Source of the DNA: Shigella phage Ag3
DNA length: 64,000 nucleotides
Strand: one strand, 5' to 3'
Sequence record: FJ373894
Of this stretch, positions 1 through 64,000 are shown piece after piece. The position numbers were made by a program, and so were the translations under genes. Below the pieces are notes generated by a model. It did no database searches. It had not been told where the DNA came from and was given only the letters and a program-made list of their open reading frames with translations. Each line of letters opens with the position of its first letter. Positions within the stretch are counted from its first letter, which is position 1.

Positions 1-14
1 TGTTGTTCCTCTTG

Positions 15-371
15 TTAAGATCTCATGCCTTGTGGGATCAGATTAGCCCCACGGCGGCGTAAAAAGAAGTTTACGATGGAGTGATATTGGAACTTCGGGA
101 TGATCTCTACACCGTCTTCCGTCGTATACCATTCCACTGTGTTGGTGCGCACTGGAAGGGGGAATGACGGCAGATCCAGCTGTACGAGTTCACCCTCTTG
201 GCAGATCATGCCGATGCCATATTCCTCCCAGATTTTACGATTGTCAAAGAACTCCAGAGTCTGCTCCGGACTCAGCTCAATCGCTTGTTTGGTGTGGCAC
301 ACCTGTTTGGCGGCCTGCACCAGGCCAGCCATAAAATCATTGTGTAACATGATGTGCTCCTGGTTTAACAT
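15..371 (-). CDS. hypothetical protein
   Basis: 118-aa ORF co-oriented with and directly downstream of the helicase gene; no recognisable motif. Confidence 0.4.
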   Translation of the reverse strand: MLNQEHIMLHNDFMAGLVQAAKQVCHTKQAIELSPEQTLEFFDNRKIWEEYGIGMICQEGELVQLDLPSFPLPVRTNTVEWYTTEDGVEIIPKFQYHSIVNFFLRRRGANLIPQGMRS

Positions 372-412
372 TCAGATCATAGAATTATACCCTATGACCC
401 ACGGTATTGAAT

Positions 413-1846
413 TTAACCGAAATTCCAATTATTGACTGTTTGGGCTTTCTGCTCATCGCTCGCCGCCGAACCTGACTTGTTGAGGTCATGTTTGATGTGT
501 ACATTCTCAACATATTTGGCCTCAGCCTCAGTCAGGTCCTTCTTAACTTCATTCCAGTCCAGGTCAAACAGGATCTGTTTGTCTTGGTCCATACCAAACA
601 GGAATGACTTGAGCTTCTGCTTGTTGGCATAACGGTTCTTGAGTATTGAGGCTCGGGCTTTCTTGACCGCCGCCAGTTCGTCAGGAGCATAGAATGCCAT
701 GATGAAGTCGGCCACCTTCGGGATACCGATAGCATCTGCCAGATCACTGATTCCACCGTCAGTGCTATTCTGATTCTCACGGTTGAACTGCATACCAGTC
801 CATACAGGGACATCAAACTCAAATCCCAGCGCACGAAACTCACGAGCCACAGACGTGTAATAGACGTTCGTGTTCTGCATCAGGTGGGCAGGCAGGCGCG
901 AGGAAGCAGCTTCACCAAGGTAGTCAATGATGATGACGTCAGGGGCGCGGCCTGTTGCTTGGATGTACTCAAGGATGTCGCGGCGGAATAAACCTGTGTG
1001 CCCAGCGCCGGACGGATATTCCTTGATGACGATATCACCCTTGGGTGCACCATCTTGGCGACTGCGGAGCTTCTCTATCGTGGCGATGTACTCGTGCCTT
1101 GTGAGTTTCTCTAAAGACTCAAAGTCGCGACGCATGATACGGGCATCAAGACGGTGTCGCCAGACGTTCTCGGCCACTTCGAGGGTGAATACAAAGACGT
1201 TCAGCCCCTGCTCCGAGTACCCTGCGGTCAGGTCAATCAGCGTTGTGGTCTTACCTGCGTTGATCGCGCCTGTTACGATGTTCAGTGTCTTCTTACCAAC
1301 GCCGCCGCGCGTCGCCTTGTTGAAGATCTCAACCGCGAACGGGATCTTGGCCTCGTTGGAGTTCATATGGTCATACTGCTCTGCCGCCATCTCCCAATAG
1401 ATGTGGCCGAGGTATGAATCAAACCGGATCGCCAGGGCTTCCTGCAACAGGGTCGGGATGTTGTTCATCTCGTCCTTGCGCTTCTCATCCCCATAGATGT
1501 TGACGGCGGTCTTGATTGCGTTATGTACAGCCTTTTGCCGCGCCCAGGTCTCTGTTTCCTTCGCCAGCCACTCTTCATTGAAGGTGTTGTCGTTGATGTT
1601 CTCCAGGGCAGATACCGCCTGGTCAAACACATATTCGTTCAGCTTTGTCCGTTCAAGAATGATAGACAGTGCTTCGATAGACGGGCGGGCATTGTACTCT
1701 GCGGCATAACTGTCAATCAGGCCAAAGATAACCTTTTCGCCTTCGTTGTCAAAATAATCGGCTTTCAGGTACGGCAGGATCTTTCTTTGATAATCTTCAT
1801 TGTAAATCAACTGTGAAAGCACGACAGATTCGAGTAACATTGGCAA
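413..1846 (-). CDS. 41: replicative DNA helicase (DnaB-like, T4 gp41 homolog)
   Basis: 477 aa; Walker A GAINAGKTT, Walker B IIIDYLG, DnaB-type C-terminal RecA fold; sits in the uvsX-40-41 order seen in T4. Confidence 0.9.
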   Translation of the reverse strand: MPMLLESVVLSQLIYNEDYQRKILPYLKADYFDNEGEKVIFGLIDSYAAEYNARPSIEALSIILERTKLNEYVFDQAVSALENINDNTFNEEWLAKETETWARQKAVHNAIKTAVNIYGDEKRKDEMNNIPTLLQEALAIRFDSYLGHIYWEMAAEQYDHMNSNEAKIPFAVEIFNKATRGGVGKKTLNIVTGAINAGKTTTLIDLTAGYSEQGLNVFVFTLEVAENVWRHRLDARIMRRDFESLEKLTRHEYIATIEKLRSRQDGAPKGDIVIKEYPSGAGHTGLFRRDILEYIQATGRAPDVIIIDYLGEAASSRLPAHLMQNTNVYYTSVAREFRALGFEFDVPVWTGMQFNRENQNSTDGGISDLADAIGIPKVADFIMAFYAPDELAAVKKARASILKNRYANKQKLKSFLFGMDQDKQILFDLDWNEVKKDLTEAEAKYVENVHIKHDLNKSGSAASDEQKAQTVNNWNFG

Positions 1847-2176
1847 CTACCCCACCAAAAATTTATTGTATTCCTGAGCATTACGCTGCATGAGGGTTAC
1901 AAGGATATCCCCTGTCACCTCAGTGAACAAGTCATTTTCTTTCAAATTCACAAACATCAGACGTAATGGTTTCTTCAATATATCGGTCACGAAAGACAGG
2001 CGGGGTTCGCCGTCCACTTCGTTGATGGCAACCTTGCCGAACCGGAATTGAACGCCACGGAATTTGCCAGAAGTGATCTTGATGATCGCCAGCTGATCAG
2101 CACCAGGGTCGATGATTGTGTAGTTATTGGGGGAGTTGCCTCCCCCTCCGTTGTCACTCGGATGTGTTGATAACAT
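1847..2176 (-). CDS. hypothetical protein at the position of T4 gene 40
   Basis: small ORF between uvsX and the helicase gene, stop abuts helicase ATG; Gly-rich segment; start taken at internal Met. Confidence 0.4.
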   Translation of the reverse strand: MLSTHPSDNGGGGNSPNNYTIIDPGADQLAIIKITSGKFRGVQFRFGKVAINEVDGEPRLSFVTDILKKPLRLMFVNLKENDLFTEVTGDILVTLMQRNAQEYNKFLVG

Positions 2177-3239
2177 GGTCCATTTGCTCCAGCATGTTCG
2201 CAGGCATAACAGTACCGTTAGAAACACCGAACATCTTCTTCACGTCATCGGCGAAGTCGACATTCTCCAGCAGCGGATACCAGAAATCATCATCCATCTG
2301 ACGCTTCTGATATTTCTTTTCCTTCTCAGGATCGAAGCCGCCCTTGGCTGTACGCACATACCAGCCGGAAGACGGCATATCAACGTAACCCAGAGCACGA
2401 GCGATCTCAAGTAGACCGCTCCAACGGTCAATACCGCCGTCGTACAGCACTGTCACAGGGAGTTTGGCTTTCTCTTTGACATGGCGACCTTTCATGATGC
2501 CGATGTTGAAGTTCCAGCCCAGCAGATCTTTGTCTTCCTTCACCTGAGAACGGGTGATGAACCAGATCAGGTTAGACGACAGGAAGCCCTGCTTGCCGCC
2601 TTTGATGTTAGGCTCGGCATACTGGTTGCCGATCTCGTCATAGTAGGAGTTGATCCACACCAGCACGAGGTCTTTGCTGTTGATTTCAGGAGTGATGACG
2701 CGCCAGAAGCTGTTGAGGGCACGGGCACGGGTCATGTCTTGGGTGTCGTTGCCTTTGATCGCATCTTCAACTTCCTTAGTGGAGGGAAGCTGGCTGATAG
2801 AGTCAATAAAGATGATGACATGGTCACCCTTCTTAACTTCCTGAAGGATTTGTAGTAGGCGGATCTTAGTCTGCTCAACGTTGTCAATCGGTACGTACAG
2901 GACGCGGTCCATGTCAATGCCCATGGAGGTCCAGTAATCGGCGTTGGCACCTTTTTCCGAATCCGCGAAGATACACAGGGCATCAGGGAACTTGTCCATG
3001 TACGCCTTGACATCTACCAGACCGAACATCGTTTTGAAGGTACGGGAATCACCCACCATCATCTTGATACCGGAGATCAGGCCACCGTCAATACGCCCAG
3101 ACCAGGCGATGTCGATCAGGGGAATACCAGTAGAACAGATGATAGACGGTTCCAGCGCGTCGGATTGGGACAGCACTGAAGCCTGGTCGTCATGTTTCTT
3201 GGCAACCTTCAGCATGCGGTCCATTAATGAACTGGCCAT
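2154..3239 (-). CDS. uvsX: UvsX recombinase (RecA family)
   Basis: 361 aa; strong similarity to T4 UvsX core (atypical Walker A GDSRTFKT, FIDSIS Walker B, DMTRA, KLPVTVLYDGGID); upstream of gene 41 as in T4. Confidence 0.85.
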   Translation of the reverse strand: MASSLMDRMLKVAKKHDDQASVLSQSDALEPSIICSTGIPLIDIAWSGRIDGGLISGIKMMVGDSRTFKTMFGLVDVKAYMDKFPDALCIFADSEKGANADYWTSMGIDMDRVLYVPIDNVEQTKIRLLQILQEVKKGDHVIIFIDSISQLPSTKEVEDAIKGNDTQDMTRARALNSFWRVITPEINSKDLVLVWINSYYDEIGNQYAEPNIKGGKQGFLSSNLIWFITRSQVKEDKDLLGWNFNIGIMKGRHVKEKAKLPVTVLYDGGIDRWSGLLEIARALGYVDMPSSGWYVRTAKGGFDPEKEKKYQKRQMDDDFWYPLLENVDFADDVKKMFGVSNGTVMPANMLEQMDHVINTSE

Positions 3240-3766
3240 TTCACTTCCTCTTTATTGTTGATCGTCGTTAATAATTCTACACCCATAACCTTCTGGGACA
3301 AAATGTTAACCGCCTCTTGGATGCTCTTCAGGGACATCATCTCAACAGGAGACGGTGCGTCATTATGTCGGTCGGTTAGGTACATATTGCGCAGATTGTT
3401 GTAGTTCGTGCGGTTGATGCACGCAGCGTTCAGCGCAATATTCAGGATATACATCATCTGTTCAATGGTTACATCCTTCGGCATGGCGTGGATGTAATAG
3501 ATCGAGCCTTCGAAGTAGACGTCCACCAGTTCATCTGGTATCTCGACGCCACCACTGGCATACTCTTCGATCATCCTGAACAGAGACTCTGGTTGCTCGC
3601 TGGCGATCTTATGCGTGACAGTCGCCGAAAGACCATCACCCAGTTTAACAGGCCTGGTGTATTCAGTGAGGAATACATTATGACCGCCGCCGATGATGTG
3701 CTCGGCGAAATTAGCGGATGCGTTCGCCGCGTTGTCTGCATGATATGAAACGACGACTGTAAACAT
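3224..3766 (-). CDS. hypothetical protein
   Basis: 180-aa ORF co-oriented in operon-like array; no recognised motif. Confidence 0.45.
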   Translation of the reverse strand: MFTVVVSYHADNAANASANFAEHIIGGGHNVFLTEYTRPVKLGDGLSATVTHKIASEQPESLFRMIEEYASGGVEIPDELVDVYFEGSIYYIHAMPKDVTIEQMMYILNIALNAACINRTNYNNLRNMYLTDRHNDAPSPVEMMSLKSIQEAVNILSQKVMGVELLTTINNKEEVKWPVH

Positions 3767-4320
3767 TAGAACTCCAGGGTCAGAGGGGTTTCTGTGGACT
3801 TGTCGTAATCCGCGCCGCCAGCAGCACGCAGACGATTGCGATCGTTCTTGCGCTTGTGTGCCAGCATGTAAGTCTCAATATCGATCTCCATGTAAGAACA
3901 CGCAGCCGACAGGAAGAACATGAGGGTCTCGACACAAGGTTCGTTCATGAACTGCCCAAGGCGATACGTCACACCGCGATGCCCAACAGCACCCAAAGCA
4001 GATGGGGTGAATTCGCGACCACCGAGGATTTCGAATTCTTCTTCGATCTCGCCTTTGGTGCGGTCCATAAGGATGAAGCACAGCATGAAGTGTACCACGT
4101 CCACCAGTTCATAGACTGCGTTCGCATGGTGAAACCCGACGTCGTTGCCATAGACCTTCCAGTCGCGACTGGTTTCGTCAAGGAACTCTGCCCATTCACG
4201 ATAGATGGAGTTGATGACTGCGTTCTGACTCCATACATTCTTCCACTCTTCCCCAAAGTAGGCCACGTTGGTGGCCTTTTGGAGTTCGAGCAGGCTTTTG
4301 ATATGCCCTGCTGTGATCAT
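3766..4320 (-). CDS. all-alpha NTP pyrophosphohydrolase (dimeric dUTPase/dCTPase, MazG-like)
   Basis: 184 aa; acidic helical motifs (EEW..W, EFLDE, HF) typical of dimeric dUTPase/MazG fold; adjacent to nucleotide-metabolism genes. Confidence 0.45.
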   Translation of the reverse strand: MITAGHIKSLLELQKATNVAYFGEEWKNVWSQNAVINSIYREWAEFLDETSRDWKVYGNDVGFHHANAVYELVDVVHFMLCFILMDRTKGEIEEEFEILGGREFTPSALGAVGHRGVTYRLGQFMNEPCVETLMFFLSAACSYMEIDIETYMLAHKRKNDRNRLRAAGGADYDKSTETPLTLEF

Positions 4321-4886
4321 TTACGTTCTCCGTAGAATTTAACGAACGGTGCCCAACCATCAAATGGATTGAGGAATTCGTAGTCCACTTCCATCTTGTC
4401 AATGAAAGCCTCTATATCGTCCTCTATGATACCAGCGCGGTCGGCCTTTGAAATGCGGGTGATAGGACATTTCGTACTCAGCGCCCATTCATATTCCTGA
4501 GGGGTACGCAGGTCACTCACGATGTAATGGACGTGAGGGTTCTGCTCTACCAGAGGAAGCTGGAAGCGCTTGAAGAACGCCAGGAACAGATCGGGCTGTA
4601 CATAACGCAAGCCCGTATCGCTGCCGAGATGGAGCCAGATCTGCCTTGGGGTTAAGCCCTTGGGGTTATCAGGGTGGACGTAAGGAACGTCCTTCACGGC
4701 ATCCTCTACCTCCGCTGGCAGCCATGGGTAGATGTAGTTGGCAACCCGGCGCAGTTCGTCTGAGAAAGAAAGACGCTGGATATCCATATCGCCCTGTAGA
4801 TGGTGATAGCTGATGAGGGACTCCAAACAGAAGTCCTTACCGGAGCGCTTGCGCCCCGTAAAGAATTCGAGGTTCGGGTACATCAT
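4317..4886 (-). CDS. 1: deoxynucleoside monophosphate kinase (T4 gp1-like)
   Basis: 189 aa; N-terminal P-loop FTGRKRSGKD matching T4 gp1 GVKRSGKD motif. Confidence 0.7.
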   Translation of the reverse strand: MMYPNLEFFTGRKRSGKDFCLESLISYHHLQGDMDIQRLSFSDELRRVANYIYPWLPAEVEDAVKDVPYVHPDNPKGLTPRQIWLHLGSDTGLRYVQPDLFLAFFKRFQLPLVEQNPHVHYIVSDLRTPQEYEWALSTKCPITRISKADRAGIIEDDIEAFIDKMEVDYEFLNPFDGWAPFVKFYGERK

Positions 4887-5932
4887 ACCACACCTTCCAG
4901 GAACTTAGGATCAACAATCTTGCGGTCAACTGGAGAATGGGTGAGCGCAATGTTCAAACCATGATCCTGAATCCGGTTCATGTTGATGAGCTTATCGTTC
5001 AGTTTGCAGTACAGGCAGTATGCCATTTGCATGATCAAGCCACGATCAGCATCATATTCCTTCAGGTGAGCAACCAAAGTTTCCCACGGGCTACCGATAT
5101 CACAATGATGGAGCACACCAGTGAACAGATTGCGGATATGGTTCTGGTTGGTCACGTTCTTGAAGTGAATCATGGAGTTGATGAACCCAGCTTCTACTTT
5201 GGTGTCCTTCGTGATCTTGCCCAGCTGCTTCTGGCTGACTTCATTGTTGTAGTAATGAAGATTGTTGGAGAAGAGCTTGTACTGGCCGACATCAACATCC
5301 AGCACCTGAGCAATCACTTCCTGAAGAATAGAGAACTCAATGAAGTTGATTGAACTCATCCCCCACAGAACATCCTGTGAGCGGTTGATGACCGTCAGGT
5401 TCAGGCGACCGTCAACGATGGCGAACAACAGAGCCAGGTTACACACCATGTCTTTAGTCTTCGCTTCGCCACTCTCGCTGAACTTCGCCAGGCCAGCATC
5501 TGAATCCAGAGCCGGATCATAGATGGTGAGGTACGCCTGACGGGTGTTTGGGTTCTTGCGCAGGCGGTTGATGACGCTATCCAGCTGGCCATGGGCGTAC
5601 AGACGCGGACCATAAGCGGCTCGCCATGTTACCCCATCATCCGAAAAGTTAGCAGCGCGAGGCAATACGCGTGACAGGAACTTTATGTCGTTGCGGCCTG
5701 ACAACACCCAGAAGGTCTCCCCAATAGCTGCGATAGCCGATGAGTTGCGACCTTCAACGGAGAGCCAGCGGTCACGAATATCGGAAACAGTGATCGTCAC
5801 ACCATCAAGGAATCGGGTGCCGTCCGTGTTGATCTCCGCGTTACCAGGGTCCGACTCAATTCCGTATTCGCGGATAGCCAAGACAGCCTGCTTCAGCATG
5901 TCATTGTTGTTAATTGCTTTGATTTCCATCAA
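4883..5932 (-). CDS. thymidylate synthase-family pyrimidine C5 methylase/hydroxymethylase
   Basis: 349 aa; TS-fold motifs (RQAYLTIYDP, catalytic Cys in KDMVCN, RSQDV...SINF with Asn at the pyrimidine-specificity position); longer than canonical ThyA and Cys-Asn replaces Pro-Cys-His. Confidence 0.75.
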   Translation of the reverse strand: MMEIKAINNNDMLKQAVLAIREYGIESDPGNAEINTDGTRFLDGVTITVSDIRDRWLSVEGRNSSAIAAIGETFWVLSGRNDIKFLSRVLPRAANFSDDGVTWRAAYGPRLYAHGQLDSVINRLRKNPNTRQAYLTIYDPALDSDAGLAKFSESGEAKTKDMVCNLALLFAIVDGRLNLTVINRSQDVLWGMSSINFIEFSILQEVIAQVLDVDVGQYKLFSNNLHYYNNEVSQKQLGKITKDTKVEAGFINSMIHFKNVTNQNHIRNLFTGVLHHCDIGSPWETLVAHLKEYDADRGLIMQMAYCLYCKLNDKLINMNRIQDHGLNIALTHSPVDRKIVDPKFLEGVV

Positions 5933-6603
5933 TCAATACTCCCAAAATCACGACAGAGGAATGCCATTACAGCCTGGTCTACTGTTAGACCGTGAGACTT
6001 CATCATACCTGCGGCCACCGTAGGGAACAAGCCTTTATGGCGCTGGCGATGGTCTTGAACACGCTCCCACTTCTCTACCACGAGGCTCTCATTGAAGTCC
6101 GCACCGCCGTTGCGTGATTTCACACGGGCGATGCACGTTTCAAGAGGGGTGTCCATGAAGAGAACAACCAGTTCGCGCGGTGGGCGCGTCAGGCGGGGGA
6201 TCCAGGAACTCAGTAGAGTTGAAGGGATGATGCCTTCGAAGATCACATCGTATACCTGATATTCAGGTAGATCAGCGATGCTCAGGGCGAAGAGCATTTG
6301 TTCAGTGTCCTTCAGTGAATCAACCCCCTTGGACTTTGACTTGTCATATTTGCCGATACACACCACGTTGAATGACGGGCAGACCGTCAACATAATCTTG
6401 CCGTCATGTGTCACAACATACGCCTGAGGATCCCTCTCCGCCAGCTGAGACGGTACGGTGGATTTGCCGCTACCATTGGAGCCTTTGACGTAATAGAGTT
6501 GCCCTCGTGCTGGGTAGATCCCCTTTACGACGGGTGGTTTAATGAATGTGTGGACGGGGCGCTTGAGCAACCCCTTGAGGGAGTAGGACATAGACTGCTC
6601 CAA
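5929..6603 (-). CDS. P-loop kinase (nucleotide/nucleic acid kinase family)
   Basis: 224 aa; Walker A GSNGSGKST; immediately downstream of the TS-family gene. Confidence 0.55.
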   Translation of the reverse strand: MEQSMSYSLKGLLKRPVHTFIKPPVVKGIYPARGQLYYVKGSNGSGKSTVPSQLAERDPQAYVVTHDGKIMLTVCPSFNVVCIGKYDKSKSKGVDSLKDTEQMLFALSIADLPEYQVYDVIFEGIIPSTLLSSWIPRLTRPPRELVVLFMDTPLETCIARVKSRNGGADFNESLVVEKWERVQDHRQRHKGLFPTVAAGMMKSHGLTVDQAVMAFLCRDFGSID

Positions 6604-6665
6604 TAAACAAAAGGAGCTGCTATTATAGCAGCCCCTTCATCTATTGAACAGCTTCTGAACTTAAA

Positions 6666-7532
6666 TTACGCGGCGGCTTTCGCTTCGGCCAGCGCCTGAG
6701 GCAACCATGCGTTGATTGCTTTGACCAGAGACTCAGCATCGGCCTCTTTGATCTTCTGGCGTTTGGTGAAGGACTTGCCGTTCACGTACAGACTGAAGCC
6801 CCAGCCGCCGGAAACGATAGGCGCGACGTCAACGTATGTGTTGGTGCGGGCGTGCAGGTTTTCAGGGTTGGCCAGTTCGGTGACCGGGAACTGGAACCAG
6901 CGCATGTCTGGGTTCACGTAGCTCAGGAACACACCTGGGACAACTCCTGCTTCAATCGCAGCCAAGACCGGACCGTGGGTAGATGCACGGGCGGCGTCAA
7001 CCATTTCTTCACGTTTGGTATGACGGCGTTTACGCTCTTCCAGCGCCGCCTGCGGGGTCAGGGTCTTACCCTTCGCCGCTTCTTTCAGCATAGAAGACGC
7101 CAGGGAACCTACTTTCGCGTCGGACGGCTGATTACCTTCTTCCAGCGCTGCGTTGACTGCGTCTTTAACCGCGTCTACCGGGGCGTCAGACACTGGGGCT
7201 TCACCTGCGTCGGCGTTACCAGCACCAGCGGTTGCGTCGGCAGAGATCGGCGCTTCAGCATCAACGGTTTCAGCGTCTTTCAGGGATACTTCAGCGTGGG
7301 CTTGCTCTTGGGCTTGCGCCAGAGCCTGCTGAGTTTCTTCCTTCTCTTCAGCGCTCAGACCTTCAATCAGTTCGAAGCCGTTGGCGGACTGAAGAACGCC
7401 TTCCACCATACGGCGCAGGGTAACGTTGCCGATCATCAGGCCTGCTTCTTTGATTTCAGCCTGGATAGCAGTAACGTCTTTGCCTTCAATTTCAATTTTG
7501 GTACCAGAATCTACATGAAGAATATATGACAT
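6666..7532 (-). CDS. hypothetical protein with acidic Ala/Glu-rich low-complexity linker
   Basis: ORF 6666..7634; likely start at internal Met (MSYILHV); central A/E/D-rich region. Confidence 0.45.
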   Translation of the reverse strand: MSYILHVDSGTKIEIEGKDVTAIQAEIKEAGLMIGNVTLRRMVEGVLQSANGFELIEGLSAEEKEETQQALAQAQEQAHAEVSLKDAETVDAEAPISADATAGAGNADAGEAPVSDAPVDAVKDAVNAALEEGNQPSDAKVGSLASSMLKEAAKGKTLTPQAALEERKRRHTKREEMVDAARASTHGPVLAAIEAGVVPGVFLSYVNPDMRWFQFPVTELANPENLHARTNTYVDVAPIVSGGWGFSLYVNGKSFTKRQKIKEADAESLVKAINAWLPQALAEAKAAA

Positions 7533-7708
7533 AATAAAAACCCTTTCGTTATTAAGACCGTCTTCGCGGCATATTGCTGTTCTGACTGTGTAGTGAGAAC
7601 ATAATATACTGCATTTTTCATAAATGTAAACCACTTTTTATTGAAAAGAAGTTTACACCTTAGTGTTACATGGTGCCCCGCCAAGCGGAGCGCGAACTTG
7701 CGTGAATA

Positions 7709-8002
7709 TTAACTTTCTACGTCAATATTGAAAACCATTTCCGGCGGCCAACAAGTTGTTAGCTCGACTTTTGCGAACCGTGGTTGGCAGTACGCATCAA
7801 CTGACTCATCAAACAGACAGTGTTCTACATTTGCGACCATCAGATCATCATCCAGCACTTCAACAGAATGGACAATGATCTTGTGGTCATACGTCAGGCA
7901 ACCGTCTAAATGCATGTTGTCGGCGCGGAGGTGTTGCATGATGAAATACTCTATGATCGACTCAAGGACAGTCGTCATCTTCAGATAACGTTTCATACAC
8001 AC
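7709..8002 (-). CDS. hypothetical protein
   Basis: 97-aa ORF, co-oriented, flanked by intergenic AT-rich region. Confidence 0.35.
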   Translation of the reverse strand: MCMKRYLKMTTVLESIIEYFIMQHLRADNMHLDGCLTYDHKIIVHSVEVLDDDLMVANVEHCLFDESVDAYCQPRFAKVELTTCWPPEMVFNIDVES

Positions 8003-8016
8003 CTCTCACAGTGGGG

Positions 8017-8766
8017 TTATTTGGACAGGTAGAAGTTTGGAACTTCAGGGAAATGCTCTGGTAGATATTCCCCCAGAATATCCTGCTTCACCTTCCCTTC
8101 GATATCTTCGCGGATCCGACGAATTACGTCTTCCTGTTGTTCTATCGCCATCACTTCTTCCATAGCGGAGTACAAGTTGTCTAGAATGACACCTACGTAG
8201 TTGTGGATGGCACGACAGGAGTTCTGGTCATACTCCATATCTGGATGAATCGCCAGGTCGACCTGATCACGCCCTACCAGCAGATGCCCAGACACCAGAT
8301 TTATCGGGTATTGGAATACTTCACCAGATTTGACAGCAACCCCGTCGGCTTGCTTCAGCAGGAATTCGGTTTCAGAGAAGCGTTCAAGTAGTTCCGATGG
8401 GAATACCATATCGAGATTCTGACGCTTGCGACTAAAGAAGTACAGACAATGCGCCAGTTTCAGGCATGCATCGGTAGCCATCTTCATGTGTGCTTTAGCG
8501 TGTTCATAACCAGCGATCACATCACGGACATAATCGTACAGGTCGGCATGACCAAAACGGATGTCCTCTTCGAAGCGGATTGCCGCCTCGCTGTCTGATT
8601 TCAAACCCAGCACGTCAAAGATGTTGTGTTCACGGACGGATCTGCCTTTGCGATCAAAGCCCAGAACACAACCGACTTCGAATCCACTCTTTTCAAAATT
8701 TGGGAGTTTCATATCAAGGCGAGCTGGGGTGAATTCCAACCCGAACATACGATAAAATTGTGACAT
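8017..8766 (-). CDS. hypothetical protein
   Basis: 249-aa ORF; ATG at 8764-8766; GC hairpin just upstream. Confidence 0.5.
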   Translation of the reverse strand: MSQFYRMFGLEFTPARLDMKLPNFEKSGFEVGCVLGFDRKGRSVREHNIFDVLGLKSDSEAAIRFEEDIRFGHADLYDYVRDVIAGYEHAKAHMKMATDACLKLAHCLYFFSRKRQNLDMVFPSELLERFSETEFLLKQADGVAVKSGEVFQYPINLVSGHLLVGRDQVDLAIHPDMEYDQNSCRAIHNYVGVILDNLYSAMEEVMAIEQQEDVIRRIREDIEGKVKQDILGEYLPEHFPEVPNFYLSK

Positions 8767-8790
8767 GTTATAGCCTCATTGTTTAGGTTT

Positions 8791-8821
8791 ACCCGTTCAC
8801 GAATTATCCCTCGGAACGGGT
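8791..8821 (-). terminator. intergenic stem-loop
   Basis: ACCCGTTC / GAACGGGT 8-bp stem with 15-nt loop between genes 8829..9533 and 8017..8766. Confidence 0.4.
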
Positions 8822-8828
8822 TATAGAA

Positions 8829-9533
8829 CTATTTCTTCTTATGCATCCGACGCGCATCTTTCCAAACAGACATCTGACTCTGTTTCTGGAAGCGAGCGGT
8901 GCGCATGAAGAGGACGATCTCCCAGTACTGTGGCTCGATCTCATAGAGCTGAGTTCGGAAGCGGTCGGCGCGGTACAATTTCACACAGTGATTGTACAGC
9001 GGGTGGTTGGCGAACCGCTTCAGAGCATCCCAAGTGAGCTTCAGTCGCGTCTTTGAGCGGTACGCCCGTTCGTTGCGCAACTTGATGAGATCTTCGAACA
9101 CTAACAGCCTGAGCTTCGGTGGCAGGTAATGCATGTTCAGTCCCCAGAGGTATGTCACGCCCTTCTCTCCAAAGGTGATCCCATCACCCTGAGCGAAGTT
9201 GAAGAAGAACACCAGAGGATACATATCCCAGTACGGCAGTTCGTCCTTCGTCAGAGCGTCGTATTTGAAATAGAACATGCGCCCGACCATATACCGCACA
9301 CCCTGTACGGGGCGCTTGTGATCAGCGAACGCCTGTTTCATATGGTTGGGAGTCAGGTTGGCGTCCTTAGACACACGCTCCATGAACCACACATGCGAAC
9401 GGCGGATGTTGCGCTTCGCCTCTGGACCGAAGTGTTGGCGGTACTTTCGGATGTATCGCTTGACGAGTTCAGGGGCGTCCATCTCGGCCGGAAACAGCAA
9501 CGGATCTTCTTCGCCAGCTGCATTCTTTGCCAT
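8829..9533 (-). CDS. hypothetical protein
   Basis: 234-aa basic protein; ATG at 9531-9533. Confidence 0.5.
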   Translation of the reverse strand: MAKNAAGEEDPLLFPAEMDAPELVKRYIRKYRQHFGPEAKRNIRRSHVWFMERVSKDANLTPNHMKQAFADHKRPVQGVRYMVGRMFYFKYDALTKDELPYWDMYPLVFFFNFAQGDGITFGEKGVTYLWGLNMHYLPPKLRLLVFEDLIKLRNERAYRSKTRLKLTWDALKRFANHPLYNHCVKLYRADRFRTQLYEIEPQYWEIVLFMRTARFQKQSQMSVWKDARRMHKKK

Positions 9534-9544
9534 TTGTCAACTCC

Positions 9545-9552
9545 TATAAATA
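9545..9552 (+). promoter_or_regulatory. T4-type late promoter box TATAAATA
   Basis: exact TATAAATA about 35 nt upstream of the 9587 GTG start, with GGAG RBS. Confidence 0.5.
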
Positions 9553-9586
9553 ACAACAGTTATCTTATTTAAGTGGAGTCCTCACC

Positions 9587-18700: not shown

Positions 18701-18925
18701 TCAGCGTTTGAGGCTGGCGGCGAGTCCACTAACGTCGGTCACGGTCTGGTCAGCGAGGACGATAACAGGCATAGACATGCGCTGTTTACCAGTCAACTTC
18801 TGAAGTTCTTCCAGCTGGTAGTCTTTGTCCAGCTTGAGGATCTTGTGTTCCATCCCTTTCATCTTGCACAGATTTTCGGCTGTTACACACTGAGCGCAAC
18901 CTTGTTTGGAATAGATCGTAATCAT
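18701..18925 (-). CDS. nrdH: glutaredoxin-like NrdH redoxin
   Basis: 74 aa; CAQC active site near N-terminus; immediately downstream of nrdA-nrdB. Confidence 0.75.
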   Translation of the reverse strand: MITIYSKQGCAQCVTAENLCKMKGMEHKILKLDKDYQLEELQKLTGKQRMSMPVIVLADQTVTDVSGLAASLKR

Positions 18926-18934
18926 TTCTCACCT

Positions 18935-20038
18935 TTAAGCGAATTTGAGGCCGTCGGATACTGAACCAGTCAGTACACCCATCAGATAATCGGGAGCTTC
19001 AGCTTCCTGCAATGCGTATTGCATTGTCTTATTATTTAGCCATTCGTTGATCCATGGCACTGGGCATTCCTTACGTGGTTCCCCAGGATATGGGTGTCCG
19101 ATAGCGCCCATGCGGTGGGTGAGCAACCAGTCTACCATATGGTGTAGGATCTTCGCGTTCAGACCAAGCATAGAGCCGTCCTGGAACAGATAGTCAGCCC
19201 ATTGCTTCTCCTGATTGCCCACGTCCAAGAACATCTGGGTCATCTCACCGCGCAGTTCCTCACGGATGATTTCGAAGTCAGGGTCCATACCAGGCAGGCG
19301 GTTCAGCAGCGTCTGGGTCAGGATCAGATGATCTTGCTCATCACGGGCGATCTGGCGGATGATTTTAGCATTGCCTTCCATCTTCTTCTGGAACTGTGTG
19401 AACGCCCAAGAGCATGCAAAGGACACGTAGAAGCGGATACCTTCCAGTGTGTTGGCAGCAAACAGAGCACGCCAGAATGCACGTTTGGCATTCATAATGT
19501 CTTCACGGGTAAAGGCACGACCAGCCATACGCATGCCGCTGTAACGAACCATGTCGTCATAGTGAGTACTAATCTGATGCGCGCAATCCACGATCTCTGC
19601 AACGTCCAACACGTGGTCAAACACGATGCCAGGATCGTTCACAGTGTTGCGCAGGATGTGGGTGTACGACAGAGAGTGAATGGCTTCCTGGCGTGTCCAC
19701 TCAAGGACGGCGAACTGCATTTCAGGGGTAGACGCCCACGGACCAAACGCCTCGAACGGAGCCGCACCCTGAATAGAATCCAGCATGGTCTGGCGCTTCA
19801 GGTTGCTCTCATAGATGCGCTTTTCAGCAGGTGTGAGGGTTGCATAGTCGGCCTTGTCCTTGGTGATGTCCACCTCTTCAGGACGCCAGAACTGGCTGAG
19901 ACCTTTCTCATACCACTTCTGTACGAATGGCCAGGCCACAATATCATAGCGCTGGATGCTCACTGGGTCACCGAAGAACGGCAGACCAGTGTTGTTCGAG
20001 CTTGGGTCGAATACGGAGAATTGTTTCTGTTCGCTCAT
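18935..20038 (-). CDS. nrdB: ribonucleotide reductase class Ia beta subunit
   Basis: ORF 18935..20104, start at Met23 (MSEQKQF); ferritin-like R2 fold with di-iron ligand helices. Confidence 0.9.
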   Translation of the reverse strand: MSEQKQFSVFDPSSNNTGLPFFGDPVSIQRYDIVAWPFVQKWYEKGLSQFWRPEEVDITKDKADYATLTPAEKRIYESNLKRQTMLDSIQGAAPFEAFGPWASTPEMQFAVLEWTRQEAIHSLSYTHILRNTVNDPGIVFDHVLDVAEIVDCAHQISTHYDDMVRYSGMRMAGRAFTREDIMNAKRAFWRALFAANTLEGIRFYVSFACSWAFTQFQKKMEGNAKIIRQIARDEQDHLILTQTLLNRLPGMDPDFEIIREELRGEMTQMFLDVGNQEKQWADYLFQDGSMLGLNAKILHHMVDWLLTHRMGAIGHPYPGEPRKECPVPWINEWLNNKTMQYALQEAEAPDYLMGVLTGSVSDGLKFA

Positions 20039-20039
20039 G

Positions 20040-20333
20040 TTATGCCTTGCCTTCGTGGAGTTTGATCTGTTCAGTGGTGATGTAATTCTTGATGTTAGCA
20101 ACAAAATCCTGGCGTTTGTCTTCAGGTAATTTGCTGAGGTCTAGAAGGAAGTGGGTACGGTTCACAGTATCCAATGGATCCGTGTAGTTCAACGGGATAG
20201 CCGTGACTTCGCCGCCGTTGTGCCAAGCAGCGGCCACCTTCACGTTGCGCAGAACATTCTCCGCTTCCATTTTGCTGTTGTGTTTGAGCAAGATACCTGG
20301 TTGACCAGGGACCAACAATAACGTCTGGAACAT
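20040..20333 (-). CDS. hypothetical protein between nrdA and nrdB
   Basis: 97-aa ORF; stop abuts nrdB start. Confidence 0.4.
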   Translation of the reverse strand: MFQTLLLVPGQPGILLKHNSKMEAENVLRNVKVAAAWHNGGEVTAIPLNYTDPLDTVNRTHFLLDLSKLPEDKRQDFVANIKNYITTEQIKLHEGKA

Positions 20334-20403
20334 ATAGAACTCCTGATGAATAAGGGGTGATATCTCACCCCTGATGATATAACGGTAGCAGGTTTAGACC
20401 AAC

Positions 20404-22683
20404 TCACACCACACAGGTGTCACAAACTTCTTCAGCCTGTTTCAACTCTTCGTCTTCCTTGGCGTCCTTGTTCGTGTTGTAATACAGAGTCTTACCACCC
20501 CACATATAGAAGGACAGGATATCCTGCATCATCTTGGCGCGAGGGATCTTGCCATCTGGGTACTTCTCTGGGTCATACCACGTGTTGGTACTGATGGACT
20601 GGTCAACCCAGCGCTGGATGACAGCAGCGGTCTTCAGGTACTCAATGCAGTCCAGGTCCCACTTGAGGTCATACAGCGGTCCAAGGGTCTCAACATCCGG
20701 AACAACCTGCTTGTACGTGCCGTCCTTGCTGCCCTTAATGCTCACCAAGCCCTTCGGTGGCTCAATGCCGTTCGTTGCGTTGAGGACTTGTGAGGAGCTT
20801 TCGGTAGGGGCTACTGCCAGCAGGGTGGCATTGCGGATACCATAGGTCTTCAGGTCATCCTTCAGGTCATCCCAGTCCAGCCCATATGCCATGCCTTCCG
20901 GCTTCTTACCATTTGGCAGGATGTCAAGCGGAAGCGGCTGAAGATCGGCGGTGACCTGTCCCATACCATGGATGGTTCCACGTTTGCAAGCGCCGAACTT
21001 CATAGCCAGACGGTTGGATGCCTTGACCAGATAGAAGTGAAGGTGTGCCATCCATGCATCCAGCATCTCGAGGCCAGCTGGTGAGCCGTAGCCCGTGAAG
21101 TTCTTGGCCAAGAAGTGGGCCACGTTCACGATACCAACGCCCAGAGGACGATAGTCTTCAACAGCCTTGCGAGCCTGAATCGCTGGATAGTCCTGATATT
21201 CGAGCAGCATGTCCAGCGCAGACACCAACACGAACGCCACGTCTTCCATTTCGGTCGGGTCTTCGAATGCTGTCAGGTTGAAGGAAGCCAGGGTGCACAG
21301 AGCCACGCGCCCGTTTTCATCGTTGTACTGCTCAAACTCACGGGTCGGCAGGGCGATTTCAAGACACAGGTTGGAGCTGTAGATGGTGTCGAGGTTGAAT
21401 GGGCTGTATTCATTCATGTGATCGACGAATGCGATGTAGATGCGGCCTGTGTCTGAACGCTGGTCTAACAGCATCTGGAACACTTCTTCGGCCTGCAGCT
21501 TCTTAGAACGAACCAGGCCTGCATCGGCGGCCTTGATCATGTTCTCATACAGAGTACGGAACTTGTCAACGTCGGCGAAGTATGCTTCGTACATTTCGCG
21601 GTTGTCTTTCGGGTCGAACAGATACAGAGGCTGCTTGGCAACCAGGCGCTCAAACATCACGCGGTTGATCTGAATACCGTAGTCGATACGGCGTTCGCGG
21701 TTTTCTTCAGTGCCACGGTTATTCTTCAGTACAACGACGTCATCGAACTGGTAATGCCACAGAGGGATGTACGCTGTCGCCGCACCACCACGAATGCCGC
21801 CCTGGGAGCAAGACTTGAGCGCCCCAGTGAGATACTTGATGAATGGGATCAGGCCTGTGTGAACCATCTCTCCGCCGCGAATAGGACTGCCAATCCCACG
21901 GATAGCCCCGACGTCAAAGCCGATACCCGCACGTTTGGACACATAGTCAACGATGGTCTTGGCCGTTGCGTTGATAGAGTCCAGGGTGTCACCAGTTTTG
22001 ATCAGGACACAGGAACTGAACTGACGGGTAGGAGTACGAACACCTGCCATAATCGGGGTGGGAAGACTGAACTTGCCTGTGCTGGCATATTCATAGAACT
22101 TCTTCACCATCTCCAGGCGGCTGTCTTTGTCCCAGTTAGAGAACAACGCCATGGCGATTCCCATGTACATGACCTGTGGGGTTTCGTAGAAGATCTTGCT
22201 GTCTTTCTTGGAACGGTCGCGCAGCAGATACTTCTCTGTCAGCTGGCCCATGGCCGCCCACGTGAAGTTCTTATCGCGTTTGTGGTTAATGACATCGTTC
22301 AGCTCGTTGAACTCTTCTGTCGTGTAGAGATCAAGGAACTCACGATCATACACGCGCTGTTTGATGTTCTTGACGAAGATATCCAGCAGGTGAGGCGGCT
22401 TGTACTGGCCATAGACAGCCTTGCGCAGATCATATGACTTCAGACGAGCAGCCACATACTGGTAATTGGGTTTGTCTACAGAGATCAGTGAAGCCGCAGC
22501 CTGGATGAGGATATCCTGAATGCGATCTGTTCTCATGTTGTCGGTGAACTGAATCTTCGATGCAGCGATCACCTCTGACATTGATACACCAGTCAGTCCG
22601 TCACATGCGCGGTCTACGACTTCGTGTGGTTTCTCAATATCAAAGGGGACAGAAGATCCGTCCCGCTTAATGACGTTAATCAT
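20404..22683 (-). CDS. nrdA: ribonucleotide reductase class Ia alpha subunit
   Basis: 759 aa; N-terminal ATP-cone (VIKRDGSSVPFD), catalytic core, C-terminal Cys pair (CDTC). Confidence 0.95.
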   Translation of the reverse strand: MINVIKRDGSSVPFDIEKPHEVVDRACDGLTGVSMSEVIAASKIQFTDNMRTDRIQDILIQAAASLISVDKPNYQYVAARLKSYDLRKAVYGQYKPPHLLDIFVKNIKQRVYDREFLDLYTTEEFNELNDVINHKRDKNFTWAAMGQLTEKYLLRDRSKKDSKIFYETPQVMYMGIAMALFSNWDKDSRLEMVKKFYEYASTGKFSLPTPIMAGVRTPTRQFSSCVLIKTGDTLDSINATAKTIVDYVSKRAGIGFDVGAIRGIGSPIRGGEMVHTGLIPFIKYLTGALKSCSQGGIRGGAATAYIPLWHYQFDDVVVLKNNRGTEENRERRIDYGIQINRVMFERLVAKQPLYLFDPKDNREMYEAYFADVDKFRTLYENMIKAADAGLVRSKKLQAEEVFQMLLDQRSDTGRIYIAFVDHMNEYSPFNLDTIYSSNLCLEIALPTREFEQYNDENGRVALCTLASFNLTAFEDPTEMEDVAFVLVSALDMLLEYQDYPAIQARKAVEDYRPLGVGIVNVAHFLAKNFTGYGSPAGLEMLDAWMAHLHFYLVKASNRLAMKFGACKRGTIHGMGQVTADLQPLPLDILPNGKKPEGMAYGLDWDDLKDDLKTYGIRNATLLAVAPTESSSQVLNATNGIEPPKGLVSIKGSKDGTYKQVVPDVETLGPLYDLKWDLDCIEYLKTAAVIQRWVDQSISTNTWYDPEKYPDGKIPRAKMMQDILSFYMWGGKTLYYNTNKDAKEDEELKQAEEVCDTCVV

Positions 22684-22722
22684 AGCGATCCTCGGTTTGT
22701 GTTATAAGCAGGTTTTATTATA

Positions 22723-22749
22723 CGCCGCCCTCGTAGATTGAAGGCGGCG
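22723..22749 (-). terminator. intergenic stem-loop between phoH and nrdA
   Basis: CGCCGCC / GGCGGCG 7-bp GC stem with 13-nt loop. Confidence 0.4.
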
Positions 22750-22768
22750 GGGAGTGTTGGTGAGTTAC

Positions 22769-23641
22769 TTAAATGTCGTACAGATCGTTGACTTCCAGCA
22801 TCAGGCGGGTGAAGTCCCCGCGCCCGTTGCGGTCGGTCTTGTTGAATTCGATGATGCTGAACGGCTGAACCCATTCAGGATATTCATCACCGACACCAAC
22901 ACCATCGATCTTCAGAGTTCCGGCCTCCAGCTTGGCGTTGAAGTCGCGGAAGGAACCGACGTACTTTTCCAGGGCGCTATCACGCAGGCGCTTGTTGGAC
23001 TGTTTGATGTCACCGTTGACAAAGATGTAGGTTGAATCAGATGCGCGAGTCAGCAGGTTCTTCAGCTGCTCCATATCGCATTCTTGGGCTTCTTCGATGA
23101 TCAGGAAGGTGTCGTCAAAGGTCATCCCCTTGATGGTCTCCAGATCCTGGATCTCGATGATCCGCTTCTCCCACAGGTAGTTGAAGAAACCGTCGCTGCC
23201 AGTATCGGTCTTCAGCACCTTCTTCAACGTCTGAATCAGGGGCATCAGGTATGGCATGAGCTTTTCGTATGTGTCACCAGGACGGAAGCCTGCTGTCTGG
23301 CCTGTTGGCAGCGGAGAGCGCGTGATGACGATCTTGCTGACAACTTTATCGATCAGTAGCTTGGCGGCGGCTGAGGCACCACAGTACGATTTACCTGTAC
23401 CAGCAGGACCGATCGCGATGGTGAGGTTTTCTTCAAGAGCAGATTGATATGCGAGGTTCTGATTCTCTGAGAGGCCATTGAACGGAGCGATTCTGAAGTC
23501 ACCTTTGGAGAACTTCATCCAGTCATCTTCTTTCTGAACAGTCTCTTTCTTACGTGCTGACTTGGTCTTGCCCGCTGGCTTCATACTTACAACTTTGGTG
23601 GCAGATTGCATGGGAACCTTCCTATATCTCAGGGGTGTCAT
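22769..23641 (-). CDS. phoH: PhoH-like ATPase
   Basis: 290 aa; Walker A GPAGTGKS and PhoH-type C-terminal region. Confidence 0.85.
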   Translation of the reverse strand: MTPLRYRKVPMQSATKVVSMKPAGKTKSARKKETVQKEDDWMKFSKGDFRIAPFNGLSENQNLAYQSALEENLTIAIGPAGTGKSYCGASAAAKLLIDKVVSKIVITRSPLPTGQTAGFRPGDTYEKLMPYLMPLIQTLKKVLKTDTGSDGFFNYLWEKRIIEIQDLETIKGMTFDDTFLIIEEAQECDMEQLKNLLTRASDSTYIFVNGDIKQSNKRLRDSALEKYVGSFRDFNAKLEAGTLKIDGVGVGDEYPEWVQPFSIIEFNKTDRNGRGDFTRLMLEVNDLYDI

Positions 23642-23662
23642 CTAATACTAAAGGACAAACAT

Positions 23663-24355
23663 CTATTGATTTACAAAACCTAACCATCCCGCGTCTTCTT
23701 TTGGGTTCCAACCATCTTTGAATTTATTGACCATAGTCCTCAATGAATTGTTCGGAGAGACGAAACCGAAATATCTACCGAGTCTGCAATATCCTTCTTG
23801 TTTTAATTTCCATTTCTCATAGTATTTATCGGCATCTTTCCATATCTTTAACGTGGTGGCGTTGGAAGCTGGGCTTTCCCAAGGAGGAACGCCTTTCATT
23901 TTGGAGTACATGTCTTTCATTTTATCCGGATAAAGTTTATGCATATTCTTCATTCTTTCCGAAGATTCTTTCCTTATATTTGGATTCTCTGAATTCAAAC
24001 GCTTCATCCTTTCCGATCTCATTTTTCTTAATTCAGGATCTTCTTTGCACCTCAGTTTGTGGGCAATTGAGGACTTCCTGCGAAGCCAACCATGAGTTTT
24101 GTTGTTTCTTCCGTTGTGTGGGTTGTAACCACCCATCATGTTGGCGGCGAATATCAATTTCCTGTTGTCTGGGTGCATCTTTACGAGCAAGAGATGAGCA
24201 ACATAATGTTCTTCCGGCGTCAGGCGAACAAGGTTGTCGGGGTTGTCCGAACCACCCATGCATTTCGGCACAACATGATGCAATTCGGAATATCCTTCTA
24301 TGGTTCTTTGTTTGGCTTTGTTGATTAGTGACTGATAGATATTGGCGTAGTTCAT
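23663..24355 (-). CDS. HNH homing-type endonuclease
   Basis: 230 aa; HNH motif HHVVPKCMGGSDNPDNLVRLTPEEH; basic repetitive C-terminal DNA-binding-like region. Confidence 0.8.
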   Translation of the reverse strand: MNYANIYQSLINKAKQRTIEGYSELHHVVPKCMGGSDNPDNLVRLTPEEHYVAHLLLVKMHPDNRKLIFAANMMGGYNPHNGRNNKTHGWLRRKSSIAHKLRCKEDPELRKMRSERMKRLNSENPNIRKESSERMKNMHKLYPDKMKDMYSKMKGVPPWESPASNATTLKIWKDADKYYEKWKLKQEGYCRLGRYFGFVSPNNSLRTMVNKFKDGWNPKEDAGWLGFVNQ

Positions 24356-24418
24356 AGAGCACCTCCATATGCTCTAATTAAGGCGATAACCCAGCATACC
24401 CGAGGGGTGGATAAAGAA

Positions 24419-24438
24419 AAAGGCCGTTTCCGGCCTTT
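24419..24438 (-). terminator. terminator hairpin downstream of endolysin gene
   Basis: AAAGGCCG-TTTC-CGGCCTTT 8-bp stem. Confidence 0.55.
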
Positions 24439-24441
24439 GAG

Positions 24442-25254
24442 TTAACTGAAACTCTTGTATGCAGCAGCGAGCTTCGTGTCGTACTGGTTCTTGGCATACG
24501 CCGGACCATTATAGCGCCGCGCAAACTCAGCCCAGTTCTTGTCCTTCAGAGCCTGCCAGAGCTTGACGTCGGCCTTGATGAACTTCACGAATGCCATCAG
24601 ATGAGCACGTTCGCCTGTCAGGAAGTCATTGAACATCTCCTTGGCGTTGGCGTACCCACAGACCTGGCAGTTGAAGCCCATGATCTGGAAGAGGCCGTAT
24701 GAAGCGCTCTCGTACGCACAATCCTCATCGATGTTGATGGCTGCGTGAAGTCGATCCAACTCCGCGTCGCCGCCCGTGTACCCGCCTGCCACTGGACTGA
24801 CAAGGGTTGGATACATCTGACCAGCAGCATTCGCCCGAGCCTGCCCGAACTTCGCCATCATCTTCTTGTACATGATGTGACGCTCAAACAACGTCTTGAT
24901 CTTACCAGACTTGGTGAAGCCAGTGCCACGGGATTCAACCTGATTGACTGCCTTCACAGAGGCGAGGTCAACTCCCAGCTGGTTGGCTGCGTCGATAAGG
25001 TCAGCCTCAGTCAGGTGATCCTGATGAGAGTCTCCGGCGTTGCGAATAGCATAGGAGGTCTTTGGACCCACAATACCATCAATGACAAGCCCCGCACCCG
25101 CCTGAACAGTCTTGACAGCGTTCTCTGTTGCCTTACCAAAGATGCCGTCAGCGACGAGGGTGAAGCCGATTTTGTTGAGGCTCTGCTGAAGTGATTTGAC
25201 TTCAGAGCCGCGTGTGCCAAGTTTTAGAATGGCCATAAGAAAATACCTCCGCAA
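24442..25254 (-). CDS. endolysin (peptidoglycan-binding domain plus muramidase-like catalytic domain)
   Basis: 270 aa; N-terminal PG_binding_1-like repeat (GSEVKSLQQSLNKIGF...DGIFG), C-terminal YGLFQIMGFN-type catalytic region. Confidence 0.7.
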   Translation of the reverse strand: MRRYFLMAILKLGTRGSEVKSLQQSLNKIGFTLVADGIFGKATENAVKTVQAGAGLVIDGIVGPKTSYAIRNAGDSHQDHLTEADLIDAANQLGVDLASVKAVNQVESRGTGFTKSGKIKTLFERHIMYKKMMAKFGQARANAAGQMYPTLVSPVAGGYTGGDAELDRLHAAINIDEDCAYESASYGLFQIMGFNCQVCGYANAKEMFNDFLTGERAHLMAFVKFIKADVKLWQALKDKNWAEFARRYNGPAYAKNQYDTKLAAAYKSFS

Positions 25255-25305
25255 TGAATGCGAAGGTATTTAAAGTGAAAGTGAACTACTTGAGGAACTG
25301 CCGTG

Positions 25306-25605
25306 TCACATATTATCGTGGATTTCTTTCAACTGGGTAATGTAATCTTCGACAGCGGACTTTAAACCTTCATATGCCATTATTGCAGAAGCAACATAAC
25401 GACTGGTAATACTATCATCATATTCTTTAAAACCAGAAAACCAAGATCCCGTGGTTAGTAGATGCTGAACGTAAACATCTCCGCAAGAAAGGATAACTTG
25501 GGAGAAAGAACATGTGTCTATTACCCAGGGTTTTGAAGTATGTGAAGCCAGCAGTTGTGCTGTTTCTTCCGCAATCTTGGTCGCTTCTGAGCTGCTCAGT
25601 TTCAT
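25306..25605 (-). CDS. hypothetical protein
   Basis: 99-aa ORF. Confidence 0.4.
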   Translation of the reverse strand: MKLSSSEATKIAEETAQLLASHTSKPWVIDTCSFSQVILSCGDVYVQHLLTTGSWFSGFKEYDDSITSRYVASAIMAYEGLKSAVEDYITQLKEIHDNM

Positions 25606-25790
25606 CTTGCTACCACCACTGGCATGACTTCGTTGAAGGACGTACGAACTTCAGTGTCGTACCCATATTTTTCCAGGACTGCTAACATCGCCTGCTCGAG
25701 TTCCTCTTGGAACTGAGGGAAGACTTTGTTCGGAATGCGGTCGGCAACCCAGAGAGCGCCTGAAGAGGCTTGGATGACAGCGCGGGACAT
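25602..25790 (-). CDS. hypothetical protein
   Basis: 62-aa ORF overlapping downstream start by 4 nt. Confidence 0.35.
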   Translation of the reverse strand: MSRAVIQASSGALWVADRIPNKVFPQFQEELEQAMLAVLEKYGYDTEVRTSFNEVMPVVVAR

Positions 25791-25844
25791 AATGGTCTCC
25801 TACCAAAAATCTGAATAAGGAGGGGAGTTTCCTCCCCCTTTCGA

Positions 25845-26333
25845 TTAAGCCAGTTTACCCACCAGGGTCTGAACGTCTTTGGCGGTCAGTTTACCCATTT
25901 TGACGTACTGAGCTTTTGCTTCACCACCAGCCGCTTTCACGATGTCTTCGTTTGCGTAGCCTTTCTTAGGGAAGACCATCACAGAGAAGGAACCGTTGTT
26001 CAGTGGGTTCAGCTGGATGCGACCTTTACCGACTACGATGGTGCCGTAAGTTTCGGTGTTCGCTTCGACAACGTGGATGTCGCGGCCCAGGTCTTTCAGC
26101 ATGCCAACTTTGTCGGCAGTCTTAGCAACCACAGCTTTGTCAACCACAACCTGCTCTACCAGGGTGAAGCCGTTGGTCGCTTTCACTTTGCCGTTCAGCA
26201 GGTTCATGAAGGAAGTTTTGCCACCAGTGAAGCCAGCTGCCTGAGCGATGCGGAACATTTCAACTTTAGCAACTTCGGTGTTCAGTTCGAAAGAGATGGT
26301 GCCGTTGGTGATCAGAGTTTTGGTAGTAGCCAT
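25845..26333 (-). CDS. hypothetical protein
   Basis: ORF 25845..26369; start at ATG 26331-26333 (MATTKTL) with GAGGA RBS; promoter-like element and hairpin upstream. Confidence 0.5.
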   Translation of the reverse strand: MATTKTLITNGTISFELNTEVAKVEMFRIAQAAGFTGGKTSFMNLLNGKVKATNGFTLVEQVVVDKAVVAKTADKVGMLKDLGRDIHVVEANTETYGTIVVGKGRIQLNPLNNGSFSVMVFPKKGYANEDIVKAAGGEAKAQYVKMGKLTAKDVQTLVGKLA

Positions 26334-26396
26334 GATGTAATTCCTCATAATGTAGTTGGTTCGTTTCACTTTTCATTCGGCGGTGTGTTGCCGCCC

Positions 26397-26426
26397 TATG
26401 TGAACTATAATAGTGCATCATTATTG
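26397..26426 (-). promoter_or_regulatory. early-promoter-like element (CTTTAC-N18-TATTAT) followed by stem-loop
   Basis: minus-strand -35-like CTTTAC and -10-like TATTAT upstream of gene 25845..26333, followed by GGCGG/CCGCC hairpin at 26369-26385. Confidence 0.35.
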
Positions 26427-26480
26427 AAGAGTAAAGTCTTTTTCAATAAATTTTTAAAATAATTTTGAAGTATTTTAAAA

Positions 26481-26499
26481 GGCCTCATTCGACGAGGCC
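26481..26499 (-). terminator. terminator hairpin
   Basis: GGCCTC-attcgac-GAGGCC followed by T-rich run on minus strand. Confidence 0.5.
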
Positions 26500-26528
26500 T
26501 GGAGGGAGGTGATGTGAAGTAAAAAGTT

Positions 26529-26735
26529 TTAGCTCGGGCGAACTCTTACAAACTCGCGAGCCAATTCGGCCTGCTCAGCACTGATAGGAACCCCATGGAA
26601 GTCCACCTGGCCATTCTTCCAGCCGTGGATGAAACTCGGGGACTCTTCCCCAGATAGGACATACCCCTCACGAGATTTCAAGTATCCCCGCACGATCTCC
26701 CCGTCGTCCAGTTTGTTCAGTTCTTCTAACGTCAT
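26529..26735 (-). CDS. hypothetical protein
   Basis: 68-aa ORF downstream of primase, followed by terminator hairpin. Confidence 0.4.
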   Translation of the reverse strand: MTLEELNKLDDGEIVRGYLKSREGYVLSGEESPSFIHGWKNGQVDFHGVPISAEQAELAREFVRVRPS

Positions 26736-27790
26736 TTCACTTTCCTCAGTTCAGCGAATTGCAATGAAGCGGCCATACCCTGGTAGACGTTCTTGGCGAT
26801 CAGCTTCAGGAGGTCTTGTATCGGCATGTTGCCCTTTGATGGCATGACCATGTCGTTGATATCCTTCCACGGAACGTCAGGCGGGAACAGCACGACCTTG
26901 ACACCTTTATCTATCATCTTCTGAATACCATCACAGACCTGCGGGTTCCGGTACTGATTATCAGGGATATAGATGTCGCCCTTCACGCTCAACAAGTCGG
27001 CATCTGCCGACGCCATACAATTCGGCAGGAAGAGGCTATCAATCGGACCTTCCACCACCAGCTTGGTCTTGTGAATGTTCACCCGGTCTTCCCCATAGAC
27101 TTTGGTGTCCTCGTCCTTGGGCTTGACTGTCGCGTATCGCAGGGTCGCGTTCTTGTCGAATGCACGCCCCTGAACGACCTTCATCCGCCCGTCTTGCGTC
27201 CAGAATGGAATTACCAGGCGCTCGTCATCAGGGATCTTCAGTTGCTTTTCGGGGTCTGTTTCAAACAGCTTCAGGTCTTCACGAAAGCGCTGTGTGTAGT
27301 ACAGTAAGGACCAAGTGCTCTCCGGCAGCCCTCGCCACTGTACGTACTGTCGAGCCTTATGGTCAGGCGGTAGTAGATCAAGCCGGAGCATATTGCCGAG
27401 GAGGCTTTCGTCGCGTTTTGCCGCCACTGAACCGATACGGGCGGTCTGTGTCAGCTTTGGCAACGGCTTCAGGGAAGGAAGTGGTCTGCCCGACGTATCA
27501 CCCAGCAGGCGGAACTTCTCCATGTTGTACTCTGTTGAGAGGCGTTCGTCGAACTTCTTCAGCCAGAACTCAAATGACCAGCCATTCATCTGGTTGCAGT
27601 TGTGGCACTTGAACCGGAAGCAGTCATGATCCCGATCATAGAAGAAGTATCCACGGCGCTTGTTAGCAGACTTCGTGGAGTCACCACACAGGGGACAACG
27701 GAAGTTTGCGACAGTACCAACGCGCTCCCACTTGAACTTGTCAAGGCGGGGCGACACGTTGTTGATAAATTGCTCGTCAAGAAATTTCAT
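26732..27790 (-). CDS. 61: DNA primase (T4 gp61 homolog)
   Basis: ORF 26732..27868; start taken at Met27 (ATG 27788-27790, coupled TAATG with upstream stop); zinc ribbon FRCPLCGDSTKSANKRRGYFF matches T4 gp61; TOPRIM-like C-terminal region. Confidence 0.85.
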   Translation of the reverse strand: MKFLDEQFINNVSPRLDKFKWERVGTVANFRCPLCGDSTKSANKRRGYFFYDRDHDCFRFKCHNCNQMNGWSFEFWLKKFDERLSTEYNMEKFRLLGDTSGRPLPSLKPLPKLTQTARIGSVAAKRDESLLGNMLRLDLLPPDHKARQYVQWRGLPESTWSLLYYTQRFREDLKLFETDPEKQLKIPDDERLVIPFWTQDGRMKVVQGRAFDKNATLRYATVKPKDEDTKVYGEDRVNIHKTKLVVEGPIDSLFLPNCMASADADLLSVKGDIYIPDNQYRNPQVCDGIQKMIDKGVKVVLFPPDVPWKDINDMVMPSKGNMPIQDLLKLIAKNVYQGMAASLQFAELRKVK

Positions 27791-28401
27791 TAGATCTTCG
27801 GCCTCTGGAACACTTCGGTCACAGTATAGTCTACACCACGACTTTGAGCTATACACAGTTGACGCCAAGCCCCATACAGGATATTCTGCTCCCCGGCAGT
27901 GTTGCGCTCAAAGTGGGCGAAGCCGTCCAGGAGTTCCATGTAGCTGCGCATGTGTCGGGTAACAGTCCTTCCTCTCTTGATCTGTTCATCAAGATACTTC
28001 TGATAATGCTCTGGTGATGACAATGAAGAGTACTGCATGTCTGGCACATGAACTGGCATCAGGGACTTGCGGGGTGTGAAGTAGAACAACCCCCACTTTG
28101 GTGGCAGGTCTTCAACCCTGATCACATCCTGAGGGCAGACATAAAAGCGGTATGCGCCCATCCCTGTTGTGGGGTCCATCCGATGGGGCTTCTTCTTGTC
28201 AGTGAGAAAGTCGGCGCGGGACACCTTCACTTCCATCAGGACAGAGCACCCGCCTGAACGAAACCCGATGGCATCAGGTGATTCTTTGTTGTCAAACGAA
28301 TTTGGCTCGATGAAGACAGCGCCGCAGTTCATGCGACCGCGCAGGTAGTTGGCCGCGATCTCACATCCTTCGCGGTGTGATGGGATAAAGATTTTGCTCA
28401 T
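27790..28401 (-). CDS. hypothetical protein (possible PD-(D/E)xK nuclease fold)
   Basis: ORF 27790..28431, start at internal Met (MSKIFIP); D-x12-EVK arrangement; weak assignment. Confidence 0.35.
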   Translation of the reverse strand: MSKIFIPSHREGCEIAANYLRGRMNCGAVFIEPNSFDNKESPDAIGFRSGGCSVLMEVKVSRADFLTDKKKPHRMDPTTGMGAYRFYVCPQDVIRVEDLPPKWGLFYFTPRKSLMPVHVPDMQYSSLSSPEHYQKYLDEQIKRGRTVTRHMRSYMELLDGFAHFERNTAGEQNILYGAWRQLCIAQSRGVDYTVTEVFQRPKI

Positions 28402-28458
28402 TGTCCTTTCCTTTCGGTGAATAATGAGCAAAATTATATGCCTTTATTTTGTATTGAC

Positions 28459-28812
28459 TTACGACAGCTGCTTCAGTTTGTAGATCGTCTGATAGCACAG
28501 CGTCTTGATTTCATCAAGCGTGTTCTGAAGGTGGGAGTCGCACTGCCTGTAGATGCCATCGACGTCTATCACCACGCTGTTGACATAGGAGATAGGGTCT
28601 GGGTTGTACAATTTGATGTTCTCAAACGACGGAACGTACTGGCCACCCGCACCGATGTATGCTTCGGTAAACGTGTCCAGCAAGTCCTCCAGTTCCCCGT
28701 AGAACTCCCCGAGTGCTTTGTGCTTGGCATAGGACGTTGTAACGAAGTGTAAGGCATGAGAGTGGGCTATAGCAAGCAGTCCACGGTTGATGAAAATACT
28801 CGCGTTAACCAT
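28459..28812 (-). CDS. hypothetical protein
   Basis: ORF 28459..28866 with start at internal Met. Confidence 0.4.
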   Translation of the reverse strand: MVNASIFINRGLLAIAHSHALHFVTTSYAKHKALGEFYGELEDLLDTFTEAYIGAGGQYVPSFENIKLYNPDPISYVNSVVIDVDGIYRQCDSHLQNTLDEIKTLCYQTIYKLKQLS

Positions 28813-28862
28813 GATTTGTTTCCTCAGAAAAAGAAATCCCCCTGTATTTAGGGGGATTGTAA

Positions 28863-29102
28863 TCACGGCTTGACCAGAGTCATCTTGACGGTTTCACCCG
28901 TGTCGGTGTCTGTCAGGGTCATGACGTCTTGCGCATTCACAGACTTCACTTTCCCTTGTCGTTTGTCGCCGTTGCGGTTGTAGTAGTCGATCAGCTCGCC
29001 TTTAGTTGGGCGACCAACATCAGTGATGTCATACTGTCCACGCTTACCCAGAGCACGATGGTCAACTTTCGCCTCTGCCAGGAAGTCTTTAAACCCTTTC
29101 AT
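28863..29102 (-). CDS. hypothetical protein
   Basis: 79-aa basic protein. Confidence 0.4.
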   Translation of the reverse strand: MKGFKDFLAEAKVDHRALGKRGQYDITDVGRPTKGELIDYYNRNGDKRQGKVKSVNAQDVMTLTDTDTGETVKMTLVKP

Positions 29103-29111
29103 ACAACCTCC

Positions 29112-29681
29112 TTAGACAGGCTTGACGCCGAGGAACTTGGCGATATCAGCAGCCAGGTTTTTACCCTTGCTGATGTCCTGTTCCTTGCCATTGCATGTGA
29201 CGATCACATACGGGTCGTCTTCGCCGCCGAAGTTCACGGTGATCGCCTTGCCGATGCCAGGGATGCCAGAGTATTCGAACTCAGTGCGACCACTTTTGCG
29301 GGACTTGCCAACACCCAGTGCTTTGCCGATCATCTTGTCCATGTTCGCCAGTTCCTGAGCATAGGCTTCGGTCACCTGACCTTTGTCAGCAGACTTGCCA
29401 AAGAAGAATTCGAAACCGTCATGGACAGCAACGACTTCCTGACCTTGGGAGATACCGTGAGTCTGGTCTGGGGTCAGCTTCACCTTGATGGTATTGCCGT
29501 TGGTTAACTCCAGGTTGTAGACATCCGCCTGATTGTCAGGGGTAATCTGGGTCACGGTAGCACCTGAGCACCACTGAGTGCCGTCAGCTTGCTTGGTGAT
29601 GGATACGCTTTTGCCCTGGACACCAGCATGGGTCTGAGGCTGAGCAGCTTGTTCTTTAAAGTATTGAAGGAACGGTTTCAT
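29112..29681 (-). CDS. hypothetical protein
   Basis: 189-aa ORF. Confidence 0.45.
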   Translation of the reverse strand: MKPFLQYFKEQAAQPQTHAGVQGKSVSITKQADGTQWCSGATVTQITPDNQADVYNLELTNGNTIKVKLTPDQTHGISQGQEVVAVHDGFEFFFGKSADKGQVTEAYAQELANMDKMIGKALGVGKSRKSGRTEFEYSGIPGIGKAITVNFGGEDDPYVIVTCNGKEQDISKGKNLAADIAKFLGVKPV

Positions 29682-29738
29682 CTTGAATCTCCTCGGGGAT
29701 TTCAGTTATTTATAAGCCCCCGAAGGGGCTTTAGATGA

Positions 29739-31658
29739 TCAGATTTTAATCTGCATGTTGCCGCCCAGGGACTGCTCATACTCACTGTATGCGCTCTCCC
29801 CGTCGTCTTTCGCCCACTGGTCAGACTGCTGGGCGCGAGCCAGAGTCATCAGGTTTGGTTCAGTCGGGTTGTAACCCTTGGATTTCGCATCCTGGTACAG
29901 AGTCTGCAGGTACTGGTTGGCGCGGTCAATCTGAGCTTTGAACTCGCGATATGCACCTTCAGTTGTATTGCGGCGGAAGGTGATATCCCAGTCCACGTTC
30001 AGAGTCTGACCATCACGGCTTGCATAGATCTGCCAATCCAGGTCGCGACCTTTTGGAGCGTTGTCGCGGATGGAACCAGCGTATGTTGCAAGGTCAACAC
30101 CAGTCTTCTTAGCAGTATCCGGTTCTTTATCCAGGCGTTCTGTTTCTTTGGACAGGATACCCAACATAAATTCATTGGTGCGGCGATCCGCCATGTCGTG
30201 CCCGCGCCAAAGGACTGAACCGTTGTTGTCAACAAAAATGTCGTCCAAAAATACTTGTTTCGGATTATGTGACGTGCTGTTCAGAGTTTGCATATTCCGA
30301 GATATCATTTCCATTTTAGAAGAAATTTCATCGATCACGGCCTGAACAATATCTTTCTTCAAAGGAAGTTCATATGTCTTCGGATTGTTCAACAGTCGCC
30401 CTTTCTGAGAGATCATCGGCGTGAACGCGACTTTTCCTTTGTCGTAGTAATAGGTCACATTCGTGGTCAATACAGCACCATCATACTTCCCAGTTTTCGG
30501 GAAATTGACACCAGACCAAGTGATGGACATACCGTTGACAGTCTCACCAAACACCATGGCGTTGCGCGGCATCTTCAGGGTTCCAGAGTTGACCAGATCA
30601 GCGCCCTGGGCATTCAGGTCGATAGAACCATAGATGGTCCCGCTACGATCTTTCAGCATCAGGGTCTTGTCGCCCTTCTCTGGGATGATTTCCAGCAGGT
30701 GCTTGCCGCGCAGAGGCTCTTTGTTGAGTTCCAACAGAGCAGTGTTCCCTGGTTTCACACGATTCAGGACAGCGTCGGTCACTTTCAGAGTCCAGTTTGC
30801 GGTCTCAACATAACCCCAACCCTGAGAATGGCGAATACCCTTGATAGGGTAAGGGGCGCTCATCGGCACTGCGCTAATTTCCCATTCGCCGCGATACTGA
30901 TGTTCGGCCACGTATGTGATCGTTTCCATGATTTCGTTTGCCACCCGACGAGCATCGCCAGAGATGACACCAGGCTGAGTTTCGATTTCAGAGAACACGT
31001 TGTAGGTCAGATTCTTGCCATCGACTGAATCGAAGCTGACGATGATCACCAGACCACCTTTAGTTTGATAACGCGCCTGTCCGATCTTCTTAATGCTTTC
31101 CCCTGGGAGATAGCTTGCTTTCTGGTCAATGTTGGTATCAATGATACCCAGAACACGAGCGATGAAACCGCTGTCACGCAATTGATCGATACTGGTTGCC
31201 CCGATTGTGGTGTTGGAGTCAGCTGGCGCGGACTTCTGCTGAGAACCTTTCCAAAATTTTGTGGACGCCGTGGTGAAATCATTCAGGATACTGATAGGGA
31301 CTTGCGGTAATTTCAACTGACGAGCAATGAAATCAGCACTTTGCCCACGCACAGATTTCTCATTCATGTATGCGCCAACATACACGCCTGGCTCATTGTA
31401 GTGGGGAGCGATATTTGCCGTGTTCATGCGGCCTCTCTCCTTACCAACCCATATCAACATGGGTTGATCCCCGTTTGAAGTTAATTTCCATCCGTTGGAA
31501 TCATCAACAGAAGATGAAGCCCCCACATCTGGGGTATTGTCCTGAACCGGAACGTCGCCGACCTTGTCCGGGTCATCCCATGTGATGCCCTGCATCTTCG
31601 GACCGTCGAATACCTGAGCAGGATCTTTACCCTTGCGAACCAGCCATACATAAACCAC
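29739..31658 (-). CDS. large hypothetical protein
   Basis: 639-aa ORF (GTG at 31658; true start may be the downstream ATG near 31595); no recognised catalytic motif. Confidence 0.5.
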   Translation of the reverse strand: MVYVWLVRKGKDPAQVFDGPKMQGITWDDPDKVGDVPVQDNTPDVGASSSVDDSNGWKLTSNGDQPMLIWVGKERGRMNTANIAPHYNEPGVYVGAYMNEKSVRGQSADFIARQLKLPQVPISILNDFTTASTKFWKGSQQKSAPADSNTTIGATSIDQLRDSGFIARVLGIIDTNIDQKASYLPGESIKKIGQARYQTKGGLVIIVSFDSVDGKNLTYNVFSEIETQPGVISGDARRVANEIMETITYVAEHQYRGEWEISAVPMSAPYPIKGIRHSQGWGYVETANWTLKVTDAVLNRVKPGNTALLELNKEPLRGKHLLEIIPEKGDKTLMLKDRSGTIYGSIDLNAQGADLVNSGTLKMPRNAMVFGETVNGMSITWSGVNFPKTGKYDGAVLTTNVTYYYDKGKVAFTPMISQKGRLLNNPKTYELPLKKDIVQAVIDEISSKMEMISRNMQTLNSTSHNPKQVFLDDIFVDNNGSVLWRGHDMADRRTNEFMLGILSKETERLDKEPDTAKKTGVDLATYAGSIRDNAPKGRDLDWQIYASRDGQTLNVDWDITFRRNTTEGAYREFKAQIDRANQYLQTLYQDAKSKGYNPTEPNLMTLARAQQSDQWAKDDGESAYSEYEQSLGGNMQIKI

Positions 31659-32118
31659 GGTCAGGGACAGGCGCGTAGGTCAGGTCCATGACGTTCAGCT
31701 TCTGCTTCAGGCCGGACTGGCGGATGATCTTAGGAATCAGGGTCATCCCGCGTTCCAGCGCTTTCTTAGAGAAGTTGACAGCATAACCATCGATGGTCTT
31801 GCCCAGAGGGGTCGCCAGGAACTGCTTGGTCGCTTCGATCATGGAAGCAATGACGCGCATTGGGTTCTTGAAGCGAGCGATAGCATCAGGATAGACGGAG
31901 CCGCGCTTCTGGCCGATGAAGACCTGACGAACGTTCTTGCCCAGCCCCTGAGGGGTATAGAACTGAATGCGGTATTCCTTTTCATCTTCGTCGATGAAGG
32001 TGAAGAACACATCGCCTGCGTTCTTCTTGCCCATGGTCAGCTCATACGGAGCGGAGTTGAACGCTTCGTCCAACTGATCCTTTTCCTGCATGAACTGAAG
32101 GAAATTTGGCTTTGACAT
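31627..32118 (-). CDS. hypothetical protein
   Basis: ORF 31627..32169, start at ATG 32116-32118 with AGGAG RBS. Confidence 0.45.
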   Translation of the reverse strand: MSKPNFLQFMQEKDQLDEAFNSAPYELTMGKKNAGDVFFTFIDEDEKEYRIQFYTPQGLGKNVRQVFIGQKRGSVYPDAIARFKNPMRVIASMIEATKQFLATPLGKTIDGYAVNFSKKALERGMTLIPKIIRQSGLKQKLNVMDLTYAPVPDRGLCMAGSQG

Positions 32119-32193
32119 TTTGTATCTCCTGATGGAATTATGGCGGTTTCTTCTAATTAGCGAAACCAAAAGAGAGCCGAAGCTCCCCTTATC

Positions 32194-32529
32194 TTATTTT
32201 TGAACTTTGGCTACCGACATCGCCCAGAGTGGGAGGGTGTGTGAGTCCAGGGCTTCCAGCAGATATTCAATGCGCTCTGACATGATGCCTTCAGGGAAGT
32301 TTACTTCTTCCGGCTCGTTATTGGCCGTCCAGCCCAGAGATAACCCTTCAGCGTGATGGATGATATAAACGAAGTCGCCTGATTCGTAGTCCTTTTCCAT
32401 CAGGTCGAAGAACGCTTCCATCTCTTCGTCGGAGAAATAGTAGATGCGAGGTACAGAGCCGTCAGCAAAGTGCTCAGCGCCCTGGAAGGCAAACATGTCA
32501 TCGGCTGTGAAGTTCTTGAGTTGTGTCAT
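32194..32529 (-). CDS. hypothetical acidic protein
   Basis: ORF 32194..32550; start at ATG 32527-32529 preceded by conserved GGAACTATATC motif. Confidence 0.45.
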   Translation of the reverse strand: MTQLKNFTADDMFAFQGAEHFADGSVPRIYYFSDEEMEAFFDLMEKDYESGDFVYIIHHAEGLSLGWTANNEPEEVNFPEGIMSERIEYLLEALDSHTLPLWAMSVAKVQK

Positions 32530-32551
32530 GATATAGTTCCTTCGGTTCAAA

Positions 32552-32827
32552 TTAACGGCGGAAAGGGCGGTTTGCGTTTTCGCGGTTAGACCAATTCTTT
32601 TCAGCCCGAGCGATAGCCGCTGGACTCCATTCGCGTTCCCACTCTTTGTCTACTTCAGCCTGGTTGGCAGGCTCTACCATTTCAACACCAGGGAAGTCGC
32701 GTGACATGATTTCGCGCAGCTGGGCAGCTGGGGCAGTCTGGGCGTGGATCAATTCTTCGCCGTCGTAAACCTTGGCCATCAGGTATTTCTGGCCGTGGCG
32801 GATATATGCGTCGAGGATAATTTTCAT
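32552..32827 (-). CDS. hypothetical protein
   Basis: ORF 32552..32848 (TTG); probable ATG start at 32825-32827 with AGGAA RBS. Confidence 0.45.
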   Translation of the reverse strand: MKIILDAYIRHGQKYLMAKVYDGEELIHAQTAPAAQLREIMSRDFPGVEMVEPANQAEVDKEWEREWSPAAIARAEKNWSNRENANRPFRR

Positions 32828-32901
32828 GGTGTAGTTCCTGCTTTTCAAGTTGGTGTCGTACTGCTTATGGAATGAAGTATAGGGAAGGATATTGAAGAAG
32901 T

Positions 32902-32921
32902 AAAGGGGCGTTTGCCCCTTT
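32902..32921 (-). terminator. terminator hairpin
   Basis: AAAGGGGC-GTTT-GCCCCTTT 8-bp stem with flanking T-run. Confidence 0.55.
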
Positions 32922-32934
32922 TATTGAATTATTT

Positions 32935-33573
32935 TTAAGGCGTTGGGTTCACAATCGGAATGTGGAATCTGATTCCTGCGATGATATCCTTCAGCTGTGG
33001 CTTCCAGCCATCTACCAAACGGGGTAGAGCGATAGCACCAGGCTGAACTAAAATGATGTCGCTGCCTGTGATATTGTGCTGAGGGAACTGGGCAAGGTAC
33101 TGCTCCATGGTGACACCCTCATCAATCAGAACCGCACCGACGTCAGACGATGCGTAGGTTGCACCCAGACCGTCAACGCCCCACGCCAAGATGCCCCAGT
33201 CAGGGATGTTGGCTTCAGATGTGATGGTGAACCCAAACACAGTGTTCAGGGAGGTGAAGGAATAGACATCGTGAGTGATGTCATACACCAGATACCCCTT
33301 GGCCAGCATATCGGCAAAGATCGCGTCCGTATCCCCCGCCGCTGGAGTTGGCACAGAAAACAGCAGCTCGCCCTCAGGAGGGGCAGGATACGTGCCGAGG
33401 GCATAGAGGCACCATGCATCAATGCACTTCTTAATGAACGCCTCGGGTGCGACATAATCGGCAAGGCGCACAGTCCCCGAGTACTCGGATACGATGATGC
33501 CTTCCTTCGTGCCCTGTAGAGCGATGAAGACCAAGATATGTTCATATCCGGTCTGAGATGGAGTGATGTTCAT
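32935..33573 (-). CDS. hypothetical protein
   Basis: ORF 32935..33669, start at internal Met (MNITPSQ) overlapping upstream stop. Confidence 0.45.
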   Translation of the reverse strand: MNITPSQTGYEHILVFIALQGTKEGIIVSEYSGTVRLADYVAPEAFIKKCIDAWCLYALGTYPAPPEGELLFSVPTPAAGDTDAIFADMLAKGYLVYDITHDVYSFTSLNTVFGFTITSEANIPDWGILAWGVDGLGATYASSDVGAVLIDEGVTMEQYLAQFPQHNITGSDIILVQPGAIALPRLVDGWKPQLKDIIAGIRFHIPIVNPTP

Positions 33574-34187
33574 TATCTTGTCCTCTTCAGTTTCTCTATC
33601 GTGCGCTTGTTCATGGCGATCACCCGAGGATCTACCTCGGAGATGGTCCGGCCTTTGAAGGACACACATTTCTGAAGATATTTAGCTTTCTTCACGACGT
33701 CAGCGGCATAAGCGTTCGATGCGGGATTACGGGCGAAGCCAGCATTGTAAGAGGAGAGGGATTTGCGTACATTCTGCTTGTGATAGGTCAGCCAGAACTG
33801 CATCTCATCGAGGGCGGCTTGCGCGGCATATTCTTGGTCGGTCAGCAACTTTATGGCGACATTGGCATAGCACTTGCGATTCTTACAACCTTCGCGATCA
33901 CCAACTGTCTTCACCTTGTTCTGAAAGGCTCCCATGTTGGCCGCCTTGAGACCGTAGCGCATTGACACTACATCTTCACCAGCACGGCTCTCTCGCCAAG
34001 ATATGGCAGCCAGGGTGTAACCAAGATCTTGTGTCTTGCCTATGTGGTAGGCAGTTGCCAGCGTATTAAGTTGTTGCTCAGAGAAATCATAAACACATTG
34101 ACTTGTATTTTGGGAAGCGTGCACATTCCCGCTGGCAATGGTAAAGGTCACGGACAAGGCCATGGCCTTCAACGTTGTCATCGTCAT
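33573..34187 (-). CDS. secreted protein with signal peptide (possible lytic transglycosylase-like)
   Basis: 204 aa; N-terminal signal peptide MTMTTLKAMALSVTFTIASGNVHA; ISWRESR motif reminiscent of SLT catalytic Glu-Ser; weak. Confidence 0.4.
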   Translation of the reverse strand: MTMTTLKAMALSVTFTIASGNVHASQNTSQCVYDFSEQQLNTLATAYHIGKTQDLGYTLAAISWRESRAGEDVVSMRYGLKAANMGAFQNKVKTVGDREGCKNRKCYANVAIKLLTDQEYAAQAALDEMQFWLTYHKQNVRKSLSSYNAGFARNPASNAYAADVVKKAKYLQKCVSFKGRTISEVDPRVIAMNKRTIEKLKRTR

Positions 34188-34286
34188 GATGGCGTTCCTT
34201 ATGTGGATTGTCGACTTGCAGCTCGCTTGAGCCTCCTGACAGGGGTTAAAAGATAAAGGGCACGTGGTATTTAGTGCCCTTTGGCC

Positions 34287-34565
34287 TCATTCATAGATGA
34301 GGTGGTAGGATTCTTCGATGCACTCCAGCCAGCCGTAGACGAACTGTAGAGGGTCATCCCAGTCACACGCCTTGCCGATCGTGAACTGACCGTCTAGACA
34401 ATCCCCGCGCTCGTAGAAGTTCACGGTGCCATCAATCGTGATAACGTTTCCAGTCTGCATCACTGCTTTGACACCAACCGCAACCTTGTGGTGTTTATGT
34501 TTCGCATTCCAGGTATCAGCAGCAATCTGGCCTGCCGAAAACAGTTCAACGTTGTCTTCTTTCAT
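34287..34565 (-). CDS. hypothetical protein
   Basis: 92-aa ORF. Confidence 0.4.
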   Translation of the reverse strand: MKEDNVELFSAGQIAADTWNAKHKHHKVAVGVKAVMQTGNVITIDGTVNFYERGDCLDGQFTIGKACDWDDPLQFVYGWLECIEESYHLIYE

Positions 34566-34875
34566 ACGTTTGTCTCAGGTGTTCAGTAAAGGATTTACCC
34601 AGCTTGCGGAATAGTTTAATACGACCAATGACTTTGACGTAAACATCTCCGTGGCAGGGGCGTGGCTTACACCAGCACCCCAAGATCTTCCCGTCAAGCT
34701 CAAGGAGTTCATCCTCGGTGATATCCCCTTCAATCAGGCGCACATACAGGTCTTCTTCAAACAGTTCGATACAGACGCCTCGTCCATGGTCTTTGACCTC
34801 GAACGGGTTCCCCCATTTACCAGGCCGACCAATGTAGACGTCGTATGGCTCCTTCTTGAAGTGGACGACTTTCAT
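34546..34875 (-). CDS. DUF4326-family protein (GNP and CWC motifs)
   Basis: 109 aa; WGNPF and CWCKPRPCHG motifs characteristic of DUF4326 as I recall the family. Confidence 0.5.
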   Translation of the reverse strand: MKVVHFKKEPYDVYIGRPGKWGNPFEVKDHGRGVCIELFEEDLYVRLIEGDITEDELLELDGKILGCWCKPRPCHGDVYVKVIGRIKLFRKLGKSFTEHLRQTYERRQR

Positions 34876-35036
34876 TTCAGGATTTGACCTGCAAGTAGAT
34901 AACAGAACCAGACAGAGAACCCGAGATACCCCAGTGCTTTCAGGTAGTTTTTCCTTTCGGTTTCACGAGAAAATGCAATGATGTCAATGATGCATGCAAA
35001 GATCAGAATAGCCAGTTTAATTTGTTCGTAGTTCAT
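34872..35036 (-). CDS. small membrane protein (54 aa)
   Basis: not in ORF track; ATG 35034-35036 with AAGAAGGA RBS, two hydrophobic segments, stop overlaps downstream ATG (ATGA). Confidence 0.35.
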   Translation of the reverse strand: MNYEQIKLAILIFACIIDIIAFSRETERKNYLKALGYLGFSVWFCYLLAGQILK

Positions 35037-35038
35037 AA

Positions 35039-37375
35039 TCAATCCTTCTTGATAACTTCGGTCAGGCCGTTTCGCAGGCCATAACGGATGTTGTGTTGGA
35101 AGTATTCCTGGAACTCCTGCTCACGCTGACTGATGACAAACAGGTTGTTCCCGCCGAACTTATGCTTCAGCATCTCAACCGATTCCTGCACCCCGCGCTC
35201 GCTCATGTTCTCAAGGATTTCGTCCAGGACAAACAGGTTACATTGCACCGATGCCTTGAGGTTAGCCACGTCGCGCAGAGCCAGTGTCACCGCCAGGTTC
35301 AAACGACTGCGCTGGCCAGTAGACAGGGAGAAGATGCTCTGCCCCTTGCGGCCTGCTGCGCTCATGGTGATCTCAAAGGTATCGTCAACAACGATGTCCA
35401 GGAACATGTTGAGGGCTTCAAGATACTCGTTGATCTTGCTATTGAGGAATGGCAAGTACAGGGCGATGATACGCGCCTTGGTCTGGTCATCCTTCAAGAA
35501 GAACAGGAGGTGCTGTAAGTCCTGGAGTTCCTCATCTGCATCTTCACGGAGTTCATACAGAGCCTCCAGTTCACCTTCCAACGCAGCGATAGAGTTCTCC
35601 AGGTCGGCGGTAGGCGTCGGCTGTACAGCCAGTTTACGCTCCAGATCGGCAATAGACGCCACGAGAGGAGCACGACGGGCTTTCAGCTCGGCGATCTTAT
35701 CATCGACGGCTTTAATCCCGCTGACGGCATTCTCTCGCGTCTGTTGCAGCGACGCAGTGATGTCTTCAAAACGAACGTTCAGCGCCTTGCGGATGTCAAG
35801 GATCTTCTGTTGGCATTCACGGTTCAGCGAATTACACTCAATCGTGGCCGCTTCATGGAACCCCTGAATGTCACGGTGCAGCTGCTTGATGTTGTCAACG
35901 ATTTCGTCGGCCTGCTTGCGCATTGCATCCAGTTCGGCATCCAACACAGCAATGTCAGCAACCAGCTTGTCGTCCTGAGCCTTGTGACCATCAATCAGGG
36001 CGGTGACATCGGCAGTGACCTTATCCAGCTGATCCAACTTCGCCTGCAGTTCCTGTATCTGAGGGTTGTACTTGCTCTCAATGCGCGCCTTGGTATCGTC
36101 AGACACCAGCTGGGTGCATGTTGGGCAAGCCCCCATATCGTGGAAGCGCTTGATGGCCGCTTGATGACCATCCATTTCTGTTTGGAAACGGATACGGAAG
36201 TTCTCACCCTGTTGGCGGCGCTGGATAGCAGCGTTCAGGGTGTCCAGGTTGGCGTTGCGTTCGGTGAGCAGGGTGTTCTTGCTTTCGGCCACCGTAAAGG
36301 CGCGGTCACGCAAGACCTGAAGATCATGCTCCGCAGTAGACACTTCGATGCGCTCATAATCATCGGCCTTTTCCTGAGCGGCATCCTTCACCGCCTGGAT
36401 CTTGGCTTCAAAGTCTTTCTTGACAGCCTCGATCTCCACCATGGATTCGTCATGAAGGCGGCTTTCCACCGTCTTCATTTCCTGAGTGGCTTCGAATTCC
36501 ACGGCAGTGAGACGGGTGCGCTCCTCATTCTGCGCGGCAATGTCAGCGTCCAGCGATACCAGGGCTTCCCGTTGCTGTACAAGGATATCGGCCGACTGCT
36601 GTTGGATAAGGGCATTGGATTGCTCTATCTGCTGCAGCTGCGTCTTCTTGTTGGTGTGGTCAACAACCTTCAACGCACATTCATTCGCGATCGTGTCCAG
36701 CTTTTCGTTCGCTTTCTTGATGGATGCCTTGACATCTTCGTTCATCAGGCTGAAGAAGCCCAAGTCCCAGATAGTCTCCACCATGGCGCGACGGTCGGCG
36801 GTGTACATCTCCGTGAACGGAATGAACTTCTCTTTGCCCAGCACCAGAGAGTTCTCAAACATCTTCTGGTCCACGCCGATGAGGTTCACGATGTACTTGT
36901 TCATGTCGGCTTTGGCTGCTTCATTATCGATCTGCAACCACTTGCCGTCCACCATCTGGTAGACTTCAACAAAGTCAGGTTTAATGCCACGGCGAACCTT
37001 CCATTCGCTACCACGGCAGGCAAACTCTACCTCACCCACACATTCCTTGCGGCTCTGTGAGTTTACCAGGCCTGCCTTCTTCTCCTTCTTGCTGTATGTG
37101 TCGTTGTACAGTACGAAGAATAGCAGCCATACCAACATCGTGGATTTACCCGCGCCGTTATCGTCAGACGTGACGAGGGTAGCCGGGTTGCGCTGGTAAT
37201 CAATCTCCATGAACTGATTACCAATGGAGCGGAAGTTCTTGGCGCGGCCTTTGCGGAAGGTCAGTTTGTGCGTAATGTTGTCACGCACTTCAAATGGGAC
37301 TTCGACCTCAACCGGAGTGTCGGCTTCCTTCAAAAGATTGCCAAATTTGGCCAGGATATCTGTGCTCTGAGTCAT
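35039..37375 (-). CDS. 46: recombination endonuclease subunit gp46 (SbcC/Rad50-like ATPase)
   Basis: 778 aa; Walker A DDNGAGKST, long coiled-coil with zinc hook CPTC, C-terminal signature/D-loop (LSTGQRSRL, VLDE). Confidence 0.9.
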   Translation of the reverse strand: MTQSTDILAKFGNLLKEADTPVEVEVPFEVRDNITHKLTFRKGRAKNFRSIGNQFMEIDYQRNPATLVTSDDNGAGKSTMLVWLLFFVLYNDTYSKKEKKAGLVNSQSRKECVGEVEFACRGSEWKVRRGIKPDFVEVYQMVDGKWLQIDNEAAKADMNKYIVNLIGVDQKMFENSLVLGKEKFIPFTEMYTADRRAMVETIWDLGFFSLMNEDVKASIKKANEKLDTIANECALKVVDHTNKKTQLQQIEQSNALIQQQSADILVQQREALVSLDADIAAQNEERTRLTAVEFEATQEMKTVESRLHDESMVEIEAVKKDFEAKIQAVKDAAQEKADDYERIEVSTAEHDLQVLRDRAFTVAESKNTLLTERNANLDTLNAAIQRRQQGENFRIRFQTEMDGHQAAIKRFHDMGACPTCTQLVSDDTKARIESKYNPQIQELQAKLDQLDKVTADVTALIDGHKAQDDKLVADIAVLDAELDAMRKQADEIVDNIKQLHRDIQGFHEAATIECNSLNRECQQKILDIRKALNVRFEDITASLQQTRENAVSGIKAVDDKIAELKARRAPLVASIADLERKLAVQPTPTADLENSIAALEGELEALYELREDADEELQDLQHLLFFLKDDQTKARIIALYLPFLNSKINEYLEALNMFLDIVVDDTFEITMSAAGRKGQSIFSLSTGQRSRLNLAVTLALRDVANLKASVQCNLFVLDEILENMSERGVQESVEMLKHKFGGNNLFVISQREQEFQEYFQHNIRYGLRNGLTEVIKKD

Positions 37376-37376
37376 G

Positions 37377-38492
37377 TTATGCGTCCAGTTTGTTCAGGCG
37401 TTGTTGGGCAGCATTGTAGAAGTGCTCTGCCAGTTTACAGACGTTGTCAGGGCGCTGGATGTTGTTCCCGGCGCGGATATCCTTCTTCAGGACTTCCACT
37501 GCATCGGTCGCCACCATCTCTTCAGTGACCTCAACCTTCTCAGCCGCCACGGTGATAGTCCGGTCGATGAAGTTGTAGTCAATGCACTTGCAGCGCTTCA
37601 TGGCATCACAGAACTTTTCATAATGCTTAGCATTGTCGCGGTTCTGTACGATTACCTTAACGATCTGTCCTTCAATACCCAAGCCTGTGTTCAGCCATTC
37701 CGGGTCGATCCAGTTACCCTCATCGTCTGAGGACAACTTGGTGTAGTCATACTCCACATAGCGGAACAACGTCTGGTGCTCACTGTTGGGGATGAATACC
37801 TCTCCGCCGCGCATGTCGTCCACATAGAAGCCACGGTTGGTGCCGTCTTTGTAGTCTTCCCAGTTCAGGTGATACGGAGTCCCAATATATTGAATGTTAC
37901 CTTCCATCGAACGGGTATGGAAATGTCCCGTGTCGACCCTGGTAAACTTGGAAAGCAGAGCAACGTCGATCTGACCGTGATCACAAGTAGAAGACTGGTA
38001 CATTTTGAACCCTGCCAGCTCCAGATGCGCAAAACAGTACTCGGCGTCTGTATCTTGTATCGCTTTAATAGACGCATCATAGTTCTCCTTGTTGATCCAA
38101 GGCAGCAGCAGAGTCTTGACACCCTCGATCAACACTTCGGTCGGTTCGCTGTAGTAGCAGTACACATCTGGGTCGAGTTCGTTCAGGTAGGATGGCCAGT
38201 TGATGCGGTTGGTCTCTTCCAGGGTGATGTCGTGGTTGCCAACAATGCCATTCCACTTGATGCCAGCCGCTTTCAGCGCTGGAGTTAATTCATCCTTCAG
38301 CCAGTCTTTGTCGCGCCCGTACATGAATTTTCGGACGTCAAACGTGTCACCCAATTGCCAGACCTCATGGATGTCCGAGTCGACAAGCTCGGGGATGAAA
38401 TAGTTGATGAGGTAGTTCTTGATGAAGTCGCGAACGTAACGGGAACCATTACGGCTCCCGATATGCAGATCGCCTATTTTAGCAATCGCCAT
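37377..38492 (-). CDS. 47: recombination endonuclease subunit gp47 (SbcD/Mre11-like nuclease)
   Basis: 371 aa; calcineurin-like phosphoesterase motifs GDLH, GNHD. Confidence 0.9.
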   Translation of the reverse strand: MAIAKIGDLHIGSRNGSRYVRDFIKNYLINYFIPELVDSDIHEVWQLGDTFDVRKFMYGRDKDWLKDELTPALKAAGIKWNGIVGNHDITLEETNRINWPSYLNELDPDVYCYYSEPTEVLIEGVKTLLLPWINKENYDASIKAIQDTDAEYCFAHLELAGFKMYQSSTCDHGQIDVALLSKFTRVDTGHFHTRSMEGNIQYIGTPYHLNWEDYKDGTNRGFYVDDMRGGEVFIPNSEHQTLFRYVEYDYTKLSSDDEGNWIDPEWLNTGLGIEGQIVKVIVQNRDNAKHYEKFCDAMKRCKCIDYNFIDRTITVAAEKVEVTEEMVATDAVEVLKKDIRAGNNIQRPDNVCKLAEHFYNAAQQRLNKLDA

Positions 38493-39270
38493 TATTCTTT
38501 TTCTCCCGTTCTTCTAATCTTTGTTTGAGGGCTTCCCAATCTGGTTCCATCGCACAGATATCATCTTCCAGATTGAATTGGGTTTTGCCGAAGTCCTGAT
38601 CTGAATTGTCTTCGGCCTGCGCTGTTACCGTATTCTTAGCCTGCGCCATGTATTGAAGTATGCCTTTCGCAATCTTTTTATTCGATTCTGCGAGACGAGC
38701 CGCCTCCACCTTCTCTCGCTCCTTCTGCCTTTGAGCGTCCTTTTTGTTCTCAAAGTTGCCGATACGTTCACGGAAGTCCATGCCAATCCCTGTCGCATCA
38801 ACAAAGATCTCTTGTTGGAAGTCAGGGTCGTCTGCCAGGCCTGCGAACCCACCCGCCTCTTCAAATGAGCGCAATTTGATGTACGTATGTTCTTCTTCGA
38901 TATTCAGTTTACGAGCAAATGAGCGATCTGCACACATGGTCACCCAAGAGAAGAAGTTGATCTTCCCTTTCTTTCCAATGTGGTCGACGTCAAAGGTGTG
39001 GAGGTAACGCAGGATGTTGACGATTGCTTCAGAGACCATGTCTTCACGGAAGGGATAGTCGCGATAGTTGTAGCGGGTGCTCATCTTGGTGATGATGCGC
39101 TGGACCTGTAGAGCAACATAGTTGGGGATCTTTGGAAGCCTGGTGCCTTCAGCCAGAGCCTTCTTACGAGCAGGGATCCAATCACGAAGGATACTGATGA
39201 CACGCTCGTTATCTTCGTCCGTGAAATATTTGACGACATTCTCGCCACGATCAACATAATTCATACCCAT
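38479..39270 (-). CDS. 55: late-transcription sigma factor (T4 gp55-like)
   Basis: 263 aa; block similarity to T4 gp55 and position immediately after genes 46-47 as in T4; T4-type late promoter boxes found elsewhere in window. Confidence 0.5.
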   Translation of the reverse strand: MGMNYVDRGENVVKYFTDEDNERVISILRDWIPARKKALAEGTRLPKIPNYVALQVQRIITKMSTRYNYRDYPFREDMVSEAIVNILRYLHTFDVDHIGKKGKINFFSWVTMCADRSFARKLNIEEEHTYIKLRSFEEAGGFAGLADDPDFQQEIFVDATGIGMDFRERIGNFENKKDAQRQKEREKVEAARLAESNKKIAKGILQYMAQAKNTVTAQAEDNSDQDFGKTQFNLEDDICAMEPDWEALKQRLEEREKKNNGDC

Positions 39271-39281
39271 TGTGGGAACCC

Positions 39282-39809
39282 TCAGATACCGATAAATTCA
39301 TCAAAAGATCCAACAACCTTCTTCACTGAGATCTTGTCATTCTCAATCAGGAAGTTGCTGTCGTTTTTGGCTGCTGTGGCCCAGTCATCGGCAAGTTCGT
39401 TACCTTCGTGCCCCGCATGACCCTTAACCCATTTTAGTTCAACTTCACAAATTGAACAAACGAGATCATAGATTCTGAACAGATCTTTGATGAGTTCAAC
39501 GTTCTTGTCTGGGAAACCCTGATACTCCCACTTCGCTCGCCATTCGGTGACGCTCTTGATGGTGTATTGACTGTCAGACCAAATTGTTGCCTTTGGTATT
39601 CTGCGCTCACCCTTTCCTGAGAATGCCCACAGCAGCTTCAATGCGTTGGTCACACCCAACAACTCGGCGATGTTGTTGGTGGACGGGGGAGGTAGGTGAC
39701 CGAAGAACACCTTCCATTGCATACCCGATATTGGCCTGATGACAAATGCCCATCCTGCGGCCTGGTTGGTCTTCGGGTTAGAACCCCCGTCAGAATAAAT
39801 TTCTATCAT
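39282..39809 (-). CDS. rnhA: ribonuclease HI
   Basis: ORF 39282..39905, start at ATG 39807-39809 (MIEIYSDGGS); RNase H DEDD motifs (YSDGG, NNIAEL, DSQY, GHAGHEGNELAD). Confidence 0.8.
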   Translation of the reverse strand: MIEIYSDGGSNPKTNQAAGWAFVIRPISGMQWKVFFGHLPPPSTNNIAELLGVTNALKLLWAFSGKGERRIPKATIWSDSQYTIKSVTEWRAKWEYQGFPDKNVELIKDLFRIYDLVCSICEVELKWVKGHAGHEGNELADDWATAAKNDSNFLIENDKISVKKVVGSFDEFIGI

Positions 39810-39811
39810 GA

Positions 39812-39819
39812 TATAAATA
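39812..39819 (+). promoter_or_regulatory. T4-type late promoter box TATAAATA
   Basis: exact TATAAATA about 35 nt upstream of ATG 39855. Confidence 0.5.
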
Positions 39820-39854
39820 TCCCAAACTGGTTTTATAGAAAGAGGAATGAAACT

Positions 39855-40622
39855 ATGGCACCCCGCGCATATCGTTTCAGTCTCACCGCCCCGCAGATTG
39901 AGCAATTGCTCCTTTCTATCAATGATGCTATCAAGTCAGAAGATATCATCTATGATTATGCTGCAGGTGGGACTGTTGGGCAAGTCGCAGCAGCGTCTGC
40001 CGTCAAGAACATGTGGTTGAAGCTCAACGAGATGGTAACAGGCCAAGGCCTCAAAGATGCCATCAACGCTGCAGAAGACAGCAACGTGTTCACTGACTAT
40101 TATAAGTCTTTACTGGATCGCGAAGGCTGGAAATTTATTGGGTCTCCGGCAGATGAACTTGAGCGAGGCGACATCGACACCGCGAACTTCACGGGTGGTG
40201 AGGTCATTCTACTTCAGAAGAACGCTTCAGGCAACCCCGAATTCCAATACTGGAAGCGAACCCCGGTTGCTGGGGGTGATCCTACCTTTGCATGGGCTTC
40301 GGTCTATGAAGGGAACTCCAATGACTCTTCCATTGAGATCCCTGTGGTTGGCACCAGCGTACTCAAGGACATCCCCAAGGCGCTCTTCCATATGATCGAG
40401 TTCAGAGTGCATGTCTACGATGAGACACTGGGTCATTGGCAGGACACCGACGGAAAAGTAGGGTATCGTGGCGAGGATCTGTTCTACAGCGTCTACAACC
40501 ATGTTCAGACCAAACCTCTCGCCACCATTGACTTCAGTCAAGACACAGATAGCATGACAGTCTCTGTTACTTCCCTGGAGCCGAATGTCAAATGCCATCT
40601 GTCGTTTATCGCTGGTTACTAA
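39855..40622 (+). CDS. late-expressed protein (putative virion component)
   Basis: ORF 39696..40622, start at ATG 39855 (MAPRAYRF) with AGAGGAA RBS and TATAAATA box about 35 nt upstream. Confidence 0.5.
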   Translation: MAPRAYRFSLTAPQIEQLLLSINDAIKSEDIIYDYAAGGTVGQVAAASAVKNMWLKLNEMVTGQGLKDAINAAEDSNVFTDYYKSLLDREGWKFIGSPADELERGDIDTANFTGGEVILLQKNASGNPEFQYWKRTPVAGGDPTFAWASVYEGNSNDSSIEIPVVGTSVLKDIPKALFHMIEFRVHVYDETLGHWQDTDGKVGYRGEDLFYSVYNHVQTKPLATIDFSQDTDSMTVSVTSLEPNVKCHLSFIAGY

Positions 40623-42337
40623 ACCTCGAACACGGCATCAGTAAACCAAGCGGGGAAGAACTCTGGGTTGCGCATCATCAGTGATTCAAAAGAAGAATCA
40701 AGGATGTATGTCGCAGCCCAGTCATTCACGCCCCTGACCGAACGCCCGCACATCTGAACGATACGCAGTACCGCCATCCTGAAGTACGCCGATGGGTCTA
40801 CACTGTTGACGTGAGCCACCAGAGGATCACCAAGGTAATCGTATGGAACCTTGATCAAGATCTGAAATCGGCTGTAATCGCCTTTGAAGTCATACCCCTC
40901 TTCCATAGCCGGACTGGCGATGACACAAGGCGTCTTCGTCCGGAACGCGTGTTCCATGATGTCCATCAGAGCCTTACGAGTACGAGGAACGTGAATCATA
41001 TTCCGGTACTTACTGAACTTCTGTAGAGCCAGGGCGCGGTCATAACTTACTGTGTGAATGATACCAGACTGCCCAGGGTGGAATGCGATGATTTCATCCA
41101 CGTATTCGGCCAGCTTCTTCATCTCATAGTCACCCATGTTCGCCGTCATCTTCATGATGGGCATGTAGTTGACTTTCCGGTTCTCAATCGGGATAGGGTT
41201 GCCGATCTGAATCTTGTGGTACTCGCCCTCACGGATACCCAGTGACCGAGCGTACGAGTCAATCCCACAAATGGTCGCCGACATGTGAACGTGGTAGTCA
41301 CCCTTGCGGAACAGGCCGAACTGGGATACATCAGATGCGATGACAGGCTTGAACTGAATCATACCCTTGTCCTTCTCCTGCACGATGAAGGTGCTGGCGT
41401 TGGTCTGCCCCATGATCCCACAGTAGTCGCTGAGGTTGTGAAGGGTGTCAATGATGTCCGACAACTTCATCACCTGGGCTTCAGTCAGGCGCTCGTCCTC
41501 TACCAGTTCCTCAAGAGTTTCCAGCAGGGCTTCAACCTTGTCATGCAGGTCGTCAAATATCGAATGCATCTCGCCTGTTAGTGAGTACAGCTTGCCCAGC
41601 TCATAGTTCTCTGTGCGCCTGATGATATCCGTGATGGTCTCCACGATAGGCACTCCCTCGGGGATCGTAAGCAACCCCCTTACAGCATTTATACTGTATT
41701 CCATGATCGTGTGCTCTAGGAGCGTAGAGGGCATCTTATGGCACTCGTCAAGGATCAGCATATCGGCGCGGTTTTCCGGCTTCATACAGATCGTCGTGCA
41801 CATCTCCACCATCATGGCGGCGTTGGTGCAGCGCAGAGAAGAGATGTCCGTCCACTGACGACGCGCCTGAACATATGGACAACGATTCTTGTTACAGTGG
41901 CCATCTCGGCATGCCATACGGCACTGGATGGCGTTGTAATACAGGTCAGGGCTGATATGGCAACGATAGTTCTTCTTGCCCTTCAGGATGTCTATCGCCA
42001 CGGCTTTCTCCGCCGCATACTGATCCTGCAGACCTTTGGTCGGTGTTGTGATAGACGTGCGGAACTGGCCATATGGGTTGCGCTCAAGAACCAGATGGCG
42101 AAGCACATTATGAATGGTAGTGCCGATGAGGGATTTGCCCACACCAGTCGGAGCCTCGATGATCACGTGTTTGAATTTCTTATTCACAAGGGCATCAACG
42201 GCTTCAACGATGCATTCCATCTGTCCTGGGTTGGCGGTGTCGTATGGGAAGAACTCAGTGGCAAGAGACTTGATGCGGTCTATGCTAACTGGTCCGACGC
42301 CATCAAGCGCCTTGGTATATTGGTTGAATGCTGTCAC
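40619..42337 (-). CDS. DinG/XPD-like superfamily 2 DNA helicase with Fe-S cluster domain
   Basis: 572 aa; Walker A APTGVGKS, DEAH-type box ILDECHK, four-Cys cluster (CHISPD..CRMACRDGHCNKNRCP). Confidence 0.75.
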   Translation of the reverse strand: MTAFNQYTKALDGVGPVSIDRIKSLATEFFPYDTANPGQMECIVEAVDALVNKKFKHVIIEAPTGVGKSLIGTTIHNVLRHLVLERNPYGQFRTSITTPTKGLQDQYAAEKAVAIDILKGKKNYRCHISPDLYYNAIQCRMACRDGHCNKNRCPYVQARRQWTDISSLRCTNAAMMVEMCTTICMKPENRADMLILDECHKMPSTLLEHTIMEYSINAVRGLLTIPEGVPIVETITDIIRRTENYELGKLYSLTGEMHSIFDDLHDKVEALLETLEELVEDERLTEAQVMKLSDIIDTLHNLSDYCGIMGQTNASTFIVQEKDKGMIQFKPVIASDVSQFGLFRKGDYHVHMSATICGIDSYARSLGIREGEYHKIQIGNPIPIENRKVNYMPIMKMTANMGDYEMKKLAEYVDEIIAFHPGQSGIIHTVSYDRALALQKFSKYRNMIHVPRTRKALMDIMEHAFRTKTPCVIASPAMEEGYDFKGDYSRFQILIKVPYDYLGDPLVAHVNSVDPSAYFRMAVLRIVQMCGRSVRGVNDWAATYILDSSFESLMMRNPEFFPAWFTDAVFEV

Positions 42338-42389
42338 TTTCTTCCTCCTATGGGATTCGCCTTTAGTTTAACCGATTCCCAGGAACGAA

Positions 42390-42416
42390 AAAGCCGGAGT
42401 ACAATGCTCCGGCTTT
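42390..42416 (-). terminator. rho-independent terminator downstream of HU gene
   Basis: AAAGCCGGAG-tacaatg-CTCCGGCTTT 10-bp stem with T-run on minus strand. Confidence 0.6.
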
Positions 42417-42465
42417 CTCTTTTGTCACGCCCCGCGTTGCAGAGGCCGGACCGAACCAGGTTGAA

Positions 42466-42744
42466 TTACTTGCCGTTGGCAGCGTTCTTCAGACCTTCGC
42501 CCACTTTAAATTTCACAACGTTTTTCGCTTCGATCTGAATGGTCTGGCCGTTCAGAGGGTTACGACCTTCACGAGCTTCCTGGTGCTTCACTTCGAACGC
42601 GCCGAAGCCGACCAGCTGTACAGATGCGCCTGCAGCAACTGCAGTTTTAACGCCGTCGATAAAGGATGCCACTACTTTCTCCGCTTCGCCTTTGGTGATG
42701 TTCTGGGTCGAAGCAATGTGGGCAACAAATTCAGTACGATTCAT
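42466..42744 (-). CDS. HU/IHF-family DNA-binding protein
   Basis: 92 aa; HU signature (GFGAFEV..R.GRNP.NGQ). Confidence 0.85.
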   Translation of the reverse strand: MNRTEFVAHIASTQNITKGEAEKVVASFIDGVKTAVAAGASVQLVGFGAFEVKHQEAREGRNPLNGQTIQIEAKNVVKFKVGEGLKNAANGK

Positions 42745-42837
42745 CTGGATTTCTCCGTTGGGTTAATGTTTACTTTCATGTTCACTACAAGAGGACTACA
42801 GTTTAACTAAGAAATTTTATTGAATAAAGCGGAATTA

Positions 42838-43086
42838 TTAGCCTTTCGCCACGTCTTCAGTCGTCATCGTGCCATAACATCCGCAGCGTTCACAAATCAC
42901 TCTGACGCAAGGCTTAAAAGTCTGAACATTAGACACAGGAACGTTCACCGCCCTTGAAGAAACCTGCATTTCGCGGACTTCAACCCGTTGTTCGACCAGG
43001 CGCTCATCGTCCAAGAAGGTGATCGTCTTGTGAGGACAACGTATTGACGATTCACCAACCCAGATTATTGCCATGTTGGGACTCAT
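42838..43086 (-). CDS. small cysteine-rich (zinc-binding) protein
   Basis: 82 aa; CPHK and CERCGC motifs. Confidence 0.4.
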   Translation of the reverse strand: MSPNMAIIWVGESSIRCPHKTITFLDDERLVEQRVEVREMQVSSRAVNVPVSNVQTFKPCVRVICERCGCYGTMTTEDVAKG

Positions 43087-43361
43087 GATTTGACCTCCGA
43101 TTTGGAGATTAACAATTCCATCTCTGCTCTGGTGACAATCGTTTCTACATGAACATCATCTATCAGCATCTCGTTCAGAAGATCGTACCCCAGGACTTGC
43201 ACACCAAAAGACTTTTTGTTCAGTTCTGACTCTATGTCGAGAACTCGCTGAACCGTTAGACCGCCGGAAGAGAATGGGACCGGATAGAAGGTGGAACGCA
43301 CTTGGGCACACCCATTCACGCTGTATCGAACCAGCAGGACATCACACCATACGCCAGCCAT
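43083..43361 (-). CDS. hypothetical protein
   Basis: 92-aa ORF. Confidence 0.4.
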   Translation of the reverse strand: MAGVWCDVLLVRYSVNGCAQVRSTFYPVPFSSGGLTVQRVLDIESELNKKSFGVQVLGYDLLNEMLIDDVHVETIVTRAEMELLISKSEVKS

Positions 43362-43362
43362 G

Positions 43363-44046
43363 TTACACCTCCACCGCGTGAGACTTCAGGAGTTCATCAA
43401 TCGCTTTCTGTCCCATATAAGAGAATGGGGTGCGCTGGTAGAATGCCCACAGAACCAACTGAACGACAGCGCGGGAACGGGTTTCGGCTCGCATCACCAG
43501 GTCGCTGAAATGAGGAGACTGCGCCGTCCATTGGATCTCTTCGCCCAGGTCTTGATTACAGGTCACGGAGATGCGGAACTTGTTGCACAGATTGTCGACT
43601 TCTTTGTACGCATCGGTAGACACCCGAAGTTGGTCTGCATGCGCCCATGGTGTCGTGACGATTCTTTCACCCATCACTTTATCAGAGATAAACCAATCAA
43701 TGGATTCAACAAACTTGCCGAAATGGTCGATGCGATAAATGCAGTCTCCCCCTTCCATAGAACGCATGGCATGATAGCGAGCGTCGATTTCGTTGTTGTG
43801 CATCGCGTTGAAGTCGATGAACACGCGACGCGCCAACACAACATCTTCCGGCTCCAGAGGGATGTATTCCCCTTCGTTGCTAGACCTCCGGATGTTCGGA
43901 TAATGTAGAATGCCGCTTAAATGCCCAGTGCAATATACATAACGAGGTCCAACACCCCCGACACGAGCATGAGCGACATAGGATGGTTCTGTGAATCGCA
44001 AGTGGCCTTGATCGGCACCGACGATAATAGAATAAAGTTTTTCCAT
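43363..44046 (-). CDS. hypothetical protein
   Basis: ORF 43363..44061; ATG 44044-44046 preceded by conserved AGACTATATC motif and 5-prime hairpin. Confidence 0.45.
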   Translation of the reverse strand: MEKLYSIIVGADQGHLRFTEPSYVAHARVGGVGPRYVYCTGHLSGILHYPNIRRSSNEGEYIPLEPEDVVLARRVFIDFNAMHNNEIDARYHAMRSMEGGDCIYRIDHFGKFVESIDWFISDKVMGERIVTTPWAHADQLRVSTDAYKEVDNLCNKFRISVTCNQDLGEEIQWTAQSPHFSDLVMRAETRSRAVVQLVLWAFYQRTPFSYMGQKAIDELLKSHAVEV

Positions 44047-44068
44047 GATATAGTCTCTCAAATGAAAA

Positions 44069-44092
44069 GGGCGACCTTATGATAAGTCGCCC
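44069..44092 (-). promoter_or_regulatory. leader stem-loop upstream of gene 43363..44046
   Basis: GGGCGAC-cttatgataa-GTCGCCC 7-bp stem. Confidence 0.45.
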
Positions 44093-44103
44093 GAGGTTAT
44101 TGA

Positions 44104-45012
44104 TTATTGGAAATCACCAACATACATGTTCAGCTTGTCATCCCAGTTCAGAACAACACGGATCGTTGCGGTATCTTCTGGGAAGGTCAGTTTGTCACAC
44201 ATGGCGCGATTAACATAAGTCCCACTCTGGTTCACGTTGTAGTCCTTGCCTTGCATGATACCAAAACGCTTGAAGTCCCGTGTCACCATCATGTTCAGGG
44301 TCGCCCATGGGAGTGATTCACGCAATGCTTTACACAGGATAATCTTTCCATTCGGCCTGAATGATACAAACAACTCATTAGCAACCCGGCGGCGGGTGGG
44401 CGCCTCGAGTTCGCGCAGGGAGATAAATTCAGAGGGATCGTCCAATGCACCCAGGGTGATCATGTCTTCGCGAACTTTATTGACAATTTCAGTTACTGCT
44501 GACACGACTTCAACTGCCGGATTCGTCTTAAATGGCTCAACAGTCGTGGACATCTTGGATACAGACATCCCGTTGCCGTTGCGCTTCTCTGCATATTGCT
44601 CGACGGACTTGTCGCTCACTGGAGGCAGTTTGGTGGCAGGAGTTATGACCGGGCTTGCATCTGGTTTCGCCTTTGGAGTACTCCGAGCCGCACGCAGCTT
44701 TTCCTGGGCTTCCAGAATGCGCTCTTGACGAGAAAGTGGAGCCTTTGGGGTGATCTTCGTACTGAAGTCGGAAACACCCACCCAGTCACCCTGGTCATTA
44801 CGCTTGGCGACCAGAGTCAGTTTGTGGATGATGCCCTGAAGTTTGCTCTCACGCAAGTTGTCGGCATACCAGAACTTCGCGCCCATCTCGAACTTCTCGG
44901 CGAAGATCACGCGAGCGTCTTCGTGCACCAACATAACTTTGGCTGTGTTGGGGGCAAAAGCCTTATTCTTTTCGATAATCGCCGCAGCGATTGATTTGGT
45001 CAGGAGCATCAC
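44104..45012 (-). CDS. hypothetical protein
   Basis: 302-aa ORF with Pro/Lys-rich central linker. Confidence 0.45.
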   Translation of the reverse strand: MMLLTKSIAAAIIEKNKAFAPNTAKVMLVHEDARVIFAEKFEMGAKFWYADNLRESKLQGIIHKLTLVAKRNDQGDWVGVSDFSTKITPKAPLSRQERILEAQEKLRAARSTPKAKPDASPVITPATKLPPVSDKSVEQYAEKRNGNGMSVSKMSTTVEPFKTNPAVEVVSAVTEIVNKVREDMITLGALDDPSEFISLRELEAPTRRRVANELFVSFRPNGKIILCKALRESLPWATLNMMVTRDFKRFGIMQGKDYNVNQSGTYVNRAMCDKLTFPEDTATIRVVLNWDDKLNMYVGDFQ

Positions 45013-45060
45013 AGTGTATTCCTTCAGTTCACAATGTAGGGCTAAATTTTAACCCGAAAC

Positions 45061-45378
45061 TTATTTTTGAAATCCGACAAAGTCCTGGGCAATCCCCCGA
45101 CAATACATCAGATCTTTCTTCGTTTGTGGGCTGTTATCAGCCGCAGTCAGCATCATGGGAAGATCCAGCGCATTCTCTATCTGATCAACACTGAACAGAT
45201 CAAGGCGCTTCAGCTCTCCCTCGAAGTCAGACAGGAGGATAGATGTATCTTTGTCGTCTGGATGGAATTGCTGATACGTCTCCATCCAGGCGGCGCAGGT
45301 ATTCAGTTTAGACGGTGGTGTGGCGTTTACACACCCGGCCATCAGTAACAGCAGGAGTAGGATTTTACCTTTCATCAC
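45061..45378 (-). CDS. lipoprotein (lipobox LMAGC)
   Basis: 105 aa; N-terminal signal with lipobox, three additional Cys. Confidence 0.5.
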   Translation of the reverse strand: MMKGKILLLLLLMAGCVNATPPSKLNTCAAWMETYQQFHPDDKDTSILLSDFEGELKRLDLFSVDQIENALDLPMMLTAADNSPQTKKDLMYCRGIAQDFVGFQK

Positions 45379-46061
45379 TCGTTCTCCTTCATCATATTGT
45401 CGCAGTCAACACGAGTCTGCTGGAGTTCGCGCGACATGCGAGGATCATCAAGGTTCACGCTCAGATTCGTGGCCAAGTCTTTCAGACCGTTCTGAACACG
45501 ATCCTCAAAATAATGGTCGTTCTCAACCAGCCAGGCTCTGAGGCCAAGAGCGCGAGTACGCCATTCCTTCTTCAGGACGCGATCAGAGGTCTGCGTAGCG
45601 CTGTATTCGAATACTTTGATGCACTGATTGCCATCGTTGATGAGGTTCAGGTGACGGCGGCCTATCTGCACACCCTTCTGTAATGCCGGAGAAGGGAGAG
45701 AACGGCACTGTCTGACTGTCATTCGGCCTTGGGTGCCCATACGCCCAGTCATGATAAGATCGCCAGCCTCCATGCCGCCTCGATTAAATTCATCGTCATT
45801 GAGGTAGCCCTTGAGGTTATAGGCTCCCTGTTTGTAACGGTTGAACTCAATCCCAGCATTGACCACAGCAGTGGAGACGTTGCCCGTGTTCCAGAGTTCA
45901 GCAAAGTTCTCTATGGAACCAGACTTGTCGATGGCGACTGCCTGGGAGAACCCAGCACAGTAGGAAAGATCAGACCACAGTTTGTCACCTGTGGAGTTCA
46001 GCTTGGCGGCGGCGGGTAATGCCAGACCAGCCAGCACGACCCCGAGGATTAAACGTTTCAT
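45375..46061 (-). CDS. secreted periplasmic protein
   Basis: ORF 45375..46154, start at ATG 46059-46061 (MKRLILGVVLAGLALPAAA) with GGAG RBS; cleavable signal peptide; stop overlaps lipoprotein start. Confidence 0.5.
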   Translation of the reverse strand: MKRLILGVVLAGLALPAAAKLNSTGDKLWSDLSYCAGFSQAVAIDKSGSIENFAELWNTGNVSTAVVNAGIEFNRYKQGAYNLKGYLNDDEFNRGGMEAGDLIMTGRMGTQGRMTVRQCRSLPSPALQKGVQIGRRHLNLINDGNQCIKVFEYSATQTSDRVLKKEWRTRALGLRAWLVENDHYFEDRVQNGLKDLATNLSVNLDDPRMSRELQQTRVDCDNMMKENE

Positions 46062-46140
46062 GGTGATTCTCCTTATTTCATTGGATGAAATGATAGGTGG
46101 CTCACCATGTTGAGTAAAGGGTTTCAATAAACTATCGTAT

Positions 46141-46599
46141 TCAGAAGCGAGCATCAGACACGGTTCTGAACTTCACACCCTTGAACTGCTTGGCGACCTT
46201 GACGAACTCCATCGCTGGCATGTCCACTTTGTAGACCTTGATGCGCTGGCGGTCATCCATGTTCAGAGCGGCCACATAGCGGTGTGAGCCGTCGACCACG
46301 TAATTGTCAGAAGACACCCAAACTCGACCCATGGGCTTCTTGTTCCGGATGTTCTTCATGATCTTCCAGACCTTCATCTTGTTGATTTCGTTCTGAGTGA
46401 GACGGAGGGATTTGATTGGAACCTGGCCAGCGTCGATAGTGATGCCAAGTTCCTCCAGGTAGTCGTGGAACGCCTGCTGCTTGTCATCGTCAATCTGCGG
46501 CATAGAAGAACGAGAAAGCCCGAGGTTTCCAACAGGAATCCTCAGGCCGTTGATAATGTTCAACCAGTCTATGAAGGAAGACATGAACATGAGATTCAC
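46141..46599 (-). CDS. ParB/sulfiredoxin-like domain protein
   Basis: 152 aa; DGSHRY motif resembling ParB N-terminal domain DGxHR. Confidence 0.4.
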   Translation of the reverse strand: MNLMFMSSFIDWLNIINGLRIPVGNLGLSRSSMPQIDDDKQQAFHDYLEELGITIDAGQVPIKSLRLTQNEINKMKVWKIMKNIRNKKPMGRVWVSSDNYVVDGSHRYVAALNMDDRQRIKVYKVDMPAMEFVKVAKQFKGVKFRTVSDARF

Positions 46600-46623
46600 C
46601 TCGGGATATGGATTATCCCTTAG

Positions 46624-46815
46624 TTAGCGCATCCAGCGATCCTTTCTCTCTTTCTCCTTGCGTTCGCGACGTTTCTGGTCGGATCGGAATAACCAATAGA
46701 AGAAGTTCCCACCCAAGATGAAAACCACCGCGATTATTACCAGGACACCCTTCACAATTTCCCAAACCAATTCTTTATCCAAATTATACCTCGTCTTCTT
46801 CAGGTCCACCATCAA
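46624..46815 (-). CDS. small single-pass membrane protein with basic C-terminus
   Basis: 63 aa; one TM segment then RRERKEKERKDR tail. Confidence 0.4.
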   Translation of the reverse strand: MMVDLKKTRYNLDKELVWEIVKGVLVIIAVVFILGGNFFYWLFRSDQKRRERKEKERKDRWMR

Positions 46816-47071
46816 TCAGGATACGAGCGGTGTCGAAACCTTCCCCGCCTGTGTTCAACAGCTTGGTCAGATCATCAAGGGTGTCGACAGGACCAAGATC
46901 AGCCTTGCGCAGAATGAACTCGAGAAGGCCGTAGAGCGCTGTTTTGTACCGTTCATTGTCGATATCGTTTTTGACTTTCATTAAGTCAATAATCGCGTCT
47001 GTCTCCCTGAAACCTGTTTCAACTTCACTGCGCACCATAGAGAATAGAGCGAGTTCTTCGTCCCTTTTCAT
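46784..47071 (-). CDS. hypothetical acidic protein
   Basis: 95-aa ORF. Confidence 0.4.
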   Translation of the reverse strand: MKRDEELALFSMVRSEVETGFRETDAIIDLMKVKNDIDNERYKTALYGLLEFILRKADLGPVDTLDDLTKLLNTGGEGFDTARILIDGGPEEDEV

Positions 47072-47442
47072 AACGTACCCCCGACAGAGATCAAGAACTC
47101 TTCTTCAATGGTCGTGACAGGGCGGCGGTTGCGGGTTTCGATCATGAAGCCCCAGCCGCCGTCGGCGACGTTGCCAAAGGTCTTGACGCCAAAGGTCTTC
47201 GTCCTGTTGGAGCAGGCATAGAAGTCCAGGATGAACGGACTGCCCTGATTGTCGATCCCACGGTTTACGCCGTCCGATACGCAGCGCTCAATCATCTTCC
47301 CGTTCTTATACAGAACGAGGTCTTGGCCATACGCCTTGAAAGCATAAACGCCGTTGGTGGACACTCCGGTAATCACAGGAGGAGCGGAAACAACAGCGAA
47401 GGAAGCGCCCAGCAGGGCAACAGCGAGGATTAACTTTTTCAT
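47068..47442 (-). CDS. secreted protein with signal peptide
   Basis: ORF 47068..47463, start at ATG 47440-47442 (MKKLILAVALLGASFAVVSA); preceded by AGACTATATC motif and hairpin. Confidence 0.5.
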   Translation of the reverse strand: MKKLILAVALLGASFAVVSAPPVITGVSTNGVYAFKAYGQDLVLYKNGKMIERCVSDGVNRGIDNQGSPFILDFYACSNRTKTFGVKTFGNVADGGWGFMIETRNRRPVTTIEEEFLISVGGTL

Positions 47443-47466
47443 GATATAGTCTCTTGATTTCAAATG

Positions 47467-47488
47467 GGCGAGGCAATCATACCTCGCC
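47467..47488 (-). promoter_or_regulatory. leader stem-loop upstream of gene 47068..47442
   Basis: GGCGAGG-caatcata-CCTCGCC 7-bp stem. Confidence 0.45.
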
Positions 47489-47501
47489 GGAGTTTATAGA
47501 A

Positions 47502-47741
47502 TTAACTGATATGCTTCAGAAGAGCGAAGAGGATCGCGGCCTTGGCCTTTACCTTTCCCACGACGCCTGTCTCGACATCAACTTCTTCAGCAACCCACTC
47601 TTTGCCCTTCTTGCTGATGATAACGTCACGGCGCTGTGCGTAGACTTCTTTGGTCGCATACACACGGCGGAACCCCTTTGCGCGCAGCAAGCCCCAATTG
47701 CGATCAATCTCTACTGAAGTTTCGACCATTTTGTTCTTCAT
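47502..47741 (-). CDS. hypothetical basic protein
   Basis: 79 aa; preceded by early promoter, 5-prime hairpin and AGGACTATATC motif. Confidence 0.5.
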   Translation of the reverse strand: MKNKMVETSVEIDRNWGLLRAKGFRRVYATKEVYAQRRDVIISKKGKEWVAEEVDVETGVVGKVKAKAAILFALLKHIS

Positions 47742-47763
47742 GATATAGTCCTGCTTTCAAACA

Positions 47764-47782
47764 GGCGGGAACTATTCCCGCC
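47764..47782 (-). promoter_or_regulatory. 5-prime leader stem-loop downstream of early promoter
   Basis: GGCGGGA-actat-TCCCGCC between -10 box and RBS of gene 47502..47741. Confidence 0.5.
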
Positions 47783-47793
47783 CCAGAATTTGA

Positions 47794-47822
47794 ATTATAC
47801 GTGAGTTATTGAAGAAGTAAAC
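47794..47822 (-). promoter_or_regulatory. T4 early-type promoter (GTTTAC-N17-TATAAT)
   Basis: on minus strand GTTTAC (47817-47822) and TATAAT (47794-47799) separated by 17 nt, followed by 7-bp stem-loop and RBS of gene 47502..47741. Confidence 0.5.
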
Positions 47823-47837
47823 CGTTATTCAATATTC

Positions 47838-48122
47838 TTAACTTCTCTCCCAGATGTCTTCCAGGACATCACGCATATTTCTGAGTTCCGGAGTATCACC
47901 GAAGAAAGTTTCCATTTCCCCCTCTTCACCACCCGCCAACAACCAGAATGAGCTGTCAAGGTCTTCTGGGTCTTCTTCGTGGAAGAAACCCTGCTCAACC
48001 ATTTTGATGATAGAAGGTTCGGCGCGCTTGAAGTCCTTTTCTGTCACCACATCAGAGTAGTCGAACTGGTTGTCATAAGACATGATGGAAATGATCTTAT
48101 CAAATATTTCTTTGCTGGTCAT
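47838..48122 (-). CDS. hypothetical acidic protein
   Basis: 94 aa; preceded by hairpin and AGGACTATATC motif. Confidence 0.5.
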   Translation of the reverse strand: MTSKEIFDKIISIMSYDNQFDYSDVVTEKDFKRAEPSIIKMVEQGFFHEEDPEDLDSSFWLLAGGEEGEMETFFGDTPELRNMRDVLEDIWERS

Positions 48123-48142
48123 GATATAGTCCTGATTTCATC

Positions 48143-48161
48143 GGCCTTCACAATGAAGGCC
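48143..48161 (-). promoter_or_regulatory. leader stem-loop upstream of gene 47838..48122
   Basis: GGCCTTCA-caa-TGAAGGCC 8-bp stem followed by GATGAAATCAGGACTATATC-ATG. Confidence 0.5.
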
Positions 48162-48196
48162 GTCTATTGAATAATAGCGGGTGTTTATCTAAAGTA

Positions 48197-48220
48197 AAGC
48201 CCCAACAAATGTTGGGGCTT
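48197..48220 (-). terminator. terminator hairpin downstream of ACP-like gene
   Basis: AAGCCCCAAC-AAAT-GTTGGGGCTT 10-bp stem. Confidence 0.55.
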
Positions 48221-48223
48221 CTG

Positions 48224-48550
48224 TTATTTGCGCAGGGCAACCACGAGTTCAGCGAGTTCACCCATGGTCGGGTCGTCGCCTTTACTGCCCAGCCAGCCGT
48301 CGTCGATTTCGACCTGAAACTCTTCTTCGAGGTCCATTACGATTTCGATGGCATCCAGTTCATCACCGCCGAGGTCTTTCTTGGTGCGGAGACCAGCCAG
48401 CTTGTCCAGGGCATCGTTGATTACCACTTCGGCATCGACGATCCCTTTGATGCTACTCTTGTCCTCATCACTGACTTCCAGATTCAGATTGTCAGTGGCG
48501 TACTGAGCCAGATGACGCATGACTTCAACATATGTTGGTTTACTGCTCAT
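48224..48550 (-). CDS. acyl-carrier-protein-like protein lacking the phosphopantetheine-attachment Ser
   Basis: 108 aa; DLGGDELDAIEIVMDLEEEF aligns to ACP motif DLGADSLD..ELVMALEEEF but Ser is Glu. Confidence 0.55.
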   Translation of the reverse strand: MSSKPTYVEVMRHLAQYATDNLNLEVSDEDKSSIKGIVDAEVVINDALDKLAGLRTKKDLGGDELDAIEIVMDLEEEFQVEIDDGWLGSKGDDPTMGELAELVVALRK

Positions 48551-48569
48551 GCTACTTCTCCCAAAGAAA

Positions 48570-48585
48570 GGCGGGTTGCCCCGCC
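48570..48585 (-). terminator. intergenic stem-loop downstream of vWA gene
   Basis: GGCGGG-TTGC-CCCGCC. Confidence 0.4.
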
Positions 48586-48592
48586 CGTTGGA

Positions 48593-50794
48593 TTAAATTT
48601 TGATCTCTTTCTCTGCCAGTTCGGCAGTGACCTTGTACTTCACACCATCCACTTCAACTTCCATGGTGGACTCTTCCAGGTCGAGGTCGGTGAACCAGCC
48701 GTGGCCAGCAACGATACCATACACCACTTTAGACAGCGTCTTGTTCAGGGCGCGGACTTCGGTGATGGCCGCCTTGGCAGCAGCGTCGATCCAGTTTTCG
48801 ATCAGCTGTTTCTGTACGGCTTCAGGCACGGCAGTGATCGCAGGAGACTTCACGAATGCCTCGTACTCTTTCAGGGCATTGGCGATGAACAAGTCACCCG
48901 CATTGAGTTTCTTGTTCTCGGCAATCTTTTTCTGTACTGCCGCGATGCTAGGCAGAGAAGACGCCCCAGCGATCTTAACGTTCAGCTCACGGCTCATGTA
49001 GACATCCGTGGAGTCCTTCAGTTCGGTCTTCGGTGAGAAGCCGTAATCGCGGATGCCGTAGGAGGACAGGAACTCGGCCGCCTCAGCGCCGTACTGTACT
49101 GCCAGGCCTTTGGCGTTGCCTTTGCCAACCAGTTCATCACGGAAGAACTTCAGCACCTTCTGCTTGCCTTTCAGGGCTTCCAGACGGACGTTGTCAGCAA
49201 AGAACTGAGCAGCACTGATGTTCTTGACCATGGCGCGGTTGACCAGCGGTACGCTTTCCAGGTTCAGGACAAACACTTCCGGACCACCAAACACATGGAC
49301 GCCCATCTGACACAGATTGGTTACAACTTCAACATCAGCCCTGAACGGCAGAGTCTTCACGTTGATGATGCCGTCTTTGACGATGGTGTAGTTGCGCCAC
49401 TGGAAAGTATCCAGTTCTTCAGGCAGACCGAACTTCTTCTGCACGAACTCCGGAATCGCCACAGTGCCGTGTTGGACAGTGCGTACACTGATATTAGGGC
49501 GTTCGGAGTTATAGACCAAATCGCTGATTGGCACAACACCCAGATCGTTGGTAGGTTCGAACGTCGGGTTCCACTCTTCGTGCTCGGCCAGCTTGAGAGC
49601 CAGGGCTTTGCGCTCTTCTTTGGACTCGGCGTTCGCGATCTGTTCTGCCAGCTTGTCTTCGGTATCGTCCAGTTTCTGAGCCGTACCGCGACCGATGCTC
49701 TTGTAGGAGAACATAGGATGTTTGGTAGCAACACACACGCCAGCTTCAGCCAGATACGTCAGCACGTCAACGACGGTCGTCGCATCTTCAGCTGGAACCA
49801 GGTCATAGTCAATACCGTCAACGCCGCGCAGCTGGTCATCAACGATGGCCTGGGTCAGATCAACTTTGATGTTGGAGTAGTCCTGCTTGGTGAAGCAGTT
49901 GCTGTACTGTTTGATGAAGCGAACGTCACCAGTTTTCTTCAGTGCAGCCCACACCAGGTCTGCGTCCATGATGTGTACGCCGTAGAACGCCAGCACGTAT
50001 GCCGCCTGGATGTCCGCCAGTGCATCAAGCTGGTCGATCATGTTAGGATTGACGACCCACAGCTTCGTGACGCTCTCAGGGATGCTCACGTGGCCGATAG
50101 GATGGTCTTCATCCGGCTGTACCGCCAGCACAGTTGCTACGCCGTTTTCAACGTAGATGGCATGATCATACAGCAACGGAACATCAACAACCACTTTCGG
50201 CACCGAGGACTTCAGTACGTTTTCCAGCTCGGTCTGATATTCGGTCTGGCCTTCGGCGAACACGTGAGTCGCGCCGGAACGTTCAGACATCAGAGCCAGC
50301 AGTTCGCGGTTGCAGTACCAGCCGTATTCGATGAATGTGACGTTGTCGAAAGCGGAAGGAAGTTTTTCGGCGGTCTCCAGGATCTCATTGGAGCGCCAGC
50401 AGTTGTCATAACCATCGGTCATGAACGCCAGGTTGTTGACATAGCCAGGCTTCTTCAGACTACGAGCGGTGTCTACAGCCAGACCCAGAGGTTCCACGAA
50501 TCCAGTGCATCCGGACGGTTGTAGGAAGCGGTCGATCAGTTTGTTCAGCTCGCTCAGGTCAGATGCTGCACTAACCTGACGGCCAGCGAACACAGTACCA
50601 AAGTCGCCACGGGATGAGAAATACAGAACACTCACAGTGTCTTCCGGCTTCACCAGAGAAGGCAGGTTCTCCTTCAGATGCTTACGGACTTCAGGGAGCG
50701 CACGGTACATCGAATAAGAGATGTCCACAACGATTACATGGTTGGACGGGGCAGCAGTCGCAACCGCATTCTTAAATTCTAATGATTCAATCAT
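48593..50794 (-). CDS. von Willebrand factor A (MIDAS) domain protein
   Basis: ORF 48593..50878, probable start at internal Met (MIESLEF); N-terminal vWA with DxSxS (VVDISYSM) and TDG (FMTDGYDN) motifs; about 730 aa. Confidence 0.6.
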   Translation of the reverse strand: MIESLEFKNAVATAAPSNHVIVVDISYSMYRALPEVRKHLKENLPSLVKPEDTVSVLYFSSRGDFGTVFAGRQVSAASDLSELNKLIDRFLQPSGCTGFVEPLGLAVDTARSLKKPGYVNNLAFMTDGYDNCWRSNEILETAEKLPSAFDNVTFIEYGWYCNRELLALMSERSGATHVFAEGQTEYQTELENVLKSSVPKVVVDVPLLYDHAIYVENGVATVLAVQPDEDHPIGHVSIPESVTKLWVVNPNMIDQLDALADIQAAYVLAFYGVHIMDADLVWAALKKTGDVRFIKQYSNCFTKQDYSNIKVDLTQAIVDDQLRGVDGIDYDLVPAEDATTVVDVLTYLAEAGVCVATKHPMFSYKSIGRGTAQKLDDTEDKLAEQIANAESKEERKALALKLAEHEEWNPTFEPTNDLGVVPISDLVYNSERPNISVRTVQHGTVAIPEFVQKKFGLPEELDTFQWRNYTIVKDGIINVKTLPFRADVEVVTNLCQMGVHVFGGPEVFVLNLESVPLVNRAMVKNISAAQFFADNVRLEALKGKQKVLKFFRDELVGKGNAKGLAVQYGAEAAEFLSSYGIRDYGFSPKTELKDSTDVYMSRELNVKIAGASSLPSIAAVQKKIAENKKLNAGDLFIANALKEYEAFVKSPAITAVPEAVQKQLIENWIDAAAKAAITEVRALNKTLSKVVYGIVAGHGWFTDLDLEESTMEVEVDGVKYKVTAELAEKEIKI

Positions 50795-50957
50795 CGTTAT
50801 TGCCTTCTTCAGGGTTGTCTTCGGCCTCACCTTCCGGCTTGACCAGCATGTGTTCCAGGAAATCGCGATTGAGTTCAATCTGACTCATCAGCGTTTCCGA
50901 TGGGCTAAAGCGGCGGTCGAGGTTGTCGACGCCCGCACGTTCAAATGGTTTGGCCAT
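50787..50957 (-). CDS. small acidic protein
   Basis: ORF 50787..51014 with start at internal Met (MAKPFER). Confidence 0.35.
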   Translation of the reverse strand: MAKPFERAGVDNLDRRFSPSETLMSQIELNRDFLEHMLVKPEGEAEDNPEEGNNDD

Positions 50958-50958
50958 A

Positions 50959-51318
50959 TCAGCCGCCCTTGACTTCAGTAACGCCAGGGATCGACCGCAG
51001 GGCTTGGCGAACATCGGCGACCTTGTCCTTCTCCACAGTCACCACAATGAACGAGAAGTTCCTTTGTTTACGCCATTTCTTGAAGTGTGAGACAAGCTGT
51101 ACTTCGTTTTCTTCTGCGCCGCTTCCCCCTTCTACAGGGACGTAAACGACACCAGATTCAATAACTACATCGGCGTCATCGGGGATATCTGCGTCTACAT
51201 CTTCGCGATATTCACCATTGACTTTGATGCAATGATCGTCGTGCCAAGCGCCGTTCACCCAATATTCATCATCGTGGTAGTACGCATTGAATTCCGCGCC
51301 TTTCATCTTCACAGACAT
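50959..51318 (-). CDS. hypothetical acidic protein
   Basis: 119-aa ORF immediately downstream of Prs-NAMPT fusion gene. Confidence 0.45.
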   Translation of the reverse strand: MSVKMKGAEFNAYYHDDEYWVNGAWHDDHCIKVNGEYREDVDADIPDDADVVIESGVVYVPVEGGSGAEENEVQLVSHFKKWRKQRNFSFIVVTVEKDKVADVRQALRSIPGVTEVKGG

Positions 51319-51360
51319 CAGGTTTCCCTCAAAACAGGGGAGTTGCCTCCCCTTCGGTTA

Positions 51361-53004
51361 TCAGATTTGTGAGGCCAGTTCCGCCACCAGAGGAGCGGCG
51401 CGGACACGCGCATCTTCCAGAGTTTGAGTGTTGAAGAACTTGCCGTCACGATACACCAGCTGGTGCTGGTTGTCGGCGTCTTGTACCTGATCAAAGGTGA
51501 TACCGTCAACCAACACTAGTTTACCCTGAGAGTCTTTAATGACTTTAAGGAAACCACGCGCAGACTTTTTAGTCCCGCCTTTATCGGTCTTCGGCTCTTT
51601 GAAGATCTCACGGAATTCACCGTTCACCTTACCAGCCGTTGCTTTCACCGCCGTGCCAGTACTGTCACGGGTGTTCATCTGGTAGGTGTAGGAACCGATA
51701 CCGAACACCACGTTGATGGAAGCGAAGTTCCGGCCAGCCAGACGGCTAAAGATCTGGTCTTCACGCGCCAGGGTGATGGAGTCGCCGTAAATCAGACCGA
51801 TGTGTTCGTCCAACAGGAAGTGGCCAGTTTCGGTCTGGGTCCCGCCAAAGATCTCCCACAGGCGCTGGATAGAGCCGACTGCTTCAGAACGGCTGATGAT
51901 ATTACGGTCGTCTGCCATCAGAGAGTTGATCGTGCCTTCGCCTGTAATCAGGTGATAGGTGTTCGTCTCTTCGATGTGAATGACTTCGGTGCTGCTAGAC
52001 ACGCCGCTGATGTTCAGCGTGGCGCGGTCTTTGAACCCCTCAATTCGGTAGCCGCCGACGATATGAACTGGGTCGCCCGAGTCAGGGCGGATCACGACTT
52101 TACCGTTACGCGCCATGATAATATCTTTCAGGCGCGGCAGATAGTCGTCGATGACCTGCCAGTAATCCCACGCATCAGACACGATGCTGACGATGCCATC
52201 AGGATACACGTCCTGCACCAGGCGGCGGAAGGTTTCGAATTCGCCATCCTTCGTACCCATACACATCACGGCGTGTTCGGTAGCCGCAACAGAACCAGCA
52301 ACGACATAGTCTTCGTCGATGTCTGCGCCATAATACTCTTCAACGAACGTGCGCCCACCGTCGCAGATATCATCGACCACCACCAGATAACGGTCTTTGA
52401 TCAGTTCAGGGTTTGTAATGCTCACCCCAATGATCTCACCAGTCTTGGTGTCACGGTTCTTGTGTCCGTAGACAACAGGAACGCCATCCAATGACAGGCT
52501 GAGGGCTTCGGTCTTCTTCGCCGCGCCGCCGTCAGGAGCTACCAGCACAGCGTTGTTCCCACGGATGAACCAGCCCAGATACTGCCGCACGATGTAATCT
52601 TGCGGGACAACATGGACGTTGTTGATCAGAGAAGTCACAACATGGCTGTGAGGGTCTTTGATCGCCACACGGTCAAAGTTCATGCTATTGATGAACTCAG
52701 CCGCCCACTTCACGGACAGAGGCTCTCCGAAGTCGCAATGGCGGTCCTGGCGAGCATACGGGAAGTAAGGGATATACGCATGGAAGGTCGTCAGACGGTC
52801 CACGTTACCCAGGCCGCGCACGGCGTTAACCAGCAGTGCCAGCTCAACGAAGTCGGCTGATGATTTGATGTGGGCATCAATCACCACGTTCTGGACGTGG
52901 CCGACAGGGATACCAGCCTTTTGGATCTTGATATGTTCCTCACCACCTGGGAAGGTGAAGTGTTTGTAGAACACATCTTGGTCGTTCAATTTCAAACGAA
53001 ACAT
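51361..53004 (-). CDS. fusion protein: ribose-phosphate pyrophosphokinase-like N-terminus joined to nicotinamide phosphoribosyltransferase-like C-terminus
   Basis: 547 aa; residues ~1-225 carry Prs motifs (FPGGE, PYFPYARQDR, VLVAPDGGAAKK, VVVDDICDGGRT); residues ~226-547 match the NAMPT C-terminal half (YYG..VAATEHA, VSIVSDAWDYW, RPDSGDP). Confidence 0.75.
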   Translation of the reverse strand: MFRLKLNDQDVFYKHFTFPGGEEHIKIQKAGIPVGHVQNVVIDAHIKSSADFVELALLVNAVRGLGNVDRLTTFHAYIPYFPYARQDRHCDFGEPLSVKWAAEFINSMNFDRVAIKDPHSHVVTSLINNVHVVPQDYIVRQYLGWFIRGNNAVLVAPDGGAAKKTEALSLSLDGVPVVYGHKNRDTKTGEIIGVSITNPELIKDRYLVVVDDICDGGRTFVEEYYGADIDEDYVVAGSVAATEHAVMCMGTKDGEFETFRRLVQDVYPDGIVSIVSDAWDYWQVIDDYLPRLKDIIMARNGKVVIRPDSGDPVHIVGGYRIEGFKDRATLNISGVSSSTEVIHIEETNTYHLITGEGTINSLMADDRNIISRSEAVGSIQRLWEIFGGTQTETGHFLLDEHIGLIYGDSITLAREDQIFSRLAGRNFASINVVFGIGSYTYQMNTRDSTGTAVKATAGKVNGEFREIFKEPKTDKGGTKKSARGFLKVIKDSQGKLVLVDGITFDQVQDADNQHQLVYRDGKFFNTQTLEDARVRAAPLVAELASQI

Positions 53005-53114
53005 AATGTAGCCTCATGGTGTATTGTACAGCCGTATTATACTGTGATGCACAAATTGAAACACCCAGCAAATATACTGGGCGTCATTGATATTGAAGGA
53101 GTTTGATAATTCAG

Positions 53115-53909
53115 TTATTTGTAGGAATCGACGATGGCCTTGAACAGCGCGTCCTTCTGGTCGGTTGGGATATAATCCGCCGGAGCCAGCAAGAGCCGCC
53201 TGATGTCTTCACAGCAGCCTTTCTGTTCTTCGGCGCTCATCTTATCCCAAGTGGTGGCATTAAAGTAGATCCCACCCTTGTAAGCCGCCGTGCAAGTCTT
53301 GGCCAGGCGAACAACGAGTTCAGAATACAGTTCATCAGGCCGCATGTGTGAACGCAAATATGTTTCCACTCTGGCCTGGACTTTGCTGTTGTGTTGGTCA
53401 TTGTGAAGTTCGTTGTCGGTATGAATAAATTCAGCACCGAATCCGCGACTTGGGTCTCGTGGATGATGGAACACGAAAGACTGGCTATGACCTTTCAAGA
53501 ATTCCATCCCAGCCATATGATTTATCTTCCCCCTTTCGGAGATGTACTGCAAGATATCTATCTTCGCATCGGCGGTGGCCGCCTCCAACATCTGCTTCTC
53601 CACAACGGCGCGGTAGGCTTCCAGTTCCCACAACTGGGAGAAGGTCTTGTCATAGGCCAGCTTCTTACCCAACTCTTCATCAAAGTTGGCAGGGTCGATG
53701 GAAGTAGAGCTATTCTTGCCCCAGACGACGAAGCCGTTGTCCATCTTGAAGTGGCAGGTGATGACACGATGACCGCCGACTTCACGGTCTTCATAGATGA
53801 CTTCGGCAATGTGGGACTTCAGGAGGTCTGGAGACAGCTTCAGACCTTCGCGAACAGATTTACCCTTCAGCTCAACACCTTTGGGTTCATTACGATTGAT
53901 GGTTGCCAT
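53115..53909 (-). CDS. hypothetical protein
   Basis: ORF 53115..53942, start at internal Met (MATINRN). Confidence 0.45.
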   Translation of the reverse strand: MATINRNEPKGVELKGKSVREGLKLSPDLLKSHIAEVIYEDREVGGHRVITCHFKMDNGFVVWGKNSSTSIDPANFDEELGKKLAYDKTFSQLWELEAYRAVVEKQMLEAATADAKIDILQYISERGKINHMAGMEFLKGHSQSFVFHHPRDPSRGFGAEFIHTDNELHNDQHNSKVQARVETYLRSHMRPDELYSELVVRLAKTCTAAYKGGIYFNATTWDKMSAEEQKGCCEDIRRLLLAPADYIPTDQKDALFKAIVDSYK

Positions 53910-54291
53910 TCTGTGTTTCCCGTAATTGGTTGCATACAACAACTACTTTACGGCACATGTCGATATCGAACAAGCCAATATGACACTCACGCTTCTTTAT
54001 CCCCAGCTTATGCGCCAGCCAACTGTAAGCGTCGCTTCTGCTCCTCTCTCCGCTTTTCCACAATGGGTCAAACGATCTATGGGCTTTTCGCTTCTCGGCA
54101 CGGAGAGCGGCATTCGCCATCCTTCCCAGAGGTTGTCTGCCGTCTCCATGGGCATGGCAACCGACACGAGCGTCACATGGAGTGCATACCCAGAACTTCA
54201 GATTGCGGAGGTCAGGGCGATGAGGGTGGAGGACGTCACCACCGACGAATTCGGCTGGGAGGCCACAGTAATCACAGATGACAGGTTTCAT
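53890..54291 (-). CDS. zinc-finger protein
   Basis: ORF 53890..54318, start at MKPVICDYCG; CxxC and CTPCDARVGCHAHG motifs. Confidence 0.45.
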   Translation of the reverse strand: MKPVICDYCGLPAEFVGGDVLHPHRPDLRNLKFWVCTPCDARVGCHAHGDGRQPLGRMANAALRAEKRKAHRSFDPLWKSGERSRSDAYSWLAHKLGIKKRECHIGLFDIDMCRKVVVVCNQLRETQNGNHQS

Positions 54292-54351
54292 ATTCTTTGT
54301 CCAAAAGAAACCCCGCACATGGCGGGGTTGCTCAGGCCGAGGCCAACAGGG

Positions 54352-54723
54352 TTATTTCAGCAACGCTTCCAGTTCTTCAACAGATTTGTTTTCCAGCTCC
54401 TGCTGTTTCTTACGCTGGATCAACTCCAGGATAACCTGGTTGTTCGCCTTACGCTCTGCCGCGTCTTTGCTGTCGTCACGCTCTTTCAGCTTAACGCCGA
54501 TGATGTGCTTGACAACGTCGAAGCGCAGCTGCAGTTCGGAGTCAACGGCGCTTTTGGTGCCGATGAAATCTTCTTCATCAGTTTCCGCTGCCTTCACCTG
54601 ACGGCTCAGGCTCTTCGCCATTTCGTTCAGGGCATTCAGGCTCAGATCCCAAACCTGCTCAACAGACAGCAGACCTTTGTTGGATTCGAAGCGCAGTTTC
54701 AGACGGGTTGCTTTATCGAACAT
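54352..54723 (-). CDS. hypothetical coiled-coil protein
   Basis: 123 aa, charged helical. Confidence 0.45.
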   Translation of the reverse strand: MFDKATRLKLRFESNKGLLSVEQVWDLSLNALNEMAKSLSRQVKAAETDEEDFIGTKSAVDSELQLRFDVVKHIIGVKLKERDDSKDAAERKANNQVILELIQRKKQQELENKSVEELEALLK

Positions 54724-54767
54724 TTTACTATCCTCAATGATGAATGGGTTACAATTTCAAATTAGGT

Positions 54768-56786
54768 TTAGAACACAACTTTCACAGTGCGGTTGAACGA
54801 GCCGCTCACCTTCACGAACACGTGGTTGCGTTGGGTGGTAGAGAAGCCCAGACCGGACAGCTGCTCAGTGCTTGGCTGTACTTTAATCTTACCGCCTAAC
54901 ATTTCAAAAACCTTGCGGTGTTTATCAAGTTCCGGCTTCAGATATTCGTTGTAGAAGCCACGAGTGCCGACAGGGTTAGCACAACCTTCCAGGATGAAGA
55001 ACACGTGCTTGTTGCCCGTCTGCTCGCCGTCCCAATGGTTTGGTGAGTTCAGAACCAGCTGCACTTTCTGGAATACCGAGGTCTTGATGCCCCAGATTTC
55101 CTGCGAGCGTTCGTCGTCCTTCAGGGTAGAACGGATGTCTACCACTTGTCCAGCGCGGACATCAATCACAACAGCCAGAGTGCGATCTTTGTGCTTCAGG
55201 CCAGGATGCGAAAAACGCTTGGTCTGGCCTTTGTATTCAACTTCGATTTCGAAGCCCATATCACAGGTTTCACGCTGGCTGAAGTTAGTGACATAGAACT
55301 CGTACAGACCATCACGCAGCTTGCGTTCATCGCTGAAGAAGATGTTCTCCACCGGGCGGCGGTTGGGGTCAATACCGTCCATACCGTTCATGTCGATATC
55401 CAGGGTTGCGCCAGTTGCCGAGCGACGGTTGTGGTAATACACATGATTGTGTAAAGGATCGTTCAGGCTCAGATCCAGGTCATCGTTGTTATGCCACGCC
55501 AGGGACACACGGAGGAAACCGTCAACGTTGCCGCCTGCCGTCTTCACGCGCTCTTTGATGGAGTCGGCCACTTCACCGTTGTATGACCAGCTGAAGCCGT
55601 TGTTCCACTTGAACAGGTTAGGAGCGCCTGCGGTAGCCGGGGCGATCAGGGACATCAGGTTGCCAGTGTGAGAGTTTTCAACCAGCACTTCCAGGGAATG
55701 CGCCTTTGGCAACACGTTGGTCAGGAAGTCGTCGATGGTGATTTCTTCAACCTTGTCCAGGGACTTGGTCGGAGTCTTCACTTCAGACGCCAGCTGAGCA
55801 AACGGGTCCATCTTCTTCTGCGCTGCCAGGTCGGCAAACAAAACGTTGTTGATGGTCAGGTCGTCATATACAGCATAACGGCGGCCAAGGGATTCGGTCA
55901 GACCCAGCGCTTCGACTTCTTTCTGTGCGTTTTCAATCATGGACTTCGTGACCAGTGCAGTCGGGCGCTTATAGTTCTGAGGAGCGACTTTGGCTTCAAA
56001 GGACTTCACGGCGGTTTCCAGATCCCGACCTTCGTTGAGGTCTACCAACAGAGAGCCAATCACGGTATTACGGATGCCGTGAGGGGTGTGTCCGTTTGCA
56101 CGGTAGCCAGTACGCCAAGCCCACAGAGCGCGTTTCTCTTCTGCAGTTTGTTCGTACAGGGTCTTGCTCGTCACGAACGCCTGCACAGCAGCTTTGTGCT
56201 CTTCACCACGATACAGAGAATTCTGATCAATCAGTTCCAGAACGATTTCGGCCGATTCCAGAGACAGTTCACGCAGGCCGCGCTCAAACACTTCAATCGC
56301 CTGGCGGATTTCACCCTTCTTAGAAGCGATGACATCAGCCCGCAGAACATAGCTGGGCAGCAGGTCGGTGTGGAAGTGGTTGTAGGTGCGGACATTACCG
56401 TCTTTCATTTCGTGATTCGACTCAACACCGACTTTCTTGGTATCGTTGAAGTACACGTCGACGATTGCGTGTTGCTTGACATACGCAGACAGCGCCGCAG
56501 CGACAACGTCGTATTCGTTACCCAGCTGAATGTTATCCCAGATAGAGATCACGTTCAGGTCGGCGTCGATGGTCACCACACCGCCGATGTTACGGATGAA
56601 TTGTTTGCAGCAGGTGCAGTCGTGCTCGGTACGCTCACGGTAAAGCGGGTTGGTGCCAGCAGGGAAAGAAGACAGATACAGATCCCACAGAGCATCTTTA
56701 TCGATGTTGGTCATGAACAGACCAGTTGCTGACATGGCCAGCACGTTGTTATTAACAGCTACTGCGAAGGGCTTAAATTCTGACAT
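54768..56786 (-). CDS. large hypothetical protein
   Basis: 672 aa; no Walker or polymerase motifs recognised. Confidence 0.5.
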   Translation of the reverse strand: MSEFKPFAVAVNNNVLAMSATGLFMTNIDKDALWDLYLSSFPAGTNPLYRERTEHDCTCCKQFIRNIGGVVTIDADLNVISIWDNIQLGNEYDVVAAALSAYVKQHAIVDVYFNDTKKVGVESNHEMKDGNVRTYNHFHTDLLPSYVLRADVIASKKGEIRQAIEVFERGLRELSLESAEIVLELIDQNSLYRGEEHKAAVQAFVTSKTLYEQTAEEKRALWAWRTGYRANGHTPHGIRNTVIGSLLVDLNEGRDLETAVKSFEAKVAPQNYKRPTALVTKSMIENAQKEVEALGLTESLGRRYAVYDDLTINNVLFADLAAQKKMDPFAQLASEVKTPTKSLDKVEEITIDDFLTNVLPKAHSLEVLVENSHTGNLMSLIAPATAGAPNLFKWNNGFSWSYNGEVADSIKERVKTAGGNVDGFLRVSLAWHNNDDLDLSLNDPLHNHVYYHNRRSATGATLDIDMNGMDGIDPNRRPVENIFFSDERKLRDGLYEFYVTNFSQRETCDMGFEIEVEYKGQTKRFSHPGLKHKDRTLAVVIDVRAGQVVDIRSTLKDDERSQEIWGIKTSVFQKVQLVLNSPNHWDGEQTGNKHVFFILEGCANPVGTRGFYNEYLKPELDKHRKVFEMLGGKIKVQPSTEQLSGLGFSTTQRNHVFVKVSGSFNRTVKVVF

Positions 56787-56901
56787 GATGTAGTCTTCCT
56801 GTTTCAGTTCAAATGTGCGCCCCGTTTGCCAGGGCGCTTCGTTTAAGTGAGGTCAATAATACGTTGAAAAAAGTTATTGAAGAATGAAGTAAAGGGAATC
56901 T

Positions 56902-58122
56902 TTATTCAGGTTTCTTCAAACGGTCCAGCAAATTGACGGAACCACGTTTGAGCACGACTTCATCACAGCGCTTTTTGTATTCCCCACCGCCGTCATAGCT
57001 GACCTTGCCCCGAGGTTTTTCGCCGCGCCCAACCGCCTCAACACAGCGAGTGTACTTGCTCAGTTCACAGAACATGTTCTCCAGCTGCATAACGTTCATG
57101 CATTGGTCTACAGGCTCTTCGGCCGACCAGAATTGCTCGCGAACATACCCATATTGGGAGTACACTGCGTCCTGATTATCCCGTAGCCAGAATATGCATT
57201 CTTCGTGAGTCATGCCGTCCTTGTTCAGGAACAGCAGATCAATACCTGCGCGACAGCCCGGTCCGGCGATCGTGAAGTGGTTCTCACTGAACGGATAACC
57301 AGGCATGTACGTGAAGTCAACCCAGATCTGGTATGCCAGGAATGGACCAAGACCTTCGATGTCGTCGTACATGCGCTGGTATACTTCCAGAGGAGTACCA
57401 AGGCGCAGCAGGTCATGGAAGTAATTTGGATACTTGTTGACGAATGCCTTCAGGGAACGGATGACACGCATTGGCATGTACGGCTCCCAGCCTTCTATGG
57501 TGTAGAAGTCCGGCTCTGCTTCAGCAATAGCCTTGGCTTCCTTATAATCCATGTTCTGGGTCGAACCGTCCTTACAGATCAGGTTCACCATCATCCCACC
57601 GAAGCGCTGCTCTTTGTGGTTGACAACCAGCTCAGGGAAAGCCAGGCATTGCTTCAGACCGCCTGTGTTGAAGGCATTGGTGAATACTTTACCGCCGTCG
57701 GCCTCGAACTTCTGAAGTCGTTCGCGGGTTGCGTCAAGGTTGATCTTGGCGAATTCTTTGATCGTCATCGCGCCGCCGATAGCCTGGATCGGATCCCAGA
57801 GGTTGAACATGCGGAACAGAACGCAGTTGAACATCTTGTCTGCCATGCCCAGAGCATCGTTCTTGACGATGTTATTGATCAGGTTGAGAGACTGCCTGTC
57901 GTGCTCTCTCCGGACGTTACAGAACTTGACCTGCCGTAGTATAGGATTATTGGTCCAAGGGGCAGGAAGACGCTGGACGTCCTTCTTGACGTGGATCTTA
58001 TAGCGCTCGCTCATCCATTCGTAAGACAGGCGGGTATGGGTCGGACTGAGAACCGGTTTGGCCGACTTTATCTTTTCTTCACGGACACCGCAGTACGGGA
58101 CGTCCAGGGCTTTATCTTTCAT
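56902..58122 (-). CDS. hypothetical protein
   Basis: 406 aa; no recognised motif. Confidence 0.5.
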   Translation of the reverse strand: MKDKALDVPYCGVREEKIKSAKPVLSPTHTRLSYEWMSERYKIHVKKDVQRLPAPWTNNPILRQVKFCNVRREHDRQSLNLINNIVKNDALGMADKMFNCVLFRMFNLWDPIQAIGGAMTIKEFAKINLDATRERLQKFEADGGKVFTNAFNTGGLKQCLAFPELVVNHKEQRFGGMMVNLICKDGSTQNMDYKEAKAIAEAEPDFYTIEGWEPYMPMRVIRSLKAFVNKYPNYFHDLLRLGTPLEVYQRMYDDIEGLGPFLAYQIWVDFTYMPGYPFSENHFTIAGPGCRAGIDLLFLNKDGMTHEECIFWLRDNQDAVYSQYGYVREQFWSAEEPVDQCMNVMQLENMFCELSKYTRCVEAVGRGEKPRGKVSYDGGGEYKKRCDEVVLKRGSVNLLDRLKKPE

Positions 58123-58191
58123 GGTATCCTCTTAGAATACGAAAAACAGAGGCCATTATAGCCTCTGTTGTTTAGTGAATAACTGTATATC

Positions 58192-59061
58192 TTAATCGAT
58201 ACGGGTCAGCTGGGTTATAGATGGTTGCACTGGGCTGGCCACATAGATACGGACGTTGGCTTTCCATTCACCCCAGATCAACGGCAGAGTTGGGAAGTTG
58301 TCTTCATTGAAAACAAACACGGGAATATAACTCTCGACTGTTTCACCAGAGAACGCCTGGAAGCCCATCTTGGCGTACCCCATAATCTCGTCAACAAAGT
58401 CGAACGGAGCGAAGGCAACACCAGCGTGTTCGTTGCATCCGAGTTGACCTGGGGTAGCCGTGCCCGTCAGAATGATTTCGGTGATCTGGCGCTTAGGCTC
58501 GGTGGTCAACATATCAGAGAAGTCCGGCTCTTTGAATGCTGCCATGTTCTTCAGGAACTTGCCAGCCGGGTACTCTTTGCCGTCGACGGTGATGGTGTCT
58601 ACCACTTTGATGCACGCCTGAGGGAATTCCCCTTCGATGCGTAGACTTTCGCGTGGGAAGCCTTTGTTGTAGTAGTAATCCAGTGCAGGCACAACTTCAC
58701 CTTCATTACGGATGAACTTGCTCATGTTGGAAGCATAAACGCGCTGTAGGCACTCATCGCCGTCGAAACCAGCAATGTGAGCCACGCCGTCATTGACGGT
58801 GGTGATATCACCCTGAGCGTCCATGATGTCCTTCAGGATTTCCTGAATGGTTCTGGTCTGGTAAGGTTCTTGTTTAGGTGTGAGCACCAGATCCAGTTTC
58901 ACATCGCAATCGTAGTACGCCGCCTCTAACAGTTCGCGGGTCTCTTCCAGCACCAGTTTCGCCTGATTGCGGATCTTACCAAAGTCGGGCGATGTGACGT
59001 CGCCCTTTGCATTACCGAAAGCCAGATTCAGATTCACGTTCTTAGAAAATGTAGTTGTCAT
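58192..59061 (-). CDS. hypothetical protein
   Basis: 289 aa; occupies the position downstream of regA where T4 has gene 43. Confidence 0.45.
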   Translation of the reverse strand: MTTTFSKNVNLNLAFGNAKGDVTSPDFGKIRNQAKLVLEETRELLEAAYYDCDVKLDLVLTPKQEPYQTRTIQEILKDIMDAQGDITTVNDGVAHIAGFDGDECLQRVYASNMSKFIRNEGEVVPALDYYYNKGFPRESLRIEGEFPQACIKVVDTITVDGKEYPAGKFLKNMAAFKEPDFSDMLTTEPKRQITEIILTGTATPGQLGCNEHAGVAFAPFDFVDEIMGYAKMGFQAFSGETVESYIPVFVFNEDNFPTLPLIWGEWKANVRIYVASPVQPSITQLTRID

Positions 59062-59077
59062 GATTTAGCGACTCCAG

Positions 59078-59542
59078 TTATTCGCTTTTGGCCTTTGTAG
59101 GCCGGATAATGTATTTTGGGACCAGCTTCCATTCAGGAACCTGATCGTGTTTAACCACTTTAATGCGTGACATATCGGCGGCTTCGGTGACCTGCTCGGG
59201 ATGAATGACCTTCACCATGTTCCACTGCTCAAGCAGCTTGATGATGCGGTTCATCCTCAGGACATCTTCGCGGTTAAACCCGTTGTAATGTCCGTCCAGC
59301 ATAAACAGATGCTTGAAGTGGACGATATAATACTTGCCATACTTATGAAGAATATGACAAGTCTGATACAGAGTATTCGGCTCTTGGCGCGTGTTTACCC
59401 CAATTCGGCTCAGTGTTTCCTTGATCCCCAGGAATATTCCTGGCCGATCTTGGTTCAATTGAACTTCAACCATACAATCAACGATGCTGGCCTCATCGTT
59501 GACGGCTGAAATGTTCAATATGTCTAGCGTATTGCGCGCCAT
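59078..59542 (-). CDS. regA: translational repressor RegA
   Basis: 154 aa; YQTCHILHKYGKYYIVHFK and C-terminal EWKLVPKYIIRP match T4 RegA; position after gene 62 as in T4. Confidence 0.85.
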   Translation of the reverse strand: MARNTLDILNISAVNDEASIVDCMVEVQLNQDRPGIFLGIKETLSRIGVNTRQEPNTLYQTCHILHKYGKYYIVHFKHLFMLDGHYNGFNREDVLRMNRIIKLLEQWNMVKVIHPEQVTEAADMSRIKVVKHDQVPEWKLVPKYIIRPTKAKSE

Positions 59543-59571
59543 GACTCATTCCCCTTTTACAATAGTTTGAA

Positions 59572-59994
59572 CTACTTAGCCTTGCGCGGTTTCGCTTTGG
59601 CGTTCAGCTCAGTACGTCCCATCTTCTCGCGTATCTCGGCCAGGACTTCCTTCGGCAAGAAACGGACGTACTCGGATGCCTTCTCCATGCTGATGTAGAA
59701 GTACTCGGAGAGTAACTTCACGTCAGGATCAATCGGACCTTTCTTAGACCATTTGTCGTAGCGTTTCCGCGCCGGAATGGTGTGAAAGGCATATGACCAT
59801 TGCATCCATGGAGTAACGGCATGCAGCTTGTTCATCTGCTGTGCAGTCACCAGAGTGTCTTTGCTCTGAGCTAAACCACGCCGCGTCATAAACGGGTCGA
59901 ATCCTTTCAACACTTCTGGGTCATCGGACTGCAGAAGGTTTTCTTTGCTGCTGTTCAGAGCAGCCAGGTAATCGAACAATCCAGGGGCGGCCAT
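59572..59994 (-). CDS. 62: clamp loader small subunit (T4 gp62 homolog)
   Basis: 140 aa; IPARKRYDKWSKK matches gp62 VPRGKRYGKWAK; follows gene 44. Confidence 0.7.
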   Translation of the reverse strand: MAAPGLFDYLAALNSSKENLLQSDDPEVLKGFDPFMTRRGLAQSKDTLVTAQQMNKLHAVTPWMQWSYAFHTIPARKRYDKWSKKGPIDPDVKLLSEYFYISMEKASEYVRFLPKEVLAEIREKMGRTELNAKAKPRKAK

Positions 59995-59998
59995 AGTA

Positions 59999-60988
59999 TC
60001 ACTTCCACTTGATGTTGAGCATGACGTTGGTCAGGAAAAACACAGCATGCAGCCAGACATCGCCGACCTGACGGTGTTCAATCTGAGACTGACCACATAC
60101 GCATACCAGATCAGGGATAGACTCATTCTGAACCAGCATCGGCTTCTCTTTATCCTGTGGTACACAGAACTGGAAGAAGCGGGAATAGAAGTCTTCGGTG
60201 ATGTAGTTCTGGTTGTCAGTCACCCACTGCTTCATGCCAGCCCAGTCATTGCCTTTCAGCATATCAACCAACACACCCATGTCGGCAGATTTCAATACGG
60301 CGAGGGCGCGTTCATCGATCTTGCCGTAGGTGGTGACGTTATCCTGTAGGGCACCCATGATGCGGCGGTTATCGGGGAAATGACGTTTGACAATAGCAGC
60401 CAACACAGGAGGGTCATACTCAACACCTTCGCTGCGAAGGATTTCAGCACAGCGGCGCATGAACTGAAGTTTTACCTCATCAGCCTCGGTCTCATTCCAG
60501 ATAAAGTCGATTTCACGGCAACGAGAGCGCAGAGGTTCGTTCACACGCTGCTTGGCGTTGGTGGTCAGGATGAATGAACAGTTCTTGGAGACCTTCTCCA
60601 CAATACCCTTCAGCGACTCCTGTGCCGCCATAGACAGACGCTCTACTTCGTCGAGGATAACGACTTTGCGGCCACCGAATACACTCACACCAGTAGAGTA
60701 CTGAATCACGCGGTCACGGATAACGTCGATGCTGTTGTCCAGGGATGCGTTGATCATCAGTGGTTGCTTACAGCCGATTTCATTACACACGGCCAGGGCA
60801 GAGGTAGTCTTGCCAGTACCAGGCTGAGGGGAGTAGAACAGCATAGACGGGATGTTGCCGTTGCCACTGGTAATGTAGCCATGGATTTTAGCGCGGACGT
60901 CTTGAGGGATGATGATCTCGTCCAGGTTGTCAGGGCGGTACTTGTTTTCCCATGCGTACTGGTCGGAAACGATAGTGATATTAGACAT
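59999..60988 (-). CDS. 44: clamp loader large subunit (AAA+ ATPase, T4 gp44 homolog)
   Basis: ORF 59999..61042, start at ATG 60986-60988 (MSNITIV); Walker A GTGKTT, Walker B ILDEVER, sensor motifs. Confidence 0.85.
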   Translation of the reverse strand: MSNITIVSDQYAWENKYRPDNLDEIIIPQDVRAKIHGYITSGNGNIPSMLFYSPQPGTGKTTSALAVCNEIGCKQPLMINASLDNSIDVIRDRVIQYSTGVSVFGGRKVVILDEVERLSMAAQESLKGIVEKVSKNCSFILTTNAKQRVNEPLRSRCREIDFIWNETEADEVKLQFMRRCAEILRSEGVEYDPPVLAAIVKRHFPDNRRIMGALQDNVTTYGKIDERALAVLKSADMGVLVDMLKGNDWAGMKQWVTDNQNYITEDFYSRFFQFCVPQDKEKPMLVQNESIPDLVCVCGQSQIEHRQVGDVWLHAVFFLTNVMLNIKWK

Positions 60989-61020
60989 TTCAGCCTCGTG
61001 TAGAAGAATCATTTCAAATA

Positions 61021-61039
61021 GGCGGGGAACGCCCCCGCC
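61021..61039 (-). promoter_or_regulatory. stem-loop between gene 45 and gene 44
   Basis: GGCGGGG-aacgc-CCCCGCC in the 45-44 intergenic spacer. Confidence 0.4.
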
Positions 61040-61069
61040 CACACATTATAGCATCAGGCTGGAGATTGA

Positions 61070-61738
61070 TTACTCAATCTGTGCGCCGACGAAGTAATTG
61101 ATCGTCGCGTCGGATGATTGGAAGTTCACCATCTGCAGCTCAGCGCAGGCACGCAGAGTGTAGTTACCTTCGATCATCTTCAGGTTAGCAACGTCCAGTG
61201 GCATGACGAAGTCCGGCAGCGCAGTTTCACCCAGCTCAACGGTGTAGTTGTTGGAGTTGTCCAGGGTAGTGGTGGTTGCAACCAGGCGAGTTTTGCCACC
61301 CTGAGCAACCAGGCGCACAGTCTTGTGACCGAGGGTAGAACAGGCGCGGGTCAGTTCTTTCATCTTCTCTGGAGTGATGATCGCTTCAAAGTCGACAGAC
61401 GGCAGTTCAATGGTGTCAGCCGGAACAACAGTGAGTTCTTTAGCAGAACGCCAGAATTGCAGCTGAGAGCTTTCGCCTTTCAACAGGATGTAGTCCTGAT
61501 GGAATTCGGCTTTACCGCCTTTGAAGGAAGGCAGGCGCTGGATGGCCAGAAGTTTGGTCAGGTCCAGGATAGGGAACTCAAACGGGAAGTCTTCTTCGAT
61601 CTGTGCCACGGCGATAACAGTAGACGAATCGTTAATGCTGCGCAGCATCTTACCCGGTGTCAGAACGATAGATGGGTTGATGGTCTCAAAGTTGGCCAGC
61701 AACTGGAGTGTACGTTCGGAGAGAGTGATCTCTTGCAT
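61070..61738 (-). CDS. 45: sliding clamp (T4 gp45 homolog)
   Basis: 222 aa; N-terminal LQLLANFETINPSIVL matches gp45 LLKNFATINSGIML. Confidence 0.85.
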   Translation of the reverse strand: MQEITLSERTLQLLANFETINPSIVLTPGKMLRSINDSSTVIAVAQIEEDFPFEFPILDLTKLLAIQRLPSFKGGKAEFHQDYILLKGESSQLQFWRSAKELTVVPADTIELPSVDFEAIITPEKMKELTRACSTLGHKTVRLVAQGGKTRLVATTTTLDNSNNYTVELGETALPDFVMPLDVANLKMIEGNYTLRACAELQMVNFQSSDATINYFVGAQIE

Positions 61739-62078
61739 TTATGTATCCTCAAAATATAGTGGGGTTCAAGTCATGTTTGACGCAATCTAGTATCGCTGTG
61801 TTGTGCTTATAGAACAAGTGGCAAATTGCGCTACGCGTTATTAATAAATGCCTTCGGCATTTATGGACTTTATTAAAGATAATAACCTTTATTAATCCTA
61901 TTCGCTTCGCTCATAAAACAAATACTCGTTGTTCGTTAACACTCACAACTCGTATAATACCACGCCATTTGTTCAACAGGAAAGCAATTTTTATTCAACA
62001 GCAAAATTAATTTATTTGGTCTAAACATGCACGCGAAATAATATGTATGTCATGTTAACCAACACACGAGAGTAATAT

Positions 62079-62456
62079 ATGAAACAGTTCGTAGGATTAT
62101 ATGCGGTCGGATGCAGTAAGCCAGACGCCATCCTCACCGCAGGGCAATTTGTCACAGGCACCCCAGTTTGTCTGACGCAGCTGGCGTCAGACAAGAACTT
62201 ACCATCGGAGCCGCGATTTGTCCCTCTGGGTTTGATGACAGGCCTGAAAGTTGGTCTGTATGTCGGTGTGGTGACGTTTGAAAACGGCGTCGAAGCGAAG
62301 GTTCTGCCATTCAAATTGGGCAGCGAACAAATGCTGAAGGACACTATCAGTGAACACCTGAACGCACAATGTCTGGTTTCTCTGGACAAATTGTTCGGCG
62401 CAGTATCTGATGAAGGCGAGGCCACCCCCGCCTATGTGAATCAAGATCAGTCGTGA
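62079..62456 (+). CDS. hypothetical protein
   Basis: 125-aa plus-strand ORF after 340-bp AT-rich intergenic region; 3-prime end overlaps uvsW stop region. Confidence 0.45.
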   Translation: MKQFVGLYAVGCSKPDAILTAGQFVTGTPVCLTQLASDKNLPSEPRFVPLGLMTGLKVGLYVGVVTFENGVEAKVLPFKLGSEQMLKDTISEHLNAQCLVSLDKLFGAVSDEGEATPAYVNQDQS

Positions 62457-63955
62457 TTACCCAGCGCCACCTTCATGAACTCCACAGGGTGGCGCTCTGT
62501 CAGGTAGAACTTGTATCGCTCATGAGAGTGCCTGATAGCGTGGTTCGTGCTGGCGTTGTACGACACATCATCCACTAAGTCCCATATCCACGCGACGTCC
62601 TTGGAGGAGTGCTGACGCATCAGACGACCCAATGTCTGTATGACGCGGATATATGACTTGCTCGGGTGCGCCAGTACAAGGTGGTGTAGCTTCTTGATTG
62701 ACACACCCTGTTGCATTGTCCCGTATGAAGCCAACAACGTGATATCCTCTCCATCCTCCATCGCTTTCTGTATGCGGCGGCGGTCTTCGATCTTCACTTC
62801 CCCGTTGATGACAAACACGTTGGGCTTGACTGCGCTCAGCATATCGTACACAACCATCATGTGGGCGTCAATACGCTCGAACATGATGGCCACGTTCCCT
62901 TTCAGATTCAGTGCCATCTTGGCGATCAGTTCGTTGCGGGACTGGTGTGTAATAAGGTATTCTATTTCCTTGGTATAATCCCCGTCCAGACCAACAGCAT
63001 CCGCCGGAGTGTGCTTTAGCTGAATCATCTTCACTTTGATGTCAGTGGCGTACCCGAGATTGATAAGGTCGCGAGCCGTGATGATCTTATGGTACGCCCC
63101 GAAGTGAGCCACCACCTGAAGCCCGGCAACTTTGGTGTTCGACAGCGTACCTGTAACCCCCAGGCGCTGGTCGGCGTAGATGCAGTTGTTGAGGATATAG
63201 GACAGTTTCTCAGACTTGGAGGTATGCACTTCATCCACCACGATGTCACCGAACTGGTGGAACCATTCCTTCGGCTGGTCTTGAATGCCCTGCCATGTAC
63301 TGATGACGATTGGTTTGCTGATTTCCTTTGTCGCGCCCTCAAAGATCAACTGAGTGTTGGCAACGGGCTTCCAATCGCTGCCGTGTGCGTACTCTTCAAA
63401 GTTGTCGTACAGCTGAGTGACCAGGTGAATCGACGGCACCACGATAAGCGTCTTCAGAGGACTTTCGAGAGCTTCTCTGCGCTGCCTGTAGTACCGCGCC
63501 ATGACATACAGAATAAAGGACTTACCAGCACTCGTAGCCAGTTCACAGACGCATCTGGTTTGACGCATAGCCTTGGCGATGGTGTCGTACTGATAGTCGC
63601 GGGTCTCAGCATCGATGTATTCGTGATTTTCGGTGCGGATCTTTGGATGGAGACTGTCGATGAAGTCATGGATTTCTTGATCTGGGATGTCCTGAATGTA
63701 CTTCAGAGCCGGATCCAGTTCAATGGTGTATTTGTTGTTCTTGCAGAACTTGAACACCTCAAACAGTAGGCCGATATCAATCAGACCGGATGACTTGGTG
63801 AACAAGCGAACAACCCCGTCCCATTTAGAGAAGGGGTTGGGAACGAAGTTCGGGTCTTCGAATTTGAAGTAGTCATTCAGCTCTTCCCTGATAGAAAGAT
63901 CTGCGATGCAACGCATGCGGACTTCGTTAACCTTAACAATCTGAATGTCTGCCAT
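62447..63955 (-). CDS. uvsW: UvsW SF2 DNA helicase
   Basis: 502 aa; Walker A TSAGKS, DEAH-like box (VVDEVH), helicase C motifs; N-terminal region matches T4 UvsW architecture. Confidence 0.85.
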   Translation of the reverse strand: MADIQIVKVNEVRMRCIADLSIREELNDYFKFEDPNFVPNPFSKWDGVVRLFTKSSGLIDIGLLFEVFKFCKNNKYTIELDPALKYIQDIPDQEIHDFIDSLHPKIRTENHEYIDAETRDYQYDTIAKAMRQTRCVCELATSAGKSFILYVMARYYRQRREALESPLKTLIVVPSIHLVTQLYDNFEEYAHGSDWKPVANTQLIFEGATKEISKPIVISTWQGIQDQPKEWFHQFGDIVVDEVHTSKSEKLSYILNNCIYADQRLGVTGTLSNTKVAGLQVVAHFGAYHKIITARDLINLGYATDIKVKMIQLKHTPADAVGLDGDYTKEIEYLITHQSRNELIAKMALNLKGNVAIMFERIDAHMMVVYDMLSAVKPNVFVINGEVKIEDRRRIQKAMEDGEDITLLASYGTMQQGVSIKKLHHLVLAHPSKSYIRVIQTLGRLMRQHSSKDVAWIWDLVDDVSYNASTNHAIRHSHERYKFYLTERHPVEFMKVALGNHD

Positions 63956-64000
63956 ACAAAATCTCCCAAGATATATGGGGTATTTAGCGATCCGGCCAGA

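Follow-up and report, generated by a model that had tools for sequence, protein, structure and literature searches.

PeSL cassettes are known in the T4-type phages RB49/phi1, T4/PST and KVP40/nt-1 (PMC2839356; PMC4122927). Their stem-loop falls into five positional subclasses relative to the promoter, and recombination between neighbouring copies leads to deletions and mini-circles (PMC2839356; PMC4122927). The early promoters of T4 itself are of the strong host sigma-70 type and combine an AT-rich, UP-like region with a TTTAC-type -35, a TATAAT -10 and extra conserved positions (PMC2988021; Liebig and Ruger 1989 as cited there).

The window analysed here is a stretch of 64 kb, positions 32001–96000 of the genome of Shigella phage ΦSboM-AG3 (AG3). 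AG3 is an Agtrevirus of the Ackermannviridae, the ViI-like phages, which have no Alt, ModA, MotA or AsiA (Kutter et al. 2011). The original prediction gave the locus a T4-like setting. This is not so in the strict sense: despite its T4-like replication and late-transcription genes, AG3 lies outside the T4-type phages (Straboviridae), in a separate family. The promoter and the hairpin of the element were already included as Porf138 and Torf139 in Table S2 of the AG3 genome paper, in which promoters came from a consensus search and hairpins from mfold, in separate tables (Anany et al. 2011, PMC3121705). Porf138 (AG3 79794-79821) and Torf139 (AG3 79759-79783) are the same nucleotides as 47794-47821 and 47759-47783 of the window. 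Torf139 was called a rho-independent terminator of -15.1 kcal/mol (PMC3121705). That paper is silent on the "terminator" sitting downstream of a promoter, and on such units forming a family or bordering variable genes. The element at 47742-47837 is a PeSL-like composite element, and its promoter and hairpin have been known separately since 2011.

Layout of the element at 47742-47837

The element is flanked by the stop codon of orf139 (47838..48122) and the ATG of orf138 (47502..47741). On the minus strand, from 47840 to 47739, it reads TAA-GAATATTGAATAACG-GTTTAC-N17-TATAAT-TCAAATTCTG-GGGCGGGAA-TAG-TTCCCGCC-TGTTTGAAAGCAGGACTATATC-ATG. The predicted sequence was thus confirmed letter for letter, and it is well beyond chance. 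Its PeSL-type anatomy, also predicted, agrees with the published description (PMC2839356; PMC4122927): an AT-rich region, a sigma-70-like -35/N17/-10, a GC stem-loop, an SD and an ATG follow one another in the same order.

All parts of the element lie on the minus strand. By direct reading, an AT-rich, UP-element-like stretch, GAATATTGAATAACG (47823..47837), extends from the stop of orf139 to the -35. The 19 nt from stop to -35 (47840-47822) are 74% A+T, compared with 49% in the window, and a close counterpart, TTTATTGATAACGG, is found in Erwinia phage Bue1. The AT-rich region is far stronger in the copy at 26.4 kb. The -35, GTTTACT (47816..47822, part of Porf138), can be read as GTTTAC with N17 or as TTTACT with N16. 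It is followed by the spacer (47800..47815) with the block TCTTCAATAA, seen again in paralogous elements and in other genera, and by the -10, TATAAT (47794..47799; Porf138, AG3 Table S2). These hexamers fit the consensus of the T4/PST PeSLs, TTTACW-N17-TAYWAT. The UP-like AT-rich region, the TTTAC-type -35, the TATAAT -10 and the extra conserved positions are shared with T4 early promoters. Unlike these, the AG3 copy has no TGn extended -10, and no T4 counterpart of the spacer block TCTTCAATAA was found described. Standard sigma-70 geometry predicts a transcription start at 47787..47790, 4-7 nt past the -10.

The GC stem-loop, GGGCGGGAA-TAG-TTCCCGCCT (47763..47783; Torf139), folds with 9 pairs. 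The predicted 7-bp GC stem is present as described and extends to 9 bp by a G·U pair and then GGCGGGAA/TTCCCGCC. Outside this stem, UCAAAU/GUUUGA (47788-47793 with 47757-47762) can form an additional, outer helix. The whole leader fold has -18.6 kcal/mol (z = -2.96; 0 of 200 shuffles as stable), and the hairpin -13 to -15 kcal/mol. In the predicted transcript the hairpin would set in at about +4 to +7; its 9-bp stem begins 10 nt past the -10. This corresponds to the "downstream of the -10" subclass of PeSL stem-loops. A leader/translation-initiation box, TTGAAAGCAGGACTATATCATG (47739..47760), completes the element. It contains the SD AGGA (47749-47752) and the ATG (47739-47741), so that the SD and start of the PeSL description appear as AGGA-N7-ATG inside a conserved box. 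The gene downstream, predicted to be driven by the element, is orf138 (47502..47741, minus strand; PHROG 804, E = 1e-29), a conserved 79-aa gene found in 17 of 20 layouts of related genomes; the ORF caller overlooked the copy of KN2-1, and in Bue1 the place is taken by a divergent ORF of 79 aa.

Promoter motif and other copies in the window

The promoter matches the sigma-70 consensus at 10 of 12 positions and is joint best in 20 kb. A generic sigma-70 scan gave no enrichment (18 sites versus 16 +/- 3.9). Since generic sigma-70 and terminator counts are at chance, only the specific motif carries weight, and motif-specific tests were used instead. In the comparison with chance suggested along with the original prediction, this motif was above expectation: GTTTAC-N17-TATAAT with at most one mismatch occurs at 2 sites versus 0.09 expected, and TTTACT-N16/17-TAnnnT at 6 sites in the window versus 0.34 expected. 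All six are intergenic, on the coding strand and 29-74 nt upstream of an ATG. In 13 related elements the TTTAC of the -35 is unchanged, and neither the -35 nor the -10 nor the length of the spacer varies; in sequence, the spacers fall into four or more versions unrelated to one another. Invariant hexamers and spacer length with a drifting spacer sequence indicate a real promoter, and GTTTACT-TATAAT is inferred to be a working sigma-70 promoter. The same behaviour is seen upstream of the i-spanin gene, where in eight relatives the hexamers are invariant and the spacer is variable.

Other parts recur too. The spacer piece CTTCAATA has 7 coding-strand occurrences, 5 of them intergenic (1.8 expected on both strands), and TTTACTTCTTCAATAA is identical in AG3, Taipeivirus and Nezavisimistyvirus. 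The leader box, TGAAA..ACTATATCATG, is found at 7 gene starts versus 0.01 expected, and TATAAT lies within a hairpin loop 4 times versus 0.18 expected. Approximately 9-14 related promoter/hairpin/leader units exist in the 64-kb window, with common blocks of 15-75 nt; in three other genera, too, the unit follows the ACP gene. An exact 16-mer scan of IMG/VR was discarded, as nearly all of its 120 matches were chance hits on unrelated contigs, and was replaced by an ACP protein anchor. A literature search for Ackermannviridae transcriptomes or start-site maps gave nothing relevant.

Similar units had been predicted upstream of the small ORFs starting at 48122, 47442, 44046 and 26333. Those at 48122 and 26333 are complete, with terminator, promoter, leader hairpin and RBS box, whereas those at 47442 and 44046 have the hairpin and RBS box only and no promoter. 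The copies described here are all on the minus strand. The unit upstream of orf139 (48123..48223; Torf141, AG3 Table S2), element B, consists of the ACP terminator hairpin (48199-48218), a -35 TTTACT (48193-48198), a -10 TATTAT (48171-48176), a leader hairpin (48143-48161) and a leader box (48120-48140). The alignment shows agreement with the resident element of relatives as far as TATTATTCAATA and divergence beyond it; a 16-nt deletion in the AG3 copy restores the TTTACT-N16-TATTAT geometry. The promoterless element C (47443..47501; Torf138, AG3 Table S2) has a hairpin at 47467-47488 with the loop TATGATT and a leader box at 47440-47462. In relatives its position is a slot for denV or a 168-aa ORF (slot 2). 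Element D (44047..44103; Torf131, AG3 Table S2) also has no promoter and consists of a hairpin with a good U-tract (44069-44092) and a box (44044-44055).

Paralogous promoters are found farther away. TTTACT-N17-TATCAT (46090..46118), upstream of the i-spanin gene, has no leader hairpin. TTTACTTCTTCAATA..TATACT (32876..32904) abuts a terminator hairpin, and its leader box (32825-32847) is the right edge of a gene replacement. TTTACTCTTCAATAA..TATTAT (26407..26435) comes with AT-rich DNA and a terminator on its upstream side and with a leader hairpin; of the entries of AG3 Table S2, Porf100 overlaps it and Torf101 is upstream of it. The hexamers that the AG3 authors chose for Porf100 are TTGAAT/TTGAAA and CAATAA; an overlapping second promoter of this kind was rejected for its poor -10. 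TTTACT-N17-TATACT (18646..18674) abuts Torf088 and has a leader box at 18593-18614. A degenerate copy, TTTACTTCATTCTTCAATAAC (56787..56901), carries extra bases that upset the distance from -35 to -10; a leader hairpin (Torf160) and a leader box come next. This copy is similar to the "degraded" PeSLs of PMC4122927. As in PeSLs, degenerate copies exist in AG3, and other copies have the stem-loop "just upstream of promoter" or "overlapping the -10". A phage-encoded RNA polymerase reading these promoters was considered and rejected, since Pfam does not back the label "RNA polymerase" given to the homologue of 54768-56786.

Gene turnover at the ACP-orf138-orf137 locus

Upstream of the element lies orf139 (47838..48122, minus strand), which encodes an acidic protein of 94 aa and is a true ORFan. 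AG3 Table S1 lists no homologue, a tblastn search of 50,697 phage records gave no match, neither PHROG nor Pfam has a family for it, and the sole match among 5.8 billion protein clusters is the protein itself, from Shigella phage Ag3. A foreign origin by composition was dropped: with 44.9% GC (z = -1.8) and normal GC3, the gene is only mildly AT-rich, which is not diagnostic.

The locus was compared across related phages, and the content of the flanked ORFs does vary. In 20 related genomes the slot between the ACP gene and orf138 (slot 1) is either empty or holds one of four unrelated ORF families. Cassettes are bracketed by direct repeats of elements, 73 nt long in pertopsoe/L132 and 50 nt in ChubbyThor/L132. 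In AG3 a 30-nt direct repeat surrounds orf139, with one arm at the leader box (47730-47759) and the other at 48111-48140 (spacing 381 nt), a layout that would permit deletion or circle formation as in PeSLs; the comparable unit of pertopsoe measures 356 bp. Relative to ChubbyThor, one breakpoint lies at the leader box (47761) and another where the terminator meets the -35 (48190). Just after TATTATTCAATA, the F9 cassette and the F13 cassette each part from the resident element. Like PeSLs, one AG3 copy thus adjoins an ORFan and the cassettes of relatives are flanked by direct repeats of elements.

Of 16 indel events relative to the two closest relatives, 6 fall in 42.8-48.2 kb, so that the predicted label of a hyperplastic region (43.3-48.6 kb) is fair. 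An out-of-sample test had a negative outcome: neither of two close relatives has an indel beside the elements at 18.6 and 26.4 kb. Promoter/hairpin elements are absent from the borders of several whole-gene indels, and indels touch about 4-5 of 9 element-bearing intergenic regions versus about 10 of 41 others, a difference that is not significant. Because these two copies sit in stable contexts and element-free indels occur, enrichment over ordinary intergenic DNA is weak. A preferential location beside variable ORFans is seen at the ACP-orf138-orf137 locus and not at the 18.6- and 26.4-kb copies. The slot ORFs were not found at a second site in 387 kb of compared sequence. With each confined to one slot, the locus is a replacement hotspot, and shuttling between sites is not shown. 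The ORFan neighbour, the variable slot and the direct repeats speak for the proposal that the elements are recombination cassettes, and its shuttling of small genes between sites is not supported. ChubbyThor has homing endonuclease insertions at 46147 and 22681, and nearby homing endonucleases in relatives could also drive local exchange.

Compared with PeSLs as a whole, the AG3 element differs in several respects. It belongs to a phage of another family, the Ackermannviridae, and a strong association with indels is confined to one locus. Conservation among copies is patchy: blocks of 15-75 nt are shared, in contrast to about 100 bp in PeSLs. Inside AG3 the copy-to-copy similarity comes in blocks of 16-30 nt, and in relatives in blocks of 50-73 nt. 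The stem-loop, with its poor U-tract, resembles a 5' leader structure, whereas that of PeSLs is an effective terminator. In its architecture and apparent evolutionary role, the element is PeSL-like, in a ViI-like phage.

Function of the element and competing explanations

We consider it somewhat probable that the element is a composite early-gene control unit (promoter, 5' stem-loop and RBS box) whose repeats aid small-gene exchange. Judging from the comparative evidence, host sigma-70 RNA polymerase would start at a strong T4-early-type promoter made of the AT-rich region, GTTTACT, a 16/17-nt spacer and TATAAT. The transcript would begin about 4-7 nt past the -10 and fold at once into a GC-rich 5'-terminal stem-loop. 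This stem-loop would mainly protect the mRNA, as work on E. coli RNase E suggests, and would be at most a leaky attenuator of read-through from orf139. The conserved box UUGAAAG-cAGGA-CUAUAUC-AUG would serve as the ribosome-binding site of orf138. The common blocks of 15-75 nt may supply short homologies for insertion, replacement and deletion of small genes at ACP-orf138-orf137; of this exchange step, the indel pattern and the flanking repeats are the observed part. In E. coli, 5'-terminal stem-loops, for example that of the ompA 5' UTR, stabilise mRNAs against RNase E. Like these, the AG3 hairpin would lie a few nt from the 5' end and be followed by a single-stranded A/U-rich segment and an SD. 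Unlike them, its 5' end is predicted and its protective role an analogy, and some of the segment ahead of the SD could be tied up in the outer helix.

The hairpin at 47763..47783 is conserved in three genera, with all changes pair-compatible. The changes are one-sided, with no double compensatory ones, and the covariation alignment mis-registers the Erwinia copies. Support is thus drawn from conservation and from the paralogous slot-2 hairpin of element C, in which, over 16 variants, 128 of 128 stem cells pair; two changes from GC to AU are compensatory, and G·U pairs are present in the sense-strand reading. For the leader, Rfam matches were all sub-threshold noise. In related elements the hairpin always sets in 7-10 nt past the -10, though its sequence varies by element type. 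That the hairpin is instead chiefly an efficient intrinsic terminator or attenuator of transcription from orf139, its place after a promoter of its own being incidental, seems unlikely to us. This is the classic PeSL reading and also that of the AG3 authors, whose Torf139 entry speaks for it. The PeSL stem-loops of RB49/phi1 were efficient terminators in a reporter assay (PMC2839356), the gap between orf139 and orf138 has no other terminator, and UGUUUG follows the stem, with an A-rich stretch upstream able to pair with it. Set against this, its own promoter lies 20 nt upstream and the transcripts from it would be stopped too. The hairpin tail, UGUUUGAA, has 4 T in 8 nt, below the threshold of the terminator scan, which makes no call. 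Over these 8 nt the hairpins past a -10 differ sharply from gene-end terminators, with means of 2.5 and 5.4 T. The U-tract varies in orthologues (UGAUUG, GAUUG) and UUGAAAG is kept. A U-tract so poor and non-conserved makes the terminator role of the PeSL model doubtful for this copy, and together with the onset at about +4 to +7 it suggests that a 5' leader stem-loop is more likely than an efficient terminator. As the AG3 copy has the best U-tract of the leader class (UGUUUG), some termination is possible.

The composite reading also has to be set against one in which an ordinary promoter and hairpin are independent parts that resemble other copies through functional constraint, with gene turnover by illegitimate recombination or homing endonucleases. 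We regard this as a serious possibility, if not a probable one. The separate Porf138 and Torf139 entries of 2011 and the chance-level sigma-70 scan agree with it, as do the stable contexts at 18.6 and 26.4 kb, the many indels without elements, the homing endonucleases of ChubbyThor at 46147 and 22681 and the confinement of slot ORFs to one site; moreover, whole-gene indels end in intergenic DNA regardless. The likeness, however, exceeds the hexamers, including TTTACTTCTTCAATAA in the spacer and 16-22 nt of leader box. Element repeats of 73 and 50 nt bracket cassettes in relatives, two unrelated cassettes have a left junction in common, and one slot holds four unrelated ORF families. Far less probable is the idea that the hairpin and the UUGAAAG..ACUAUAUCAUG box form an operator for a phage post-transcriptional regulator, e.g., RegA (59078-59542), and mark co-regulated early genes. 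RegA is truly encoded (Pfam PF01818, E = 2e-34), and T4 RegA binds sites overlapping the AUG of early mRNAs; the AG3 box spans the AUG and is common to about 7-9 genes. But the AG3 homologues of the classic T4 RegA targets (genes 44, 62, 45 and regA) have no box, the box is presumably unlike the A/U-rich T4 RegA consensus, and a strong ribosome-binding site used in common, or a single origin of the cassettes, is a simpler cause of it. The "RegB" label on 33573-34187 was not retained, having no Pfam support and a sub-threshold SLT match only.

A broader reading, which we hold as doubtful, is that the TTTACT(TCTTCAATAA)-N-TAtaaT units, taken together with the 5' hairpin and the UUGAAAG..ACUAUAUCAUG leader, represent a ViI-like early promoter/leader class and are also portable PeSL-style modules, possibly excised as circles, that load and unload ORFans. 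If this is true, the PeSL mechanism extends beyond the T4 family. As a further part of this reading, the spacer block conserved family-wide (cf. the 17-nt block GTTTACTTCTTCAATAA) and the leader box could bind some phage or host factor. The start of early transcription in ViI-like phages was called unresolved at the time of the first genomes, and the Ackermannviridae are widely used in biocontrol and phage therapy. A promoter/hairpin/leader unit found family-wide provides concrete, testable candidates for early transcription. Beside the element, the slot offers a naturally tolerated place for insertions, equipped with a (predicted) promoter and a ribosome-binding site and useful for reporter or payload genes. 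If the units are recombination patches, they would explain how small accessory genes are swapped at fixed hotspots in very collinear genomes, and modular shuffling of the PeSL type would not be confined to T4-type phages.

The element between orf139 and orf138

Megablast of the window retrieved ViI-like phages (Ackermannviridae), the closest being the Agtrevirus phages ChubbyThor, P46FS4, and EspM4VN (92-96% identity). AG3 is thus, strictly speaking, no T4-type phage, contrary to the original prediction. Its T4-like traits are replication genes, a RegA confirmed by Pfam (59078-59542), and an annotated gp55 homologue. Of two labels carried over from relatives, 'RegB endoribonuclease' (33573-34187, minus strand) has no Pfam support, giving only a sub-threshold lytic-transglycosylase (SLT) match, and 'DNA-directed RNA polymerase' (54768-56786, minus strand; 672 aa) matches no Pfam family.

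Read along the minus strand (47840 to 47739), the sequence is TAA GAATATTGAATAACG GTTTAC-N17-TATAAT TCAAATTCTG GGGCGGGAA-TAG-TTCCCGCC TGTTTGAAAGCAGGACTATATC ATG, exactly as originally described. The element is flanked upstream by orf139 (94 aa; 47838-48122, minus strand; AG3 79838-80122 in Table S1) and downstream by orf138 (79 aa; 47502-47741, minus strand; AG3 79502-79741 in Table S1). The GC stem has 9 pairs when extended, and an outer helix UCAAAU/GUUUGA is possible around it in the predicted leader RNA (-18.6 kcal/mol, z = -2.96; equally good folds in 0 of 200 shuffles).

Adding 32,000 to window positions gives AG3 coordinates (the window is AG3 32001-96000), and all promoters and terminators of Table S2 then match exactly (PMC3121705). 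ORF coordinates of Table S1 also agree, orf141 being the acyl carrier protein (ACP) gene. In Table S2, the promoter is Porf138 (79794..79821), one of nine putative early promoters, and the hairpin is Torf139 (79759..79783, gggcgggaatagttcccgcctgttt, -15.1 kcal/mol), one of forty rho-independent terminators (PMC3121705). The AG3 paper leaves the two unconnected and does not mention a repeated composite unit (PMC3121705). Note that the Porf138 entry prints 29 letters for a 28-nt range, with an extra leading 't' (TTttac...), where the genome has GGTTTACTTC (PMC3121705). Informatics was reported to be unable to identify early promoters of ViI-like phages in the CBA120 paper (PMC3184105), and five 'early' promoters were found via T4 similarity in the LIMEstone paper (PMC3296691).

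Promoter conservation and the role of the hairpin

A generic sigma-70 scan of the window stays at chance level (18 sites vs 16 +/- 3.9 expected) and does not call the hairpin as a terminator. The specific motif is far above chance: with patterns refined after data inspection, TTTACT-N16/17-TAnnnT has six sites vs 0.34 expected, and the leader box TGAAA..(A/G)ACTA(T/C)A(T/C)CATG occurs at seven gene starts vs 0.01 expected. The six sites (48198, 47821, 46118, 32904, 26435, and 18674) are all intergenic and on the coding strand, with a start codon 29-74 nt downstream. The motif core is described by an already published consensus, TTTACW-N17-TAYWAT, of the promoter-early stem-loop cassettes (PeSLs) of T4/PST. 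The similar units claimed elsewhere hold for some copies; the claim was generous for those at 47442 and 44046, which have no promoter. At 26333-26348 (minus strand), an in-frame ATG preceded by leader-box-like AACTACATTATG lies five codons before the start called for a 162-aa gene; the better SD (GAGG) is at the downstream ATG.

Thirteen elements from the position downstream of the ACP gene were aligned (Kuttervirus, Agtrevirus, Limestonevirus, and unclassified contigs). None of them departs from the -35 TTTAC, the -10 block TATTATT.AAT, or the common spacer length, while four or more unrelated sequences fill the spacer. Such a footprint is what a working sigma-70 promoter would leave; activity is inferred. 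In element B, the composite element upstream of orf139 (48123-48223, minus strand), a 16-nt deletion took out one TTTAC and put another at N16 from the -10. The version between orf139 and orf138 (GTTTACTTCTTCAATAA..TAtaAT..GCGGGAA-loop-TCCCGCC..TTGAAAG.AGG..CTATA..ATG) also follows the ACP gene in phages of Taipeivirus and Nezavisimistyvirus, whose ACP proteins the search for close relatives did not pick up. A block, TTCAATAA, lies inside the promoter spacer of this element type (47800-47815 and paralogues; TTTACTTCTTCAATAA, identical in three genera) and directly after the -10 in the other type found in relatives (TATTATTCAATAA). Such conservation is unusual in a spacer; shared ancestry, a site bound by some factor, or a weak promoter overlapping the region could account for it.

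Each element type has a hairpin of its own sequence (CTGGCGAAC/GTTCACCAG, CTGGCTAAC/GTTGGTCAG, GGGCGGGAA/TTCCCGCC, or GGCCTTCA/TGAAGGCC), which starts 7-10 nt past the -10 and so within a few nt of where the transcript is predicted to begin. Before orf137, a related hairpin keeps its pairing in all 128 cells over 16 variants, with G·U pairs on the sense strand and two GC to AU changes that are fully compensatory; its score was reached by 11 of 500 shuffles. The hairpin before orf138 is conserved with single, pair-compatible changes only. The 8 nt after the stem hold on average 2.5 T in hairpins following a -10 vs 5.4 in gene-end terminators of the same genomes (Mann-Whitney p about 7e-5, indicative only since the samples are related), and the conserved stretch past the stem is UUGAAAG, not a U-tract. 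The terminator role is therefore probably wrong, and as an attenuator the hairpin would be leaky at best. Its place at the predicted 5' end, the few T, and the conserved UUGAAAG make a 5'-terminal leader stem-loop most likely, one that would stabilise the mRNA as such stem-loops are established to do in E. coli. This leader reading agrees with neither the 2011 annotation nor the terminator role of PeSL stem-loops.

Some hairpin loops carry the exact reverse complement of the loop in an orthologue or duplicate (TATGATTA to TAATCATA; GTTT to AAAC), in related-phage sequence L132 (~5600-5660) vs ChubbyThor (L003 20890-20939) and in the ACP terminator loop (L004 and L002, 4289-4361 / 4645-4717). 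Such swaps would be expected if the inverted arms of a quasi-palindrome recombined or if template switching occurred between them.

Gene replacement next to the ACP gene

A tblastn search of 50,697 phage records gave no match to orf139, which also falls into no PHROG or Pfam family and has no relative among 5.8 billion protein clusters besides itself (100% identical 'hypothetical phage protein [Shigella phage Ag3]'). As predicted, what lies between the ACP gene and orf138 varies among 20 genomes: this slot is empty in 11 and otherwise holds one of four unrelated ORF families. F8, a slot ORF shared by three genera at 48-68% identity, seems to have resided there for long. The next slot, between orf138 and orf137, is empty or, in relatives, holds denV or a 168-aa ORF.

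In AG3, two 30-nt leader-box repeats with a spacing of 381 nt enclose orf139 and the element downstream of it. A 73-nt terminator-plus-promoter unit, present in two copies (79% identity), flanks a 74-aa ORF in pertopsoe and L132, and the 168-aa ORF of ChubbyThor is bracketed by two 50-nt hairpin-plus-leader units (86% identity). ChubbyThor has 67 nt in place of 47761-48190, with breakpoints at the leader box and the terminator/-35 junction. Two slot cassettes (F9 and F13) both part from the resident element directly after TATTATTCAATA.

About 16 indel events in the whole window touch 4-5 of the 9 element-bearing intergenic regions vs about 10 of the 41 others; the excess is weak and not significant. 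Of the 16 events, six fall within 42.8-48.2 kb, so this region is hyperplastic, in agreement with the 43.3-48.6 kb originally proposed. The left 27 kb, unused in forming the hypothesis, was compared with ChubbyThor and P46FS4. Complete promoter elements at 18.6 and 26.4 kb have no adjacent indel there, and whole-gene indels (7736-8080, 20042-20340, and 23643-24374) have borders of ordinary intergenic DNA. Slot ORFs were found in this one slot only in 387 kb, and no movement among sites, as in the proposed shuttling, is seen. These data therefore show a replacement hotspot on repeated regulatory sequence rather than cassettes moving among sites.

Free-standing homing-endonuclease genes of ChubbyThor (NUMOD3, HNH; L003 18812-19670 and L140 26805-27548) lie at sites empty in AG3 (46147-46169 and 22681-22715); one insertion point is 7 nt from the promoter-bearing intergenic region 46062-46140. 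At 52340-52347 (ORF 51361-53004, minus strand), AG3 lacks 864 nt present in ChubbyThor and P46FS4, with an 8-nt overlap (microhomology). The deletion takes the 5' part of a nicotinamide phosphoribosyltransferase gene and the 3' part of a ribose-phosphate pyrophosphokinase gene, leaving what looks like an in-frame Prs::NadV fusion of 547 aa.

Relation to PeSLs

As published, a PeSL combines an AT-rich region with a sigma-70-like promoter and a GC stem-loop, which can take any of five positions, followed by SD and ATG. The definition also covers enrichment in hyperplastic regions beside variable ORFans, the formation of mini-circles, and activity demonstrated for both promoter and terminator. 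The AG3 element has all four structural features, and other positional subclasses are present too. Terminators abut the -35 at 48199-48218, 32.9 kb, and 18.7 kb. TATAAT in a hairpin loop, the commonest subclass of RB49/phi1, occurs four times vs 0.18 expected (maximum 2 in 200 shuffles) at 373-401, 6610-6638, 11657-11674, and 58145-58169 (minus strand), always on the coding strand. Three of the four are 'terminators' of the AG3 paper (PMC3121705), and most of the four lack a convincing -35 box. The copy at 56787-56901 is mis-spaced and apparently degraded, which resembles degraded PeSLs. Two intergenic hairpins, TCCCCCTAAATACAGGGGGA (Torf105, PMC3121705) and GGGCACTAAATACCACGTGCCC, at 28813-28862 and 34188-34286 (minus strand), carry T4-late-promoter-like CTAAATAC in or next to the loop; late-promoter motifs may be embedded in terminator hairpins as well.

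The PeSL distribution is found only locally in AG3. With the structural features, this suggests filing the element as PeSL-like in another phage family, rather than as a proven PeSL. The original interpretation is partly supported, being right on architecture, ORFan association, and local plasticity.

No PeSL paper on Ackermannviridae was found in the PeSL literature searched. Novelty is limited because both parts of the element were tabulated in 2011 and the PeSL concept dates from 2010-2014. What is new is the recognition of a family-wide conserved early promoter/leader unit in Ackermannviridae, the rereading of 'Torf139' as a probable leader hairpin, and the documentation of an insertion hotspot.

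Follow-up and report, generated by a model that had tools for sequence, protein, structure and literature searches.

A chimeric adps-namat reading frame in Shigella phage Ag3: a probable deletion remnant of the NARP1 operon

NARP1 (NAD+ reconstitution pathway 1) is a two-gene operon of phages that encodes Adps and Namat (Osterman et al., bioRxiv 10.1101/2024.02.11.579819; Namat structure, PMC12774641). The pathway produces NAD+ out of ADPR, ATP and nicotinamide and protects the phage against defences that deplete NAD+. In Shigella phage Ag3, a single open reading frame (ORF) joins parts of both enzyme families in one chain, which raises the question of whether this is a compact enzyme or what is left of two genes. 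An initial sequence-only reading of this DNA favoured a compact single-chain NAD+ reconstitution enzyme; its fallback was a chimera, possibly inactive, formed by deletion between neighbouring prs and nadV-type genes. The comparisons presented here, which cover a stretch of 64,000 nucleotides (the window) and the corresponding locus in related phages, point to the fallback: the Ag3 ORF is very probably the remnant of a recent microhomology-mediated deletion in a known NARP1 operon (adps + namat), and is predicted to be inactive.

The reading frame and its two parts

The 547-amino acid ORF lies at the coordinates given in the sequence-only reading, on the minus strand, which that reading had left unstated. 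It runs from an ATG at 53004-53002 to a stop codon at 51363-51361, and its product is the deposited protein ACO94364.1/YP_003358617.1. The features of the locus are as follows.

51361..53004, minus strand: chimeric ORF, 547 codons plus stop; Ag3 orf149, annotated 'putative nicotinamide phosphoribosyl transferase'; PHROG 12872 matches residues 1-547 of 547
53012..53015, minus strand: GAGG, Shine-Dalgarno-like, 7 nt 5' of the ATG, at the original adps translation start; read from the sequence
53115..53942, minus strand: upstream flanking gene, Phage_gp49_66 domain, PHROG 4435 (domain and profile matches)
50959..51318, minus strand: downstream flanking gene, PHROG 4254, function not assigned by the profile

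With the GAGG at the original adps start retained, translation of the chimera probably still begins there. A scan of positions 50900-53300 found no sigma-70-like promoter, and a terminator scan of the same region gave one terminator-like site, at chance level only. NAD-related neighbours (Macro, NUDIX, RyR and NMNAT) were sought in the genes around the ORF and none was found; within the 64-kb window there is neither an NMNAT partner nor a second copy of adps or namat. An exact-sequence contig lookup with the Ag3 protein returned no record.

All of the motifs quoted in the sequence-only reading (FPGGE, PYFPYARQDR, APDGGAAKK, VVVDDICDGGRT, VAATEHA, VSIVSDAWDYW and RPDSGDP) are found in the protein, and its outline of a Prs-like N-terminus joined to a NAMPT-like C-terminus is borne out by PHROG and Pfam mapping. 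Residues 1-222 are Prs/Adps-like, and residues ~220-547 are NAMPT/Namat-like. The ribose-phosphate pyrophosphokinase profile PHROG 619 matches residues 4-222 with its positions 6-220 of 282 (E = 3e-72), and the NAMPT profile PHROG 448 matches residues 220-537 with its positions 230-494 of 500 (E = 8e-102). Pfam returns Pribosyltran_N, Pribosyltran and NAPRTase (PF04095, 87.6 bits). It was also checked whether the N-terminal region might be an ordinary NAMPT N-domain; the region matches Prs, and NAMPT_N (PF18127) is absent from the protein in the Pfam search. At the level of sequence, the domain mapping confirms the chimeric nature of the ORF far above chance. The parts of the chimera are placed as follows.

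52348..53004, minus strand: adps-derived 5' part, codons 1-219; 99.5% identity between residues 1-222 and the same residues of the ChubbyThor Adps-like protein
52340..52347, minus strand: deletion junction, the single remaining repeat copy, encoding F-V-E; TTCGTTGA on the gene strand, TCAACGAA on the plus strand
51364..52339, minus strand: namat-derived 3' part, parent residues 230-554; retains ATEH (catalytic His), RPDSGD, GD(S) and the clamp-helix motif GSYTYQMNTRD
51877..52050, minus strand: insertion of ~58 residues, chimera residues 319-376; a gap between two HMMER stretches, with high pLDDT in the structure model

The insertion is typical of Ackermannviridae Namat and absent from SpbetaL1 Namat. 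The adps-derived part retains FPGGE, PYARQDR, DPHS, APDGGAAKK, HKNRD (the catalytic Lys loop) and DDICDGGRT (the PRPP loop).

Both halves resemble their wider families only in part. Like class I Prs (TIGR01251), residues 1-222 align with RQDR, DPHS, the flexible-loop Lys and the PRPP loop in place; unlike class I Prs, the protein scores below the family cutoff (87.7 bits against 113), and it has lost the helix, strands and HGIFS region of the C-terminus. Its last 325 residues show homology to the C-terminal three fifths of NAMPT/NadV (NF006629; as in KVP40 NARP2), including the phospho-His position, but NAMPT_N is lacking, and the match is confined to profile positions 210-461 with 267.8 bits against a cutoff of 405. 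The closer parents are the NARP1 enzymes. The Adps part of Ag3 falls in the phage Adps clade, whose substrate is ADPR and not ribose-5-phosphate (bioRxiv 10.1101/2024.02.11.579819), and the other parent is Namat, which prefers ADPR-PP, and not the PRPP-dependent NadV. The NARP1 tables list the MK-13, ChubbyThor and SKML-39 orthologues as Adps and 'Adps-associated' Namat, and the Ag3 protein itself is entered twice, as Adps and as Namat (bioRxiv 10.1101/2024.02.11.579819). Ag3 and its relatives are listed in SupTable_Prs with 'Namat within 10 genes: Yes', and the identification of an Adps/Namat pair as the parents is backed by these tables.

Two-gene relatives and the 872-bp deletion

More than 60 close relatives (MK-13, ChubbyThor, SKML-39 and others) have two intact overlapping genes at this locus, adps-like (284 aa) and namat-like (554 aa). 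The locus measures 1,644 bp in Ag3 versus 2,516 bp in the closest relatives. In each of the 61 phage records with at least 80% coverage of the ORF, the match is broken into two or three pieces over ~2.5 kb and two genes are annotated; the Ag3 junction is in none of them. The BLAST breakpoints leave an 872-bp gap with an 8-nt overlap, and the deletion is bounded by two copies of an 8-bp direct repeat (Phe-Val-Glu). In MK-13, the repeat is perfect in both copies, one in adps and one in namat, 872 bp apart. A comparison of the orthologous locus, which had been suggested as a check, therefore gives two intact genes in every close relative, and a single 872-bp deletion between 8-bp repeats turns that arrangement into the chimera.

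The losses at the junction can be stated exactly. Ag3 lacks 288 parental residues in total, the last 62 of Adps and the first 226 of Namat, and so is not simply two adjacent intact genes, as had been noted. The sequence-only reading was right that both parts are truncated; its sizes need correction, from ~85 to 62 residues for the Prs part (222 of 284 are kept) and from ~230 to 226 (of 554) for the NAMPT part. It placed the switch at YYGA, whereas the exact junction is the F-V-E common to both genes, at residues 220-222, directly before EYYGA.

The ancestor would have had two overlapping genes as in MK-13 and ChubbyThor, each with one copy of the repeat, at a distance of 872 bp. One copy and the whole intervening stretch would then have been lost by replication slippage or by illegitimate recombination between the repeats. 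With a 4-bp overlap between the genes, adps and namat are read in different frames; since 872 = 2 mod 3, such a loss would have joined these frames, with Adps 1-222 joined to Namat 230-554 in a product of 547 aa. Ag3 would thus illustrate how an anti-defence cassette can decay via microhomology-mediated deletion.

Within the NARP1 locus, Ag3 is ~97% identical to MK-13 and ChubbyThor, and all three infect Shigella boydii. Seven substitutions in the ORF are private to Ag3, all of them synonymous, and there has been no further decay after the deletion. This absence of decay agrees with a very recent deletion, but a chimera under purifying selection would look the same.

The operon is accessory and dispensable in the family. 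It is present in eight of 14 Agtrevirus genomes (PMC10791037), and many Ackermannviridae cleanly lack it, with the upstream (PHROG 4435) and downstream flanking genes directly adjoining. To this presence/absence polymorphism, already noted in Ackermannviridae, Ag3 adds a partly deleted state. A selective reason for NARP1 loss via aRES was also considered; aRES leaves NARP1 useless but not harmful (aRES paper), and adaptive loss is thus not supported.

An absence of post-deletion decay would equally be seen if the gap were an artefact. In that case, the real Ag3 would have an intact operon, and the 872-bp gap would come from the 454 assembly or from a minority deletion variant in the stock. In favour of this are the data behind the genome, 454 pyrosequencing assembled around 2009 with a coverage of only 19x, and the restriction of the deletion to one record. 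However, reads of several hundred bases would not be collapsed by a repeat as short as 8 bp, the junction is in frame and clean, and the locus is dispensable and variable in the family. Similar chimeras have also turned up in independently assembled metagenomes, in one case in two samples, and deletions flanked by repeats are well known as a biological process, which counts against an artefact. An error of assembly or sampling is considered unlikely, and the deletion is probably real.

Lost residues and predicted activity

If the chimera were a functional compact form of NARP1, its Adps fragment would make ADPR-PP and its Namat fragment would couple nicotinamide to it, within one 61-kDa chain. 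Several features would agree with this: the ORF is in frame with its start and ribosome-binding site intact, the private substitutions are all synonymous, and the Adps catalytic motifs, the Namat catalytic His, the R306/D308 equivalents and the clamp-helix motif are kept. Indeed, every sequence motif known as catalytic in Prs/Adps is present. This includes the catalytic flexible-loop lysine, where GHKNRD aligns with HKTRD of Mycobacterium tuberculosis Prs; the residue (SpbetaL1 K162, Bacillus subtilis Prs K197) is important for Adps. Both halves also come from exactly the gene pair of NARP1. Unlike NARP1, however, Ag3 has one ORF and not two, and missing from it are the nicotinamide pocket, the loop of the selectivity clamp and the region of the dimer interface.

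Mapping onto the crystal structure of SpbetaL1 Namat (PDB 9w5x, PMC12774641) places seven of the 20 ligand contacts in the deleted part. These are D13, Y15, R40, F189, S190, R192 and D215 in SpbetaL1 numbering, corresponding to the D13, Y15, K40, F194, S195, R197 and D220 equivalents of the parent Namat, and they include both nicotinamide-stacking residues and the Asp that hydrogen-bonds nicotinamide; the whole nicotinamide pocket is among the losses. Within the conserved catalytic core (SpbetaL1 Y15', F189, R192, D215, R306 and D308), only the R313/D315 equivalents remain. [quoted passage not shown] Single mutations in Namat lower NAD+ synthesis by ~1.5-fold (F189A) and ~8-fold (D215A), and R40A/F392G abolishes anti-defence activity in vivo (PMC12774641).

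The losses extend to the folds themselves. Much of domain A in Namat, and of the interface through which it dimerises head to tail, comes from the N-terminal region (PMC12774641); the deleted part spans the N-terminal domain A elements beta1-beta5 and alpha1-alpha4, and the native interface is therefore not expected to form as described. On the Adps side, the two-domain Prs fold (~280 aa) is incomplete after the PRPP loop, where the helix, strand, HGIFS and C-terminal segment have been lost. An AlphaFold2 model of the monomeric chimera has a mean pLDDT of 81 and a pTM of 0.55, values that are weakly informative, since AlphaFold renders fragments like their parents; it is least confident at the junction, the PRPP-loop residues 215-218, the catalytic-His region and the clamp helix (residues 437-451 below 50). 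The input for structure prediction was an alignment with concatenated fragment rows (A4), while two MAFFT alignments (A2 and A3) were discarded, as they misaligned the Prs part onto NAMPT.

Both folds have lost structural elements, and one third of the Namat ligand contacts are gone; the chimera is therefore expected to be without ADPR pyrophosphokinase and without nicotinamide ADPR-transferase activity, and it is probably inactive. Some residual binding activity may persist, because the Prs/Adps catalytic motifs and a good ribosome-binding site are retained. Since both activities are expected to be lost, Ag3 is predicted to be functionally NARP1-negative. The idea of a compact single-chain enzyme, the headline of the sequence-only reading, is not supported: the relatives have two genes, a single recent event separates Ag3 from them, needed parts are lost, there is no conserved family of such architecture, and the real single-chain versions retain both full-length halves (785 aa). 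It is regarded as extremely improbable.

The underlying NARP1 system is already known, and the main value of this analysis is the correction of a record. In the exemplar phage of the genus Agtrevirus, a gene annotated simply as NAMPT is a predicted broken adps-namat chimera. The NARP1 survey scores Ag3 as a carrier and lists its one protein under Adps as well as under Namat; thus, automated counts of anti-defence genes can overcall function. Ag3 and MK-13/ChubbyThor also form a natural experiment, with a near-identical locus and differing NARP1 integrity, that bears on the contribution of NARP1 in Ackermannviridae.

Other chimeras and complete fusions

Among ~15 billion proteins, the Ag3 protein forms a one-member cluster on one contig, and no diverged protein sharing its junction emerged from an exhaustive HMMER search of 1.84 billion representatives. 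Other truncated chimeras were found in metagenomes (P0012, P0020, P0032, P0121 and P0140), all of them singletons with breakpoints unlike that of Ag3. In Ag3, P0012 and P0020, the Adps breaks lie within ~5 residues of each other, just past the PRPP loop; in other chimeras the breakpoints differ (Adps 124 or 165; Namat 147-377).

This recurrence raises another possibility, namely that the Ag3 chimera has been kept for a new or partial function, as a sponge for ATP, ADPR or signalling nucleotides, or by interfering with host Prs or NAMPT-family oligomers. More broadly, Adps(~1-225)-Namat chimeras (Ag3, P0012 and P0020) would represent a minimal protein maintained by selection for a new role in the NAD+/ADPR arms race, either as a sponge for nucleotides or ADPR derivatives or as a dominant-negative partner of host PRPP- and NAD-salvage enzymes. 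In-frame Adps(N)-Namat(C) chimeras do recur in three unrelated lineages, P0012 occurs in two samples, and Ag3 has no nonsynonymous private changes. Nevertheless, every chimera is a singleton, the breakpoints of the other chimeras differ, and in-frame products are all that a protein search of this kind can detect. The two contigs that carry P0012 show 100% DNA identity and thus represent the same strain, and a direct search found no diverged relative that shares the P0012 junction, so a conserved family around these similar Adps breakpoints was rejected as the main explanation. For P0020, P0032, P0121 and P0140, no same-junction partner was present among 384 fetched proteins. At least three of the chimera junctions fall at short peptide or nucleotide matches common to both genes (FVE, KEL and AA), and breakpoint placement is therefore explained without selection. 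Both the retention of the Ag3 protein for such a function and the broader role for the three chimeras appear highly improbable, and a deletion remnant is the preferred reading of the Ag3 ORF.

The remark that a single chain would be unusual has to be qualified, since complete single-chain Adps-Namat fusions do exist; Ag3 is not among them. P0010 and P0014, from metagenomic phage contigs, are 785 aa long and 87% identical without gaps, and P0283 (757 aa) has the reverse order. Ag3 has the same two enzyme families in one chain and in the same N-to-C order as P0010 and P0014. In contrast to Ag3, a singleton with 62 + 226 residues missing and no conserved relatives, the complete fusions have each half at full length and every motif (HGIFS, DFYK, HDFSFRG, GTDT and others). 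Long NAMPT-containing representatives (720-899 aa) were considered as further Prs fusions, but Pfam identifies them as NAMPTs with large internal insertions. The complete, conserved 785-aa fusions in uncultured phages are the real candidates for a single-chain enzyme.

A chimeric gene derived from a NAD+ reconstitution operon

The gene of interest is a single reading frame:

51361-53004, minus strand, chimeric ORF of 547 codons

Profile searches divide its product between two enzyme families. Residues 4-222 match positions 6-220 of 282 in PHROG 619 (ribose-phosphate pyrophosphokinase), while residues 220-537 match positions 230-494 of 500 in PHROG 448 (nicotinamide phosphoribosyltransferase). 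The Pfam domains present are Pribosyltran_N, Pribosyltran and NAPRTase; NAMPT_N was not found in the Pfam profile search. Scores against full-length NCBIfam models fall far short of the cutoffs (268 bits against 405 for NAMPT, and 88 against 113 for Prs). These profiles confirm the two-part composition claimed in the sequence-only reading: the product combines the greater part of a Prs-like enzyme with three fifths, the C-terminal portion, of a NAMPT-like enzyme.

PHROG 12872 covers the chimera end to end, so its sequence is already in public phage data. An exact-sequence look-up identifies it as ACO94364.1/YP_003358617.1, a 'putative nicotinamide phosphoribosyl transferase' of Shigella phage Ag3 (PhiSboM-AG3; Ackermannviridae, Agtrevirus). 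In the Ag3 genome paper it appears as orf149, described as a NAMPT with no further comment. Among approximately 15 billion proteins, it is the sole member of its 90% cluster, on one contig of 158,006 bp.

The parents of the chimera are indicated by the tables of the study describing NARP1 (NAD+ reconstitution pathway 1), a two-gene adps and namat operon (bioRxiv 10.1101/2024.02.11.579819). There, proteins of the relatives ChubbyThor, SKML-39 and MK-13 are listed as Prs/Adps homologues with Namat nearby and also as 'Adps-associated' Namat homologues. The C-terminal part of the chimera carries the Namat-specific clamp-helix motif, GSYTYQMNTRD. This identifies the parent locus as a NARP1 operon, which had been suspected from the sequence. 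The chimera itself is entry FJ373894_00125 in both Supplementary Tables 1 and 2, once among the Prs/Adps homologues, marked 'Namat within 10 genes: Yes', and once as an 'Adps-associated' Namat (bioRxiv 10.1101/2024.02.11.579819); thus, Ag3 was counted as NARP1-positive despite its broken operon. The NARP1 system is already known, and the Ag3 protein has been deposited and tabulated. The terms 'fused', 'fusion' and 'truncat' are absent from the main text of both NARP1 papers, and the chimeric, probably non-functional nature of the protein appears to be unreported so far.

Origin and timing of the deletion

Searches of 50,697 phage records with tblastn and megablast showed that the close relatives, including MK-13, ChubbyThor, SKML-39, SW16-7, P46FS4, Gloob, AV101 and EspM4VN, all match 100% of the chimeric ORF at 91-98% DNA identity. 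In each, the match is split into two pieces over 2,516 bp, compared with 1,644 bp in Ag3, and the record annotates two genes, a ribose-phosphate pyrophosphokinase and a nicotinamide phosphoribosyltransferase. ChubbyThor encodes gp162 (284 aa) and gp161 (554 aa) with a 4-bp overlap, a layout also found in MK-13, SKML-39, SW16-7 and AV101. The Ag3 junction is absent from every other record searched.

When the window is compared with ChubbyThor by pairwise BLAST, two collinear blocks result; ChubbyThor has 872 bp between them, and in the window they share 8 nt (52340-52347). Read on the gene strand, this overlap is TTCGTTGA and codes for Phe-Val-Glu; it closes '...DDICDGGRT-FVE' in Adps and opens 'FVE-EYYGAD...' in Namat. 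The adps and namat copies of this 8-mer are identical in MK-13, the closest relative, and the namat copy has one mismatch in the other four relatives. Loss of one repeat copy together with the intervening sequence is a classic signature of slipped-strand or illegitimate recombination, and such an event between the 8-bp copies would have removed one copy and the stretch between the two, 872 bp in all. Because the two genes lie in different frames and 872 is 2 mod 3, the deletion by chance brings the frames into register, giving a product of Adps 1-222 and Namat 230-554 in which FVE is common to both.

The chimera is very probably a real, recent remnant of a microhomology-mediated deletion, and catalytically dead. 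A deletion-derived chimera of adjacent genes had been the fallback of the sequence-only reading, and the two-gene relatives and the repeat-bounded gap bear it out. The deletion is unlikely to be an assembly artefact: although the genome paper reports 454 data at only 19x coverage, an 8-bp repeat is too short to collapse an assembly, and comparable chimeras are found in assemblies made independently.

Comparative genomics found adps and namat in only 8 of 14 Agtrevirus genomes (PMC10791037). A query with the flanks only (window 50661-51360 and 53005-53704) gave matches H121-H155. In many Ackermannviridae (PhiSH19, ST-W77, FEC14, pSal-SNUABM-02, Yersinia phage CAU_YEP3 and others) these flanks directly abut one another. 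The NARP1 operon is an accessory cassette that is either present or absent at one fixed position, bordered by conserved genes, and Ag3 has a partly deleted state.

Neutral decay yields mostly nonsynonymous changes. Compared with five relatives, Ag3 has 7 private substitutions in the chimera, every one of them synonymous, so most of the Ag3 branch predates the deletion. The deletion thus appears to be very recent, perhaps dating from around the time of isolation or passage. Selection on the chimera is a less likely account of the same substitutions; they are the main item in its favour and count against a deletion remnant, yet a new function, such as a sponge or a dominant-negative protein, seems highly improbable.

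Elsewhere on the minus strand (54768-56786) is encoded a 672-aa protein whose ChubbyThor orthologue, gp166, is annotated 'putative DNA-directed RNA polymerase'. The Ag3 protein has no Pfam match at E <= 0.01; it seems that the annotation lacks support or that the protein has diverged strongly.

Predicted loss of activity in the chimera

Ligand contacts from the crystal structure of SpbetaL1 Namat were transferred to the chimera through a HMMER alignment. Seven of the 20 contact residues fall within the deleted 226 residues (D13', Y15', R40', F189, S190, R192 and D215 in SpbetaL1 numbering). They comprise the whole nicotinamide pocket, with two stacking aromatic residues and a hydrogen-bonding Asp, along with a phosphate-binding Arg and the loop that makes up half of the ADPR-PP selectivity clamp. 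Single mutations lower NAD+ synthesis about 1.5-fold (F189A) and about 8-fold (D215A), and R40A/F392G abolishes anti-defence activity in vivo; the deleted segment contributes a large share both of domain A and of the head-to-tail dimer interface, which houses the active site (PMC12774641).

The Adps part keeps its catalytic motifs (RQDR, DPHS, the HKNRD loop lysine and the PRPP loop) and lacks the 62 residues after the PRPP loop, a region present in every Prs that includes the conserved THGIFS segment. In an AlphaFold2 model (mean pLDDT 81, pTM 0.55), each fragment is folded like its parent. Confidence is lowest at the junction (residues 211-250), four PRPP-loop residues (215-218) and the surroundings of the catalytic His, and pLDDT is below 50 in the clamp helix (437-451). 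The model shows weak but consistent agreement with a presumably impaired protein. No second copy of adps or namat was found within the 64-kb window.

Ackermannviridae Namat also has an insertion of about 58 residues relative to SpbetaL1 Namat. It occupies chimera residues 319-376 (window 51877-52050), is flanked by RPDSGDP...GG and the LWEIFGG helix, and is confidently predicted by AlphaFold to be a small strand/helix module.

As ordinary gene decay, the finding is of modest value. It corrects an annotation, flags an overcall in the published NARP1 census, and offers a predicted natural NARP1-defective comparator to MK-13 and ChubbyThor.

Other Adps-Namat fusions

No diverged homologue sharing the Ag3 junction turned up when 5.8 billion clusters were searched by index and 1.84 billion representatives exhaustively by HMMER. 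A local re-scan sorted the retrieved proteins into complete fusions, truncated chimeras with other junctions, and the Ag3 protein.

Fused Adps and Namat proteins on metagenomic contigs
P0014, L005:6001-8358, complete fusion (JGI 3300049830, 134.6-kb contig; also on a second contig)
P0010, L006:6001-8358, complete fusion (Logan SRR35533450)
P0283, L011:4728-7001, reverse-order fusion of 757 aa (JGI 3300072492, 15.7-kb contig)
P0012, L003:732-2411 and L004:711-2390, truncated chimera, Adps to ~226, Namat from ~147
P0020, L002:1586-3127, truncated chimera, Adps to ~227, Namat from ~242
P0032, truncated chimera, Adps to ~165, Namat from ~244
P0121, truncated chimera, Adps to ~124, Namat from ~204
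P0140, truncated chimera, reverse order
P0202, further in-frame truncated chimera, phage-like contig

P0010 and P0014 (785 aa each) contain a full-length Adps followed by a linker of about 45 residues and then a complete Namat in which every catalytic and clamp motif is present. They are 87% identical without gaps, so the complete fusion is conserved across diverged phages. P0283 runs from a complete Namat directly into a complete Adps-like protein (start 'MILFNEQ'); because it is a singleton on a single contig, it could be a true fusion or reflect a lost stop codon or sequencing error.

The truncated chimeras are in frame, on phage-like contigs, each with its own breakpoints. P0012 occurs on two contigs with 100% identical DNA and has no diverged relative with the same junction. 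At least three junctions lie at short matches common to both genes (FVE in Ag3, KEL in P0020 and Ala-Ala, 'PDAG-VAATEH', in P0032), and the Adps breakpoints of Ag3, P0012 and P0020 all fall within about 5 residues after the PRPP loop. Truncated chimeras are thus sporadic, microhomology-driven accidents, whereas complete fusions are conserved. This contrast disfavours the compact single-chain enzyme first proposed for Ag3, which also fails on the lost Namat pocket, the missing Adps C-terminal end and the want of a junction-sharing family; a functional enzyme is extremely unlikely. The conserved 785-aa fusions are better candidates for a true single-chain NAD+ reconstitution enzyme.

Other NAMPT/Namat homologues (P0156, P0170, P0176, P0181, P0192, P0221, P0234 and P0246, of 821-899 aa, and P0253, of 778 aa) carry internal insertions, 300-400 residues long, that separate NAMPT_N from the NAPRTase core. 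In P0253, an intein-like insert (CVSRGTPILCTDL...SHN) lies within the GSYxxQ clamp-helix motif.

Follow-up and report, generated by a model that had tools for sequence, protein, structure and literature searches.

A conserved six-gene block of Shigella phage Ag3 probably combines three unrelated functional units

The six-gene block at positions 53115-59061 of the window, by which we mean the whole 64,000-nucleotide stretch of Shigella phage Ag3 DNA (FJ373894) that was analysed, is probably a conserved early or middle-gene segment of the Ackermannviridae into which three unrelated functional units are packed. Ag3 belongs to the Ackermannviridae (Agtrevirus); the 672-aa, 123-aa and 264-aa proteins are byte-identical to its gp134, gp133 and gp131, and the 289-aa protein shows 100% identity to an Ag3 protein. 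The block is mostly explained. It lies in an already-published genome and holds one clearly assignable gene of a characterised hypermodification programme, and the only open lead in it is the pair of genes coding for the 672-aa and 123-aa proteins (672/123 pair). The features of the block and its borders are as follows.

51361-53004: PRPP-synthetase/NAMPT-type gene, directly downstream of the block
53115-53909, minus strand: 264-aa gene, Ag3 gp131 (PF13876; ATG start)
53890-54318, minus strand: DUF3268 zinc-finger gene, 142 aa (PF11672; phrog_1934)
54309-54329, minus strand: terminator-like hairpin 3' of the 123-aa gene, which overlaps the zinc-finger gene at its start (8-bp stem, 6 G-C, T-run)
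54352-54723, minus strand: 123-aa gene, Ag3 gp133 (phrog_2018)
54768-56786, minus strand: 672-aa gene, Ag3 gp134 (precomputed Pfam PF26675; phrog_1735)
56902-58122, minus strand: aG/PT-PPlase clade 1 gene, 406 aa (ORF listing; Pfam HMUDK_hel)
58145-58169, minus strand: terminator-like hairpin between the 289-aa and 406-aa genes (11-bp stem, then a T-run)
58192-59061, minus strand: MazG-like gene, 289 aa (ORF listing)
59078-59542: regA, directly upstream of the block (Translat_reg, E 1.9e-34)

The ORF listing showed six minus-strand ORFs, all in one direction, with intergenic gaps of 16-115 nt and an overlap of the 142-aa and 264-aa genes, so that the co-oriented, tightly packed block predicted between regA and the NAD module is indeed present. 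The 264-aa gene has an alternative TTG start (53115-53942, 275 aa); relatives are annotated with the 264-aa form, which begins at the ATG at 53909. The two terminator-like hairpins are only suggestive as unit boundaries, and the total number of such hairpins in the region is not above the shuffled-sequence expectation. At least 80% of the region was covered at one place in 100 phage records, and the records listed are Ackermannviridae or unclassified relatives. As the original prediction had stated, none of the six proteins matched a Walker, polymerase, ligase or glycosyltransferase family. In the window, neither the DUF3268 RNA motif nor any other Rfam family was matched.

By sequence comparison, the 406-aa protein was shown to be the Agtrevirus orthologue of ViI gp160 (orf00160), with 84% identity over 407 aa; the gene order regA, MazG-like gene, gp160/406-aa gene, 672-aa gene is common to ViI and Ag3. 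The protein matched PF18723 (HMUDK_hel) at 275.1 bits (cut-off 25, E 8.5e-82), with residues 30-363 corresponding to profile positions 4-278 of 281. Its predicted fold is helix-hairpin-helix and DNA-glycosylase-like, and matches PUGT and HhH glycosylases. The motif E348-N349-x-x-C352-E353 is invariant in 37 aligned sequences down to 43% identity, and the spacing of its Glu-x-x-x-Cys equals that of Glu243 and Cys247 in PUGT (PaMx11 gp46), the catalytic residues of which are Glu243, Thr244 and Cys247 (PMC11472151). In the alignment of clade 2, E282 and C287 are invariant. The 406-aa protein gave no HMM match to the clade-2 family PF18724 (ADDT) and no detectable sequence similarity to ViI gp247 (BLASTP E 1.1). 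The profile-profile comparison of clades 1 and 2 was not significant (hhalign probability 0.6), so the grounds for equating the Glu/Cys motifs are their spacing and the fold, and not a residue-level structural alignment. The 406-aa protein is a structural relative of amino-acid:DNA transferases and not a member of their family.

In ViI-like phages, 5-hmdU is incorporated instead of T, phosphorylated on the DNA, and then converted to 5-NeOmdU or thymine. ViI gp160 belongs to a set of five ViI proteins that yielded 5-NeOmdU when lysates containing them were mixed (PMC5889632), and the 5-NeOmdU pathway is accounted for by gp67 or gp243 as the kinase, gp247 for serine transfer and gp226 for decarboxylation (PMC8989533). 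In Ag3, hypermodification genes coding for dUTPase_2, dNMP kinase, a dUMP-hydroxymethylase-like TS and a gp67 kinase orthologue were located at 3769-6591 of the window; the orthologues of the ViI thyA-like protein (78% identity) and gp67 (88% identity) lie at 4913-6591. The ViI genes for the second kinase, the serine transferase and the PLP decarboxylase adjoin the DNA polymerase gene. In Vibrio phage D504, a clade-1 gene lies within about 8 kb of TS-like, dNMP kinase, dUTPase_2, HMUD2 kinase and clade-2 transferase genes. The 289-aa and 406-aa proteins probably belong to the ViI-like thymidine-hypermodification programme.

We propose that the 406-aa protein would flip 5-hmdU or 5-PmdU from the helix and that Cys352 would attack C6. 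Because the clade-2 paralogue alone performs serine transfer, the 406-aa protein probably handles the other fate of 5-PmdU, which would be thymine restoration at non-hypermodified sites, or acts in a different sequence context. In phage DNA that is only partially hypermodified, the step from 5-hmdU back to thymine lacks an enzyme, and the clade-1 aG/PT-PPlase may fill this gap. In the literature on thymidine-hypermodifying phages we found no thymine-restoring enzyme named, and in the hypermodification literature, that on ViI included, no biochemical activity reported for clade 1. The base-flipping fold together with the conserved Glu/Cys pair makes the clade-1 paralogue a testable candidate for this step, by which thymidine-hypermodifying phages revert part of their 5-hmdU to thymine.

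A non-enzymatic role of the 406-aa protein, as a base-flipping accessory presenting 5-hmdU to the P-loop DNA kinase, appears rather unlikely. The family is fused to a kinase in SP10 gp186 (PMC5889632, Table 3), its Pfam name, "5-hmdU DNA kinase, helical domain", fits a non-catalytic role, the predicted fold is that of base-flipping glycosylases, and the family is not among the enzymes given a step towards 5-NeOmdU (PMC8989533). However, stand-alone kinases, and the kinase domain of SP10 gp186 on its own, are able to phosphorylate 5-hmdU DNA (PMC8989533), the clade-1 gene adjoins neither 5-hmdU DNA kinase gene in the Ackermannviridae, and the transferase-like Glu-x-x-x-Cys pair is invariant across the aligned family.

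The 289-aa protein was matched to phrog_2144, "MazG-like pyrophosphatase", with E 1.2e-131, and to phrog_671 with E 6e-20; the Pfam MazG and dUTPase_2 models gave no match at E<0.1. The PHROG matches are annotated as MazG-like or nucleotide pyrophosphohydrolases, an annotation that we read as the all-alpha NTP pyrophosphohydrolase type; enzymes of this kind serve such phages in reshaping dNTP pools. It consists of an N-terminal catalytic domain of ~185 aa and a C-terminal extension of ~100 aa that is confined to the Ackermannviridae. In 10 homologues, down to 37% identity, E40, E43, D81 and D85 are invariant and E39 nearly so; the motifs E39/E40/E43, D81-G84-D85 and S111-N112-K115-F116 are invariant or nearly invariant. 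Among solved members only the MazG-like dUTPase DR2231 gave a profile match, a weak one (E 1.1) in the DxxxD...SNxSK segment. The N-terminal domain alone was found in N4-like and other phages and in a phiMAM1-like phage. Because N4-like and other phages that carry this domain have no reported connection with thymine modification, the link of the 289-aa protein to hypermodification is positional only. By analogy with the pathway-linked dTTPase/dUTPase of 5-hmdU phages, SH-Ab 15599 gp18 (PMC13458397), it could be a dTTP- or dUTP-specific enzyme. As such it would clear the competing canonical pyrimidine dNTP, dTTP or dUTP, and would work alongside the dUTPase_2-type enzyme whose gene adjoins that of the dUMP hydroxymethylase. 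The proteins of the block had been predicted to be unrecognised; this description no longer suits the 406-aa protein, with its very strong Pfam match, or the 289-aa protein, with its strong PHROG match.

In the 672-aa protein a conserved N-terminal region of ~420 aa precedes a TerD-like beta-sandwich and additional beta domains. The TerD beta-sandwich fold was found in it and is the sole recognisable part of the pair. The N-terminal 420 residues gave no structural match, Pfam TerD matched none of 54 relatives, and DUF2135 was matched weakly in 5 of them. The 123-aa protein gave no match in Pfam or the PDB. The two genes are direct neighbours in 82 of 85 loci from viruses or phages and in 77 of 80 cellular loci, and no other conserved neighbour was found in these loci. 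The 123-aa gene is the obligate downstream partner; in CR9, Karma, PBC6, AD45-P4 and Holyagarpour its homologue comes immediately after that of the 672-aa gene. The system comprises about 4900 sequence clusters, and its architecture and gene order are strictly fixed. It is carried by Ackermannviridae, Vequintavirinae, phiCbK-like, Bastille-like and jumbo phages and by bacterial chromosomes (actinobacterial, myxobacterial and others), where it forms an isolated cassette in variable regions with no phage genes nearby; in many unrelated virulent phages it adjoins replication genes. Under the preferred reading, these two genes are probably a cassette that is autonomous and moves horizontally, and their products are probably an enzyme that has a Ca2+-binding domain of the TerD type and a small partner. 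We consider it a tentative possibility that the pair is an undescribed autonomous system with a new nucleic-acid-directed or conflict-related activity, for which RNA repair would be a candidate in view of the rare placement between RtcB and RlaP, and that the clade-1 enzyme restores thymine.

That the cassette serves RNA repair or otherwise counters defence, and is what matters functionally in the block, is unlikely. In Bradyrhizobium Tv2a-2, RtcB lies directly upstream of the pair, and an HD_4 protein and an RlaP nucleotidyltransferase are encoded directly downstream; in one viral locus (L090), RtcB is directly downstream. RtcB nevertheless adjoins the pair in just 2 of 147 non-Ackermannviridae loci. 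In some phages the surroundings of the pair repeatedly include ligases and calcineurin-like phosphoesterases, but ligases are ordinary in phage replication modules, and no nuclease, ligase, kinase or phosphatase domain is recognisable in the pair itself. On a Micromonospora chromosome, the pair adjoins a NACHT NTPase, a SUKH protein and an IS481 transposase, and the Ter system, of which TerD domains are a part, has been implicated in resistance to phages (PMC7824862). Against this, the PADLOC component HMMs gave no significant match to any block protein or to the Micromonospora homologue.

The remaining two genes lie next to the NAD module. The predicted zinc-finger protein was identified as DUF3268 (PF11672, E 1.3e-35) in the 142-aa product. 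An N4 gp49/Sf6 gp66-like domain (PF13876, E 5.5e-12) is N-terminal in all 9 homologues of the 264-aa family, and a RyR domain (PF02026, E 1.9e-10) is present only in two 290-aa Kuttervirus-type homologues. The Ag3 264-aa protein gave no RyR match, and in its C-terminal region, which corresponds to the RyR-type domain, the alignment shows a gap of ~40 columns across the GWxYG...hP..vPY core. In Agtrevirus, the 264-aa gene is directly upstream of a PRPP-synthetase-like and NAMPT-like gene pair, and in Ag3 an in-frame deletion of 864 bp has joined these two genes into one. To judge from the sequence, both the gp49-like protein and the NAD+ module look degenerate in Ag3. The zinc finger and the gp49-like protein may be accessory genes beside a NARP1-type NAD+ module. 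A RyR domain of this kind has been shown to degrade or sequester Thoeris signals, and RyDEP, a phage RyR-domain defence-evasion protein, was found within a NARP1 locus (2026 preprint). The suggestion of an anti-defence role is partly supported by the RyR domain of homologues of the 264-aa protein, the core of which is missing in the Ag3 copy.

A single pathway of DNA modification or anti-defence made up of all six genes, as originally proposed, is very improbable. In its favour are the co-orientation and tight packing of the genes, the conservation of the entire block across the Ackermannviridae, and the presence of a hypermodification-family enzyme among the six. Comparative genomics, however, shows the 672/123 pair alone in unrelated phages and bacterial chromosomes. 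Genes coding for MazG-like, Pplase1, p264, vWA and regA accompany the 672-aa gene solely in 18 Ackermannviridae loci, and MazG-like, Pplase1, p264 or vWA were found with the pair in none of 67 viral and 80 cellular loci outside this family; a DUF3268 gene lies near the pair in four non-Ackermannviridae loci too. In the 14 kb around the D504 clade-1 (Pplase1) gene, which is beside hypermodification genes, no other gene of the Ag3 block was found. The in vitro 5-NeOmdU pathway requires none of the other five genes (PMC8989533), and the dUMP hydroxymethylase and 5-hmdU DNA kinase genes at 3769-6591 are outside the block. The idea of DNA modification is partly supported, for two genes (406 aa and 289 aa), and is not supported for the six as one pathway. 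A role of the large proteins in the virion or in replication is also very improbable: the block sits within a T4-like replication gene region and the 672-aa gene has polymerases, helicases and ligases as neighbours in other phages, but no structural or replication family was matched in Pfam, PHROGs or NCBIfam by any of the six (an assignment to such families, which would have refuted the original prediction, did not result), their PHROG categories are "unknown" or "other", and the pair also occurs on chromosomes away from phage genes.

The block is of wider interest for the thymine-restoration step and for the 672/123 family. The latter is among the larger phage protein families without annotation, and its function would annotate thousands of genes; the cassette is also carried by Ackermannviridae used in biocontrol.

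Among known systems, TerD is a Ca2+-binding tellurite-resistance beta-sandwich; in Ag3 a TerD-like sandwich is one domain within the 672-aa protein, the other ~550 residues match nothing and no other Ter components are encoded near the gene. The 264-aa gene resembles RyDEP in NARP1 (Adps and Namat) in its place beside NAD+ genes and in the RyR domain of its Kuttervirus-type homologues, but the Ag3 protein is without the RyR core and has the extra N4 gp49-like N-terminal domain. Like SH-Ab 15599 gp18 and DR2231, the 289-aa protein is MazG-like (by PHROG) with acidic EExxE and DxxGD motifs, and like gp18 it comes from a phage in which 5-hmdU takes the place of T in replication. It differs from both in its unique C-terminal extension of ~100 aa, and in Ag3 the dUTPase_2-type enzyme is the more obvious dTTPase/dUTPase candidate. 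The clade-2 transferases ViI gp247, M6 gp51 and PaMx11 gp46 (PUGT) belong to a Pfam family other than that of the 406-aa protein, and the 406-aa family, unlike gp247, is absent from the enzymes accounting for the serine-transfer pathway. Nothing of substance separates the 406-aa protein from ViI gp160, to which it is equal in length, position and Pfam family.

By ORF listing, six genes were found at 53115-59061 on the minus strand, all in one direction. They code for proteins of 289, 406, 672, 123, 142, and 264 aa, the last of which would be 275 aa long if started from an upstream TTG. The intergenic distances are 16-115 nt, and the final two genes overlap. The block described in the original prediction was thus correctly observed. 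Ag3 gp134, gp133, and gp131 are byte-identical to three of the block proteins, and another Ag3 protein matches the 289-aa protein at 100% identity, so the window comes from phage Ag3 itself or from an isolate almost identical to it. The Agtrevirus phages MK-13, P46FS4, and SKML-39 share 95-97% DNA identity with it. The gene order of the block is common to ViI, CBA120, and the Ackermannviridae phages of Dickeya, Klebsiella, and Serratia. On its 5' side lie regA, gp62, gp44, gp45, and a gene for a UvsW-type helicase, and on its 3' side a PRPP-synthetase/NAMPT-type gene. Two homing-endonuclease genes were seen in the Yersinia phage CAU_YEP3 (L001:10242-10460 and L001:14560-15216, in the locus fetched from this phage), one separating the 672-aa and 406-aa genes and the other separating gp44 and gp45; neither is present in the window. 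Farther 3', beyond the NAD module, a 761-aa protein with a vWA domain at the N-terminus (48593-50878, phrog_2426) and a conserved 119-aa protein (50959-51318) are encoded side by side. In relatives, an acyl-carrier-protein gene adjoins these two genes, which accompany the block in Ackermannviridae only.

Two terminator-like hairpins were located within the block:

58169-58145, coding (minus) strand, terminator-like hairpin between the MazG-like and 406-aa genes
54329-54309, coding (minus) strand, terminator-like hairpin 3' of the 123-aa gene

A GC-rich hairpin devoid of a T-run lies 5' of the 672-aa gene. The hairpins give only a hint of separate transcription units in the block because the number of terminator-like hairpins was not above shuffle expectation. 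An Rfam scan of the entire window at gathering thresholds gave no match, and therefore no DUF3268 RNA motif is present in it. For the 672-, 406-, 289-, 264-, and 123-aa proteins, neither single-protein nor profile searches of PDB sequences gave a significant match, and NCBIfam and PADLOC searches gave none for the block proteins.

The 406-aa protein matched Pfam PF18723 (HMUDK_hel, '5-hmdU DNA kinase, helical domain') with an E-value of 8.5e-82. Its orthologue in ViI is Vi01_130c (record note orf00160), which is 84% identical and occupies the same position beside the MazG-like gene and regA. This protein, ViI gp160, was listed by Lee et al. 2018 as 'aG/PT-PPlase1' (PMC5889632), that is, as a member of clade 1 of its family. 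In the same work, mixed lysates of five ViI proteins, gp160 among them, converted 5-hmdU DNA to 5-NeOmdU (PMC5889632). Lee et al. 2021 explained the pathway by three activities and gave gp160 no step (PMC8989533); these are the kinases gp67 and gp243, the serine:DNA transferase gp247, which belongs to clade 2, and the PLP decarboxylase gp226 (PMC8989533). Among the homologues of the 406-aa protein, E348, N349, C352, and E353 are invariant down to 43% identity. In the structure of the clade-2 enzyme PUGT, Glu243, Thr244, and Cys247 serve as metal ligands and as the nucleophile that attacks C6 (PMC11472151), and in the clade-2 alignment E282 and C287 form the invariant pair. The Glu-x-x-x-Cys spacing is therefore common to both clades. 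Clade 1 and clade 2 share no detectable sequence similarity, and hhalign comparison of the Pplase alignments was not significant. For this reason, we infer that the Glu/Cys motifs of the two clades are equivalent and claim no residue-level alignment. A PDB sequence search with ViI gp247 was without a match.

The genes for the pre-replicative 5-hmdU steps and the DNA kinase (3769-6591) are located about 47 kb from the block:

3769-4320, minus strand, dUTPase_2-type NTP-PPase, with a ViI orthologue
4320-4886, minus strand, dNMP kinase, with a ViI orthologue
4913-5929, minus strand, TS-like dUMP hydroxymethylase, with a ViI orthologue
5932-6591, minus strand, 5-hmdU DNA kinase, orthologue of ViI gp67

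No orthologue of gp243, gp247, gp226, or DNA polymerase was found within the window. In Vibrio phage D504, a TS-like gene and genes for dNMP kinase, dUTPase_2, HMUD2 kinase, and a clade-2 transferase lie within about 8 kb of the clade-1 gene. The gene context supports a role of the 406-aa protein in the hypermodification pathway. The DNA of these phages is initially made with 5-hmdU in full replacement of T, and phosphorylation on the DNA is followed by conversion either to 5-NeOmdU or to T. No named enzyme for the thymine branch was found in the accessible literature. In the mechanism we propose, the clade-1 enzyme would be the natural candidate, because it is a paralogue-like HhH protein with the Glu/Cys pair that occurs family-wide and stands outside the serine-transfer set. 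It might instead act on 5-PmdU in a different sequence context. The main rival explanation is that the 406-aa protein is a base-flipping, non-catalytic partner of the kinase, as the Pfam name of the family and the gp186 fusion of SP10 would suggest; the kinase domain, however, works without it, and the invariance of the Glu/Cys pair also speaks against this rival.

The 289-aa protein was assigned in PHROGs to the MazG-like pyrophosphatases (phrog_2144, E 1.2e-131; phrog_671, E 6e-20). The residues E39/E40/E43, D81-G84-D85, and S111-N112-K115-F116 are kept in ten homologues down to 37% identity. A profile of these homologues aligned with the MazG-like dUTPase DR2231 across the motif, with a weak and not significant E-value of 1.1. 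The N-terminal part of about 185 residues is found alone in N4-like phages, PAK_P1-like phages, and a phiMAM1-like Ackermannviridae phage. The C-terminal part of about 100 residues is specific to most Ackermannviridae, and in the database homologue search the full-length protein was confined to this family. Dedicated dTTPases lower dTTP in 5-hmdU phages, and recent work on phage SH-Ab 15599 characterized a dTTPase/dUTPase of the same broad fold class (PMC13458397). A dUTPase_2-type enzyme is already encoded in the Ag3 window, beside the dUMP hydroxymethylase. Judging by context, the 289-aa enzyme may act on a pyrimidine dNTP.

The original prediction took the whole block as a candidate DNA modification or anti-defence pathway. 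This is partly right for two genes and less well supported for one more, and it fails for the block as a single pathway: in the fetched viral or phage loci other than the 18 of Ackermannviridae, the pair of the 672-aa and 123-aa genes occurs without the other block genes, except for DUF3268 in four loci. Searches of the local Pfam, NCBIfam, PADLOC, and PDB sequence libraries with the 672-aa protein gave no match, and a Foldseek search of its model against PDB returned nothing under E 0.018. The protein database gives it a precomputed Pfam accession, PF26675. The family is large and uniform. Clustering at 90% leaves more than 5000 relatives; at 50% clustering there are 4933 representatives with E<=1e-3, 1232 of them with E<=1e-30. 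Of the 150 listed, most are 650-700 residues long and can be aligned over their whole length. For this region, ChubbyThor and Gloob carry the annotation 'Putative DNA-directed RNA polymerase', and KP12 that of a 'SAP domain protein'; both were discarded, as no search backed them. In the ViI record (L004:13301-15320), the orthologue is given as two overlapping CDS, Vi01_128c and Vi01_129c, of 183 and 491 aa. Both carry the note orf00158, and the split seems to reflect an error of the record (a frameshift or a sequencing error), not a true split.

The family was found in 544 phage records, which include Ackermannviridae, Vequintavirinae (CR8, CR9), Klebsiella phages of about 145 kb, phiCbK-like Caulobacter phages, Bastille-like phages of Bacillus, phages of Alteromonas and Pseudomonas, and jumbo phages. 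A homologue of the 123-aa protein (32-42% identity) is encoded by the next gene 3' in CR9, Karma, PBC6, AD45-P4, and Holyagarpour. Among the fetched viral or phage loci, the pair is adjacent in 82 of 85, and in two of the remaining three (L036 and L089) the contig ends shortly past the large gene. In phages it lies among genes of replication (ligase, DnaB-type helicase, PolA, helicases). Of the 67 loci outside Ackermannviridae, no more than 10 contain any one third gene family. A vWA/MoxR chaperone was rejected as the third partner, with AAA, MoxR, or DUF2201 genes near the pair in few loci only. Cellular genomes have the pair as well; it is present in many Micromonosporaceae, at ~40% identity, and also in myxobacteria, Bradyrhizobium, Sericytochromatia, and others. 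The small partner adjoins the large gene in 77 of the 80 cellular loci, which have no common flank. A fixed chromosomal context in Micromonosporaceae was likewise rejected, as no flanking family was common to more than 5 of 80 loci. The gene context was examined at two cellular loci. On the chromosome of Micromonospora sp. NBC_01392 (L167:1-5480), the pair is flanked by genes for a NACHT NTPase and a SUKH-family protein and by an IS481 transposase gene. The lack of conserved flanks over the 80 cellular loci points to a mobile cassette that resides in variable regions. In Bradyrhizobium sp. Tv2a-2 (L111:4604-10000), RtcB precedes the pair, which is followed by genes for an HD_4 protein and an RlaP nucleotidyltransferase, and in one viral contig RtcB is directly 3' of the pair (L090:10565-11737). 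This RNA-repair context is rare but repeated; with adjacency in just 2 of 147 loci, RtcB was rejected as a fixed partner. In the N-terminal 420 residues of the family, E51, D56, C57, C60, H137, R169, R239, D249, E264, R274, R302, and R303 are invariant, as are the DDLDL, LDxDxN, and VEN motifs in the family. This pattern of polar residues and motifs suggests that the 672-aa protein is an enzyme in which a metal-binding domain serves as sensor or adaptor.

The 142-aa protein is a DUF3268 zinc finger (E 1.3e-35). Its gene is unannotated in the MK-13 RefSeq record (L005:13470-13906); the ORF is intact in the window and annotated in ChubbyThor. The 264-aa protein (53115-53909) has an N4 gp49 / Sf6 gp66-like N-terminal domain, which is present in all nine homologues examined. 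Two Kuttervirus-type homologues of 290 aa (L014:10879-11751 and L017:10872-11744) contain a RyR domain (PF02026, E 1.9e-10); the Ag3 protein and the ViI copy do not have the approximately 40 alignment columns that contain the RyR core. A 2026 preprint shows the hydrolysis of cADPR Thoeris signals by a RyR-domain phage protein that is encoded within a NARP1 locus, and the sequestration of these signals by some relatives. At 51361-53004 of the window, a clean in-frame deletion of 864 bp joins both NAD genes; its junction has an 8-nt overlap (~52340-52347). The deletion is defined by comparison with MK-13, P46FS4, ChubbyThor, and one more Agtrevirus-like locus (L015). The product is a single 547-aa ORF composed of PRPP-synthetase-like (Adps-type) and NAMPT-like (Namat-type) parts, which phrog_12872 (547 positions) matches end to end. 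The fusion probably inactivates the NARP1-type NAD+ reconstitution pair. On sequence grounds, both the 264-aa protein and the NAD module look degenerate in Ag3, because the RyR core is missing from the former and the genes of the latter are fused by the deletion. The block is part of a published genome, and its assignable gene is part of a described system. In the Agtrevirus relatives, the 264-aa gene lies directly 5' of separate PRPP-synthetase-like and NAMPT-like genes, and this arrangement of the two genes is the NARP1 architecture.
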